Origin: Phyllosticta citribraziliensis
Taxonomy: Eukaryota
Direction: 5' to 3'
Assembly: GCF_038025025.1 (NCBI RefSeq)
Contig: NW_027117353.1
Coordinates: forward strand, 620,001 to 684,000
DNA: 64,000 nucleotides
Shown: positions 1-64,000 of the stretch, in pieces
Layout of the letters: every line of letters begins with the position of its first letter
Numbering within the stretch: the first letter of the stretch is position 1
Notes under the pieces: generated by a model
The model's database searches: none
Told to the model about the DNA's origin: nothing
The model's input: only the letters and a program-made list of their open reading frames with translations
Position numbers and translations under genes: made by a program

Positions 1-58
1 GCGTGGAGCTGGTCTCTTGCGTGGAGCTGGTTTCTTGCTTGGAGCTGGTCTCTTGCTT
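1..58. repeat. 18-bp tandem repeat (~3 copies, possibly continuing upstream) encoding QETSS(T/K)
   Basis: gcgtggagctggtctctt / gcgtggagctggtttctt / gcttggagctggtctctt. Confidence 0.9.
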
Positions 59-412
59 TGTCGAGCTCGAACTAGAGCTGGAGGTCGATGACGGCTCCGC
101 TTTGGCCACCGAAGTAATGTGAGAAGTGGGCTTTGCCTTTGCCTTGTAGAAAGCAGCGGCCGTAGAGGTAGGAATGACGGTGGAGACTGGAGAGTCGGCG
201 TAGCGGAGGCGGCCAGCCGCAATGCCCTCTTTGCATTCTTTTTCTGACAGAATGGTGTCTCCCAAAGCGCAAACAGTGACGACGTTGATTTCGAGGCCGT
301 CCTCTTTCTCGATTGTATTGCGGCGGTGGTAGTGATGATGGTGATGCGATCCCAGCGCAAGCGCCGAGGCAGTCGCAAAGACGGCGCAAGAAGTGAGTAG
401 AATTGGCTTCAT
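1..412 (-). CDS. 5' part of a secreted SUN-family (GH132-like) cell-wall protein; runs off the window start
   Basis: ATG at 412 (minus) opens a frame with no stop to position 1: MKPILLTSCAVFATASALALGSHHHHHYHRRNTIEKEDGLEINVVTVCALGDTILSEKECKEGIAAGRLRYAD...SSSSSSTKQETSSKQETSSTQETSST. Signal peptide, His-rich stretch, dibasic site, Cys pair and Ser/Thr linker resemble the N-terminus of filamentous-fungal Sun1 proteins. The catalytic domain is outside the window. Confidence 0.65.
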   Translation of the reverse strand, partial: MKPILLTSCAVFATASALALGSHHHHHYHRRNTIEKEDGLEINVVTVCALGDTILSEKECKEGIAAGRLRYADSPVSTVIPTSTAAAFYKAKAKPTSHITSVAKAEPSSTSSSSSSSTKQETSSKQETSSTQETSST

Positions 413-3400
413 GTTGGTTTGTTTGAATGAACGCGCCGGAGGGGATTGGAGTGCGACTTAAGAAGCGCGAGGCAGCGAATTGACCAGATGCGCCGAGCAC
501 CTAGACCGGCTTTTGTCGCAAAAGAGAAGCAGAGAGAAATGGTCCGATGTAGCGCAACCAGGTTTGAGGCGCAATGTCTTGGACTGACGGATTGTGGCGG
601 TTGTCTGACGTAGAAGGAGGCTCTGCGAGAATGGGAAGACAGTCTTTTAAATCGGTCTCTGGCCAATTGATCGAACGGGTAAGTCTTGTCGAATGGTGTC
701 GGGCGCAATGAAGATGAGTTGGCGGCTGGGCGCAAACGAGCGTAGGAGCGGTGAGCTCAAAGAGTTCGGCTGGGAACTGGGGACGAAAGCGAACGAGGCG
801 AAGTGAAAGTGAAGGCAGCGAGTGAAGATAGACGGTCGAGGAGGAGAAGAGAAGAGAGGAGATGATGGGCTGGCCTGGGTTGGACGAGAAGAAGAGCAAA
901 GGTCAGCGCATCCATTCCCCAAAACATGGACATAGGGCCCGGCCCGTGCACGGGGTGATTGTTCCTTCCCCATTCAACTGGCATCCAATAATCGGCTCCA
1001 TCCGACTGGGCCTGACACACCCACAACCATAGAACTTACTTTGTTGTTGTTGGTTTCTTCCACGTCGTCAAGCCGTGAGTTGTCAGAGAGGAGATGCTGG
1101 GTGCTGATGCTAACCCCCGACTTCAGGATGACCAGCCCCATTTACATATCGCCCGTCCGAGTCCACGCTGCGCTGCGCTGCGCTGCGCTGCGCTGTCGAC
1201 GGTGAGCGTGCATTTGTGCTACATCACCACCTCTGGCGGGTACCTGACGCTAGCACAGTCGATAGCCTGTCATGCAAGGTGTGGCCATTGTAACCAAGCA
1301 ATCCTCGCACAATGGCTGCGATACTGGCACATGGCCAAGCGCGCGCTTCTCTGCTCCAGACCATCTGGGCATTGGTTTGGGTTGGATTGGACTCCCACCG
1401 ACACCATCATGGCTGACCGCACGGCAGTAACGAGTGGCGCGAGGCGAAAAGTCATCGACGGCTTGAGGTGAACGCTCGACAGAGTCGTCTCGTCGGCCTG
1501 CATTTTCTCCGACAGCTCCTGTCCTGCTGTCTGCCCTGTCTGGCCCTGTTACACAGCACCTCATTTGCCGACGACGCAGGTACAAATCCCGTCTTTGCTA
1601 CAGCGAGCGCCAACATGCCGTCTTCTCCATCGTCCAGCTCTTCTCTCGCACTCACAATCGGCATCGCCAGCCCAGCCGTTGCGGCCAGAGCTGGATCCAC
1701 GAGCCCAATGGTCAGCTGGTCGGTTGCTGCGGTCTCGACTTGCTCTTCGCAACGAGCCGAGCGTGCGTGAGCATGACTGCAGCCCAGCAGCAGCGTCGCG
1801 CAAGGGAGAGGTTCAAGTCCTCACGCTCATCTCCCGCCCATGTCAACGTGCCATGGGGTGACACGGCGACACAGTCGACACCCAGTCGGAGAGTCGTCCA
1901 CGGCAGCGGTCGCTGTCGTTTCTTCGGCCAACAAGACACATATGGCAAAGGCTGTGCTCTCGGGGACGTTGCCAGGCTGGCCGCAGGTACCTCCACCCAA
2001 CCACCATGCCTCCATCTCCCACGCACGACCGGCAGTACAGAAGCAGCACGCACGCTTCCCAACTCCTGCCTGCGTCACGGCTTCGCCTGCTATACGAGCC
2101 TTTTCAGCTTCGTGCAGCTTCGGCACGACCACTTGGATCCTGATTTTCGTCTTCCGTCTCTCTTCTCACCCGCTGCTGCACACCTGTCTTCGCCTCAGAC
2201 GGACGACATTCTTGCTCTGCTTCCTCTCAGTGGCTGGGTGGCCATTATCTTTCGGCCATTGAGCGACGCTGCCCAAGAACCTCGCCATTCGCGGTAATGC
2301 TACCGTGTCATCCGAATGTGTCGCTCGTCGTTATCCGTCGGCGATTCGTCCAGGCGATAGAATTTTCCAACCCCCATTGCACCACTCGTGGTGTTTTGGG
2401 TGAGCGGTGCGAGGGCGCGTTACTGCGACTGGTCAGGTGTCGGAAGGGAGAAGGAAAAATTTTCGAGAAAATGATTGCCCCAGACCTTCATTCCTCTGCA
2501 GAGGCTGACTAGCTGAGTAGCAGACCCTGGTGTGGACCCTCGACACGCGGCACACGAGCCGCAGACGACTGTAATCCGCCTGTAATGACTTCATTCCTAA
2601 CCCTTTCGCATTTTTTCTTCCCGCTGTCCCATTGTGAAAAGACACGGCTCCGGGTCGAGCGCAAAAATCACGACTCGGCGTCAATCCACGAACGCTGCTG
2701 TCAGGAATGCGGTGTCGCCGAAGTCCAAAACCTTGACGGGCGAATGGCGATACGCGTCTGTCCAGCAGCAGACTTTCAATATTTCCTTTTTCGCATGCGA
2801 TCCGTCAGTCTTGGTGCATTGCCACTTCTCGCCGTAGGTACCAGCGTGGTCTGACCCGACGCAGTCGACGATGGCCGAGAGACGGACGACTCGACCCATC
2901 CCACCTCATCCTCCGCCTCCCGTCACATCACACGACGATGGTCTGGACGCAGAGGCCGGACTTGTTCGTTGCCTGGGTAGTGACTGAAGAGCCGACTCAG
3001 CCCTGCAACGTTTTCAGACTGACTACCACCTCCATACCGTGGCCGTCCGGCAGTCACTTTGTTATGCGTTCGAAGCAAGGGGCACGAAAGCTCGCGCTCG
3101 CGCCCCCAATCTTTCCAACAAACCAATCCCGCGCCCACACCATTTACTCACCCTGAACGATCGCAGCACGCAGCGAGGCATTTGCCAAAAGACTGCCCGC
3201 GCCCAGCAGGGCTGGACCTCATGGCCTGCGCTGCGCCGCGCCGCACAACCGACCCAGCGCAGAGGTAGGTTTAACGGTTTTTGCGACCCGACCGCCTTTT
3301 GCCCTGCAGATTGACGAATGGACGGACAGACGGCGGACGGCTTGAGCGTATCAGTCCAATCGCAAACACCGCCGTCGTTGCGTCGTCGATGCCGCTCTGT

Positions 3401-4278
3401 CCGCATGATCTGACGTTGCGAAGCGCGCTATCTATCGGCTCATGAGCGCACGTCGGTCGGTCCAGTCGAGTAGAGTAGTGGCCAATCGCTCCGTTGCGGC
3501 TGGCAGAAGTGCGTGCTGGGAGCTTGCGACGCGACGGCATGCCTTGCCATGCGATGTGATACGTACCTTGGCCGCTCAGGCGTGGGCGGCGTGGTGCAGG
3601 CGTGCGAGGAGCGGTACACACCACCACCGCAATACCACTGCACGAGGGAAGTACCAATATCTCTCTGTCGTCAACCTCATGTGTGTGTTTATGTGCGTGA
3701 CCACGCGGCCCTCGGTTGGCGACAAGGAAGAGCAAGGCAGCAGCAAAGCAACCAAGGGAGGACGCGAGGAGGTGAGGAGGTGGAGAAGCACGCGTGGTGA
3801 AGGCGAACTCCCACCACCACCAGGAGGTAGAATGCATCCGCGGTGCTCCCAGTGCGGCAGTCGTCACGTACGTCTGCTCCAGCTGGCTCGCTCGCCACTA
3901 TCTCCTTCCCTTCAGCACCATTTGCCATGGATGGTGCTCTGCTCTGCAGGTCTGCTCTTCTTTCGCTGCTCTCATTCCACCGCCCAGACACATACAACGA
4001 TGCATTACCTACAGGCTCGGACTCGAGCCATGTCAAACATCAAACAGCAAACGAACGCAAAGGTCACATGCCCTTTCCCTATTCTCTTTTTCTTCCCTCT
4101 TTCCCGTCTACCCACCACCACCACCACCACTGCTACTGATGCTGCTGCTGCCGTGGCAACGTGACATGCTCGGCTCCGCTGGGCGGTGCTCAGCGTTGCG
4201 TGTTTGCCAAGGGATGGATGGGAGAGGAGTGGATGGGGGTTGACAGAGGGTGGTCACGCGATGGTTGGACGTGTTGGC

Positions 4279-4350
4279 GGAGGAGGAGGAGGAGGAGGAG
4301 GAGGAGGAGGAGGAGGAGGAGGAGGAGGAGGAGGAGGAGGAGGAGGAGGA
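4279..4350. repeat. (GGA)24 microsatellite
   Basis: Perfect trinucleotide run in an intergenic region. Confidence 0.97.
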
Positions 4351-5987
4351 GAAGGTGATGACGGGGCTGGATGGCTGAGTTGAGTCTCTAGTGGTTGAGT
4401 AGGTGGGTTGGTAGAGAGCAGTCAGTCAGCAGGTGTCCGTCATGTTTCGTCGTTCGTCTGCTGCGCATATGTAGCGTCAGATGGACTTGGATGGATAAGG
4501 TAGATAACGGGGCGCTGCCTGCGTCTTTGCTCTTGGTCGTCCGATCTACTTTTGCTTCCGGCGAGTCGACGCTTCGATGCCATGGCCGAAGTCGGCCTTT
4601 TTCGACGGCTGGCCGAGGGGAAATGATTACACGATGGAGAGATGGAGAGAACCAAAAAAAAAAGAAAAGTGAAAGATCAACTTGACCTTGGCCAGCCATC
4701 TTGTGAATCCATACATGATGTGTCTAGTAGTTGGCTAACAAGCCACACCGGCAGGACTGTGGGAGGAGTACCTATGTACCTGAGCAGACGAGGCGCGGCG
4801 GTGAGGTGGCGTGTGGGCACGAGCGGCCAGGGCAGCGGCCGACCGATGGATTCATTCTTGTCGCCGCTGACCGAGAGCTGCGGAAGATTGCCGCGCGCGA
4901 CGCCGACACTCACTCCTCAAGGACCAATCGACATGAGGCGCGCAAAAGCAGAAGAGCAGCAGCCGCGCCGGTCGACAGATGGGATGGATGGAACACAGTA
5001 GAGAGGAACGGCCCGAAGGGCAGTCCGGCTTATCTCCTCCAATATCCGGCCACCGTCCGTTAGGAGCGTCGGCCATGGTCTAAGCCTCACTCGCTGGCTC
5101 GCGCCCGCCTAGGTCTTTTAATAATAACAAATTTTTTCTTGCTCTGCTGCTGCGCGAGCGAGGAGGCGGAGCAGGCAGGCAGAGCATCCATACGGAAAAT
5201 GTGTGGTTTTAGAATTGGCTGCGCTCGTGTTCGTGCCCGGGAATGACGTCGGCGGGCAGCTGAGGTAGGGTTGCCGTGCTCGGTTGGAGACTGCGGTGGA
5301 GGAGGTCCGGTCAAGACGTGACGGGAGACGGGAGGAGGGCGGGTGCCAGGAGAGGTCCGTCAGTCGTTCATTTCGGCAGCGGTGCCGCCCGCGGGTGGTG
5401 GATTCCTAGGAGTAGGATGGGATGGGATGGGATGGGATAGGAGGGACGTAGGGAGGTGTAGCTTGGCCGTGGCTGACGCTGTCGCAAGTCGCGTGTGGCG
5501 GATGCCAATCAAGGCGGCGGATGCAGACGCTGGCGTTGTGGCGGGGACGATGGGTGGTTGATATGCAGGTGAAGCTCCGGGGGTGAGGTCACCACGGCGG
5601 CGTGGCTCTCTCGTACCGTACCGTGCGGCACCTCCACACCCAGTCCAGTGCACTCACTCCATCAACACCTCGTGTCCGGCCCAAGCGTGGCGATGAAACT
5701 GCGGCGGAAACGCGCAGCTGGCCAAGACTCAAGACACGCGTCGCAATGCCGTCCTAGACGTCTGCCCTGAATATGTACACGGCCTTGTCCCTCTGCAATC
5801 CGCTCCTCTCAGGCCTACGACCTTGACCTTGCGTGCCAACCCTCTCTCAACCCTCCCGCTACCTTACCCAAGCTTTACCGACTTACTTTTCTCGCCTGTC
5901 TCTAAGCCTCGCTGTTGACCACTCCTCGTCGGCCTCAAATACTCCTCCTTCTCCCTCGCCTCCGCTCTCTCCACACACATTGACACC

Positions 5988-7071
5988 ATGGCGTCCAACA
6001 CATCACCGACTTCTCGCTCACCACCGGAAATCATCACCATGACTGCACCCTCCGACTCACACGCCAAATCAACAAAATCCGAAGAAACCACATTGGCATG
6101 CGAGTACGACCCAGATGCAGAATTTCAGGGCGACGTTGCCGTCTCGCAGGACCTGCCTTCGCAAAAAGACGTCGACCGCTGCGCCGACATGCTCGTTCTC
6201 GGAGCCGACGGGGAATCAAGACCATTCAAGAGCCTATACTCTGGCGAAGGCGTAGCAACGCGGCAGCTGATAATTTTCGTGCGGCATTTTTTCTGCGGCG
6301 TACGTTTTCCCTTCCGTTTGCGGGACAAGCAAAGAATGGCCAAAAAAAGCTGACGTGCCCACCTACCAGAATTGCCAGGAATTCCTCCGAACGCTGTGCG
6401 CAAGCATCACGCCCGACGCGCTCCTCCAACTCGGGACGCCCACCTTCATCACCGTCGTCGGCTGCGGCCGCCCCGAGCTGATTCCCGCGTACGCGCAGAC
6501 GACCGGCTGCCCGTTTCCCATCTTCGCCGATCCGACCACCAGGCTGTACGCGCAGCTGGGGATGCAGCGGTCGCTGTCGCTCGGGCACAAGAAGCCCGAC
6601 TACCTCAACCGAACAAGCGTGGTGCAGACGACGGTGGCGGGCATCTACCAGAGCATCAAGAGCGGGCGCGGCGCGCTGCAGGGCGGCGACATTCGGCAGA
6701 TTGGCGGCGAGGTGCTGTTCGAGGACGAGCAGGTGACGTGGATTCACCGCATGAAGAACACGAGAGACCACTCGGAGATCCAGGAGCTGCGGCGCGTGCT
6801 CGGGCTCAAGGCGGAACCCAAGGTGGAAGATGAGGGCAGCAGACGGGGCCGGAGTCGTGGGGCGTCGGCCGTGTCGAAGCGGACGAGCAAGAGCTGGAGT
6901 CGGAAGAGCGATTCGGCGTCGGACAAGGAAAAGGACATGATGCAAAAGGAGTACGGGTACAAGGAGGACGAAAAGGAGAAGCGCAAGAGCAAGAGGCGGT
7001 CTTTTCTGCCCGACATGTTTGCCAAGCGGGAGGAACCGCCCTCGCCGTTGGACGAGTACCAGAAGTTGTAG
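5988..7071 (+). CDS. AhpC/TSA_2 peroxiredoxin-like (thioredoxin-fold) protein, 2 exons (5988-6299, 6370-7071)
   Basis: Splicing joins IIFVRHFFCG|NCQEFL (CxxC). FPIFADPTTRLYAQLG and GDIRQIGGEVLF motifs are typical of the family. GTACGT donor, CTGAC branch, CAG acceptor. Confidence 0.85.
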
Positions 7072-7681
7072 TAAGTAGTTTTGCACGGCAGCCAGGCGTT
7101 TGGGGACGGCGTAGGGGGGCAGCGACGGCGTTTCAATCAAGGGTTTCACGGCAGCATCTGCAGGTCTAAATGTCCAGCGAGGCAGTTATATCGCGACATG
7201 AGGTGGTCTGGTGCAGACGTCCATGTCTTCTGTTGTTGGCGCGGGACAGCATGACGTCGGATCAATCAGCACGCTGCGATAATTCCGCGCTTAGTCAATG
7301 CGACGACTTGACGATTCGCCGGCCAAGGACAGCAATTTTATCACGATGAGTGGAGCCTCTGGGAGCCACCGCTTGGCCTGGAATTGTTGGTGCCGTACAG
7401 CAGTATTGTAGTCGTAGATAGCAACAGAGTCCGCGGGGCCGAAATGGGCAAAAGATTCCGCAGCGAGAACCCCGCCAAAGGTACCTTTACCCCGCCGCCA
7501 ACCTCATCGTCAGCCTGCATGGCATGGAGACGCCCTGCTGCCAACAAGCCCAGTGCCGGGCGAGAGGAGGCGAGGGGAGCCCAGTGGAAGCCAGAATGCG
7601 AGATGGTGCCATTGGTCGGTTCCCATTGTAGACACCGTCGCTCCACGTCGATATCCTGTATCCGCCGGTCTTGGGCTTGGT

Positions 7682-7702
7682 CCCCCCCCCCCCCCCCCCC
7701 CC
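7682..7702. repeat. C21 homopolymer ~130 nt upstream of the ADH3 start
   Basis: Direct observation. Confidence 0.95.
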
Positions 7703-7830
7703 ACATGGCTCCTGCGCGCCGGATGGTGCTGCCGGTCGTTCAAATAGACCTCTCCACCCTTCCTTGACCACATCAACATCTCCCTCTCTCTCTCTCTCGC
7801 ACATCTTTCAATCCTCGCAATCTCGACATC

Positions 7831-9313
<1,483 letters not shown>

Positions 9314-10278
9314 CTGCGATCCGCGTTGTAAAGAGGGGTTGATTGGCTTGTGGAGTTGAAGAAAAAAATTCAAGAGGAGTGTGCGGCGGCTTTGAAGTGA
9401 TTTCTTTTCCCCTGGGTCGGCTTGGGTTTTAGGGATGGATGGATGGATGTAAAGACAAAAGCGCCTGCCATATGCAGTGTTGTCTGGATGAGGTTGAATG
9501 GGACTGGTTTCCAATGCTTCGGCTTGCGGCGAGTGGCTGTGACGTCCTGATTGCTCCACCTGCTCTGTATCGCAGTCGACTGACGCTGGATAGACATAGG
9601 TCCCTTGTGCTGGCCAGCATGGCATGTGAAACGGTCGGTGGATTGACAGGGACATGCGTGGATGCCTCGGTGTCTCCGTCGGCAGATCTTGGGTACCATC
9701 CACCGCCTACCGCAACTACGACAGTCGTCGCTTGTCGAACGATACTGTATTGTTCTGTTCGCAACTTGGGACTCTGGAACCGACTTGCAATCGTGTTCTG
9801 TCTGTTTGGTTAATTTTAAGAGCATGGAGATGATGCGAAGTCTGTCGGCTTGGAATCCGAGAACTTGGAATTGGATGCCAAGCTGCTTGATGGATAGTCG
9901 ATAGCGTCCAGTGAGTATTTCGTGAAATGTTGAAATTGATGCAACTGCTAATCAGGAAATAAAGTGTCTACATGCGAAATCATGGTCCACGACTGCCAAT
10001 TGCGATCCCAACACGTACGAGGCCTCACGTCTCTTGTCGATGCCGTCTCGTGAGTCCCCCCATGTCCGTCCAAGCTGAGAAGCATCGTCTCACTGACACT
10101 TGCCTCATTCAGATTCAGATCTTAACGCCGGCGAATAGAAAACTACTAACAACCTTATGGCAAGTGCTATGACTACCTGACTCTGATTGTCCAACAATTG
10201 CTCATCCTTCCATCAACACCTTCCAACTTCCATCATCACTAGGACAGCCGTACCAGAACATTCGTCTAAAACCAAGCC

Positions 10279-12159
10279 ATGGAAAGCAAAGAGACTGCCA
10301 TGTCCACATCCAGCATTCTTCCACTTCACATCAAATCCAGCAAACAATCGCTCTCCCATGCAGCGAGCGAGGAACCCAGCAATTTCGACTCGTCATCTCT
10401 CCAAAGCGACCGCTCTCAAGACGACGAAAATGCATCTGATCCGGAACGACCGGATTCTAGCCTCACCACCGACTCGGAGTCTGAAGCAAACCCGACCATC
10501 TCTCTGCTGCCCTCGGAACCAACCACTCCAATCAATTCTCTCCTTTCCCTGTCCGAGACACCCTACAGGCTCCTCGCCGCTCACCACCCGACTACTGGCC
10601 GCGTCTACAAGATCCAAGCCCTCCCCGGAAAAGGCGTCGGCATGCTCGCCACGGCCTTGATCCCGACCGGCACGCGCCTCCTCGCCGAGACGCCCATCAT
10701 GACGGTGCAGCGGCGCGACTGGCAATACGACAGGACGCAGCGCAACGCCGTCGTCAGCGCGTACCTCTCGCTGCCGCACCCGTACATGCAGCTCTTCGAC
10801 GCGCTGCACCACGCGCCCTCGCAGTTCCAGGACTGGCACGGCTTGATCGAAACCGAGTACAACGACGCGGCGCCCTTTGGCCCTGAAGACCCTCCCCCGG
10901 ACGTCCCGTTTGACGGCGTGCTGTCGCGCATCGAGCAGTCGCGCGTCATGGCTGTCTTCTCGACGAATGCATTTGGCGTCTGCCCCAGCAGCAGCAGCAC
11001 CAATGTGGCGGCAGTCATCTGCGCTGAGGCTTCGCGCCTGAACCACTCGTGCACGCCCAACATCCAGTTCACGTGGAACGAAAACGTCCTGGGTGGCGCC
11101 ATCACCATGCACGCCCTCCGCGATATTCTACCCGGAGAGGAAATCACGGCAAGCTATGTCGACCTACTCAAGAGTTTTTCAGAGCGCAAGGAAAAGTTGC
11201 GCAATGGCTACGGCTTCGATTGCGACTGTGTCGTCTGCAGTGCGAATGACGAGGTCATTGCAGCCAGTGATGCCCGCCGCCACACCATCCGCGAAAGCCT
11301 CTTCACTTGTCGCACAGCGCGCGAAGACGAGCCGTGGATGCGCGAGCTGAGCGTCGAGTTCAGGGAGCGACTGGATTCGACCGTCGGCCTGCTCAAGGAG
11401 GAGGGCCTGGTTAACGTGATCCTGAGTAACGCGTCCGTTCCCCTCCCCTTCCCCTTCCCCTTTCTCGTCGTCGTCCGCGACTCAACAGCCCGCTGACGGA
11501 TTAGACACGTGTGCAGCTTGGAGATGGGCATCGTCCCCGGCGACCGCGTCTACCTGCAGCAAGTACTCGCGGTCCTGAAACGCTGCATCGGCGCGGACCA
11601 CAAATGGTATTTGGGCATGCAGGCACAGCTCTCTCATCTCGAAGACGCGGCAGCATCGGCATTCGAGGCGCCCACGGATCAGTGCGAGGAGGGGAACGCA
11701 TCGACGCATGAGTCTGCCGCCAACCCGCCGACGCAAGCTGAGTCGTCGAGCGCAGACGTCGTCGCGGAGTCCAGCGCCGCCGCCGCTGCTGCTGCTGCGT
11801 CCACTTCCTCCTGTGCTGTCGGCCACTCCGCCGATGCTGGCGCGCCTGCCCCTGAGATGGCTTCGACGGCAAACGGCGAACCAGCCTCTCGTACTGATGC
11901 CCCCGGGTTTCCAGCCAGTGACGAGAACGACAGCAGTGTCGAATCCACAGATACCGACGCCGCCGACTTCGACGACATTCCGTGCTTCGACGGCGCATGC
12001 GACGACGACGACGCTGCCGTCCCGCCTCGCATCCGTACCGGCTACACTGCCTCCGCTCGCGCCTCGTCTTCCGCCTCTGACTCGGGACGTGACGACACGC
12101 TCCGCCGCAACTTGGTGGTGCAAAAGAAGGAGAAAGGGAAAAATAGAGAAATTGCGTAA
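10279..12159 (+). CDS. SET-domain protein (putative lysine methyltransferase); likely intron ~11433-11503; possible frameshifted C-terminal extension to 12607
   Basis: GKGVGMLAT, ASRLNHSCTPN, ALRDILPGEEITASY and post-SET GFDCDCVVC motifs. Confidence 0.85.
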
Positions 12160-13173
12160 GAAGGACGACGCTACAGCAGGCCGCGTGCACAAGCGGGGCT
12201 CGCGGCGTGCACAGCGGCAGCTTGCCTCTGCCTCTGCTTCCGACTCCGACCATGGCTCTGACTCTGACGTCCCGCTCGGCAAGGTACTCGTGGCGGCGAA
12301 AAAGAAGTGGAAAGAGCGAGAGAAGCAGAAGGCAGACGAAGGGAAAGAGAGAGTAGAAGCAGCAGAAGGAGCAGAGCAGCAGGAGAAATTCGACACTCTC
12401 ACTCTCACCGCAGGCGGCACAGAGCGCTGCTACGCCCTCGTGCCGCTGGGTCGCCTCCGACGCAACTGCAATGATGTTGTCATGTGTGGTTGTCGTTGCC
12501 ATGGTGGTTGCGTGAAGTGTGGTTGTGTGGCGCTGGCGAAGGAGAAGAGGGAGGAGGAGGAGGAGGAGAGCGAGGGAAAGGGAGAAGAAGTAAGAGGGAG
12601 GCGATGAGTGGATGCGGATGCATTTGGTGTTGAGGTGAGGCGGGCATGATGAGCTGAGATGGGGTCGTGTGGTGGTGGCGTGGTGGTTGCGTGGTGCAGC
12701 AGAGTAGTTAAAGGATGCATGGGGATTGCATTGGATCAGTTCAATCGATAGGCTTTGGCTCGGTTCATTTTGCTGCCGTGTGGTGCGGTATGGTTTGGGT
12801 AGCCACTTTCGCTCCATATGAATGCGTGGGTGGGCATGGGCAGTTGGGATGGGCATGGGCGAGGGACGGGGAAATCAGGGGGAGGAGGGATGCGAGGGAT
12901 GAGGGGTGTTCTTTTGCTGTGTTGTCCATCCCCCGTCCCGCCCCCCCATTTTTTCTTTCTTTCTTCCTTTCCTTTGGATTTGGGCTTTTAGCAGTAATAG
13001 AAGCGGCAGTGGTGCGGTACTAGTTGGATAGTTGGATTGGTGGAGAGGTAGGGGAACGCTGTGGATTCAGTCAGTCAGGCGTTGAGTTGCTCGATACAGA
13101 AAGGGCTGGAAATGGATGCGAATTGGAGGTGTGTTAAAAAGACATTTCGGATGCTTTGCCGCAAGATGTGGCT

Positions 13174-14964
13174 CTATGCGCGTCTCGACGAGACACTTCT
13201 CCTTGTTTGCTGGTGGAGCATATCGTAGTCCTCCTGCAGCGGCACCAGCACGGCTTCGTGGAACCAATTCAGGAACCCGTCGCTCTCCAAGTCAGACGGG
13301 ACGTGTTGAATGCAACTCCTAACCGCAGACGCAATGTTCGGCAGCTCGTCTTCCTGCACCCTGATTGCGTACCAGGGCGCGTCGCTATAGGGCGACAGAG
13401 GTTTTCGGTAAATGAGTTCGAGCAATGCGACACCGAGATAGTAGACCATCTCGTCGTGGCGGAAGGACAGTCCGGTGTCGTTGGCGTTGGACTGGGTTGC
13501 AGCCGTTGCCGACATCTCGAAGTCTTTTGCAATTGCGAGGTGCGTTTCACGGCCTGCATTGCTCAGAACAATATCGTCGAGCGTCCATTTCCCCCTGAGC
13601 CAGCTTGTTTCGTGGAACTGGAGCACGGCCGAGGCCAGAAGCAGACACATTGTCCGTCTGTAGCCGTCAGTAGAGCAAATTGGCCAGCCATTTTCGTAGA
13701 TGTACCTTTCTCTGGTTGATAGCATGAGCTGTGTGTCGAGAATCGCTTCGCGAAGCGACCTTGTGTTTGCCGGATTGATATTTACGGGAGTTGGATCATC
13801 GTGGACGTGATAATGCCATTCTTGGTCATGGAAGACACCGCGGCACAAATCATCGGTGTGGATTTGGGCCAAATTGGCACACAAATCAGCTATTGCCGCA
13901 TGTGAGCTGCATCTGCCTTGGTGGTCGTCTTCAGGGGGTAAAGAAATGCTTGGAACTGTGCTGTCATTGTGGGTGGAAGTTCTGAGCAGTGACTGGTCAG
14001 CCAGACAGCAGCTCCGCAAGATGCCAAAGGCGGCACTCACCCTATAGATATAGGAATCACATGAGTGTGGTAGCATCCTAGTTGGGAAGCGGTTTGCGAA
14101 TCTTTCAGAATAAATGAGCAACTCAAGCTTTCTTTTGAGCCCAGCGCCTTGTCGCCGTGCCCTAGTATACTAAGCCGCATCTGGGCACAGTGAAGGTGTG
14201 CAGAACATTGCTGAGCAGACCACAGTGTCTCTAGGCTGTCGTGTAGTCGCTGGGAGTGTTCTTGGCTCCTTATCCATGCTGCGGTTTCCATCCTTTTCCG
14301 TTTGTGGCCTTGGCGTTGCTCTCCTAATTGAATAGCTTTAGGAATGATAGGACCAATCTTTTGGATGCACGCCTCAATGTTCCTCAGCATTTCGTCGTAC
14401 TTGTTGGTCTTAAAGCCACCCTTGATCCGCTTCAAATGTTCCTTGAAAAAGCTTTTCAGGACCACATCCTTCTCTCCGTGAGCGTCTCGTTGGGACTGGT
14501 AATCATGTCAGCTTTGTTTGCAAGGACGAAGCTTGGGAACCAACTCTCCAATCTTCTGGGGGCTCAAGCTGATCGCGCAAGTCTATCAGTTCCGCCCGAA
14601 TGTAGTTTGCCGCGCCCTCGAATGCGTCGTAGAATTGCTGCCCCAGGTGTTCCTGCAAGATATCCTGGATGTCTTTGTCGTCCCATCCACTCTGTTCATC
14701 CAGGAGATCCATTGGAAGGGAAAGGCCAATCAGCAGCTCGTCGCAGGTTTGTTTCCAGCCTGCCATGGCCAGCTTCAGGCTCACATCCAGGTCGTCAAAT
14801 CTGCGGCCATACCCAAAGATTCTCCCGACCTGACAAAGAGACGGAACGGTCAATGGGGTAGCTCAGACGTCTTGAAAGCTTCGGCCTTGACTTACGCTTT
14901 TCTTGTATTGGGTGATGAGTGGGAGAATCCCCAAAATCAGGCCAACAATCTCAACGCCCGACAT
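13174..14964 (-). CDS. Fungal protein with a HeLo-like/SesA-type N-terminal helix and a C-terminal degenerate kinase-like (DUF7580-type) region; 4 exons
   Basis: ATG 14964: MSGVEIVGLILGILPLITQYKKS|VGRIFGYGRRFDDLDVSLKL... Introns near 14895-14830, 14543-14496 and 14040-13983. C-terminal LLASAVLQFHETSWLRGKWTLDDI and YYLGVALLELIYRKPL motifs. Confidence 0.7.
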
Positions 14965-15185
14965 TGAACGCTCCACATGGGCTCAATCGTACAGAGATGG
15001 GTATGCGCTGCGCAAGTTGAGCGAGAGGATGTGTAGTCACTTCAGCCTCGCGCTGACAGCGTTTGTCGTCGAGTGGGGGCCACAGTGGGCGGTGTCACAA
15101 AGTGGAGATGCGGGGCTGGTACACGACACGCGGAAGGGAAAGGAGAAACCCCGTCCTCTCTACACCAGCAACCTCAAAAGGCATC

Positions 15186-18100
15186 ATGAATGCATCGCCA
15201 GCCCATGGCCCAACCATACATGGACCGATTTACGAGGTCCATGTGCAATCTCTTGGAGCATTCGATCACCTTTGCTCCCTTGCGAGGACATCGGACGTCT
15301 TCCAGCAGGACTCAGCTCTGCTGCCTTATCTCCTCGAGGAATACGATAGGTACCAGCTTTGGTCCGGCAACCTTGGTGCAGGGCATCCAAAATACAAGCT
15401 GTCTCTCGATTACCGCTTAGAGGACGCGTCTTTTTACCGTGACCAAGTAAGTTCTTCGAAGTCCCGAACAGCGACGTATGAACTGATACATAGGTTGCCT
15501 CGATAGATTCTCAGTCTCCTCAAGATCCTGCGCCGTCATATTGGAAGAATCTTGGGCGTTACCGGAGGAAATGCTTTGCCGAGCGAGCTCTGTTGGGACT
15601 CAGATGATTCCACCAGCACAACCGACGAAGATGACGACTCGTCACTCAGGATCTCATCAGACTCGGACAGTGAATTCGGGACTGGTGATGATGACCCCAA
15701 AGACTCTCATCGAGCACCGGTGGCAGAAAAACTCATGTCCTTGCTGGAATCAATCAAGCTCACCATCAATTGCTTGTACAAATTGCCGGTTCGAAAGCCT
15801 GCCCCCGTTGATCGACTGAGGGACCGATTTTCGGAAAGTGTGAACTGCTATCGAGACTTCGACATCATGTATGTCAGAGACAAGTTCAGCCCTCATATCG
15901 ATGGAAGAGTCGCAAAGAGGTTGGGGAAAATGGTCACGCGCCGACGGCAACTGCTTCGTTATCGGGAATCACACGCAAGACACCTCAAAGCAAGCCCCGC
16001 TTCGACCCATGGACCGCAAAAAGTCCAGAAAAACGCTGGCAAGGCTTTGGAAGGAAGCGCCTCCAACCTTCAAGTAGACGGCACGAGGAGCGTCGCTGGA
16101 AATAGCAGCCGCACGGGAGGATCAAAATCCGAAGCCACCAAACTGATTCCGGGCGCAAATAGAATCAAATCGGAAGATCTCCTTAATACGATGTTGACCA
16201 CAGAAGCAGAATCGGTTACATCTGAAGCCGCAAGCGATTTTACAAAGGAGAACCCCGTGGAGGTTCCTCCCAGGCCTCAAAATGAAAAAGGGGTGCCCCT
16301 GACAAGGTTTGAATGCGGGTACTGTAGACTGACAATCTATATTCAATCAGAGAGGGACTGGAAGTGAGTCTACAATTCCGATATGGGATGAATCCCTACT
16401 GAATGGTACAGGAAACACGTCTTCCAAGATTTGCAACCCTACGTCTGCACTTTCGCAGAATGCGAGCTTTCCGAGCACTTATTCGAATCTCGAGACGCCT
16501 GGTTCAAACACGAAGCACAAAAGCACCGAATTGAATTCTTCTGCAATACTGAAGGGCACGGCGTCTATAGCAGCCGAGCATTTTTCCTGGAGCATTTATC
16601 CCGAGAACACGGCACGAAACCTGAGACGGCTTCAACACTTCCTGAGCTTTTTAGGCGACCGTCTCCAAAGTTGATGCAGAAATGCAACCTGTGTGGTCGA
16701 CCGACCGAAAAGTTGAAATCGCATCTTTCGCGCCACCTTCAGCATATCGCCCTGTTTGCCGTGCCGAGATCCCATTACCTTTCCGAAACTGATGCAAAAG
16801 AAGACGACTCGAACTTGGCTCAACAGGCGAAGCCAGATGCTTTATCACAGCAGAGTCTTGAGACGACATCGTCCGACTCCGAGAGCGAGACCGATGAAGA
16901 AGCAAAATCAACAATTCCACCATGGCTGAATCAAGCAATTCAGGAAATGCACCAGAGACACGAAAACTCGGCATTTGAGGCCGCTATGACAGAACTACGC
17001 ACAGTCACCGGAGAGCCGCTTGGAACAGAGTTGCAAATCAAATGCCTTGACTGCGAGCGACTTGTTCCAACTGGGCCAGGGCACACAATAGGAAACTTCG
17101 AGGTGCATTTAAATGACCAAGCACACCTCGACGCAGTTCGTAAACGAACCGAGGCAATATTGACTTGGCTCTCGCCAGAAGACCATCTCGCCGTTCACGA
17201 CAAGATATCGAAGTACGTTGACGAGGGGAGCTGCCAGTGGTTCCTTGATACGAAGCTGTTTCAATCATGGGTGACTATGGAGATACCAAATCTGTGGTGC
17301 TTTGGACATGGTATGTCTCTCATCAGTCGCTGCCAGAGCCCCAACGCTGACTTGATTTTCTAATTTCAGCGAGTGTGGGCAAGACCTCCGTGACGTAAGT
17401 TATTTGATATCTCACGAAAATACGTGTCTGACATTACAGCAGCTCTATGGTGATCAAGAAGACCAAAGAAATCACCGAAGCGGCAACTGACCACGATAAC
17501 CACCATCGGCTCGCGTTCTTGTACTTGACACGTGAAAGAGCTTCCACAAATAACTTGCTTGGAATTCTCGCGCGGCAAATCCTCAACGGGCGCCTTGGTA
17601 TGATGAAGTCAGTGGGTCTGGTGGACGAATTCTTCAAGAGAAGCGACTGGTCCGAAAACCCCCTCGAAGTGCCGAAACTTATTGCACTGCTGTCCAATTT
17701 AGCCCTCACGTCGGCAGGTGGAATATATCTGGTTGTAGACGGTCTTGATGAGATTGTAGACGGGAACCAACGACAAGACCTGTTGCATCAACTGCGTCAA
17801 ATTGAGCAAGCTAAGATCTTGATCATGTCACGCCATTTCGAGGGATCTGAGGAACTGTCTAGAGGGTTCGAGACGATGGAAATGACGCCTCCAAAAACCT
17901 TGAGAGACTACATGGAACAAAGGCTTCCCCAGCTACCTCCCGATCTGGACTCAATGTATTCGAGAATGCTTGAACTCATCATGCAACAAGAATCCTCTCA
18001 ACGGGAGTGGGCCCTTTGGACCATTGGCTGTCTCTTCCTCACAGATAGGCCGCTCTCGATCGACGATCTTAGACGACCCGTATTGTTAGGACAGGATCTT

Positions 18101-18948
18101 CTTCATCCTCCGAAATCTTTTGACGGAGGAAAATTGCTCGAGGAAAAGGATATCCTGAACGTTTGTCGTAACTTTCTGTCAGGAGACAGCAACGCATTCT
18201 GGTTCTCCCACATGTCCACAACGACCTTTTTGCAGATCGCTCTAAAAGAACAGCATTCGGTATTTCACATCCAAATGTTGGACGTATTGGGCATAACTAA
18301 ACCAATAATGGACCTCAAAAAGGAGTTGGTACAAAGCAGCCGTGGTTCAAGTGATGATGAGGCTTCAGAAGAGACCGCGGCAGAATCAACGCAGGATGGC
18401 GAAGCCGCAGAGTCTCTACTCGCGTCAAAGATTCAAGACAAAGGCTCCATGAGCGAGCCCTTCACCACGGCCGACAATGAGGGAAAAGCGTCGGCAGACC
18501 ATGAGAAGGGTAAGTCTGCGCTACTAAATAGCCCTATATCCCTCAGATTCAATACAGGTCGTCAAGCTAACGGCAGTGCGAAGATTCGAAGTATTCGGAT
18601 GATTTTGGGAAAACAAGCACCCAGTCTTTGCATGAAGCTGGGGTGGATTCTAACACTCAAGATTCATCTGCTGCCCCCCTATCTGGTGTCCAAAGATCCT
18701 CACCATTCAGAACAGGAGGCCCGGGAATCCTTCGGGAACGGTGGCCGCTGACACCACCAGCGTTGTTTGAAAAGGGAGATAAGGTAGCCTTCCACGGGAA
18801 AGGAAACTCGCTCGATATGCGAAAGGGCTTCGAAGTAGTTAAGATAAATCAGTACGACAAAAGTGGCCGTTGGGCCTACGATCTAAGAGGCGGCCGTCAG
18901 TTGGTTAAAGGAGTACCGGAAAAGTATATCCGGTTAGAACGGCCCTGA
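15186..18948 (+). CDS. Chimeric NLR-like protein: fungal N-terminal domain, C2H2-type zinc fingers, CxxC..H..H finger, NACHT (internally shortened), acidic linker, small SH3-like C-terminal domain; ~6 exons
   Basis: RYQLWSGNLGA...SLDYRLEDAS; FECGYC...DWK|KHVFQDLQPYVCTFAEC...WFKHEAQKH; ILTWLSP...GSCQWFL...LWCFGH|ASVGKT (Walker A); IYLVVDGLDE (Walker B). Consensus splice sites at 15447, 16364, 17311, 17395 and 18510. Confidence 0.75.
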
Positions 18949-19576
18949 GCGGTGGGCGCGATGTTTTTGTTTCAAAGGAATCGTTTCCAGCAGCTTCTTT
19001 CTCCTGGAATCGCACCTGATCCGAAGCAGAGAGATAGTACGTCAGCTCCGGGGAGCAAACGCACGGCCTCACGTCGTGCAAGGCACAAAGCATCAAAAAG
19101 CTGCCACGTTTGTACCTCGTCACGGACCACATGTTCATCTTAGTTCCACATGTAGCAACGAACCGGGGCCGGGGACAGGTCCGATTGACCCCACACCACA
19201 CAGTTGTCCATCAGCTCCTTTCAAGCACTCAAGATTTGACACCAGGGCAGAATTATGTCGGTCAGCTCGCTGTCAACCGACCAGTCAGGCTAATCACAGC
19301 CTCAGATGTTCACTTCTCGCTCGCGGCACAACTTCCAGTCTTGACAGCCGTACGGCCACAAGCAGATGGATCTGATCATCAAGGACGAATGAATCGAGGC
19401 TCATCCGCCCCACATCCGACGCGCTTCGCCTTGGTGACTTGGTCCCTGCTTTCTTGTACGTGACGCACAAAAGTCTTCCGCCTCTTGATCACTTTTCAAG
19501 CTATCTGTACGACATATTGCAGACCTCCAAGATACAACAGTCCGTCGGCGGGTGAGCATCCGAAGGTCCATAGAAG

Positions 19577-22500
19577 ATGGCCGATGCTCCAACAGCCCCA
19601 GGGACTGTGACTAGCCATTTTCAATCGAACAAAGGCATCATTAGTCACCAATTAACAGCTCCAGGAGCAACCTTGGTCGGTAAGTTAATTATGATGTTTG
19701 AAAAGGCGCACCAATCACTGATGACTAAAAGCTAGGGATCAGAACAACAACAACTACTGTGAGTAGAATGATCCAACATCGCAAACCAGAACACTAACGA
19801 CAATAGACAACTGTGGTCCTCATCATGAGGACGAAGAGCGCGAAACGATACTCAACTGGCTTTCACCCTTTGAGTATTCGAGTCAGCATGATGCGATATA
19901 CAAAGACATTGTTCCTGGGACCGGACAGTGGCTGCTTGATTCTACGCAGTTCAAGATGCTGCTTGAAAACAACAAAAAGCTGTGGTGTTTCGGGCAGCGT
20001 AAGATGCACTGGTTATGCAATTCTGCGCCGTCGAGCCCTCGCTAACATTCTGATTTTGACCACAGCGGGTGCTGGAAAAACTTCTCTGGCGTCAGTATTT
20101 TCCCGTTAACGAGAAATCTTATCTGACTGCGTTACAGGTCTATCGCGATCAACCACTTCCGCGGCATTCTCCAAGATCACAAGGAGGAAGAAAAACCTTG
20201 TCGAGTCGCCTTCCTTTACCTGTCGTACAGAAAAGACCCGTCCATCCTTCAATTACTCGGAGCCCTTGCAAGACAGCTCATTGGCTCATCACAAATGCCG
20301 CCAGCCATGAAAGAGCTTTGGGACACAGAGCGCAAATTGGGAAACGATTTCCAGGACCCACCTTCGCTACCACAGCTGGACAAGTTGCTTGCGGAACTGA
20401 CATCAGACGGCAAGAACTTTATCGTCATCGATGCTTTGGATGAATTGAACACGTCCCGACAAAAGGACCTGCTCTTTCATTTACTGAAAATCCAAAATCA
20501 CAGACTCATGATCACATCAAGGGTCTTGCAAGCCCCGGAGGACTTTATGAAGTTAGAAATATCGGCCAACGGGGACGATGTGAACAAATTTATCGAACAA
20601 AGAATTGAGAACGATGCGGACTTGAAAGAATACACCAAGGATACGAGAGGCCTGAAGGAAGAGATTCAAAAAGCGATCAAATCACGGGCCAATGGAATGT
20701 AAGTCAGGGCATCTCATCTGTCCCAAGTACAGTGAATTGCAACGCTAAGCCTCCACATGTGATAGGTTCCTGTTGGTTCAATTCCACATGGACGCTCTCG
20801 CTGATGCAACAACAGTCACAGAGATCCGAGAAGCCCTGGAGGCATTACCCAGTAAGCTCAATGAGGTTTATGAGAATGCTTTGGAGCGGATCCGCAAGCA
20901 GGGCAAAGCAAGAGAAGACTGCGCCATGTCCATCCTTGGCTGGATACTTTTCGCATTTAGACCTCTTGGGGTCCAAGAATTCAGACATGCTCTGGCAATC
21001 CGACCTGGCAAAGACTTCGATTTCAACAACCTGATTCTGGAGAAAAACATCACCGGATTCTGTTGTGGCTTGGTCAGCATTGACCGCGACCTCGGTGCAG
21101 TCACTCTATTCCACAAGACAGCAATGGAATTCTTCGATGATAGGAGAAAGAACGAATTGTTCCTTTCGTTCCATTCAAGGATCGCGCTCGCGTGTGCAAC
21201 GTACCTTTGCACTCCTGAGCTGGAAGAATACACTGACCCAGAAAGCGGAGCGCTTACGCTGTGGCCGAACTTCGACAGCGATACCAACTCAGAAGTGTTC
21301 GACTCAGATATCAGATTCTACGATTCAGACTCGGATCCAGACTGTGATCCAAACTCAGATTCAGACTCAGGCCCAGAGTCTTTTCAGGGGTATGGCCGGG
21401 AATCTTGTTCGCACTCTCATAAAGACTCACCTCAGACAACTGGAGAACGGCCCTGCGCGGAGTCGGATAGGGAGTCAGATGAAGGGTCCGAAGAGTCGGC
21501 CGAACAGTCTGTCGAAGACAGTGATGAGGATACCGACACAGAGCCCTTTCTCACCAACAAATTGAAGAGATATCCATTCTCTGAATACGCCGCACTGCAC
21601 TTGGTACAACATTTCAGAAAAGACTTAAATGCGGAAGCCCGAAAAGACGTGGAGGCTCAGATCCGTTCACTCATCAAAAGTCTTCCAAAAACGCTATTCC
21701 TGGCCAGGCTACTCGGCTCCATGGAGATCGATTATCAGTACTTCCCAAATTCTGAACTTGACTCCCCTGGATCAGCGAACAGATGGTCAAATTCGTTTAG
21801 ATGTATGCTCGAATTATCAGGTCACCCCTCGGATATCCAATTCGCTGCCTTTTTTGGCAGCGCAATGCTAGTGCAAGAATTCATCCAGAATGGCCACCAG
21901 ATAGTCACGCTGAGAGACAGAGGCCAATACGCTCTGGCTATCGCTGTTAAAAACGGGTTTGATGACGTAGTAGAGACTCTCCTCAATCATGGAGTGAAAC
22001 TGCGCCTCCAAGACCCCTTTTCGCATATCATTCTTTTCGCCACGACAAAGGCAAACCCGGATGTGGTGCGCCTCATCCTTTCCAGCATGTGCGAGGATTT
22101 GAGGCCACAGCGAATAGAGTCAGCGGCTGGACATGCTGAACCCAAAATGGCAGCAAGGAGAGTGGTTCAAACATCCGATTCAGAAACCACGCTAGACTTC
22201 TGGGTCATGGTTTGGCTCGGAGTTGGTTTCTGCCAGTCCTTTACCACACCCAGCTGCTCTGGCCTCCCCATCGAAGCTTCAGAGCCGCGAGAGCCCCATC
22301 CCGCGCAGTTTTTAAAGCAAAGGGTCATGACCCTGAAAGAGCTCGAGCCGCCGGACCATTACCTGCGCTTACTCATTGCTTGTTTCAAGGGTGATGCTGT
22401 TCACATATCAAGCCTTGCAGAACGCAATCTGGTCGATCTGAGAACACGTCAAAAGACTAACTCCAGTAAAGAAAGGAAGAAAAAGTTCCTGATCAGGACT

Positions 22501-23212
22501 TCATTCTTTCTGTGCGTAGGGAGAAATTACAAGGAGGCGGTACAGGTATTCCTAGATCATGGTTTCGATCCCAACGCAACATTCTTCGGGTCACAAACAG
22601 CGCTGCACGTTGCCGTCAAGAAGGACCTCGTACCCATGGTCAGGTTATTGATTTCTGGAAAAGCAGACCCGAACCGTAAAGATGCTGGTGGCAATACACC
22701 CTGGAGCGCATATGCATGCGCGGCTCGTGCCGCAGGTACGATACCCTTTTCTTTCTTCGCAGGATACAATGCAAGACCTCTAGGGCTGACCATTAAACCT
22801 AGTTTCAAAAGAATTGTTGGACGCTGGTGTAGATCCTGACTCATCTGGCCGACGAAAGTTCCATCCTCTCCATAGGGCAGTCTGCGCGGGGAAAAGCCCC
22901 GACGTAATATTCCTTCTGAACAACAAAGTCAACCCTTCAATCCCGAACCGATACGGACTGACTCCCCTGCAAATTGCCGTTCATAAAAGACATCTGGAAT
23001 GCGCCAAGATTCTGCTGGAATTCGGGGCCGACCCGAATCAGGGCATGAAGTGCCATCCGGGGACCGTGATTGATCTAGCCACGCACACCGGGATGCAAGA
23101 GATGGTAGACCTGCTTGTCAAGCACGGCGCAGAGAGACGACCAGGAAAAGCCAGGAAGCAAGATATGACCCGTTTGAAGGGTTTCATCGACGAGGAGCTA
23201 AAAGAAATGTAG
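19577..23212 (+). CDS. NACHT-ankyrin NLR (NLR-1) with a short N/Q-rich N-terminal motif
   Basis: Inferred exons start 19577-19679, 19732-19758, 19807-. ILNWLSPF...PGTGQWLL...LWCFGQ|PGAGKT; FIVIDALDE; ANGM|FLLVQFHMDAL; winged-helix WILFAFRPL; ankyrins TALHVAV, HPLHRAV, TPLQIAV. The start exon is less certain than the rest. Confidence 0.85.
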
Positions 23213-23434
23213 GACCCATTTCTCTGAGGTGTGATAGGACCGCGCGCGTCAGTCCGAGAAGTAGCCACGATCTTATGTGTAATATATTCAACCATGTAAT
23301 TAATTTGATGCCTTCAGAGAGCACATGGATTGGTTTGTGGCTTCAAACCCATTCATTTGTCTGTGCAGGCGGTTTTGCTCCTCACCCTCTGCGATCGTTT
23401 AGGTCAAATGCTGGCCAAGATGTAAGATCAAGCT

Positions 23435-24812
23435 TCAGCGGCCCTCCGGATGCCATCCGTTGTAGTTCTGAGCAAATGTTAGCGCCGAGGGGCATCTCCT
23501 GAGCCAATGACCGCTTACCGTCGTCGAGCTCCCAATAAAATGCATACCATCTGCAGCTGCATTATACACACTCCCCATGATGACACCACCGTGGTTCTCG
23601 ACCCTCTCCCGGAAGATTGTATCTCCAATATGGATCGCGCTCGTCTAGAGTTGACTGTCAGACCAGAACCCCTATTCCAACCGATTGACTTACTTGAGTT
23701 TGCACAGCTTCCTCTGACGACGGAGATTCCAACGCAGTGATCCACTGGCAGAGCTGATCAGATACGCTGCGGAACCCAGAATGCTCGGGAAAGGCAAATC
23801 TGCACATCTCGCGATGGTTCGCCGGAATTGGCTGCGGTTTCTTCCCCGGAATCGTGGCTGAATCCTTGTCGACCACAAGCCCGAAGCTCTTTGCGATCCG
23901 CATGGGATGTTCCTCGAAGAAACAAGCGACATCAAGATAGTTCCCATCATCAGAATGCGCCCTGCCGTCCAAGTACGCCAGAAACGCGGAAGTGATGTCG
24001 GATGCCTTCTCTGATCGCTTTTGGAGATTCTTCATGCTGCTGTCGTTTGTTGTCGTGAAGAGAGAAGCCACGCGCAGAATGACTTTTCCAACTGACGCCA
24101 TGCTCGATCCTTTGAATGGGGTCCCGAGGAAAGCAACACCTTTCGTCGCATCTGCGATGTTGTGGCTGGCGACATCTGAACCATGCTGCCGGGAGAGCGC
24201 ATTCGCGACAACGAGTCCACCAAGGCTGTGCGCAACGAACAGCAAAGGACGCTCCAGCTTGAGATGGTCAGTCATTTCCAAACCAACGCCGAGTGATGAA
24301 TTGATCTCACAGTTCCTGTCCGGTTCCTCAGCCCAGCAAGGCTTTGAAGCAAGGAAGTGGAATACTCATCCAAGCTAGTCTCCAGGGGAATCTCTTTGCC
24401 GAGCCAGGATCTCGCATAGTCGGCGTCGTACCCAAAAGAGAGGATCCGAGCCGTCTTGCAAACATCGGGCAGCAAGTCCTTGGGCCAGAACACCGGGTCA
24501 GGATCCTCATCAGTCGGCTTTGTGGACCAAGTGTTGACTCTGTCGCCTCCAAGGCCATGAACGAAGATGATGCTGTGATTGTCAATCTACCAGTCCCGAC
24601 TGACCTGGCGAAAACCCGTACTCAACAGTTGCATTCGGCGGGTCAGACAGCGGTTCACCAAGCCCTGTCTTCGGTGTCATTCTTGTCTGTTCAGCCTGAG
24701 CAGGTCCAGCCTGGCTAGTTGCAGGCTTCATTTCTGCGTTCCCCTCAACCTGAGCAACTCCTTGTCCGCGCTCAAATGTCAAGCCGCGGAGGCCCATCTC
24801 CAATTTCACCAT
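23435..24812 (-). CDS. SesB-like alpha/beta hydrolase (lipase-like NLR effector) with a C-terminal putative amyloid motif; 5 exons (24812-24622, 24572-24311, 24257-23694, 23644-23519, 23467-23435), ~391 aa
   Basis: VD|IIFVHGLGG, FWPKDLLP, ARILSFGYDA, LLFVAHSLGGLVV (nucleophile elbow), FLGTPFKGS, CFFEEHP, IPANHREMCRF. All four introns have GT donor, CTRAC-like branch and AG acceptor and keep frame. The start could alternatively be an internal Met near 24680. Confidence 0.88.
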
Positions 24813-25435
24813 GTTCGCGAAAGGGTTTTCGTACGTCGATTGGTTCACTGCTTTGGATGTGTAGTAGAAAATCAAGTGCAATCAGTTTTCTGGAAACCTG
24901 CAGTCACTGTCCTCGACGAGTTTGAAGGTCCCATATATACCACCAAATGGCGATATCTCAAGTACTGTTTTTAAGTTGGTTTCACTATCCGGGAGAAATG
25001 CGAGACATAGCTCGCGTCTTCCTCAGTGCGCGTCTTGCTAAGCAATGTTTCGCTCTGCACGTGTCTTATAAGATGGCACTTGCAAGACGCGGCTGTGAGA
25101 CGTGCTAGACGACATGCTAGACTTACACCTGAATTGGCAGGCGGAGTGGTTTGTTAGTTCTTGATGCAAAGATGATGCGTCGAATTCAGGCGCTAGGAAC
25201 CGACAAGTCACTCCCATTTGCGCTCCGACACGCCCCGAGTGCGTGTGGCTGAGTCACCCGTTGAAACAAATCCCAGCTGAAGACTCCATGGTGACTTTGG
25301 CACCGCGGGTCTATATACAACATTGAGATGGTCGACAGTGAATTGGACTTTTGATATTGTTGTGAACCAAACTGCCCCTGGATACTGCGTCGATACCCGG
25401 AAACATTGTCAAAAGTTGTTGCCGAGTCCAAAGCC

Positions 25436-28400
25436 ATGGAGAAAGATGCGATCGCTTTTGCTGGACTGGTTCCTGGGAAAACGCCTTCTTTGGACAACAC
25501 CTTTGGTGACGTCTCGAACGAGCGTGGTCTCTTTGTCGCGAACTCGATCAACCACGGACAGCAGACTCAAATTGGTATGTTGGGAACTCGAATCAAGCCA
25601 ACACCTGCTTCTCTTGCTGTAATATCACAGGCTCCCAGGTCATAAACTACCACGCTTCGCCCAAACCACACGCAATAGAATCGGAGGTGCGCGAGAAGAT
25701 AGTGAGCTGGCTGTCTCCGCTGGACTGTTGCGAACAGCAACGAGATCTGTTCAACAAAGCTGCGCACGGGTCCTGCCAGTGGTTTCTCAGTTCGCAGATG
25801 TTCTTGTCATGGAAGACAAGGGATACTCAGTATCTTTGGTGTTCTGGGAAGCGTATGTCTACCACTGCCGTCGCAATGCGGATATCAGGCTGACGATTCC
25901 CGTGTCTCTTCAGCCGGGGCTGGAAAGTCGTTTCTCTCGTAAGTCAATCATTAGGACGCAGGGGGTAAATATTCCTGATTTTTGCCAGATCCATCGTCAT
26001 CAAGGAACTCAAGCAGCACAAGAGGGATTGCCAAGTTGCTTCCTTGTCCCTGTCATACAAACAGAAACCCGCTCTGACCGACCTGTTTGGAAGTCTTGTT
26101 GGTCAACTCATTGGCAGTCAGTTGCCTCCCTGCGTGCGAGACCTTTTTAACGGAGAGAATAACAAACCGAACCCGTTCGGAAACCGCCCGGACTTGTCAC
26201 AACTTGAACACCTTTTGTCGGAACTGGCGTCCACCAATGACACCTTCATAGTCGTCGATGCGCTAGATGAGTTCGATCCCAGCCAACGACAAAGTCTGCT
26301 GAACTCGTTGCGTAAGATGAAAAATGTCAATCTTTTCGTCACGTCACGGGATCAATCGACGAGTGGATTTGAGACGATGGAAATTTCAGCGCAAGAACCC
26401 GATATTCGAGCTTATGTTGACCAAAGGATCCCCCACGAGTCGCGTTTGAAGCGGTATACCGATCAAGTGCCGCGCTTAGAGGAAGAAATCAAAAGCGCCG
26501 TCTGCGAGAGGGCCAACGGCATGTGGGTTCCCCACTTTGAAGCGCTGAGGATGACTTGAACACTGACGTTCTGAGAAACAGGTTTCTCTTGGCCCGATGC
26601 CACATGGACACGCTTGCCGCTTTGGACACTCGTGGCGAGGTCCAAAAAGCGCTGCAGAAGCTGCCCAGCGATCCGGACTCGATGTACACGAGTACTTTGA
26701 AACGAATCGACAGCCAACAGGACTCGAGGCGCAAATGGGCACTGTCGATTCTCGGCTGGATGGTCCACGCGGGTCGACCACTGGAACTCGACGAACTTAG
26801 ACATGCGCTTTTGATAGGTGGCAAGGTGGACTCACCCCTTGAGCCCGGCGATCCCTTCTTCGACCACAGCTTCACGCTCTCGGGCGAAGACATTACGGAA
26901 TTTTGTTGCGGCTTGGTAGAAATCGATGCTGGTAACAACAACACGATGAAGCTAATTCACTTCACCACGCAGGAGTTTCTGCACGAGAGGCGAGCTGAGC
27001 TTTTCCCACAGTTCCACGCTCGAATAGCGTTGGCGTGCGCAAAATATCTTTGCCTCCCGCGTCTGGAAGTCCTTGAACTGGATCGCGGCAAGTTTGGACG
27101 CGCACAATATACCGACGGCGGACTTTGCAACGGGCCCCACGACTACGCCGAAGAGTTCAAGGAGTATGAGAGGCTGTGGGAAATCCAGAAAACCAAAGAG
27201 GAAGCACGACTAGGCAAGACAATCGAGGGGTACGACGATTACGAGTACCGCGAAAAGCACTTCGAGCTGTCAAGAAATCGGGACGGGTTGAAGATAAGGT
27301 GGGAGGCACCCAATGTGCCGTACTACAATGGCTCGGGTGTTCTGACGAGACTTCCTTCCGATTTGAAGTTCTGGCTGTATCCCTTCGTCAGCTACGCCGG
27401 CAGGTACCTGGTGCACCATTTCAAGGCGCTCTCCGACGACGCCACCCGATCGCTTGTCGAGGAGCAGATTCGCATCATCTGGCAAAGCCCGCCCAAGCTG
27501 GCCCTCCAGCAATCGGTTTTTGAATCCTTGACTTGGCATATACATTTTCACCTCGAGACCCTGGCTGAATACGCCGCCTTCATTGGAAGCGTATCGCTTT
27601 TTGAACAATACAGTCAAGGCAGTACTCGGGAGGACCGAGAGAAAGCGTTGGAGATTGCAACGCGGCACGGCTGCACGAATGTGGTGAGGGCGCTGCTCAG
27701 GGCTGGCCTTGTTGACCTCACGTGCATAGATGGCCATTACCTGCTCATCGGCACTGCACAGCAAGGGTTCCTGACCGAAGTGAACCAAGTCGTCTCCGAA
27801 ATTGTCGACAACTTGGACGCGGCCAAGTTCCATCACAAGTCGAAAACGCTGACGAAGCGGACAAGAGACTGGTTTGACAGCGCACCTCGCCCAGATACGT
27901 CAGAAAACGATCGCTTCTTCCCAAGACTGTCGCTCGTCAAGCTCGAAAGCCACGTCCGGCTTCTTTCTGCGGTGACGACGGGAGATGCTGCCGCAATCCG
28001 GCGACTCGTCGAAGAGAGGTGCATCGATCTGACCTTGTCGGTCAAACTTGCCGCCCTGTCGAAGCCGAAGAAGATGTTGGAGAACCGGGTCAAGGCTCTG
28101 CTCATCTACACGGCGTTTTTCTTGTGCGTCGAGAACTGCCACACGCAGGCGGTAGAGGTCTTGCTGGATCACGGGATCGAGGTCGACTCGCGAGATTTGG
28201 AATGGCAGACGCCGCTTCACCGCGCCGTGGTTCTCAACTGTTGGCCCATCATGAAACTTTTGCTTAGCAGGCAAGCGTGTCTAGACTGGCGAATGTGGCT
28301 GCCAGAATCTGGTACCAATAGCGTCGAAGGTGAAATCCTCTCCCAACTCTTCGGGTCAAGCGATTGGCTGGGGCCTGTGAGCTGACAGATTCCCTCAGTC

Positions 28401-28955
28401 CTGAAGCTTCTCCGCGATGCTGATCCGGAATCCGGTGCACCGGCCGTTTACATGGCAGCGCGTGATGGACAAGCCGGTCTATTGCGAACACTGTTAGGTT
28501 TCGGCCTGAGCGCCTCGACTCGAAACCTGTTCGGAGACTCGACTCTGCACCTCGCTGCCCACAATGGCCACGCCGATTGCATCGAGCTTCTGGTCCAAGC
28601 TGGCGTCGACATCTCCATCAGAAATCCGTCTGGGAAGACACCTCTGCACCTCGCCATCCGTAGTAACGAAACGCACACCGTCAAGCACCTTCTTGCGTGC
28701 GGGGCAGACCCGTCTGCTCAAGACCAGGACCGAGAGAGCCCTCTGCACATCGCGTCTCGGTACCGTTCCGTTGATCGCGTCAAATTTCTGTTGGATGCAG
28801 GTGCGGACTGCAACGTGCTGTCAAAGCGGGACAAGACTCCGCTCGACGAAGCCTGCAGCACAGAAGTGGCGGAACTGCTGATCGAACATGGCGCGAAGAC
28901 TGGTCCAAGTCTGTTGGAATCGACTGGTGATGCACGCCGAACACCACAAGCCTAG
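25436..28955 (+). CDS. NACHT-ankyrin NLR (NLR-2) with an N-terminal putative amyloid motif, head-to-head with the SesB-like gene
   Basis: Exon 1 25436-25574, exon 2 from 25631. IVSWLSPL...GSCQWFL...LWCSGK|PGAGKS; FIVVDALDE; ANGM|FLLARCHMDTL; ankyrins TPLHRAV, STLHLAA, TPLHLAI, SPLHIAS, TPLDEA. Confidence 0.9.
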
Positions 28956-29982
28956 CATTCCCAAAAGCAGAGAACCCACGGGACCGACGACAAGGACAAC
29001 CGCCTGCGCATTCAGGAAAGCATACTTAAAAACGTGACGACACGCAAGCGTATGCCAAAGAAACAGCTACTCTTGAATTCAGGATGTATACGTAAAGTAA
29101 AGTCAGTTCCTTTCGTTCCGCCGATGCAAAAGAGCTAAAAACGACAGGGAAGCTTGCTCATAGGACCAACTCACGAGATCCGAAACAAAGGCATCCACCA
29201 CCTGCAGGTAAACTCGTCGTCTGGATGTGACCACGTCGCAATCCGGCCAGTCAAACCAAGCCAAGCCAAGCCAAGCTGAAAAGTGCTGTCCATCAATCCA
29301 CCCATACATACATGAATAAAAGTACGCACGCACGCAACATGGAAGGCGCCTCTGCCACCTCGGCGTTGCTCGACTATCATCCACCTTCGCCGAGCCATCT
29401 CTCGTCCCGCTCCCGCTCCTCTAGCTGGAGACAGTTGGACACACGGTTCGACTGCACACCGATGATGATGGGGTAAAAAAAAGGGGCATTAAAAGTGAGA
29501 GGAAGAACATGAAGAGGGGGGGAGGGGACATGACGAACGTGACAGTAGTCGTAGAAAGGAAAGAAGGAAAGGAAAAGAAAAATTATTACATCCCGCAGCC
29601 TACCTATTCCCTATGCGTGCATCTTTTCCATAGATACAACACAAGACCGAGGTACGGTAGACTGCTGCCGAAGAAGAAAAGGGAACTGAAAAAGGAGAAA
29701 GTCCGTCCCATAGTGATCATCGAGTTCAATCCAGACCTGGCCGTTTTCATGCTGCCTTGCTTCGCTTCGCTTCAAATCATGTCCACCCCACATTTGTCGA
29801 ACCCGCGTTGCAGATTTTGAGTTTTTGATTATGTCGCGGATCCGACATGGCTTCCTACCTACGGCGACGACCTCGGTCGACAAAGGCCGTCTTCACTGGA
29901 GCGAGCGTCAACCAAACAGGTTCCATTCGCTGTACGCCGGAGCAACTCTTCCGGCAACGCGACCCGTATTCCGTGTGTGAGA

Positions 29983-31105
29983 TTACGGGTTGTTGTTGTT
30001 GTTGTTGTTTTTCTTGTTGTTCAACCCAAAGTACAAGCCGACGACCAGGGCGATGATGCAAACGATGAGGATGAAGATGAAAAGGGTCCAGCGGCGCAGG
30101 CGGTTGCGGCGGCGGATGTGGTCAATGCCCTTGTCGAGTTGGACGTTCGCTTGCTTGCCCTCTTCGAGGACAGCCTCCGTTTTCTGCTCAGTCTGTTCAA
30201 CCTGGGGTTGCTGCAGGACGACAGCCTCGTTGAGCTGAATGAAGAGCTGGGCAAGGTCGTTCATCGTTTTCTCGATGACTTCAATGTCGTTGTGGCGTGC
30301 GCGCACTGCGCCGAGCACGCTGTTCGCCTGGCCCGAGCGGTTGGTTTTGAGCTGCCGGTTTCATTAGCGACTTGCTCGGTAAGTATGTGATGGGTGCGAC
30401 ACTTACCGCCGTCTGAAAGAGGCCGCCGGATTGGTTCCAATCCTCGTTGGCAGCAGCCTCAACTTCCTCCTCTGTTGCATCTGGCTTGACGATGCGGTAC
30501 TGGCGCCTGATTTGGTCCCGGTAACGATCGGAGTACTTCTTCTCGAGAACTTGGTAGTCGTGCAGCTTTTCCTGAAAGGTGTTTTTGAGTCTGCGGCTGT
30601 GACTGTTCTTGGTGCTGTTGTTTCCGCTGCGCATGGCGTCGGCCTCGAGGAACCTGATCTCATCCTTGATCTTCGTGTTGAGAATCTGTGTATCGGTGGT
30701 CAAGGTTTTCAGTTGAGCCTGCGCGTGGGCCTCGTTGGCATCGTTCAGCAGGCGTTGATGGATTGTAGCGATTTCTCCAATGCGGGTCGTGAGCAGCTCG
30801 ATGTTTTTCCCGCACAGACCGACGCGTCCGAGGAAATCTTGATCGGACAAGGAGTACTGCGACTGGGTGGCGGTTCCCTGTTCCGCCATGGGAATTTCCG
30901 AGTATTGTGAAGGTTGCGAGTAGTTGGAGGCTTGCTGGTGGGTGAGCGGCGGGGGTTGCTGCTCGAGGGGTCAGACGAGGCCTTGAGGATTGAAACGGAT
31001 GCGACGCACCTGAGCAGCGTACGGGCTGGGCTGGCCATAGGGATTGGCGGCCTCGTCCTGCTCGTAGGGGTTGCCGCCATATTGATTGTATCCGCCGTAG
31101 GACAT
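29983..31105 (-). CDS. SSO1: Plasma-membrane t-SNARE syntaxin (Sso1-like), 3 exons
   Basis: MSYGGYNQYGGNPY; RQYRIVKPDATEEEVE; SNARE motif ARHNDIEVIEKTMNDLAQLF; C-terminal TM helix followed by poly-Asn. Confidence 0.92.
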
Positions 31106-31499
31106 GGTGACGATGGTGGAGTTGGGTCGAGATGGGAGTCGGCGAGTGTGCGGAGAGGAGATGGATGGGTACGGAACAAGACGGATGACGTATTTGGATG
31201 GATGCTGACGGGCCGCGGTAAGGGATGTTCGGTCCCTGCGGAAGCGCGACAATGGAGTGGCGGAAGCCGGAGCGGAGGCTGGGGGGTATCAAGAATGCGG
31301 ATGGAGGTGGAAGAGGTGGTGTTGCTGTTGTCGTTGGAGAGCAGAGAGTGGCAGAGAAGAGCGAGAGCAGGCAGTGGCAGTGGTTGGGCAATTTCGAGGG
31401 CGCCGACCAGAGACCGTCGGTCGTGGCGTGGCGTGGCGTGGCACTGCCTGCAGTGGGGCGCAGGGACTCTTTTGCTACCGGTGCCTGGGTGGTTACTCT

Positions 31500-31521
31500 C
31501 CACACACACACACACACACAC
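31500..31521. repeat. (CA)n microsatellite, ~11 units
   Basis: Direct observation. Confidence 0.9.
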
Positions 31522-31999
31522 AGCCTCTCTCGCCTCTTTGCCTTTGCCATCCCTCCTCGGCCACTTTTCTTTAATTACTCTGCTGCTTACTCCCTGTGCC
31601 ATCGTTTTCATCGCCGCCGGATCTGCGTGTCTGAGGTGGCCCATTATTATGTACAAGTAGCGGCGGACCGGGCTGCCTTACCTTAAGCTTAATTGCACAC
31701 CGAAGCGAAGACCATCAGCGACAAGGCAAACAAACACCATCCTGCCTGTTTCAACGGCCGATCGCAAACGACGGCCGTCGACGTGGCCGCGCGCGAGGAA
31801 CCTCCCTCCCTTGGGGTGGTGAGACGACACGCTTACAGTACCATCAGATGGCTGCGCGCCAAAACATTGACCAATCACCATGGGATCCTTGCGCTCCCTC
31901 GACATGATGTCACCCATCCATGAAACGACCACAACGGCCGGCCGTGGCCCTGACAGTTTCAGGCCAGCCTGGGAAGTGGATTTCAACGCCTGTCAACAG

Positions 32000-34819
32000 C
32001 TACATACAACACCACTCCCTCTTCCATCCCACGCCGTCCAGTCCTTCAGCCGCAACGCCCGCGTCAAAGCTCATCAGAACCAGCGGCCCTGTCCTCTCCC
32101 TTCCTCCTCCGTATTTGGCCCGTCGCAAGAAGACCACGCTGCGTCTGTCCGTCACACCGACAACGTCGACGACCGGCGAGTCTGCTCGGCTCGGCGACAA
32201 CGGCGCATTCATGATGCCATGTAGCTTCTCCGAACACTGGCAACCGGCCCTGCCTCCACCCGAAGAACCAGAGGACGCCGGCGGCCACATTCTCGCCCTC
32301 TTGTGCACATACGCTCCGTCCTGTCCCTGCAACTCTCCCTCTGTCACGGAATTCTCTTGGCCAACTCGAGTCTCGTTTGGTTGCTTCGTATTCTCCCTGC
32401 GCGCTCCCACTCTCAATCTCAGGCAAGGCCCGCTTGAGCAGCACTTCTCGTCCTCCACCAGGTCCAAAAACGTCTTCGCGGAATAATTGTACGCCCGGTG
32501 TTTGGTGCGCGACAACGTGAACGAGCGGAGCGCCTCGGCGCGTCCAGCTTCTTTCGGCGCAGCGGTTGCGAAGTGCAAGCGCTCGCGGTGGACGCGGGCC
32601 GGACGCCGGATCCAGGGCCGGGTCGCGTCGGACCAGGCGACGTTGAAGTCGGGAAGAAAAGCGTCGAAGGGCGAGGTATAAGCATCGGGATATGCCGAGG
32701 GCGACGGCTGCGACTGAGGCTGTGACGGCTGGCCGGACGCGCGCAGACTTCCGGCTGGCGAGAGGCGTGCTGGCCCAGACGCTGAGCTGGAGTCGTCCCG
32801 ACTGCCGCCGTCAAGCACCGTCATCCCTTCCCCTTCCCCTCCTCCTCCTTCTTCTTCTTCATCGTCATCCCTTTCCGACGACGAGTCCTCGCCGAATCCC
32901 AATGTCCCAAAGTACCAACTCCTCTCTCCACCGACACTACGCCCTCCCCCTTGCGTCCCCGTTCCTTGCCCCCATTCCCTTCGCTCCTCAATCACCTTGA
33001 CTCCCCCACTCGCTTCATCCACGGCAATGTCCAACGCCGTCCATGCGTCATTGATTGGCCCCTCAATGCCATGATGTCGCCGAAACACCCGCGAGCCCGT
33101 CTCAACGGCATCCGGCGTCGGCGACTCGAGCGGGAAGCGGATCGAATTGTAAGTCGAAACGTGAGGGTCTTGCAGCTGGTCTTGATTTATCGCTGGTCTT
33201 TCGCCCAAGTCTGCAGGCACATCCGCCAACGCACTGCCGCTAATGGTAAGACCGTAGAAATGGTTCTCGTGGATGAAGAAACAAGTATCGGAGCCGAGCG
33301 CTTTGCTGGCCATTTGCGGCAGCGCGAGCTTCGCAATGTCTCTTTTGCTGCCGTCTCTACTCTTTCTTTTTGCTGCGGACCTCTTGTCGTTGTCATTGGC
33401 GATTTTCAACGGCGTGCCGTCTTTCAAGCTCACGCCGTGGACCACCCAAAACCGCTCCCCGCGCCTCCCGCACCCCGTGTGCGTCCCAAAATAGTAGTAC
33501 GCGTCCGTGTTGCGGACGAAGAGCTTGAGACCGCGGCCAGCGCCGTCGCCTTCGCCTTCGCTGCTCGTCGACATGGCGTCGTTGACGACAAAGTCGTTGT
33601 CGCTGCCGTACCCACCAAGGCGGTTTGGCAGGCGAAAGACGCGGAGGCATGGGGCAGCGACCGAGGAGCAGGCGGCTTTGGCAAGGCGGACGGCGACCAG
33701 GAAGTGCGGGTGGCGCTGGAGGAACGAAGGTGCCGACGGCGCGGAACGAGAGGAGCTGAAGTTGAGGTAGAGCGACAGGATCGACGCGCTGCAGTGGACC
33801 AGCGTCACTCGCGGAAGAGGATAGGTCGGAGAGGTCGACGAAGACGACCGGCTTGCGTTGGTGGATGTGAGCGAGCATGGCGACGCTGAGCGAGACCGCC
33901 CCGACAATGACGACGAGTTCGCCTCGTCCCACAGCGGCGCCTCGAAGCCCAGTGTTGCTGCTGCACAGTACGCCATGTCCCCCCCGTATGGCATCTCTGC
34001 GTCCCACCACGTCGACCCGTCTCGCTCGTCACTTCGTCTTCTTTTGCTCGGCCTCTCATCGCGCTCGCTGCCTTCTTTCGCTCCCGCGCTCTCGACCACG
34101 CTGTGCGCGATTGCTCCCACATCCAACACGGCCACTTCTCTCCCGCCTTCTTCGACGTTGAGGACGCGGATCTTGATTGCGTCTCTGCCATTGCTGCTGC
34201 TCCTCGGCTGCGAGTAGACGTAGCACAGCAGGCCCTCTTCGTACAGGAAGTCGGCCGCGTAGTCGACGATGCAGGCGGAGCGCGGCGATGCCGAGGCGAA
34301 GGCGGCTCGCCGTGCGTGGATGCTTTGGAGCGCGGCGCAGAAGGTAGGCGGTGTCGGTCGAGGAGTGGGCTGCTGCTGCTGATTCAACGGAGATCCATTT
34401 TGAGAAGAGGCCGTGGCAGTTGTGTTGTGTTCGGCTCGCGAGGCGAGGAGAGCTTCGCGGGCGAATTGCGCGTTGTTCTTTAGCAAGTGTCAGCTACATA
34501 TTTATGCTGCTGTGCGGCTGCAAGCCTCCAATGAGTGGAGGCCACAGATAATGAAGTGCAGTAGAGAACTTGAAGACACGACGACTCAGGAGGAACGGCA
34601 AAAAGAGATACTCCCGAATCGTCCAGCCTTGAGCGCCGCCGTGGATGCATCTTTCAATAGAAAACTCACCTGAACCACCATCCGGCACAGCGCATCCTCG
34701 CCCTTGACCACGCCTCTCAACCGGCGACTCGCACACCCCAGCGCTGCCACGTCGTCCAGCGCCAGGTACCGCGACACCTCGAACAGCACGTCGAACGGCA
34801 AAGTATCAAGATTGCGCAT
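32000..34819 (-). CDS. F-box protein with a conserved fungal C-terminal domain; 2 exons (intron ~34668-34480)
   Basis: Exon 1 MRNLDTLPFDVLFEVSRYLALDDVAALGCASRRL is an F-box signature. Long second exon with LFVRNTDAYYYFGTH, GPINDAWT, TKHRAYNYSAKTFLDLV. Confidence 0.85.
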
Positions 34820-35391
34820 GTCGTCCGTCTCGTCTCGCCCTTTCGTTGCTACTGCAATCTCTTTCAGCGGAAATCAAACGATTAATGCCCCTCTTCGATA
34901 GTGATGATGATGGTGATGATGATGCACTCGAGCACTACCGCAGTAGCGATGTCTGCTTCCTCGGACAGCCGCAGCTACCCAGAAGCCGAATTCAACGAGG
35001 CCTATCCAGTACCGACACGACGAGGCGGAGCAGAAGAGCCCGTACATCGGAGTCGGCGGGGGCAGAGGAGGGTGGGCCGGAGCGAGTGAGCGATGTGCAA
35101 AGCAAGGCGAGTCAAGGCAAGGTGTTCTCGCCCGCGCCTTGCGTTGTCGAATGAGGATTTGCTTTTCCTCTCTCTCCCAAAGCCTGAAAAGTAATCTGTA
35201 CCGATTTCGACAGTTCTCTCCGTGCTCTTTTGATTTTTGCTTCGCGTGCGCAGCCGCTGCGTTGCTTTTTGCGACGGGCGGAATGAATCTCCCTTGCTCA
35301 ATTTCCGCCTCGTGGTGGAAATCGTTGGTGAATGGCTTCGACTCGAGTATGCTCAGGAGTGTGGAATGCAATGGATGCCAGCTTGGGCACT

Positions 35392-35430
<39 letters not shown>
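35392..35430. repeat. (TGA)13 microsatellite
   Basis: Direct observation. Confidence 0.95.
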
Positions 35431-35431
<1 letters not shown>

Positions 35432-37787
35432 TTCGGCAGCAGCCAGCGTTGGCGGGCTCTATCTATATGTGAGTATGTCGTCTTAGAGCCGCATCGCCGG
35501 GTGCCCAAAGAGGAAACAAGCGCGGCGCATCCATGGCACTGCACATCAGCAGCAGCCGAAGAGCCGCATCGCCTCTCCCCACTGTGCCACTGCTGCCACC
35601 CCCTCCACCATGTCTTTCTCCATTGTCTGGTGCCTCGTCTGAAAGCCCACTGTGGCTCCCTCTCGCGCTCTCTCCCGACAGAGCCGCACGGCAGGACGCC
35701 GTGTGGTGGACGAATAGAGATGCGTGGGTTCACGAGGCGCCGTGCGACGCAATCAAGCCCACCCACCCAGGTTCTTTGCGCCGCAAGCCGGACAGGCGAG
35801 GCGCAAGCGCGCTTAGGTGCATTGGGTAGGGTAGGGTAGCTCGTGCCGCACCCACAAGCTTACAGGTACCATTCAGCACTTGTGCCACATGCCTGCCTGT
35901 CCTTGTGCCGGGTGGTCGAGCAAGGCTGTCAGGCAGCCGATTTGGCCAGGGGCAGCACCGCTGCCAGGCAAGGCCAAGCGCGCGTGTCTCGCGCGTGTAT
36001 GCGACAAGGCTGCGGGTCCTCTCGAGACATCAAGGGAAAAAGCAGTCGGATGCATAGATTGGTTCAATCGGGAGACTTGCCCGCCCCGCTTGCGGCTGTC
36101 GAGACACCTCAGACGCAGGCAGACTGCTCCTCCACACCGAAAGCGGTGCGTGTTTGCTCGACTGCGTGTGTTGTGCTGGCGTCTTTGGGTACCACTGCGC
36201 TAGAGCTTCAGGTACACATGTGCAAAGGAAGTCGGCTTCATGCCGTGCGCTCGCTTTGTGCATACATATCACATCTCGCTGATCCATCAAGTGCGGGCGC
36301 GTGTGCCTCAGCCGGGAACGGGGAACTCGGGACGGCGCGCTGTTTGTTCCTCAAAGCAAGCCGTGTTGGCAAAGCCACTAATTGATTGCGAGAGGATTCA
36401 GTTGGGCGCCGTAGCTCAGCACCAATGGTGTTCCCAGATCGTGTCTTGCCCGCTCGAATGCAGAATGTTACCTGTAGCAGTTCATGCAATTCGACGTGGA
36501 CGTACAGTGCCAACCAACCAGCCAGCCAGCCAGCGCAATGCTACGCCACAGCCTCGTGTTGTTGAGGCTATTAGTAAAGGCGCAAGTCGTCATTTGCCGT
36601 CAGAATATAGAATGCTGAGAAAAGGCCTCGGGAAAAGGCCGCGAATCTCCAAAGCCTCGCTGACCGTGTCAGATGTGAAGAGAGAGCTGTGCCCCCTTGC
36701 AACATGAGGCTCAAGTTCGCCGGGATGTGGCTGACTTGTCTCACAATCCAAGACGATCCGGAAAATATCAAGCGAATCGGTCGCAACTTGAGGGTCCCTC
36801 GACTTTGTTTGTGGTCTAGTGCGGCTCAGTCTGATGGCCGACAGGGGTGTGGTCTGGGGCCAAATCGCCGAAAGGGAAGCGGTGTTACTGGCGACGCTTT
36901 TGCGGAAGACCATCCAAGCGATCTGGGGGTACTCCAGCTGTCTCTTGAAACTTGATCGATTCGAAAGCGCACGTCTCGATACAGATGCAGGTCAGCTGCA
37001 ATGTCCCTTCAGGCTGAGAACGTTTTCGTCAACATGTCAATTCAGCCTTGTCCAAGGCTCCAGCTGATTGTGTCCCCAGGTCCTTGGTATCGTAGTCCCC
37101 GCGATTCTGTCTCATGCTTGCGTCGAGAGTGCTCGTTCACGATCTGATCACCGAGTGTGGTCTGTCAGGGTCAATCCGAGGGCTTGGTTGGTTGATCGAT
37201 ACACCGAGATGGCCTGTGCTATATATAATCATATGGCTTTCGATCTGACGAGGCTGGAAACATCATTGGTCATGAGGTTGGGAAACAGCAAGGCAACGGT
37301 GATGCAACATGAAACTCAAAATTTTGGGGTAGTATGGTCCAACAAGGACACGCGATCCAAAAAGACATGTCGACTCTTACGAAGCTGAACTTCTCTCTCC
37401 AGTCAGTCTCGCACGTAACAGACGTGTTGTTCTGCAGCTTTCCTAGGGCGCACTGAGCCTCAAAGTTTCCCAGCATTTGCCGAGTCCGCGAACCTGCGAA
37501 CCATCCGAATGATATCTAATGGCATTCAAGCCGGGTCCTCCCGAAGGGTGAAAGGATCGCGATGCATTCTGGTTTCGACAAGGTGCAGCGTCATCTCGTT
37601 GTCGAGTCGTAGATTCGCAAATCGGTCAGGCTGGACACAGCGCACGGCTTCAGCCGTTAATTGTTGCGAGTCAACCCTGTATGGTCTCGGCCTGGATTCT
37701 TGTGATTTCGGCCAGACTGGAAGGCTGCCTCGTCATATCGTCTTGAGCAAAAGTGGGACTCGAATTGTTCTCCAAGGCTTTCCGTTT

Positions 37788-38899
37788 TCAATTGGGCACG
37801 TCGAGTTCAACAGATCTGTTACGCGGCTGTAGATCCCAGCCCACAAGCGGCCAGCCTTCCGGCAGGTTCGAGTACGGCGGAAGCGTGTATTGGCCTTGAC
37901 AGCCACCGGGCTCGGTGCAATTCAGGCTGCACAATCCGAAAACCTTGCAATAGCAATCTTTGGCGACGGGGCAGTAGACGGCATCCTTGCCGAAAAATAC
38001 TAAGCAAAAGTCAGCAACGTTCCTAGACTTGCAATGCATGAGCACTTACTGTGCCATGCATATTCCATCACTCTGCCACTGATCCTGTCCTCCAAATCCG
38101 TGTTCGCCAGCCAGTCTCGAAGATGCTGGTATTTTTCCAGCGGAATACTCCGGATCTTGTGTCTTGTGAGCGCAAACTGCGCGCAGCAACTGATGGCAAC
38201 GAGGTCTGGCACAACGGCGTCTTCCCCAAAGATTTCCTTGAAGGACCGGTAGTAACTATTGCCCGCATGGCCTTGCTGCTGTGCCTCGCGATCGTCCTTT
38301 TCATATGGCTTAATCTCTTCGGGGCAGCCCATTTGCCATGCGCAACGCAGATTGACGTAGCCTTCCTGCTCGAGGTACGGCAACTGGAAGTTGCGGAGAA
38401 TGGGCAGTCCATCGTAGTCTGGGTCGTCGTTGTGCCACTGGTAACGCTTTGGGTGCAGGAAGAGGGTGTAGTCGGGGAGGTTTTTGTAGTTCTCAATGAT
38501 GTAACTGTGAGGGATTAGCCCGAGCCCGCCAAAACGTCGAGGGCCAACGCACGTCAGGTACACCATGCTTTCTCGGCCCTTGTTGCGAGGCACCGTCAAC
38601 TCTGCCTTGGGATCGTCCACGACGTAGCGAAACTTTTCCCAGTCGGGGAAGTACGTGTACAGCCAGTCCACATCGTCCGTCTGTTGGCTTGCGACGACGA
38701 ATGCTTTTTGGCCGACTCGCGACTTGGGCGTGGCGGTGTACGTTCCCAGGTCCTCCTGGTACTTCAGGTCGCCATCCCCGGAGAAGGGCGAATCCTGCTC
38801 GATGACGCCGCTGCGGAGGTTGAGGAAGAAGCCGACGAGCAGCAACACGGTGAGGGTGTAGAGGGCGATGCGGATGTTGGAGCGGCGGCGGAACATCAT
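37788..38899 (-). CDS. DUF3431 family type II membrane protein (3 exons)
   Basis: N-terminal TM; VPRNKGRESMVYLT|YIIENY..LPDYTLFLH..RYQWHNDDP; GYVNLRC; SCCAQFA; SGRVMEYAWH|IFFGKDAVYCP. Confidence 0.9.
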
Positions 38900-39645
38900 T
38901 TTTGAGCGTCGTTACAGCGAGATCATGGCCCAGAGTGTGGAGGAGAAGAGTTGGCCGCAGCGAAGGGGCACTCAGGCCTTCAGGATGCCATGGGGTGGTT
39001 CCGTTGTCTGAGGAAGCCAAAGGTGGCCCGAGGAGCAGAGGGACGATGGCCGCGCGTGCGAGGGAGATGACCGGAGTTGGTGGGGCCCCTTGGTGAGGTC
39101 ATTTCCTTCGAACCCTTTCCCGCGGCCAACACAACGCCTCGCCTCACCACCAACATCGACATCAACAATTCCCCATCGACAAGTCGACCGCGCCAACAGA
39201 ATTTCCGTCTTCCCTGCTGTCCGCACCGCCCGAAGCTGCTGTGGAATCAGCTTGGCTGCATTCACCCTTGCCGACAGGTGCTCGTTGATTGGCTTGCAGA
39301 TTGCAATGTAGATCTGTCCCAGCGGTGCTTCCTTGCGTCCGAGGAATCAACCATATTATTTTGCTTGAATCAGTCCTTCAACAAGTCACGGGCCACCATC
39401 ATCGAGGCCATTCTCGCTCAAACATCACCAGCCTCTTTTAACCACCACGAGAAGGCTTATCCGCCAACATCTGCCTGTGCTTTTACCCATCCGCTGGCAG
39501 CTGGACGCAATAGCTGCTTACCTCGGCACAATGATTCTTCAGGCCGAGAAAAGTATAAAAAAGGCAAGAAAACCAAGAGCCGAAGGCCAAGAGTTACTAT
39601 GAGATGCTTCCCACGATAACATTACAAGCTTACCAGCAGGCTTGA

Positions 39646-42600
39646 TTACTCGGCGCCTGTGGACTCGTCGTTCACGGAACTGGAGTTCAGTGCAATCTCA
39701 TCAGACCCTACTCTCTCGTGGTCTAGTGACACCGTTGTCTTTTGGACGACGAGTTTCCCGCGCGCTAATTCCTGTTTGTTTAGTCTCAGTCCATTCCCTT
39801 TCATCATCCGCCGTTTTGCTGGTGGGTAGAAAATCTGGGCCACATCCGTCGGACTGAGAGGATGTTCGGCTTCGTTGTCTGAATCAGATTCTCCCTCCGA
39901 AAGCCTTTGAAGCTCCCTGGCTGTCTTGCCACCGTGTGCCTTCAGGAGATTCTCGGCCCTGCATTTTCTGATCGATTCCGATAAAGAAAAAGTGTCATAA
40001 TTGCCCAGTACATGCATCTCCAATTCGTCAACTAGGGTCATTTTTGTACCCACGAAGACATTGGGATCGGCTTTGTACTCAAGTAGAATTTGGCTCATCT
40101 CGAGACCAACTTCTTGAACAGCTACCTGTAGAGGCAACTTCCCGTCCAGATCTCGAATACAGGGATTCCAACCTGCTTCTAAGAGCGACCTCGCTAGCTT
40201 GAGATCGTTCTTGTCGACAGCATCAATGAGGGCGCCTGAAGCATAGCGCAGAGCTAGCGGGTTATTGGCGCTAGCATCAATTAGAAGCGGGAGAACTGCA
40301 CCTTGGACGTAAGCTTGAAATTGCTCGTGACTGAGCCAAGAAAAGGGTGATAATGGTGGCCTCACTTGCATCTTGAATGAGAGGAACGGCTGCCCAAACG
40401 GTGTTCCCGTGACAGTCTTTCAAATCTAGGCGTGCATTTTTGCTCAGCAGTAGCTGCACCATGGGTTTCGAGTTTCTGTACAAAGCTCGGTGCAATGCCG
40501 TCTGAGAACTCCTAAAGTCCTGCCAATCCACATTAATGCCATGATCCAAAAGTTCTTTCACCGCTTGGGTGTGGCCACTCTCAACACAGAGAAAGAATGA
40601 GGTCTGGATCAGATATGCCCTCGTGCTCAAACTGGTCCAACCCATATTCTCTAGATCTCTGGGGAAGAGTATGAAACGGTTTCGGCGGAGGAGGCTTGCA
40701 ATTGCACCAAAGTCGCCTCCGGCTGAGGCGTGAAGAAGGTGAATGTGGTCACTGATTGAGGTTGGGTTGACGCGTCCAAAGTGGTGCGGTGGAAACCGCG
40801 AAGAATAGGCAGCCCTTGACGACCAACCAATGGCCATTGCGGATTTGGACTTGGACCCCGGGCTTTGGATTGTCTTTCGTTTCTCCAGGTCTGTGAATAT
40901 AGCGGCCACGACTTGATTAACTTCCTCCAAGCAGCCCTTTCTCGCAGCGTCAAGCAAGAGTGCGTGACCACGCTGGGTTGTCAGGTTGACTATGTCTGCC
41001 AAGCCAAGAACAGCCTTTATGACATCTGAACAGCCATTCTCTATCGCAACTTCCAGCCCGTGCTCCACTTTCGATTTGACATGATCTGGTGTACTGGACC
41101 TGAGGTAATGCTCAAAAAGCCTTGAACTCCCGATCAGGGCGGCGTGATCAGTCTCCCATGTCGATACATTTTTCTCGAAGTCTTTGAGCAAATTTTTATG
41201 AAAGAGTCGACTTCCCTCATTTCGAAGTAGAAGGTTGATTTGATCCTCTACGACCAGACGATTGTTATTGTTGAGGATCGACCGAAAATGATCACTCAGA
41301 AACTTCCCCGCGTATCCACTGAATGGATACAAAAGGTATTTTAGTCGAGAGTGGAGCCGCTTCAGAACGCCTTGACCGTTGAAATAGACATTCTCACCCG
41401 GCTGCAATCTGTAGCAGAAACCGTCGGCGAAACCTTTTCTGACACGCGCGAGACCCACATGGCGGCCTTTGTCCTTTTCTTGGTTGAGGTACTTTTCAAG
41501 CCTGATGTATTCTTGGAGTTCCCCTTCGTATTGCAGGTCTTCAAGGCGGGAACTGGTGTAGAAGCCTTCGGGATCAAACATCTCGTCATGGCTTGTTGTA
41601 TCCTCAGAATCCGGCGTATCGTCACAGTCGGCAAGACGTGGGATGCAAAGATACTTTGCACAGGCTAGCGAAATTCTTGCGTGGAAGTCCGGAAAGAGTG
41701 TCTCCTTCTTCGAGACAAAGAATTCTTGAGTAGAGTAATGGATTAGTCTGAAGGATAAATCGCTGTCGGTCTCCACCAGGCCACAGCACAGGGCCAGGAT
41801 ATCGTCCTTTGAGATTAAGCTGCTGTAGCTGAAAGAAGGGTCGCCAGATTCGAGGAAGTCATTGGTTCCTCCTGTCAAAAGCGCATGTCGAAGTTCGTCG
41901 ACCTCGAGTGGCCTGTATGCGTGAACTATCCAGCCGATGATCGTCATGGCGCGTTGCCGCTTAGTCATACTTTCCTTCTCGATTCGATCCAAAGTAGCTT
42001 CATACATGGAGTTTCGACTCCTTGGAAGTTTTCTGAGCGTATTTCGAACTTCATCAGAGTTGACACACTCCGAGAGGGCATTAATATGGAGGCGGGCCAG
42101 CAAGAATCTATTGGTTCAGTGGATCAGCATGCGTTCATGCCAAAGCTACAGTTGAGCGTGATTCGGGCGGACTGGTTTGGAGCGGTCCGGGGTACACCAG
42201 AGGACTATCGACGAGCCGCGGATTGTTCAGACATAGTGTTCATCGCGCTCATCAGGTTGATGGAACTCAAAGGGTCTTGATACTTACATTCCATCGGCCT
42301 TTTCTAGCACTTCACGAGGAATCTCTTCCCTCAGTTTCTTGTCTCGATCCACGAGACACTTTAAAGGTGAGCCTTCCACGCCCATTTGATCGTCGATGTA
42401 GACATGAATGTCTTTTTGATGGGCAGCAATGTCGACTGTCTCGAATTCTCCCAGTGCTTTGTACCTGGAGGTAACCAGAAGGCTGACGTTCGGAAGCCCT
42501 CGCAAATGATTCAGGAGAATGTGACGTTGACTGGCATCGAACTCGTCCAAGGCGTCAACAACCACGAAGGTAGTGTCGGTTACAAGACGGGAGAGGAGCT

Positions 42601-43360
42601 CTTCAACTTGAGGCAATGCCGGAGGAGCTGAAAACGGCTTTACTTTCTTCATTTCGTCGTTCCAAGCGCTTTGGATGAAGGGTGGCAACGGAAGAGAATC
42701 GATCAGCTGGCCAATAAGTTGACCTGCGAGATTTCCAAGCAAGTCCTGGACTGAAGGGTCCTCTTTGTACGATAGGTACAAATATGCAACTTGTCGGCCG
42801 GCTTTGCCATTTATCTCGGCGATGGCAGTGGAACTGTGCAAAAGTCAGGGTCTGAGGATAGTCATACGCAAAGAGGTGTAAACTCACGAAAGGAAAGACT
42901 TTCCAGCACCAGCTAAAATGCAACGGACTCCATTAGTACATATCCTGAGGTGGCAACGGTGGATATACCTTTCCCGGAGACCCAGAGATATCGTGATTTC
43001 TTGTCCCTCCATGATGTGAACTGTTTTGATTCGAGAAACCACTGTCCTGTGCCCTGGACGACTTTGGAGCGAATCTCTCCCCACACTTTCGAGGAGTCGC
43101 GTGGGGAAATCCATTCCATGAGCTCGCGGCACTTATCAGTTTCTGACTTGAACGATGCGCCCGCCACTGTTGAGATTAGACATGTAGTATCTTAACATCC
43201 TCGGGTATCACTTACGGACAGTCTGGTTTGCTTTTGAGGTTCAGTCAGAAGTGCTCTGTTCTTCAGTACTAGATCCCAGCTTACCGATGATATCTCCCCT
43301 ATGATGTCCGATCGTGGGGCCCGCGTTCGAGTACTGATTGATCGTGTAATTTTCACCCAT
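39646..43360 (-). CDS. NACHT-ankyrin NLR (NLR-3) with a short N-terminal PP-like motif
   Basis: Inferred exons 43360-43285, 43230-43216 (15 nt), 43166-. LMEWISPR...GTGQWFL...LWVSGK|AGAGKS; FVVVDALDE; ADGM|FLLARLHINAL; ankyrins TALHRAL, LPLQVAV. Confidence 0.87.
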
Positions 43361-44357
43361 TCTCAGAAGGTTGTGTGTACGCCCACGCGGCGGGCGCCCT
43401 TACAAGCACTCGCCAGTCCAAGGCTTGCGGCGAAGCGATGAAGAAGGTGCGCCAAAGCGCAAAGGCTGAGCTCGTCGTTCTCTTGCAAAGCAATACAGCA
43501 GTGTCTAGACTTTCATGGCAGGCCACGATGAATGCGGGGTGTTGAGATTCAGTCTGCTGACTGCTTGAGCGAGATGTGCCCGGAGATTGCAATGCCCGTT
43601 GGGGTCGATTGTGTCGAGTGGAGAAAAGTGGACGTGGACGGCTTCGATTTGCTCTGGCACGTGGGCGTCGAAGTCCTGCAAGTGGAGATATCCATCAGCT
43701 GTAGAAGGGGTATCTCCGAGCCGCTGTTGAGAGGACTGGGCGAGCGAGACTCACACGTCTTGTGTTGAGATGCCATCGACGAAGTGGAAAAGTTGTGTGG
43801 GTTGCAAGAAGCAGAGACGAAGGACAGTTGTGTGGTGTGGGTCGATCGGACGGACCCGCTCGTGGTCCGCTGCTTCTGGTTTTAGCCACGCATCCCAATC
43901 TGTTGTTCTGACTACTTCCATCTTCTCCTGTATCTGTCTCACAAAGGCCGATCTGTGTTTGATACCGTTGAACTCCTCTAGTAACGAAGCATCTTCGCTG
44001 TGCTGTGCATATTCACACCGCTGCGACCGCCGCGATTCGCAATCGTACCCACAGCTCCACACATGTGGGGAGACCCTGGAGTTGTTTGATTCCGATGCCG
44101 ATGAGGCTTCACTGCTTTTCACAAGATCGTCGTGGTTCGATGCAAGGCACAGAATGTCAAATCCACAGGGTAAGGTAGGTAGTTGATAAAGTCCAGATTC
44201 TGTCGCTACCGCGCCGCGCCGTTCATACGCCATTCGTCCATACATCAATCCATCCGGCCAGCCGTCAAAGGTTCAATCGCCCCAAGACATGACACAAAAC
44301 GCCAGGCGCCTTTACGGTCCCATGTACGCCGTCTGCACATTATTCACCTAGACAACC

Positions 44358-45953
44358 TCATGTCCCAGCAGCTGCATCCGCCTCCTTCCCGGTTTCTTTT
44401 GTCAAGTAGTCCGCCTGCTCAGCGTCCTCGTATTCAGCGATGAGATCTTGAACGACGGCCTTTGCCTCATCAAACTCGTTCAGCCCATCGGCAAAGGGTG
44501 CCTCACGCCTGTATTGCTCGAGGAAGGCATTGCGCTTGCGCAGACGATCATACTGGCCGACAATGCGCTTGAAGAGCGTAGCGACGCCCGTATGGTTGGC
44601 GAGCATAAGTCCCGACACGCGGTGCGACGACTGCACATAGGGCGACTTGCGCGTCAGCGCCACTTGGATCGAGGCTGGGCCCCAGGGAATGAAGGTTGCA
44701 AGGCGGCGCTCGCGGATGCGGAGGAGCGACTTGTGGACATCCGAGGGATCGGCTTCGCCCTGGATGATGTTGAGGATCGAGATGTAGCACGAAGACTTGC
44801 TGGGGTTGATTGAGACCATGCGGTTCTTGGGTTGCAGGAGACGCCGCATCACCTCGAGGACGGTCGTCTTCCGTACCGCCTTGGCTTGCTCGACTTGGTC
44901 GCCGGTGAAGGGTGTGTAAGATGTTGTGAGGAAGTGGCAGCGCGGAGTGGGTATCAATGAGGCGACGATGCCGACGAGGTCGTTGTGCATGTAGCCGGGG
45001 TAGCGCAGAGTTGTGGTCGAGGCGGACATGACGGTGCTGACAAGCTGGTTGGTCTGCTGGAACGAAGGCTCCTGGACGTGCAGCGTATTCGACGCAATGT
45101 GCGAGAGGGCGCCATTGTCCAGTACGACGACCGAATCTGCGTTTTGTGCGAGGCGGCGCATGGCCAGCAAGCTGTTGTATGGCTGCACAACGACGTCGCT
45201 CTTTTCCGGGAAGACCGAGTATGTCTGGATCAACTTCTTGGGAAATCGATCATTCAACCTCTCGAGCAAGAAACTTCCCAGACCAGACCCGGTACCACCC
45301 GCAATCGAATGAAGCAGCATGAAGCCTTCGAGAGAGTCGCTGCCGTCGGCCTCGCGGTCAATCATGTCCATGACCTCCTCATGCACCGACTCGCCCATGG
45401 CATATCCTGCCGCCCAATTGTTGCCGGCACCAGTGCCATCTTTGTGGACGTAAAAGTTCTCGGGGTTGTAAATGTTCCGGTACGGGCTGGTCTGGATGCT
45501 GTTGATGACCTGCTGGAGTCAGCAATCGATCCCAGGAGATGCAAACGCGCAAGTTGACGTACACGAGGCTCGAGGTCCATGAGGATGGCGCGGGGAATGT
45601 AGCGAGTATCGTCGGACTAGTCATGTTAGACTGGATCGCATCGAGTGCGCAGGGCGGGAGGTCGTGCCTGGTAGAAGAAGACGTCTTTCCTGTCGCCGCC
45701 TTCTGTCGCAAAGTCTTCTAGATTTCCATCCTGATTGATGCCGTGCTCCTGGCACAACTGCTGCCAGAATTGGCTGCCCACTGTGCAGTCAACCGTCAGC
45801 TTGGTCGCAAGGTCGTCGGGAGCGGTCAAGCTCGGAGAGATCAAGGCACGCACCGCTGTTGCCGCACTGGCCAGCCTGAAGAGTGATGATTTCCCTGGAG
45901 AGCGGTCAGTAGCTGCTTCGAGCTTCTGAGGGACAAGAGGCGTACCTAGGCAT
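44358..45953 (-). CDS. mipA: Gamma-tubulin (multi-exon)
   Basis: [73 protein letters not shown]. Confidence 0.98.
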
Positions 45954-46629
45954 GGTGACTGTGGTGGCTCGGGTTGGTGGGGTTCGCAATGGAGAGACGC
46001 GTAGCGGGCAGAGGTGTCGCGTCGAAGTCGTTGCCGCAACACTCCAACGACGTCAAACGAAGCAGCCAATCGCGTCCGCTCCAGCTCCAACCACCTCCCA
46101 TCACTCCCGTCTCGCTCTTCTATTCCTCAACCACAACATCCCCGCTGATGCCCTGCGCACGCTTTTCCAATGTCCAACAACTCTGTCCACCTGATTGACC
46201 GCGGCGATGGTATACTGGCCTGGCCGACACCAAAAGAGATGGATGACTTCGTCAGAGGCTACGTCTACACCAAAGAAGTCCTAGACGCCATCATCAGACT
46301 GTTTCGTCGAGTAAGGCGTCAGCCTCTTCTCCTCATTGGTCCAATTGCAAACATCAAACATCTCTCCTGAGCGTCATTACTCCAAAACCCGCCACGGCCC
46401 GCGCAAGCATCCAGCTGCTCACTCGGAATTCACCATGGGTTTTCGTCACGATTGCTCATCATGACATTCGCAAAGAATGAATGCTCTCGGGGAACAGGAA
46501 AGGGAGCGCCTTCATCACAAACACGTCCAAGAGCTCTAAACAAGTCTGATCGGAAACAAGCATTGAAGAAGCGCATTCAATCAAACCCACGGTTGTCCCG
46601 ACCTCACTCTCCCAAATCACCCCATCCGT

Positions 46630-47436
46630 CTAAATTTTGGCCTTTCCACCACCCAGTCCGGGCGCCCACCCTCTGACCTCACGGCCACTCTTGTACGAAA
46701 TAAGCCGAAACGCCCTCGTCGCCTCTCCCCACAGCTCCTCCCTCAACAGCGCGTAAACACCCATACGCGCCTTATCCGCCACGGACATGGCCAGCTCCAC
46801 GCCCTCATCAAACAGCTTGTCAGGCTCAACAGCGCGATCCACGATACCGTTAATAAGCGCCTCCGGACCCGTCCACCGGCGTGCCTCGAGCAGCGTAGCG
46901 CGAGCGACGTTCGGCGCCAACTTCGCGCGCAGCAGGGTGCCGAGGCCGTCGAAATGCAGCCCCAGCTCGACGGGCGGCATGCACATGTACCCGCGCCGGA
47001 CATTCATGACGCGATAGTCGTGAGCCAGAACAATGGGCACGCCAGCGCCGAAGGCGTGTCCGCTTATCAGCGCAATGGTCGGCACGCGCAGGTCCAGCAG
47101 CGTCGCCAGCAGCGGGAGAAAGCCGTCGGCCAGCACCGAATTGGAATGCAGCATGCTGGGACACAGGCCGTACGTGAAGAACTTGGGTGTCGACGACGTG
47201 GTTATGATGGCGCCAGGGGCAAAAGGCGCGGGGCCGCTGCTGGCGCTGTTGACGATGAGCGCTTCGACATGGCGATACGCTCGCACCCAGTCCTGCGCGA
47301 CAGACAGCGTGATGCGGTTTTCGGGGGGCGCATGCAAGTCGACGACGTAGATGTTCTTGCCCGCCGCCAATTTGGCAGCGCGCGAGATGGAGAAGTGCGG
47401 CGAGTCGAACGGGACAGCGAGCGATTCGTCGGCCAT
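46630..47436 (-). CDS. Enoyl-CoA hydratase/isomerase (crotonase) family, probably a peroxisomal delta3,delta2-enoyl-CoA isomerase
   Basis: PENRIT; PTIALISGHAFGAG; AHDYRVMNVRRGYMCMPPVELG; C-terminal PTS1-like AKI. Confidence 0.85.
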   Translation of the reverse strand: MADESLAVPFDSPHFSISRAAKLAAGKNIYVVDLHAPPENRITLSVAQDWVRAYRHVEALIVNSASSGPAPFAPGAIITTSSTPKFFTYGLCPSMLHSNSVLADGFLPLLATLLDLRVPTIALISGHAFGAGVPIVLAHDYRVMNVRRGYMCMPPVELGLHFDGLGTLLRAKLAPNVARATLLEARRWTGPEALINGIVDRAVEPDKLFDEGVELAMSVADKARMGVYALLREELWGEATRAFRLISYKSGREVRGWAPGLGGGKAKI

Positions 47437-47790
47437 TGCGTCTTTCTCCAGTCCGGACCACTGTCTTCCTCTTGTGGACGATACCGGCAGTGACGCTACC
47501 CAAGGGCTTGTTCTCGGTCAATATATTTGCTTGTACGGGCACTCAATGATCGCCAGCTCCGCACGTGAACGGCGTACATAGAAGCTCTGACGCTGCAATC
47601 GCTTTTGGTTTACAGTACATGTCCCCACATTACATCGATAGATAGCGGAGAGCCTCCCCGCATCCTCGGCACACCTCGCCTGCTGCTGCAGTCCGGGGCC
47701 CCGCAATACCGACCATCTTCAAATCCCACAATCCCACTCTTCCATCTGGCGCGCGCCCTATCTTCGCACCACCCGAGTACAACCAGGCGG

Positions 47791-48473
47791 TCAGGGGAGC
47801 GCCCAAAGCGGGCCATCCAATCCGACGTCGCCGAGCAGCTTCTGGTTGCGTTCGCGCGTGTAGGGCTGGAAGTCAGGATTGATGCGGTCGCCATGCTAAG
47901 GGCCGGCGAGCTTCCACACAGCCCTGGCCGGAGAAATGTAGCCAGTGCTGGAAGCGTGGTCTCGCGTCCACCACTCGGCGTGCTCTCTATCGCAAAACAT
48001 GCGTATCAAGGTACACGTACCAACGACACCACTCCATCACTCGGCCGCGGGTCGCGGGAAGCGCACCGCCAGCTGCTCTGGAGGCGGCGTGGCCGGTCCC
48101 GTCTCGACGCTGATGTGCGCGGCGACGCAGAAGAGGCAGGCCGTGTCGATGCGGACGTCGAGCTGCAGTGCCGCGCTGATGCCAAACGTGTCCCACGCGC
48201 AGCCGCCCCACCAGCAGCGGTCGTCACGGCCGTCCTGCGGCGTGAGGACGAAGGCCATTGGCGCGGCTGTGAACGGTGTGCAAAGCGTATTGCGTCGACT
48301 GTGGTGTTGAACACGAGCGAGTGGTCGGCGGCCAGCTCGTGGAGGATGCGTGTGGTTGATTCGACGTCTTGTCCGGTTTGTCGGGCCAGCGCTGCGATGT
48401 ACGGGGCGCGCCCTTTTGATGGCAGTGTGTCGTAGACGAGGTCTCGTACTCGTCGTGTGTCTGCCGTTCTCAT
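47791..48473 (-). pseudogene. merB: Disrupted organomercurial (alkylmercury) lyase MerB-like gene
   Basis: N-terminal wHTH-like region, then (after restoring 1 nt near 48276) AHPFTAAPMAF...WWGGCAWDTFGI...IDTAC...FPRPAAE*WSGVVGTCTLIRMFC...VWKLAGP*HGDRINPDF...GLDGPLWALP. One frameshift and two in-frame stops (48037-48039, 47896-47898), both at probable Trp codons. Confidence 0.8.
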
Positions 48474-50344
48474 GCTGGCTCCTTTTGCAGTCGAGCGAGT
48501 TGTGGGTTGCGGGTCTTGTGATTCGCCGTCGTCAAATGTCCAATCCGGATCCCCTTTGCAGAAGTCAATCCGGGAAAAACTCGTCTCTGGTGCGCATTTG
48601 ACACTTTATGCAGTCTCTTAGTGACTCGTTGCTGAAGAGATTATTTGACGTGATCGCCCATAACCGCGCAGGCAGTCTTGGAATCGTACCGGGGGAGCCC
48701 GATTCACGCGACGGACGTCGTGATTCCAGGCTACGCGTTTTTAGACGTTGAGCGGCAGGGCGCCGCGACTGCAAAGCACTTCGACAGTGACCATGGCGAT
48801 GATGTGGACAGTCGCTCTCAAGAGTTCAATCCAGACGGCAAGCTTTGCTATCTGCCAGGCATGGTTGCCCCACATCAATCGCGCGTGGAAGAGTGTCGCA
48901 TATGTGTGGTCGCACTAGTCAATCATCAAGAGTACTACCGCGGAATGAGGTGTAAAAGCGCCAATCGACCACCATTCCTCACCATTTTTCTACATGTATT
49001 TTCAATAGACCGACCTCATCCCGGCAATAAGGGCGTCGTACTATAGAAGTCAAAGGACGTGGCGGTGCACCCAAAAACCGTTGCCGACGGAGACGTACGG
49101 TGGAGATGAAGCGTCGCGGCGTCGAGCAAAAAGCATTCAAGCTCAGCAACAACCTATCCCGCCAAAGTCTCATTCGCCAGATTGTCCGTCTGCATCGGGC
49201 GGAAACCGGGAAGCGAAGAGACGGATAAGAGAAACTCAGGCCACGCCAACCTCGCGGCGTTTGTCGCGTTTGTGAGAAGTGGCAGTGATTAAATAGTCCG
49301 ATGGAGTTGATTCGTCTCTCAAAATGGACGGCTGGTCGGTGCCGCAGCTTCCAATAGTCACCGACCAACTTAGGTACGGTAGATTTTATCTGCCGGAGCA
49401 CTCGACGCAAAGATAGTGTTGTAGACTTGTAGTGGCGCGCCCGCCCACCTATCCGCCCGCGGCCCGCACGTGGTCACCCTGGTTCAGCCCAGCAGCCGGG
49501 GCAGGGCAGGGCAGTCCAGGTCTTTCCCCGTGGGGTCCGCGAGGGCGGCTGCGCGGTGTGGATGGTCCGTCTCATTACATGACCGGATGAGGCAACTGGC
49601 GTTTGGCGTTTTGCGTTTGGCGGCGCCAAGGGAGGGCGGTCGAGTCGAGGCGAGTCTGGCTAGGCTTGTCAGTCCGGGGATGAGTACCGATAGTCGGGTT
49701 TGTCGGCGTGTAGACAATCAGGACCGTGTGGAGTGTTCTTGATGATGCGGCCGCAGAGTCACGACGGTGGGGATGACACCAAGGAAATCTGGTTTTTCTA
49801 CTCGTTGCTGAAGTGACATGACTTGGATTCGGCCACTATGATATTGTGTCGTGACCGAGCGGTGTTGGGAATGACGTAGCGACCAGCCCATGCGGTCGTC
49901 ATACCGTGGCCATCGCAAGTGGCGTCGAATCGACGCTTCGCACCCAGATGCCAACCCAATCGGCATCACACGCAAACAACCATCACGACTGGTGGACGGT
50001 CTTTGATCCGTTTCGCTTCACACATGTCCCATCGCCGACTCTCGTCACAGCTGTGCGCACTGCAGTCACGCAGACCGCTTCGACAATGCGCGTCACAGCG
50101 TCATCTGCCGCTCGGACTTACTCCACGGGGACCCCAGGTCTGCGGGTTACGCTTTCCGATCCCTGCTATACGGCGTGGTACCCTTGTCGTCTCCGGCGCC
50201 AATCTCACACCCGGCTTTCTAAAATGGGCAGTAAAGTCTAAATAGAGACCCTGCATGATGTGGCCGAATCCGTCCCTCGGCTACCGCGGGTTGAGATGCG
50301 CGCGGGACGCGTCGCGCGCAACCAAGTGGGCTTTGTGCAGGCCA

Positions 50345-51382
50345 TCACGCATTTTGAAATGTGTCGTTAAGATAGTCGATAAACGTCTCGCGAACGCGCG
50401 CCTTGGACAGGTTGTGTTGCCGGTTGAGCGTGATGAACTGCCGCCGAATGCGCTGCAGCTGGGGCAGCGAGACGGACGAGGCTGGTAGCTCGACGACTTG
50501 TTCGGCGTCTGGGATTGATACCTCGCCGCCATCTTCGCCAGGGTGGTCCTTTTGCCAAGCGGTAATGTGAGAGACAATGTCGGAAGTCGTCTTATCCAAC
50601 TCGTACAGGTAGTTTTGCTCAGTCGCGGGTTTCTACAAGAATCAGCTTTGTGCGCAATATCGGCGGAGCGCATTCTTACCAGAACAGTAGCAGCATTGGG
50701 CCTTACAACTTTGGCCTTTCCATCGTTGCCGACCATGGCGTCCCAAATCTGGTCAAGCGACGGAGTCTCGTCATCGTGAGCCACAACGAAGAGCGGGCTA
50801 TCCCAGCGCGTCATGCCATTGGGCTCCTCATAGCGGAACACGAGGTTCTCAAAATCCTCTTCCAGGTATCCGCCATCCACGGCAGGGTCGTCGAGCAGCT
50901 TCTTGTTGATCTCGCGGCATTTTTCAACCGGTGTTCCTACGCGCAACTCTTGGACTATCAGCGGCGGTCGGCGCAAGCAGGTTGGAGTCGCGTACAACGC
51001 AGCTGGGGGTCTGGACGGCCTTGGCCTCGCAGTAGAGCTGGTAGCGGAAGCCCTTGATGTAGTTGAGGCCGTCGGCAATGACAATGTCGTCGCGCGTCAA
51101 GACTCGTTTGATGGCGGAAGATTCGGCGGCGCGAGCATCCTTCTCGGGGCGAGCGGAGTGGTAGACGTCGCGCGAGAGTCCGAGTGTTTGGTCGCTGATG
51201 TGGTGGAGCTTGAGACGAGAGATTTTGGGATCGGTAGAGTCTTTGATCTTTTGGGAGAAGAAGTCGACCAGCTGGTTTGCGCGGTGCGTCTTGCCGGACG
51301 AAGGGTAGCCGGAGATGATGATCAACTGTCGCGGTCAGTGTTGTCTCTGGCGGGAGGCAGTGAAAGGCAAAAGTACCGGCAT
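50345..51382 (-). CDS. KTI12: Elongator-associated KTI12 (P-loop, PSTK-like), 4 exons
   Basis: MP|LIIISGYPSSGKT; IADGLNYIKGFRYQLYCEAK; RYEEPNGMTRWDSPLF; SLPQLQRIRRQFITLN. Confidence 0.95.
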
Positions 51383-51930
51383 GACGTGGAATTGTGAGCT
51401 GGGACTTGGCGACAGACGGGAGAGGGCAGAAGGGTCGGCCGGGTACTGAAGTGGGTGGTGGGATTGGAGTGTGGGGGCAATGCAACGGATGGAACGCCCA
51501 ACCCAACCTCGGCCGTTAACGCCGGCCAAGGTCATGACGAAGGAGCCGATGAAAGAAAAGGACCAGGACCGCCCTTCTCTCCCTCTACATTACTCTACCC
51601 ATTCCTCTTCCTTGTCTCGCCTTGCTGCGAGTCGTGCCACCGTCGCCTGTCACCTTGTCTCTACACATCCCACACACTCCGCACTCCGTACTCCTCCACC
51701 ATCCACCATCCACCTCGTCCCATCGGCCCAGGCCCACTCACTCCATTCTCTCGCCGTTAGGCCTACCATCACGCTACATCCTGCGCCCTCGACACCTCTC
51801 GACGGCCCAACTGCCTCTCCAGGACTCTCGGCGTCTACCGCTCACCGATTACTCAAAACCCGCATACCGCCTTGCTCATCTCTTCAACTCTCAACACCTC
51901 CGACTATCGACCCTCACTTTTCCCCGCGAC

Positions 51931-52395
51931 ATGGACCCGCAGAGAAACCAACCACCCTTCGGCACACAGCGCCCAGCATTCGCCCTTGGCCCCGAGTCTG
52001 CCAGTTCCGTATCAAGAAGCTCCAGCAGTCTTTCCACCATGTCATCTGCCGCCGTTCCCATCGCCGGAGCCTCGTCGCAACCGCAGCAACACCACACCTC
52101 CGCTCCCATCCCTCCATCCTCGCCCGTCCAGCAAACCCACTTCATGGGCTCGATACCGGCAGCCACCGCCACCGCACTGCCCGCCGGACAACCTCAGTTC
52201 CCCGTGCAACAACCACAGGCTCCTGCGGCAGCAAGACCGAGCGGCTGGGACTACAATCCAAATCGCGAGGGTGCAGGGCGGACCACACAGGAGACCGCCG
52301 CGTTCCTCAACGAATACAGCCTCGTCGCGGAAGCGGCAAAGCGGGCACAGATGGCGGTCTTGATGCGCGACATGGAGGCGGTAGAGTTGTCGTAA
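51931..52395 (+). CDS. Small conserved-type fungal protein of unknown function
   Basis: Low-complexity N-terminus and a helical C-terminus QETAAFLNEYSLVAEAAKRAQMAVLMRDMEAVELS of a kind I recall in ascomycete hypothetical proteins; coding-like codon bias; divergent from KTI12. Confidence 0.7.
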   Translation: MDPQRNQPPFGTQRPAFALGPESASSVSRSSSSLSTMSSAAVPIAGASSQPQQHHTSAPIPPSSPVQQTHFMGSIPAATATALPAGQPQFPVQQPQAPAAARPSGWDYNPNREGAGRTTQETAAFLNEYSLVAEAAKRAQMAVLMRDMEAVELS

Positions 52396-54273
52396 GATGC
52401 GCAGCAATTTTCGCACGATCATGGTGTGATGCTGCTCCACGGCATACACACGGCTTCGCTCCCGCCCCCGCAGTGCGCTGGCATTGCATGGCACACTTGC
52501 ACAACCTGACAGCCGACCCCAGAATCTGCGGGCGCAACACCAAAGGGAGGGAGAGCACACCGCGCTGGGCTGGGGAAGCCAAGGAAGGGCTCAGGCGCGC
52601 GCGACCGAAGACCCTGGCGGGCAAATCGATAACCTGTGGAGCAGCGCCAGCAGCACCGCGTTCCGCACATGGCCAGCCGACTCGTGAAACTCGCGGGGTC
52701 GCGGCCAAAGGTCCCTTGATCCTCTGCTCCCTGTACATTCGTCCCTGGCCCACCCAGCCAACCCTTTTTCACGTGCCGTCCTCTTTTTCCCACCCCCTTG
52801 CGCCCTGTTTTCCCACGGGCTCGTCTTTCCCATTCTGCGGAAATAATCACGGTTTGACTCGGTCGGTCGGCTGCTTCTTTGGCGTCTTGCAATCGAGACG
52901 CTGCTGTGCGGGATCGGCACGCACTCCCTACAAGCATGCATCACGCAACTTCGATCGGACAGGAAGACGCTTCTACACAGACGGACGAAAATGCACTTGG
53001 TGTTTGGACGACGCGGCAGGCACAATCAAATTTCCACACCCAGGATTTCTTCGAACCACCGTAGCTGTCTATTCACCCTTGCAGATTGGTCGAGAATATC
53101 CTAGCAGTCGTGGGAGTCCTGGGCCAAAAACCGGTGCGACAGATTCTCACTTCTTTTCCCTTTTGCGACAGGCATCTTCTACTTTTTTCTTTCATCTCTA
53201 CCCCGGCATGATGGATGACTTGACAGTAGTCAGTTTTTTGTTGGATACCACCTGGCTCACCCACCTCTATTTCTCCTCTCTCACTTTAGCGCTTGGATAC
53301 CGTAGCTCATGACGAATGGAACGGAATGGATGTCGCTCGATTGCGACATTTAGACTTGCCACTGCGTCTCTTGATGTCTTCTGGGAGCATTCCTGATTCT
53401 AACCTTACTGCTGTGCTGGACCGGAGTGGCATGCCTTTGTCCTAGTGGCTATGAGTGAGGGACAAAGACACACTCCATCACCATCATCATCAGCTCCGCG
53501 CACGCGCACGTGGAGTAGCACACGCGTGCCAGAAACCTACCCACATGCTCTAGAACACCCGACATCGCACTCTCACTAGCCAACGTGATCACGGCAGCAG
53601 GCAGCCATCACAGCCTCGAACTCTACTCCCTATACATATAAAAACCCCCTAGCTGCCCCTCTCTACTTCTCCTCAGGGCGCACCACGCAGCTATTTCTCT
53701 ATGCATCTTTCGACAGCATAGACGAAGACTTCTGCTGCTGTCGATTGGCGGTGTAAGCTACTGGTTTCTTGTGTTTGTTTTGTGGATTCTACAGCTTTCT
53801 GGGCTGGTCGCGGGCAAGGAGGCTTCGTCATCTTGGTGGTGTAGTGGTGTGCATGTGCATGATGTGGTGATGAGGCATAGGTGGTGTAGGAAATAGATGT
53901 CGTGGTGAGTTAATGCTGTAGATTTGGTTGTGGATGCTACAGCAGGTAGGCTGGTGAGAGCGAGAGAGCGGTGCGATGAATGCTTCCTGCGCGTACGCGT
54001 ACGCCTAGAATTATCAACCTTCTTGCATTTGATGCTGGTACAATGCGAATCCAGCAGCGTCAAGACACAGTGATGAAGACAATGGTTCCATAGTGAGCAT
54101 GTCAAGCCTGCTGGCTACATGTGGCATTGCTGTAGAAGATGTGTGCTTTTCCTGCTCTAGAAGCGTGGTACCTCCCTATCGAACGACTACCTGTACTCTG
54201 CCTCGCTCGATTCCTCATTGCATTGCCTGAACGTCTTCCTTCGCCACAGCAACGACTCGACTCGACTCACTGC

Positions 54274-56251
54274 CTATCTCGCACCGTAGTACGCAGCATC
54301 GCCACCCACACCAACTCCCACGCCCACTCCTCCCCCCCTGACCGCATCCCCACCACCCTCATCCAATCCCAAACCCCTCGCAATCTTCCGAATGACGACC
54401 TTCTTCAAGAACGCCTCGCGCGCAATCGCGCGCACCTGCTTGGCAAAGACGTCGGCGCCAACGCGGCCCTGATCCAGCGCCTTGCCCAGCACGTGGATGG
54501 CCTCGCCACACGCCCGCTCCTCGGCCACCAGTCGCCACAGCTGGCTGGCCGCCACTGTCGGCGCAACGAGCACCTCGTCGACGTCCGGCACCGCGCGCCC
54601 GTGCGTGTCGGCAATGACGCGGTCAGCCTCGCGCATGGCGCCGTCCAGCACCGCTGCGTTGGACGTGAGCGTTGCCGAGAGGGACGCCAGGTTGCCGCGC
54701 TCCGATTGCAGCCGCGAGTAGGCGGCGACGAGCGCCGCGTGTTGAGCGCGCAGCGGCGGCAGCGCTGAGAGGTTCGCGGATACCGTTTGGGAGGTCAGCG
54801 TGCGCAGGTGTGAGGACAGCGCTGTGAGGAGGGCGTCCTTTTGCGGGTTCGGCGGGATGGGGGGAGCAGGGGGGAGCGCGTTGGATGAGGGATCTTGCGA
54901 GGGCAGCGTCACGTCGAGGGGAGACGTCAGGAGGTCGAAAGCAGGCGGTTTGGGAGCGGGGGCGGTGGGCGCAGGAGCGGACGTGACTGGCGGAGGAAAT
55001 TGGGGTTGCGGTGGCTGTTGGTATGGCGGAGATGCGAAATTTGGCGGCTGATATTGATATGTCTGAGGAGGCGGCGGCGGAGGTGGTGCGCTGTACGTTG
55101 GTGGTGCCGGAGACGCTTGGGAAGCCGCATCTTGTCCTGGAAGTGGAGGTGGCCGAGAATATCTTGCTGGAGGGTCTCCGGGTGTGCCGCCAGGACTAAT
55201 TGGACTCACGGGGCTATCTCGTCCGATTGGGGAAGGGCGCGGTGGGTAAACATATTGCGGGCGCGGCTGTGCTTGTGTTGGTCCATGTATCTGGGGAGGA
55301 TACTGGTGCGGGATCGGCGGTGATCCATATCCAGAACCACCATTTTGAGATGCAATTTGAGGGGGCAAGGGTGGCACTGGTGGTGCTGTCGGCGGTGGTT
55401 GACTGTATCCATTCGCACTAGCCTGTCCGTTTGACAGGCTTGTGTCCTTTGGTGGTTTCGGTGGCGGAGGAGGAGGAGTGGGCTGATGCTGAGGGGCTGG
55501 AGACGGACTTGCTCGCGGTTGCATTTGCTGTCTCCACTCTTCGGGCGTTGGGGGGACAGGCGGTGGCTGTTGTTGACGCTGAGGGGAGCTGTAGCCTTGA
55601 CTCTTCGCGACCACGGGGGGTTCCTTGGCGAAAACGCCGCGAAGGACGGTGAGAAAGTCCGCAATGGATGATTTCTGCAACAAGTTAGTCCACGAGCTTG
55701 CGCCGCAGCAAACGTCCCCAAGGCAAATGTGACATGAACCATTCGACATTTCTCCCGACGTCCAACTTACATCCCAGTGTTGTGACCAACCACTCAAATA
55801 TGGGTGATAGACCCGCCCGTCCGAGCTGACATGCTGTCCCGGACGCACCAACATGTCTTGGTTCGGCGTCACGTAGACCAAAGGTGGCTCTCGAGGATAT
55901 GCGTGCGGCACCCACAATGCGATCGGGAAGCGGTAGACAGCGCCGCGGAACTGCACAGGTATGGTGCCGTTGAGGAGGAGGAGCAGCGCGGGAGTGCCAT
56001 TTTCGTAGGCTGAGGAGCGTGTCAATGAGGCGACGGTGCCAATCGCGAGAGAGTTGACGCACTGTAGACTTCGGTTTTGGGGGAGAGAGACGGATACTGC
56101 CCAAGAGCTTCGGCGGCGTCGTTGTAAGTCCGGTTTACATCTGTGTATTCCTAGATGGGTCGTCAGAGGGGTTCGACTGGATTGCGAGCAGCATTACATT
56201 TGCTAGGACGCTGTATAACCAATTCAAGACGCGGTCGTTGACTGGGGGCAT
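54274..56251 (-). CDS. VPS23: ESCRT-I subunit Vps23/TSG101 (UEV, proline-rich linker, steadiness box)
   Basis: MPPVNDRVLNWLYSVLAN; LLLNGTIPVQFRGAVYRFPIALWVPHAYPREPP; DGRVYHPYL; C-terminal QLWRLVAEERA...FAKQVRAIAREAFLKK. Confidence 0.93.
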
Positions 56252-56629
56252 TGTTGGTGGGGAGTTGAGGTTGGAGAGCAAGACGTCAGGTGCGGGACCC
56301 GACATGGATCCATGCTGGCCCGCACCGGCGCCCGACTCGCGAACCACCAAGTTGCCAGTCGTCTTTCGAGACATGCATGCGAGCATGCAAGCTTTACAAG
56401 GCCTCTTCATCTAAATTTGGAGTTTCGTCACTTTCTTCAATCAAGTATCGCTGGCTTCAAATGATTCATTCAGGTGTATTTTCGAGAGTATCAACTCCCT
56501 CCCGTTCATAAGCCTATGATACACATGCCACTCGGAAATGAGGGTTCCGCTGGTCCAGTCCCTAAACGCCTAGCTGAAAGACACGCTGCACTATCAAATC
56601 CTACCATTTGAACACCCAGAGCAACAGTT

Positions 56630-58367
56630 TTAGTGCTGGCTCCACTCAATCGTGTTGAGATCGATTCCTTCCTGGACCAGCTCCCACAGAGGGCTCAGTT
56701 CTCGCAGGAAGTTGACCCTTTCCCTGACCGCGTGGAGCACGTAGTCAATTTCGCCATCGGTAGTGAAGCGGCCAATACCAAAGCGAATACTGCTGTGGGC
56801 ACTTTCGTCGCTGCTACCAAGGGCGCGGAGGACGTAGCTGGGCTCAAGGGAGGCAGAAGTGCAGGCACTGCCGGACGAGAGGGCGATATCCTTGAGAGCC
56901 ATGAGGAGGGACTCACCCTCGACGTAGGCAAAAGACACGTTAACACAGCCGGGGTAGTGGCGGGTTGGGTCACCGTTCAGAGTGGTGTGCTCCATGGACA
57001 AGAGGCCGTCCTTGAGCTTCTTGGAAAGGGCCGTGATGCGCTTGCTGTCGTACTGTTGCGAGTCAGCGTCTGGTTCCGAATGATGACGGATGACTGGTGA
57101 AGAGAATCATCTCCGATCATAACCCCTGCTGTAAAGCAACACAGTTTCCGGGGCACGGTGCATGCACCGCGGACACCCTCAAAGACTTCAGGAAGTCATG
57201 CATGTTTAAAGCACAAAATCATATGGAACGGATAAGAGATGAGGGACGGAGGGTGGGGTGGGGGCTTACCGGCATGTCTTCGTTGCAAAGGCGCGCAGCC
57301 TCGCCAAAGCCAATGGCGAGTGGGGCTGCCAATGTACCGCTCCTCAGACCGCGCTCCTGGCCACCACCGCTGATGATGGGGTCAAGCCTGACCCTGGGCC
57401 GTCTGCGCACGTAGCAGGCACCGATGCCCTTGGGACCATACAGCTTGTGGGCAGAGATGGACATGAGATCAATGTTCATCTTGTTGACGTCGAGAGGGAT
57501 CTTGCCCACAGCCTGAGCACCGTCAGTGTGGAAGAAAATCTTGCGCTGGCGACAGATTCGGCCAATCTCTTCGACCGGCTGGACGACACCAATCTCATTG
57601 TTCACGGTCATGATGCTGACGAGGGCGGTGTCGGGCCTGATGGCCTTTTCCAGGGCCTCGAGGTCGACGAGACCGTTGGGCTGAACGGGGAGATAGGTGA
57701 CGTCAACACCTTCGTCCTGCAGGTGGCGACAGCTGTCGAGCACGCACTTGTGCTCGGTCTGGCAGGTAATGATGTGCTTCTTCTTACCCGACCTCTTGAA
57801 GAATCGCGCGACACCCTTGATGCTCATGTTGTTGCTCTCGGTTGCGCCGCTGGTGAAGATGATTTCCTTGGGGTCGGCGCCGATGAGCTGGGCAATGTGA
57901 GCTCTCGACTGCTCGACGGCCCTTTCAGTCTCCCAGCCGTAGGCGTGTGTGCGCGAGTGCGGGTTGCCGTAGAGGCCGGTATAGAAGGGGAGCATGGCGT
58001 CGAGTACGCGCGGGTCCGTGGGCGTCGTGGCCTGCATGTCGAGATAGATGGGGCGAGTTCCCTGGTCCATGACGGATGCCTGCTTGAGGATGCCGGCCTG
58101 GGGGCTCATCATGGCGTCGCCGCTCAATCCCGTGGCAGGCGCCTTGGCGTCCGAGGGCGCAATGCCCTCTTTGCGCAAAAAGGCCTTTTGGTCAGCCTTG
58201 ATGGCGGCGTCGACGTTGACGGTGGCATGGTTGGACTTGGTCTCGGTGACATAGGAGCGCGTGGGTGCGAGGGATCGTAGAGAGGCGGCGGGCAGGGCGT
58301 GGGCGGGGAGTCTCCTGGAGCCGAGCCTGATGGCCTGCCTCGCAGCGGAGGGAGTGAAGGCAGACAT
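56630..58367 (-). CDS. NFS1: Mitochondrial cysteine desulfurase (2 exons; intron ~57269-57054)
   Basis: [40 protein letters not shown] (PLP Lys); SSGSACTS; ends IEWSQH. Confidence 0.98.
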
Positions 58368-59044
58368 TTTGCGAGCAGACGAGAAAAGATTTGAGGATGG
58401 GCGGGAGGGGCGGTAGAGGATGGGGCGGGACTGGAGGCGGCGACCGGAATTGGAAGCGAGGGCGATGTGATCAGATCAGATAGGTGACTAAGCGCGGGCG
58501 GCGGAAGCCGGCAGAACCAGGCACCGGGCTCCGATCCGGGACCCGAAGACGCATGCGGAAGCCGAGCAGCCGGAGCGAAAGCGAGCGGAGCCAATCAGCG
58601 CCAAGCCTCTGTACTTCTCGTTGTTGACTGCAGAAGACGATCGAATAGCTGCTTTCACTTGCGGTGTTGTCTCTCTCTCTTCTCCTCTCATCTCGACTCA
58701 GCCCCAGTCCTCACCTGCTCAGCCTCGCTTCTTGACCCCCATCCCATCCCTCGCGCCTGTCAGCGTGCTGTCGCCTGTCACCCACGGCGCCGTCGCGTTA
58801 AGCTTCTCCGGATTGGCGGGTGCGACATCATCGGCCAGGGCATCTCGCCAAGCCACATCCAAGCGCAAGAGCCCGCCCACCGGCAGTCGTCATCGTTGAC
58901 TGACTTGCGCCCTCTTCTACTCCTACTCCGAACCCTGCCGCCAGCTGCCTCGACACTCTACTCGCATCCTCCTCCAAACCACCTTCTCCCTGCCTCCCTC
59001 GCCGACTTTTCTGTCCTTCTTTGTCTCCGCCAACTTCCCCCATC

Positions 59045-60687
59045 ATGAGCTGGAAGGGCTTTACCAAGGGCGTCGTGCGCGTAAGGACTCCAGCTGCCGT
59101 GTCCGCTCCCCATCCCGGTGCCTAACCTAACCTTGTACCTCTCTAGGCTCCCCAAGCCGTCAAGTCAAAGTTCAACCTGGTGAGCCTCGCCAACCTGCAA
59201 AGACAACACTCGCTTCGCGATAGGGCTGACAAGGGTCGCCGCCCCCCAGGGAGAAATCTCAAAGGACCCTGTCTACATCGATGCCGAGCGGCGCTTCCAG
59301 GAGCTGGAAAAGGAGACCAAGAAGCTCCATGAAGAGTCTCAAAAGTAGGATCCCGAGCCCGCTGCGACCCGGCCTTTGCTGATTTGCCCAGGTACTTTGA
59401 ATCCATCAATGGTATAGCCCTCTGCCGGCACGCCTCCACGACCCCGCTACTGACCCGCTCGTCGCAGGCATGCTGAGCCACCAAATCGAGTTTTCCAAGG
59501 CCATTGCCGAAATCTACAAGCCCATATCAGGTCGCGTCTCGGATCCAGACTCTTTCTTGGACGAGGGAAATGAGGCGGGCATTCGTGCAGCCGAGGAATA
59601 CCAAGAGATTGTGCGGGAGCTCCAAGCGACCCTGGCCCCCGAGCTGGAAATGATTGAAGCTCGCGTCATCAAGCCGGCCGACGAGCTGCTGGCGATTATC
59701 AAGATGATCCGGAAAGTCGCACTCAAGCGAGACCACAAGCAGCTCGACTATGACCGACACCGCGCAACCCTCAAGAAGCTCCAGGACAAGAAGGACAGGT
59801 CTCTCAAGGACGAAAAGGCTCTGTACAAAGCGGAAAACGACGTCGAAATGGCCACGCAAGAGTACAACTACTTCAACGACCTTATGAAGGCCGAACTGCC
59901 CAAGCTCTTCGAGCTCGAGCGCGAGTTCATCAAGCCCCTCTTCCAGTCCTTTTACTACATGCAGCTCAACGTCTTTTACACCCTCCACGAGCGGATGCAG
60001 AACATTGACATTGGATACTTCAACCTGACTTTGGACATTGAGGCTGCCTTTGAGGAGAAGCGGGGTGACATCAAGGACCGCGCCGAAGCCCTCGCCATCA
60101 CCAAGTTCAAGACCACGGGCGGTGTTAGACGGCCCCCTGCTCTCAAGTACGGCAATAAGCCGCAGCTGGCGATCGAGGGGAGCAAGCCCCAGCTTGCCAT
60201 TGAATCGGGCCGCAGCGACTCCACCAGCCAACGCCGCCTAACAATGGACTCTTCGGACGCGCTGCCTCCGCCATCGTATCAGAGCGCCCTCGCCTCACCG
60301 ACCGTTGCCGGCTCCCTCGCAGCCGGTGGGACCGACATCAAGCGCAGCGCTAGCACGGGCAGCAATTGGGGCGCAATAGCAAAGTCAAAGGGTGCAGCAC
60401 CGCCGCCGCCAAAGCCCAAGCCTGCCCGTTTGGCAGGATCGTCGGCGGTGGAGAAATGCACTGCACTTTATGACTACGAGGCGCAAGCCGAAGGCGACCT
60501 GAGTTTCTCGGCTGGCGAGGTCATTGAGATTGTGAACCGGACGCAGAATGAAAATGAATGGTGGACGGGCAAGACAAGAGGAAGAACGGGCCAATTTCCT
60601 GGTGAGCTAATCCTTTCTGCCCATGGGCTAGGGGACAACCAACTGATCTTGATTTCAGGAAACTATGTGCGCTTAAACCCGCAATGA
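59045..60687 (+). CDS. RVS167: Amphiphysin-like BAR-SH3 protein Rvs167 (multi-exon)
   Basis: [42 protein letters not shown] domain; SH3 [22 protein letters not shown]...WWTG...GQFPG|NYVRL. Confidence 0.96.
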
Positions 60688-63600
60688 TAGAATCCTTCCA
60701 TCGCATGTCGACTCTTCCTGTCCAATCTCCTTGTGGATAGACGGCGTTGCGTAATGCTACGGAGACCTCCCAACATCCACATTTTTCACTGGGTTGACTT
60801 TCATCTTTTTCCTGGCTCCTCGTCCTTCGCCAACCCAAATGATATCACTTGTCGAATTACTCGCGCCGACGGACTCTCGCAGGGCTACATCAGCTCTTCC
60901 ACTGTAACCGCAACCATTGATTCCGGTTTCTACTTATCTTTCTGACGACGGAGTTGGGCTGGGAGCTGTTGGGTAGAATGCAAGGAACGATTGGGGGCGG
61001 GATGGCCGTGTGGTGGTTGGACGGACATGTGCCGCGAGGGTAGCACACGGAAAACTGGCAGCAAGTGAAGAGAACCTCCTAGGCATCGGCGAGTCGTGTC
61101 ACGTCTTGGGTGGCCCCTCGAGTGGTGCCAGCTGTGCACACTGCCACGGCTCGCCGCAAACATTAACGTGAGAGAAGGAGGCGAGGAGGAGTGGATGTGA
61201 GAGGAACCCGTGCCTCTCTTCTTCGCTTGGGACGCTGTCTGCTCATCTTTCCGTCTGCTTGTCCGTCCGTCCGTATGTGGCTGTTGTACAATATATACAT
61301 TTTCGTTCGCCCTGCGCCTGTTCCTTGCTCGGTCTTCCTACCCCCCGACATGAAAAATATTACCTCGCTCATATCGAATCACTCTTGACCTGCTGCCCCT
61401 TGGCCGTTCCTTCTGCTCATCCCTTGCTTCATCCGCCTCGAGCGCTAGCCGTCGTCTTACTTGCTGTCCTTGTGCTCAACCCCGTTCAACCACAACGCTG
61501 AAGATCCCATACTGGCGTGACGTCGATGGACTAAACAAGTGAGCTAGCTCAGCAGAAAGACAAACGCAGACACCCACCAAAACCAAAGGACAACAAGTAA
61601 CCTTCAAGTCTGGTTTTCCCCGCACGGTTGCTCATTTGCGCATCACCTCTTCCTCACATCCTGCATCGAGGCTGTCGATGCATCGGAGTCTGAGAAGGGC
61701 TGGCGGCGCTTTATATACCCTCGAGTACTCCACATGGTACCCCTGATTCCGCACGTGAAGCATCCTTGCGCTACATCACATGTGCGCGCATGCGGAGCCT
61801 CCTGGCGCGTGGAGGGCGGTCGTGACTGTGTGTGCAAGGGAGGGGGTGGTTGAGTGGTCGGTGCGGTTGTTGTGCTTGGTGTATATATATATCTTCTTGT
61901 GCCGCTGTGCTGCTGGTCACTTTTCTGAGAAAGGGGCTGTGCCTGATTGAGGAGGTGCGTCACAGGGTCTTCACACACGTACTTTGCGCCGCTTCTTTTT
62001 GTTTTTCGTTTTTTTTTGAGATTCTGATTGTTGGAGAAGTGGAGAATGTAGGGGAGGAGTGGTGCATCTTGAGGAATAATGCAAAATAGCGTGGAATTCA
62101 AAGGGGGAGCGGGGGCGTCATAATTTAATGCTGATGTCCTGCCACCTGGCACGATGGTAGAGCGGGATTCACGCTCATAGGAAACTCATGGCGGCAAAAT
62201 GGAAGCACCAGAAAAAAGCAAAAAGTCTGTGTTCACAGAGATCCTCTTCTAACGGAGCACAGTGGCCCAGCTGTTTCGTGGAATTAGAGCGACGCGCTCA
62301 CTCGCAGTGTTGTAAAGCTCAGGACAAGCGGGAGGGAGTGCCCTTTTATACTCCGCCTGGATGGACCGCGCTGTCAGTACGAGCGGCAGGTTGTGAAATG
62401 CACCTACTGAGCGACCGCGGGATTATCCAGCTGACCAAAAAGTCGCATGGGGACTGCGGAATCGGAGCGGTTACCAGCCCCTGATTCGCACAGTGCTTCT
62501 GCCGCTGGAGTATTTAAGCAGGAACCGCCGCTCGTTGTTTTCTGGCATCGAATTGTCGGCTTGACGGGGCGCTTTAAAGCACTGCGGCCCCTAAAAAAAT
62601 TCCAAGCCCTCCGTGTACTATGGTTACTTTTGTGCTGTCTTTCTCGATGTGCATTTCACAACCCATGAGAAGACAGAGACAAAAAAGAGCAATTGATGCA
62701 TGGATTCATCGTCATTGATCGATACTTGTCAGCACTGCTGGTCCATTGTCTTCTCTGCCACTTTATCATGTTAAAGAAACGAATCGTGGGCAGATCACCC
62801 CTGAATCTGATCCCAATGGCATAAAACCAAGAAAGAAAAGAAACAAGTGGAACGTGTCGATATCCGAGATCACCGCCGCAGTACCACATATTCGCGGTGC
62901 CTTTGTTAAGGCAGCGGACTTTGCCCTGTTGCCAGCCAAACCAGGGGAGCCCGAAACCTCCTTTTATACTTCAGAGCCTTCACATCACAAGCCAACAGCA
63001 GCCAAAACTTCCATCCGCACGATCAATCTCGCGCGTGACGCCATGCAATCACAAGCTACCCATTTAGGGGTATCAGCAGACAGCACTCTTTGGCGGCCAG
63101 ACCAAGCCAGCGCACCAACCTTCCACATGCTTGTCTTGTGGCCGCGTGTCTGTGCTGACCCGACAAGTATTTAAGCAGTGCTTCTCTTCGCGAATTTCTC
63201 TTGCATTCAACCCTCAGAAACTCCACTCGGGCGTAAATTATCGACTATGGCACTCTTTTTTGGCCGTTGCGGTATTATCTCTCATTTTATGTCCTGGGAG
63301 ACACCACGGTATCATCGCAGTCACTTGTTCCGGGAGTTTGAAACCGTCGTGTCTGTCCTGGCTATCGGGTCGGCTTTTGGTGAAGTGCTTCAGTTTTGTG
63401 AGAGTACGACATTCTTCGGCAACATTGCTCAGTGTTGACCTCCACTGTTAAAAGGGGTTGGATATCCTTCCACCAAGCCGGAGCTCAGAAAGAACTTGTG
63501 GACAGCAGGGGAGACGACGCGGGACGCCAAAAAGCTTTGTGAATGTCGAAGCCCGAGAGAAGCAAGTAGAAAAATGATTGTCCCTTGTCTCTCCAAAAGC

Positions 63601-64000
63601 ACTGGGAAGCAGTTGTTGATGTCAGGAACAATTGAAGAACAGGATCGATCAAGCCTTTAATACCACCACGACGCCGAAACCGGACCAGACACGCCTCCTG
63701 GCCCCTGGGTAGGCTTGTGAACTCCACTGCCCAGCGGACATGTGCGCAGCGGCAAACCCCGCGCTGTCGCCGCCGGACGCGAAGTATTTAAGTAGCTGCT
63801 CCCTCCCTCCGGACACTCATTCATTTGCAGCGACGTCCTGGGGTCTTTCAAAGATGATTACATTGCAAGTTCCTGGGTACTCGTGCCTTTGCTTGTGGAG
63901 AGCAAAGAGCTATTGAGTTTCTCCGGTCGCTCGCCCGGCGCCCGGGTGCGAAGATCTTGGGAGGAGAGTACATCACACCATGACGCCACTGTTTCATAAC

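Follow-up and report, generated by a model that had tools for sequence, protein, structure and literature searches.

A candidate NLR/hydrolase relay with a seemingly undescribed, hydrolase-associated motif family in Phyllosticta citribraziliensis

Does the NLR encoded head-to-head with a SesB-like hydrolase in Phyllosticta citribraziliensis address that hydrolase through a shared terminal motif, as in fungal amyloid signalling, and is the motif new? An initial annotation of the 64,000-nucleotide stretch of DNA analysed here (the window) had proposed such a pair. We examined the gene models, the distribution of the motif and its occurrence on both partners.

The spliced translation yields a DUF676/SesB-like hydrolase of 391 aa, encoded in five exons on the minus strand (24812..23435; Table 1). 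Exon 3 matches Pfam DUF676 (E 3.2e-4), Foldseek searches with the fold returned generic alpha/beta-hydrolases, and Ser167 and His304 (P0001 numbering) fall within columns at least 90% conserved among 24 homologues. In the AF2 model of the orthologue P0001 (P. citricarpa, 90% identity) the core has a pLDDT of 80-95, and the tail (residues 336-396) is modelled as disordered, with a pLDDT of 40-48 and no secondary structure. P0001 is continuous across the exon 1/2 junction (..NATVD/IIFVHGLGG), and one RNA-like contig (24577-24737) enters intron 1 unspliced. The two terminal exons proposed in the initial annotation proved exact, and our spliced translation is identical to its tail peptide, letter for letter. 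The tail exons lie outside all RNA contigs, so their splices are based on splice signals and on the annotation of orthologues. Intron 23693..23645 has a GTAAGT donor, a CTGAC branch site and a TAG acceptor; intron 23518..23468 (51 nt, retention of which would keep the frame) has GTAAGC, GCTAAC and CAG. Both P0001 and the P. capitalensis orthologue P0003 are annotated as continuous over both tail-exon junctions, reading ..SSTT/NY.. at the second. Many fragment matches to the tail profile described below run into GTx directly after TGS[ST][TN], which fits an intron position conserved in the tail family.

Table 1. Features of the hydrolase and its two flanking NLR genes (window coordinates)
Feature	Position	Strand	Remarks
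NLR-1 N-terminal exons	19577-19679, 19732-19758, start of 19807-19998 (head 19577..19812)	+	head S-N-K-G-I-I .. A-T-L-V .. N-N-Y-Y
NLR-1 remaining exons	19807-19998, 20066-20090, 20138-20698, 20766-22735, 22803-23212	+	NACHT-ankyrin part
Hydrolase exon 5	23435..23467	-	motif end N-Y-x-G.. and stop codon TGA 23437..23435
Hydrolase exon 4	23519..23644	-	most of C-terminal motif: ..I-G-D.., N-x-G-G-V-I-x-G-S, ..I-G-S-S-T-T; splice signals
Hydrolase exon 3	23694..24257	-	GxSxG nucleophile elbow HSLGG and conserved His
Hydrolase exon 2	24311..24572	-	alpha/beta-hydrolase core begins, FVHGLGG; alignment A2
Hydrolase exon 1	24622..24812	-	ATG 24812..24810; canonical GTACGG donor at 24621
Divergent intergenic region, hydrolase/NLR-2	24813..25435		623 bp between ATG 24812 and ATG 25436
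NLR-2 exon 1	25436..25574	+	ATG 25436; head motif F-G-D-V-S-N-x-x-G-L-F-V-A-N .. T-Q-I-G
NLR-2 exon 2	25631..25852	+	motif end S-Q-V-I-N-Y (to 25650) and pre-NACHT region
NLR-2 exons 3-6	25914-25938, 25989-26522, 26582-28329, 28399-28955	+	Walker A, NACHT-like domain, winged helix, ankyrin repeats

The hydrolase is flanked by two NACHT-ankyrin NLRs, one of which, NLR-1, was overlooked in the first reading. NLR-2 lies divergently, and its ATG and its distance from the hydrolase, earlier put at about 620 bp, agree with the measured gap; RNA-like contigs lie over 24714-24977 and 25331-25527 in this region. It has an intact frame of 1074 aa with five GT..AG introns, matches Pfam NPHP3_N, GPIID_WHD and Ank, and is 55.6% identical to the annotated relative P0072 over 1056 aa. 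Intron 1 (GTATGT..CACAG, 56 nt) follows 25574, and P0072 is continuous across the junction. As had been claimed, no effector domain precedes the NACHT: Pfam found no domain ahead of the NACHT-like region and no family for exon 1 at E<=10. The head encoded there is conserved in P0072 (z 15). NLR-1 (19577..23212, plus strand) is convergent with the hydrolase, tail-to-tail, and has an open frame of 1095 aa matching Pfam NPHP3_N. Its first two introns appear as GT..AG joints in a spliced RNA contig of 5307 nt, and six splice joints were found in run X1, two of these also in X2. Each window NLR carries a short N-terminal head in place of an effector domain, with units of the tail type and shorter spacers. 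A phase-1 intron within a Gly codon is common to NLR-2, NLR-1 and the partner gene at metagenome locus L009 (see below).

The hydrolase tail consists of three phi-x-phi-G-[D/N/S] units, spaced 17 and 14 residues apart, and a terminal N-Y; the heads of NLR-2 and L009 have spacings of 10-12. The conserved region covers about 45 aa in the effector and, on the NLR side, about 35 aa. A profile built from 17 aligned tails (A1) gave the window hydrolase 72.9 bits and matched 1 of the 1729 window ORFs, the hydrolase tail ORF. Searched against 1.84 billion representative proteins, it found 39 at E<=1e-3, with source names Phyllosticta, Xylaria, Penicillium, Bombardia, Glarea and Paraphaeosphaeria. All ten matches of at least 190 aa aligned at their own C-terminus, and the other 29 were fragments of at most 150 aa. 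The initial annotation had asked for matches at the C-terminus of effectors and the N-terminus of NLRs: the former was borne out, and none of the 39 was the N-terminus of a long protein, and no NLR N-terminus was recovered from this library. The tail is a conserved family restricted to hydrolase C-termini, and its composition is beta-arch-like: compared with the hydrolase core, N (2.65x), G (2.0x) and V (1.9x) are over-represented, and L (0.34x), P (0.39x) and K (0.53x) are under-represented. Amyloid signalling motifs of bacteria and beta-helices are reported to show the same bias, in the portion available of bioRxiv 10.1101/2020.01.06.895854.

Smith-Waterman alignment of the NLR-2 head with the window tail reproduced the register given in the initial annotation, at a level barely above chance: the score was 34 against 23.0 +/- 4.75 for shuffled sequences (z 2.2), 180 of 5000 shuffles reached 34, and in a second run 47 of 1000 reached the score. 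Among the 1729 window ORFs compared with the tail, the exon-1 ORF alone took rank 361, and the NLR-2 head scored 0.9 bits on the hydrolase-tail profile. No similarity to the window tail was detected for the NLR-1 head (z -0.2). The NLR-2 head reached z 3.8 against the P0003 tail (2/1000 shuffles), and P0073, an NLR of P. capitalensis, has a head that reached z 5.2 against the window tail (0/1000) and 14.2 bits on A1. Relatives of the NLR-2 head include P0073 (z 6.7) and L009 (z 4.4); for the NLR-1 head the relatives are L009 (z 6.4) and P0073 (z 3.8-4.4), and we assign it to the same NLR-side family. Profile-profile comparison of NLR heads with tails gave P = 0.0016 to 0.0061 in the register of the initial annotation, with low hhalign probabilities (6-16%). 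A profile of five NLR heads reached at least 7 bits on 18 of 62 real and 6 of 1240 shuffled tails, the 62 being mutually related, so that counts over them are not independent. The NLR-2 plus P0072 head profile reached at least 3 bits on 5/62 real and 35/1240 shuffled tails, and the corresponding numbers for the NLR-1 head profile were 3/62 and 17/1240. As these window-lineage profiles barely separate real from shuffled tails, the family-level signal stems from P0073 and L009. Judged by alignment, the NLR-2/tail similarity in the window is only marginally above chance, and both window heads are clearly related to heads that do match tails.

Tails of the family were present at 6 of 80 metagenome loci. 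At L005, L006, L007 and L009 the divergent upstream gene begins with a peptide collinear to the cognate tail, and its first exon is both the best match to that tail (z 4.9-5.9) and the top-scoring ORF of its own locus against it. Smith-Waterman scores of 52 (L005), 41 (L006) and 48 (L007) were reached by 4, 3 and 4 of 10000 shuffles, respectively; at L009 exon 1 alone scored 38 (24/10000) and the spliced head 48 (0/1000). In a comparison matrix of L006, L007 and L009, the cognate pair was best in its own row and its own column. The divergent neighbour is an NLR or, at one locus, an NLR-type first exon; the partners are NB-ARC-TPR at L006 (Pfam 2.7e-11), a NACHT with a Walker A motif at L007, and P-loop plus ankyrin at L005. 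These comparisons show an NLR head paired with its cognate tail in four independent loci. Co-occurrence, as looked for in the initial annotation, was seen at these four; no partner was found at L002 in the 1.1 kb upstream and 3.1 kb downstream of its family tail, and L001 was too short for a judgement.

The amyloid-type pair originally proposed is supported in part: the architecture (a short-headed NLR head-to-head with a SesB-like hydrolase bearing an appended tail), the tail family and the head/tail match at four other loci speak for it, and the NLR-2/tail match in the window is weak. We consider it rather probable that the locus is an NLR/effector relay of the amyloid-signalling kind, with a seemingly undescribed hydrolase-specific motif family. 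Its strongest competitor, possible if on the whole doubtful, accepts that the tail is addressed by an NLR and holds that the window NLRs either are not its partners or have ceased to be, their heads having drifted and the cognate receptor being a P0073-like NLR elsewhere in the genome. P0073 is only 30-37% identical to any window NLR and scores z 5.0-6.8 against Phyllosticta tails, far better than NLR-2 and NLR-1 against the window tail; the window-lineage profiles fail as described, and for other motifs it has been suggested that genes that are not neighbours signal to one another (PMC9815663, available part). Drift fits poorly, however, with two intact NLRs, of which NLR-1 is transcribed, with an NLR-2 head conserved against P0072 about as well as the remaining protein, with a head-to-head layout the same as at the four paired loci, and with the match of NLR-2 to the P0003 tail. 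Least likely, in our view, is a reading of the tail as an ordinary C-terminal extension conserved in this hydrolase family (regulatory, membrane-binding or for oligomerisation), its likeness to NLR heads reflecting a non-amyloid contact or shared low-complexity composition. The similarities are indeed short and G/N/V-rich, hhalign probabilities are low, and the best, non-significant, match of A1 in the PDB is the folded beta-helix of MinC (E 0.47). Yet composition-preserving shuffles seldom reach the cognate scores at the four loci, the match falls on the divergent neighbour's first coding exon in all four, the L006, L007 and L009 heads prefer their own tail over others', and the tail is modelled as disordered and not packed on the core.

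It is also unlikely, though less so than an ordinary extension, that the mechanism is as proposed and the motif not new, being a divergent PP/RHIM (or HRAM) branch within specialists' profiles, such as the unassigned NLR-side 'NLR34' of Wojciechowski et al. (2022). In length and in its flanking N, the core N-x-G-G-[VI]-[VI]-x-G-[NH] equals the PP/RHIM G-phi-Q-phi-G core, and G-V-Q-[AT]-G occurs in 3 of the 62 tails (P0008, P0052, P0066) and in the L001 tail. The phi-x-phi-G-N unit is, we presume, reminiscent of the final part of the HET-s repeat. PP motifs have been described on SesB-type hydrolases (PMC3321046; PMC5485727, available parts). Against this, the Pfam models PF17046 (the PP model according to the accessible text of PMC12261475), PF11558 (HET-s) and PF17106 (sigma) matched none of the 17 tails at E<=10 and no tested NLR head, and PF17106 did match the sigma control, the paralogue P0026, at 4.9e-8. 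Our own patterns for the PP core, G-phi-Q-phi-G, PUASM, HRAM and GDQN were found in 0/62 tails and 0/7-8 heads, and A1 retrieved no HET-s, HELLF or RHIM chain from the PDB at E<=10. The motif clusters in Fig E of the 2022 study, in the portion available, are PP/RHIM, HRAM, HRAM2, HRAM4, sigma, PUASM and PF01048_015, of which a sigma one alone is specific to hydrolases; 12 hydrolase accessions and 6 guessed neighbour accessions are absent from its supplements as accessible. In line with the earlier suggestion of a possibly new motif, the tail matched none of the known-motif models tested.

The proposed relay has counterparts among known systems. In PNT1/HELLP/SBP of Chaetomium globosum and Podospora anserina, a short-motif NLR likewise adjoins a SesB-like lipase and shares a motif with its C-terminus, and this PP motif also has a pseudo-palindromic core bounded by G with flanking N (PMC3321046; PMC5485727, same parts). 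A conserved Q forms the centre of the PP motif, which spans 17-18 aa, whereas the window family is longer, mostly has V or I at the centre, and is unmatched by the Pfam PP model; unlike that system, the window yielded no second, HeLo-like effector carrying the motif. HET-eN/SesA/SesB of Nectria haematococca resembles the locus in its SesB-type alpha/beta-hydrolase and its long (about 40 aa) C-terminal motif common to the NLR N-terminus, but the sigma model recognises the paralogue P0026 and none of the 17 aligned tails or the heads tested, and no SesA gene was found at the window locus. NWD2/HET-S (HET-s motif, HRAM1-5) is comparable in that the NLR and its effector lie side by side, the motif stays disordered before it is templated, its phi-x-phi-G-N units are of the strand-arc kind, and the motifs of the two sides have co-evolved (PMC4518210, available part). 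HRAMs differ in their 21-aa repeats (G at 19, hydrophobic residues at 5, 8, 10, 16 and 18, R/K at 15), compared with the unit spacing given above, and in their HeLo or HeLo-like (and PNP_UDP) effectors; neither our HRAM patterns, the Pfam HET-s model nor PDB HET-s chains matched. PUASM (PNP_UDP-associated) and GDQN (SesA-associated) are recent families that likewise go with one type of effector each and came to light because NLR and effector genes adjoin (PMC9815663; PMC12261475, available parts), but FxGxGxQxxGxGxF and ..GxGDQN.. are absent from the tails and heads searched, and the window has a hydrolase as effector.

By analogy with NWD2/HET-S, PNT1/HELLP/SBP and HET-eN/SesA/SesB, the ankyrin repeats would sense a ligand and the NACHT domains would oligomerise. 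The NLR heads, brought together, would then take a cross-beta fold that templates the otherwise disordered hydrolase tail, which the two diverged window heads may still address. Clustered or activated in this way, the hydrolase would act on a lipid or ester substrate as the executioner of a defence or cell-death response.

The hydrolase gene was reconstructed from the sequence as five minus-strand exons, separated by introns of 49–53 nt each with GT..AG ends and CTRAC-type branch sites. Its spliced translation gives a 391-aa product, the end of which reproduces exactly the tail sequence proposed in the initial annotation. As the last intron (51 nt) is in frame when retained, the protein end is identical either way. 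Both terminal junctions are crossed by the annotated orthologues P0001 (P. citricarpa) and P0003 (P. capitalensis), and the intron 1 splice is backed by orthologue annotation; the tail is absent from the annotation of database protein P0002. The region is that of a filamentous ascomycete. By source name, the proteins closest to exon 3 come from Phyllosticta citricarpa, P. citriasiana and P. capitalensis (83–90% identity), and one homologue is called 'SesB protein'.

Features of the window, and head/tail pairs at metagenome loci (window-relative positions, except for L005; SW, Smith-Waterman score of head against cognate tail)
Feature	Position	Strand	Description	SW (shuffles reaching score)
Hydrolase exon 1	24812..24622	minus	sequence reconstruction	
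Hydrolase exon 2	24572..24311	minus	sequence reconstruction	
Hydrolase exon 3	24257..23694	minus	sequence reconstruction	
Hydrolase exon 4	23644..23519	minus	sequence reconstruction	
Hydrolase exon 5	23467..23435	minus	sequence reconstruction	
NLR-2	start 25436	plus	five GT..AG introns; intact 1074-aa NACHT-like/winged-helix/ankyrin protein	
NLR-1	19577..23212	plus	seven exons, 1095 aa, from 5307-nt spliced contig in run X1	
Upstream NLR-like gene	16392-18748	plus		
Fourth NACHT-type NLR	40280-43400	minus	short head from ~43360	
Long ORF with GGTGSG motif	44361-45518	minus	beside fourth NLR	
L005 partner	97-3549	minus	divergent upstream P-loop + ankyrin protein	52 (4/10000)
L006 partner			divergent upstream NB-ARC-TPR NLR (Pfam 2.7e-11)	41 (3/10000)
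L007 partner			divergent upstream NACHT NLR, Walker A after two introns	48 (4/10000)
L009 partner			divergent upstream, first exons only	38 for exon 1 (24/10000); 48 spliced (0/1000)

Pfam DUF676 was recognized on exon 3 with an E value of 3.2e-4 and 20.7 bits, just over the cut-off of 20.3. The hydrolase has the GxSxG nucleophile and conserved His of the alpha/beta-hydrolase fold, and the HSLGG Ser and the later His both fall in columns where at least 90% of the 24 homologues agree. For orthologue P0001, AF2 models the alpha/beta core at a pLDDT of 80–95, and the tail (residues 336–396) at a pLDDT of 40–48 with no secondary structure. Foldseek matches reached E values down to 8e-8; they were generic alpha/beta-hydrolases only, and therefore allow no substrate to be inferred.

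The hydrolase lies head-to-head with NLR-2 at a distance of 623 bp, and tail-to-tail with the convergent NLR-1 at a distance of 222 bp. Both receptors have NPHP3_N/NACHT-like domains and Ank repeats. No Pfam family was found in the first exons of either, in agreement with the earlier reading that NLR-2 has no folded effector domain before its NACHT. An apparent in-frame stop of NLR-2 at 28383 falls within a 69-nt intron. Runs X1 and X2, which have no RNA on record and whose contigs skip GT..AG introns, were aligned over 19300–26100. NLR-1 was covered by several X2 contigs as well as by X1, and two of its six joints were present in both runs; its first three exons measure 103, 27 and 192 nt. 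The NLR-1 3′ end lies near 23330–23341, where adapter sequence starts. Neither run gave contigs over 23386–24520, an interval that includes the hydrolase tail exons. A 161-nt RNA-like contig (24577–24737) runs from hydrolase exon 1 into modelled intron 1 (24573–24621, minus strand) unspliced; pre-mRNA, a retained intron or DNA carried over could each account for it. Further small contigs from these runs cover 24714–24977 and 25331–25527.

The tails of hydrolase homologues from many genera can be aligned over about 45 residues, and follow the pattern [ST]-[IV]-x-phi-G-[DEN]-phi ... N-x-(G)-G-[VI]-[VI]-x-G-[NHS] ... phi-x-phi-[TI]-G-[ST] ... [NY]-Y. Judged by source names, the carriers belong to genera that we take to span at least four classes of Pezizomycotina. 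When a profile of 17 tails (A1) was run against 1.84 billion representative proteins, 39 matches were obtained at E≤1e-3. All 10 matches in proteins of at least 190 aa were at the C-terminal end, and none of the 39 was at the N-terminus of a long protein. The other 29 were fragments of at most 150 aa, several with hydrolase sequence upstream. Many of the fragments continue into a GTx codon directly after T-G-S-[ST]-[TN], which is what conservation of the last intron would produce. The initial annotation had suggested testing whether matches are restricted to NLR N-termini and effector C-termini; the long A1 matches are C-terminal, and A1 recovered no NLR N-terminus among these proteins. An ESM Atlas search with the P0001 tail gave no usable match. 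Set against the hydrolase core, the motif has more N, G and V and less L, P and K, a bias it shares with the bacterial amyloid signalling sequences (BASS), with which it was compared on composition (bioRxiv 10.1101/2020.01.06.895854).

Partner genes were sought in metagenome contigs scanned with a hydrolase alignment (A2). The scan yielded 80 loci, five of them with an A1-type tail, and a sixth family locus, L005, with a tail of the P0014 type, was recovered via an NLR-head profile. At four of these six loci (L005, L006, L007 and L009) the divergent upstream gene opens with a peptide collinear to the cognate tail, and that first exon is the top-scoring ORF of the locus against the tail. In a head-by-tail matrix of L006, L007 and L009, each cognate pair was best in its row and column. 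The L009 neighbour has a phase-1 intron in a Gly codon, in common with NLR-1 and NLR-2. No partner was seen in the 1.1 kb present upstream at L002; L001 was too short and is outside the partner tally. After its ankyrin repeats the L005 partner has a long stretch that is hydrophobic by eye, and looks to have a membrane-spanning C-terminal end, unusual for an NLR.

On the NLR side the database sample was small: searching with the NLR-2 NACHT exon gave two matches only, P0072 and P0073, both from P. capitalensis, and searching with NLR-2 exon 2 (73 aa) gave none. P0072 is 55.6% identical to NLR-2 over 1056 aa, and the head is conserved between them. The P0073 head matches Phyllosticta tails strongly (z 5.0–6.8; 14.2 bits on A1). 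Head/tail similarity between P0072 and the paralogous hydrolase P0004 was weak (z 1.5); the two are probably on one contig, because the longest contig listed for each is 2,009,864 bp. The NLR-2 head is related to the heads of P0073 (z 6.7) and L009 (z 4.4), and the NLR-1 head to those of L009 (z 6.4) and P0073 (z 3.8–4.4). By these comparisons, both window heads belong to the NLR-side head family.

Within the window itself, motif sharing between the NLR heads and the tail appears weak. The NLR-2 head scored 34 against the tail in Smith-Waterman alignment, compared with 23.0 ± 4.75 for shuffled sequences, and the NLR-1 head did not score above chance. Both window heads scored about 0 bits on A1, and when the 1729 window ORFs were compared with the tail, the NLR-2 exon-1 ORF came 361st. 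Other window ORFs with scores of 39–45 (56058–56411, 7202–7279, 17608–17369 and others) were not collinear with the tail and were set aside as chance matches. The initial annotation had placed the same motif on the NLR-2 N-terminus and the hydrolase C-terminus. For the window pair the similarity is marginal (z 2.2; 180/5000 shuffles reach the score); the cognate pairs of L005, L006, L007 and L009 do share a motif (z 4.9–5.9). Profile against profile, heads and tails gave P = 0.0016–0.0061 in the register of the initial annotation, with low probability values. A five-head profile recognized 18 of 62 real tails at ≥7 bits, compared with 6 of 1240 shuffled tails. This signal stems from P0073 and L009; when only window-lineage heads went into the profiles, real tails were hardly separated from shuffled ones.

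Two further receptor-like genes lie in the window. Upstream of NLR-1 is an NLR-like gene in which ORF 17432–18748 (plus) is 26% identical to P0072 and P0073, and 17145–17306 corresponds to the pre-NACHT region. In front runs a long ORF (16392–17360), and this gene therefore does not begin with a short head. The fourth NLR is 40–42% identical to P0072. Its head showed no significant similarity to the hydrolase tail (4400/10000 shuffles reach the score), and matched the NLR-1 head modestly (139/10000). The GGTGSG motif of the ORF beside it is, we presume, the tubulin signature, and this ORF a tubulin-like, ordinary housekeeping neighbour.

The tails were compared with known amyloid motifs using Pfam models for the double HET-s motif (PF11558), PP (PF17046, 'misnamed SesB') and sigma (PF17106) (PMC12261475). 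At E≤10 these matched none of the 17 tails and none of the NLR heads tested, and the tail of a sigma-bearing paralogue, P0026, matched PF17106 at 4.9e-8 as a positive control. HMMER filters discard many weak matches, so these nulls exclude membership, not distant kinship. We also wrote consensus patterns from published descriptions of PP (PMC3321046), the G-phi-Q-phi-G core (bioRxiv 10.1101/2020.01.06.895854), PUASM (FxGxGxQxxGxGxF; PMC9815663), GDQN (NxxxGxQYxxxGxGDQNxVSxxxxQxN; PMC12261475) and HRAM (a 21-aa unit with G19, hydrophobic residues at 5/8/10/16/18 and R/K15, for which two patterns were used; PMC4518210). None matched any of 62 tails or 7–8 heads. PP differs further in being a pseudo-palindrome centred on a conserved Q, whereas only 3 of the 62 tails have G-x-Q-x-G. 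By these Pfam models and our own patterns, the motif matches none of the known families compared, in line with the initial suggestion that it may be new or divergent. The 2022 survey names the clusters PP/RHIM, HRAM, HRAM2, HRAM4, sigma, PUASM and PF01048_015 in its Fig E (PMC9815663). None of 18 accessions (12 hydrolases and 6 guessed neighbours) occurs in its searchable supplements, and motif peptide words gave one unrelated 'IGSQ' only in the searched part of its gapped N-terminal cluster alignments, a weak test. The literature searched, with passages of PMC12258605 and PMC12881547 among it, contained no account of a comparable hydrolase-specific motif.

For the hydrolase tail, the explanation that fits best is a signalling motif addressed by NLRs, here in its effector-side copy; the window then holds a single effector flanked by two receptors, with heads that have diverged within the receptor-side family. 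The generic layout of NLR amyloid signalling is present: short-headed NLRs and an adjacent effector with a C-terminal extension, disordered in the P0001 model. By analogy with NWD2/HET-S, PNT1/HELLP/SBP and HET-eN/SesA/SesB (PMC3321046; PMC5485727), we infer an amyloid relay in which receptor oligomerization would allow the heads to fold into a cross-beta template; this template would convert the hydrolase tail, and the converted tail would activate or cluster the hydrolase. NLR-1 and NLR-2 may be competent toward the tail. The sequences establish the gene layout, the tail family and the head/tail pairing; amyloid conversion, the enzyme's substrate and receptor competence in the window are inferred.

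Three main rivals to this reading were weighed. The true partner may be an NLR of the P0073 type, encoded at another place in the genome. Specialists may instead already know the motif, as a divergent branch of PP/HRAM, for example unassigned motif NLR34. The tails of P0008, P0052 and P0066 and that of L001 (2–1222, plus) have a G-V-Q-[AT]-G core instead of G-V-V-x-G, which is the PP/RHIM-type glutamine and hints at distant PP/RHIM kinship; against this branch, the Pfam PP and HET-s models and the PP/HRAM patterns do not match the tails tested. Finally, the tail may be a non-amyloid extension, and then only an ordinary NLR cluster and a conserved hydrolase extension remain. Searched against the PDB at E≤10, A1 picked up none of the HET-s, HELLF or RHIM chains, and its best match there was the MinC beta-helix (non-significant).

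Returning to the tail as a signalling motif, we put forward tentatively, as a possible but rather unlikely outcome, that it represents one more motif family for amyloid signalling in fungi, confined to SesB-like hydrolase effectors, in genera of what we take to be at least four Pezizomycotina classes, and serving receptors of both the NACHT-ankyrin and the NB-ARC-TPR type. In this view the G-phi-V-phi-G core would be related to the G-phi-Q-phi-G of PP, RHIM and BASS3 but naturally devoid of the Q, which rare members retain.

Few signalling mechanisms are common to fungi, bacteria and animals (RHIM), and the relay of an amyloid state by an NLR to a separate executioner protein is among them. 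To our knowledge only a handful of fungal motif families have been recognized: HRAM, PP, sigma, PUASM and, provisionally, GDQN. This catalogue would be extended by a family that is specific to hydrolases and has clear receptor/effector pairs. Such a family would also yield new peptides with which to assay fibril formation, prion behaviour and cross-seeding, and would permit annotation of many 'DUF676 domain-containing' proteins and short-headed NLRs. A Q-less family, if true, would provide a natural series for studying the role of the central glutamine in RHIM-type amyloids and the amount of receptor and effector motif drift tolerated before templating fails, with the window at the diverged end. 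In the window, two receptors lie around one effector and their heads have moved far from its tail, a concrete case for how specificity and cross-talk evolve in such systems.
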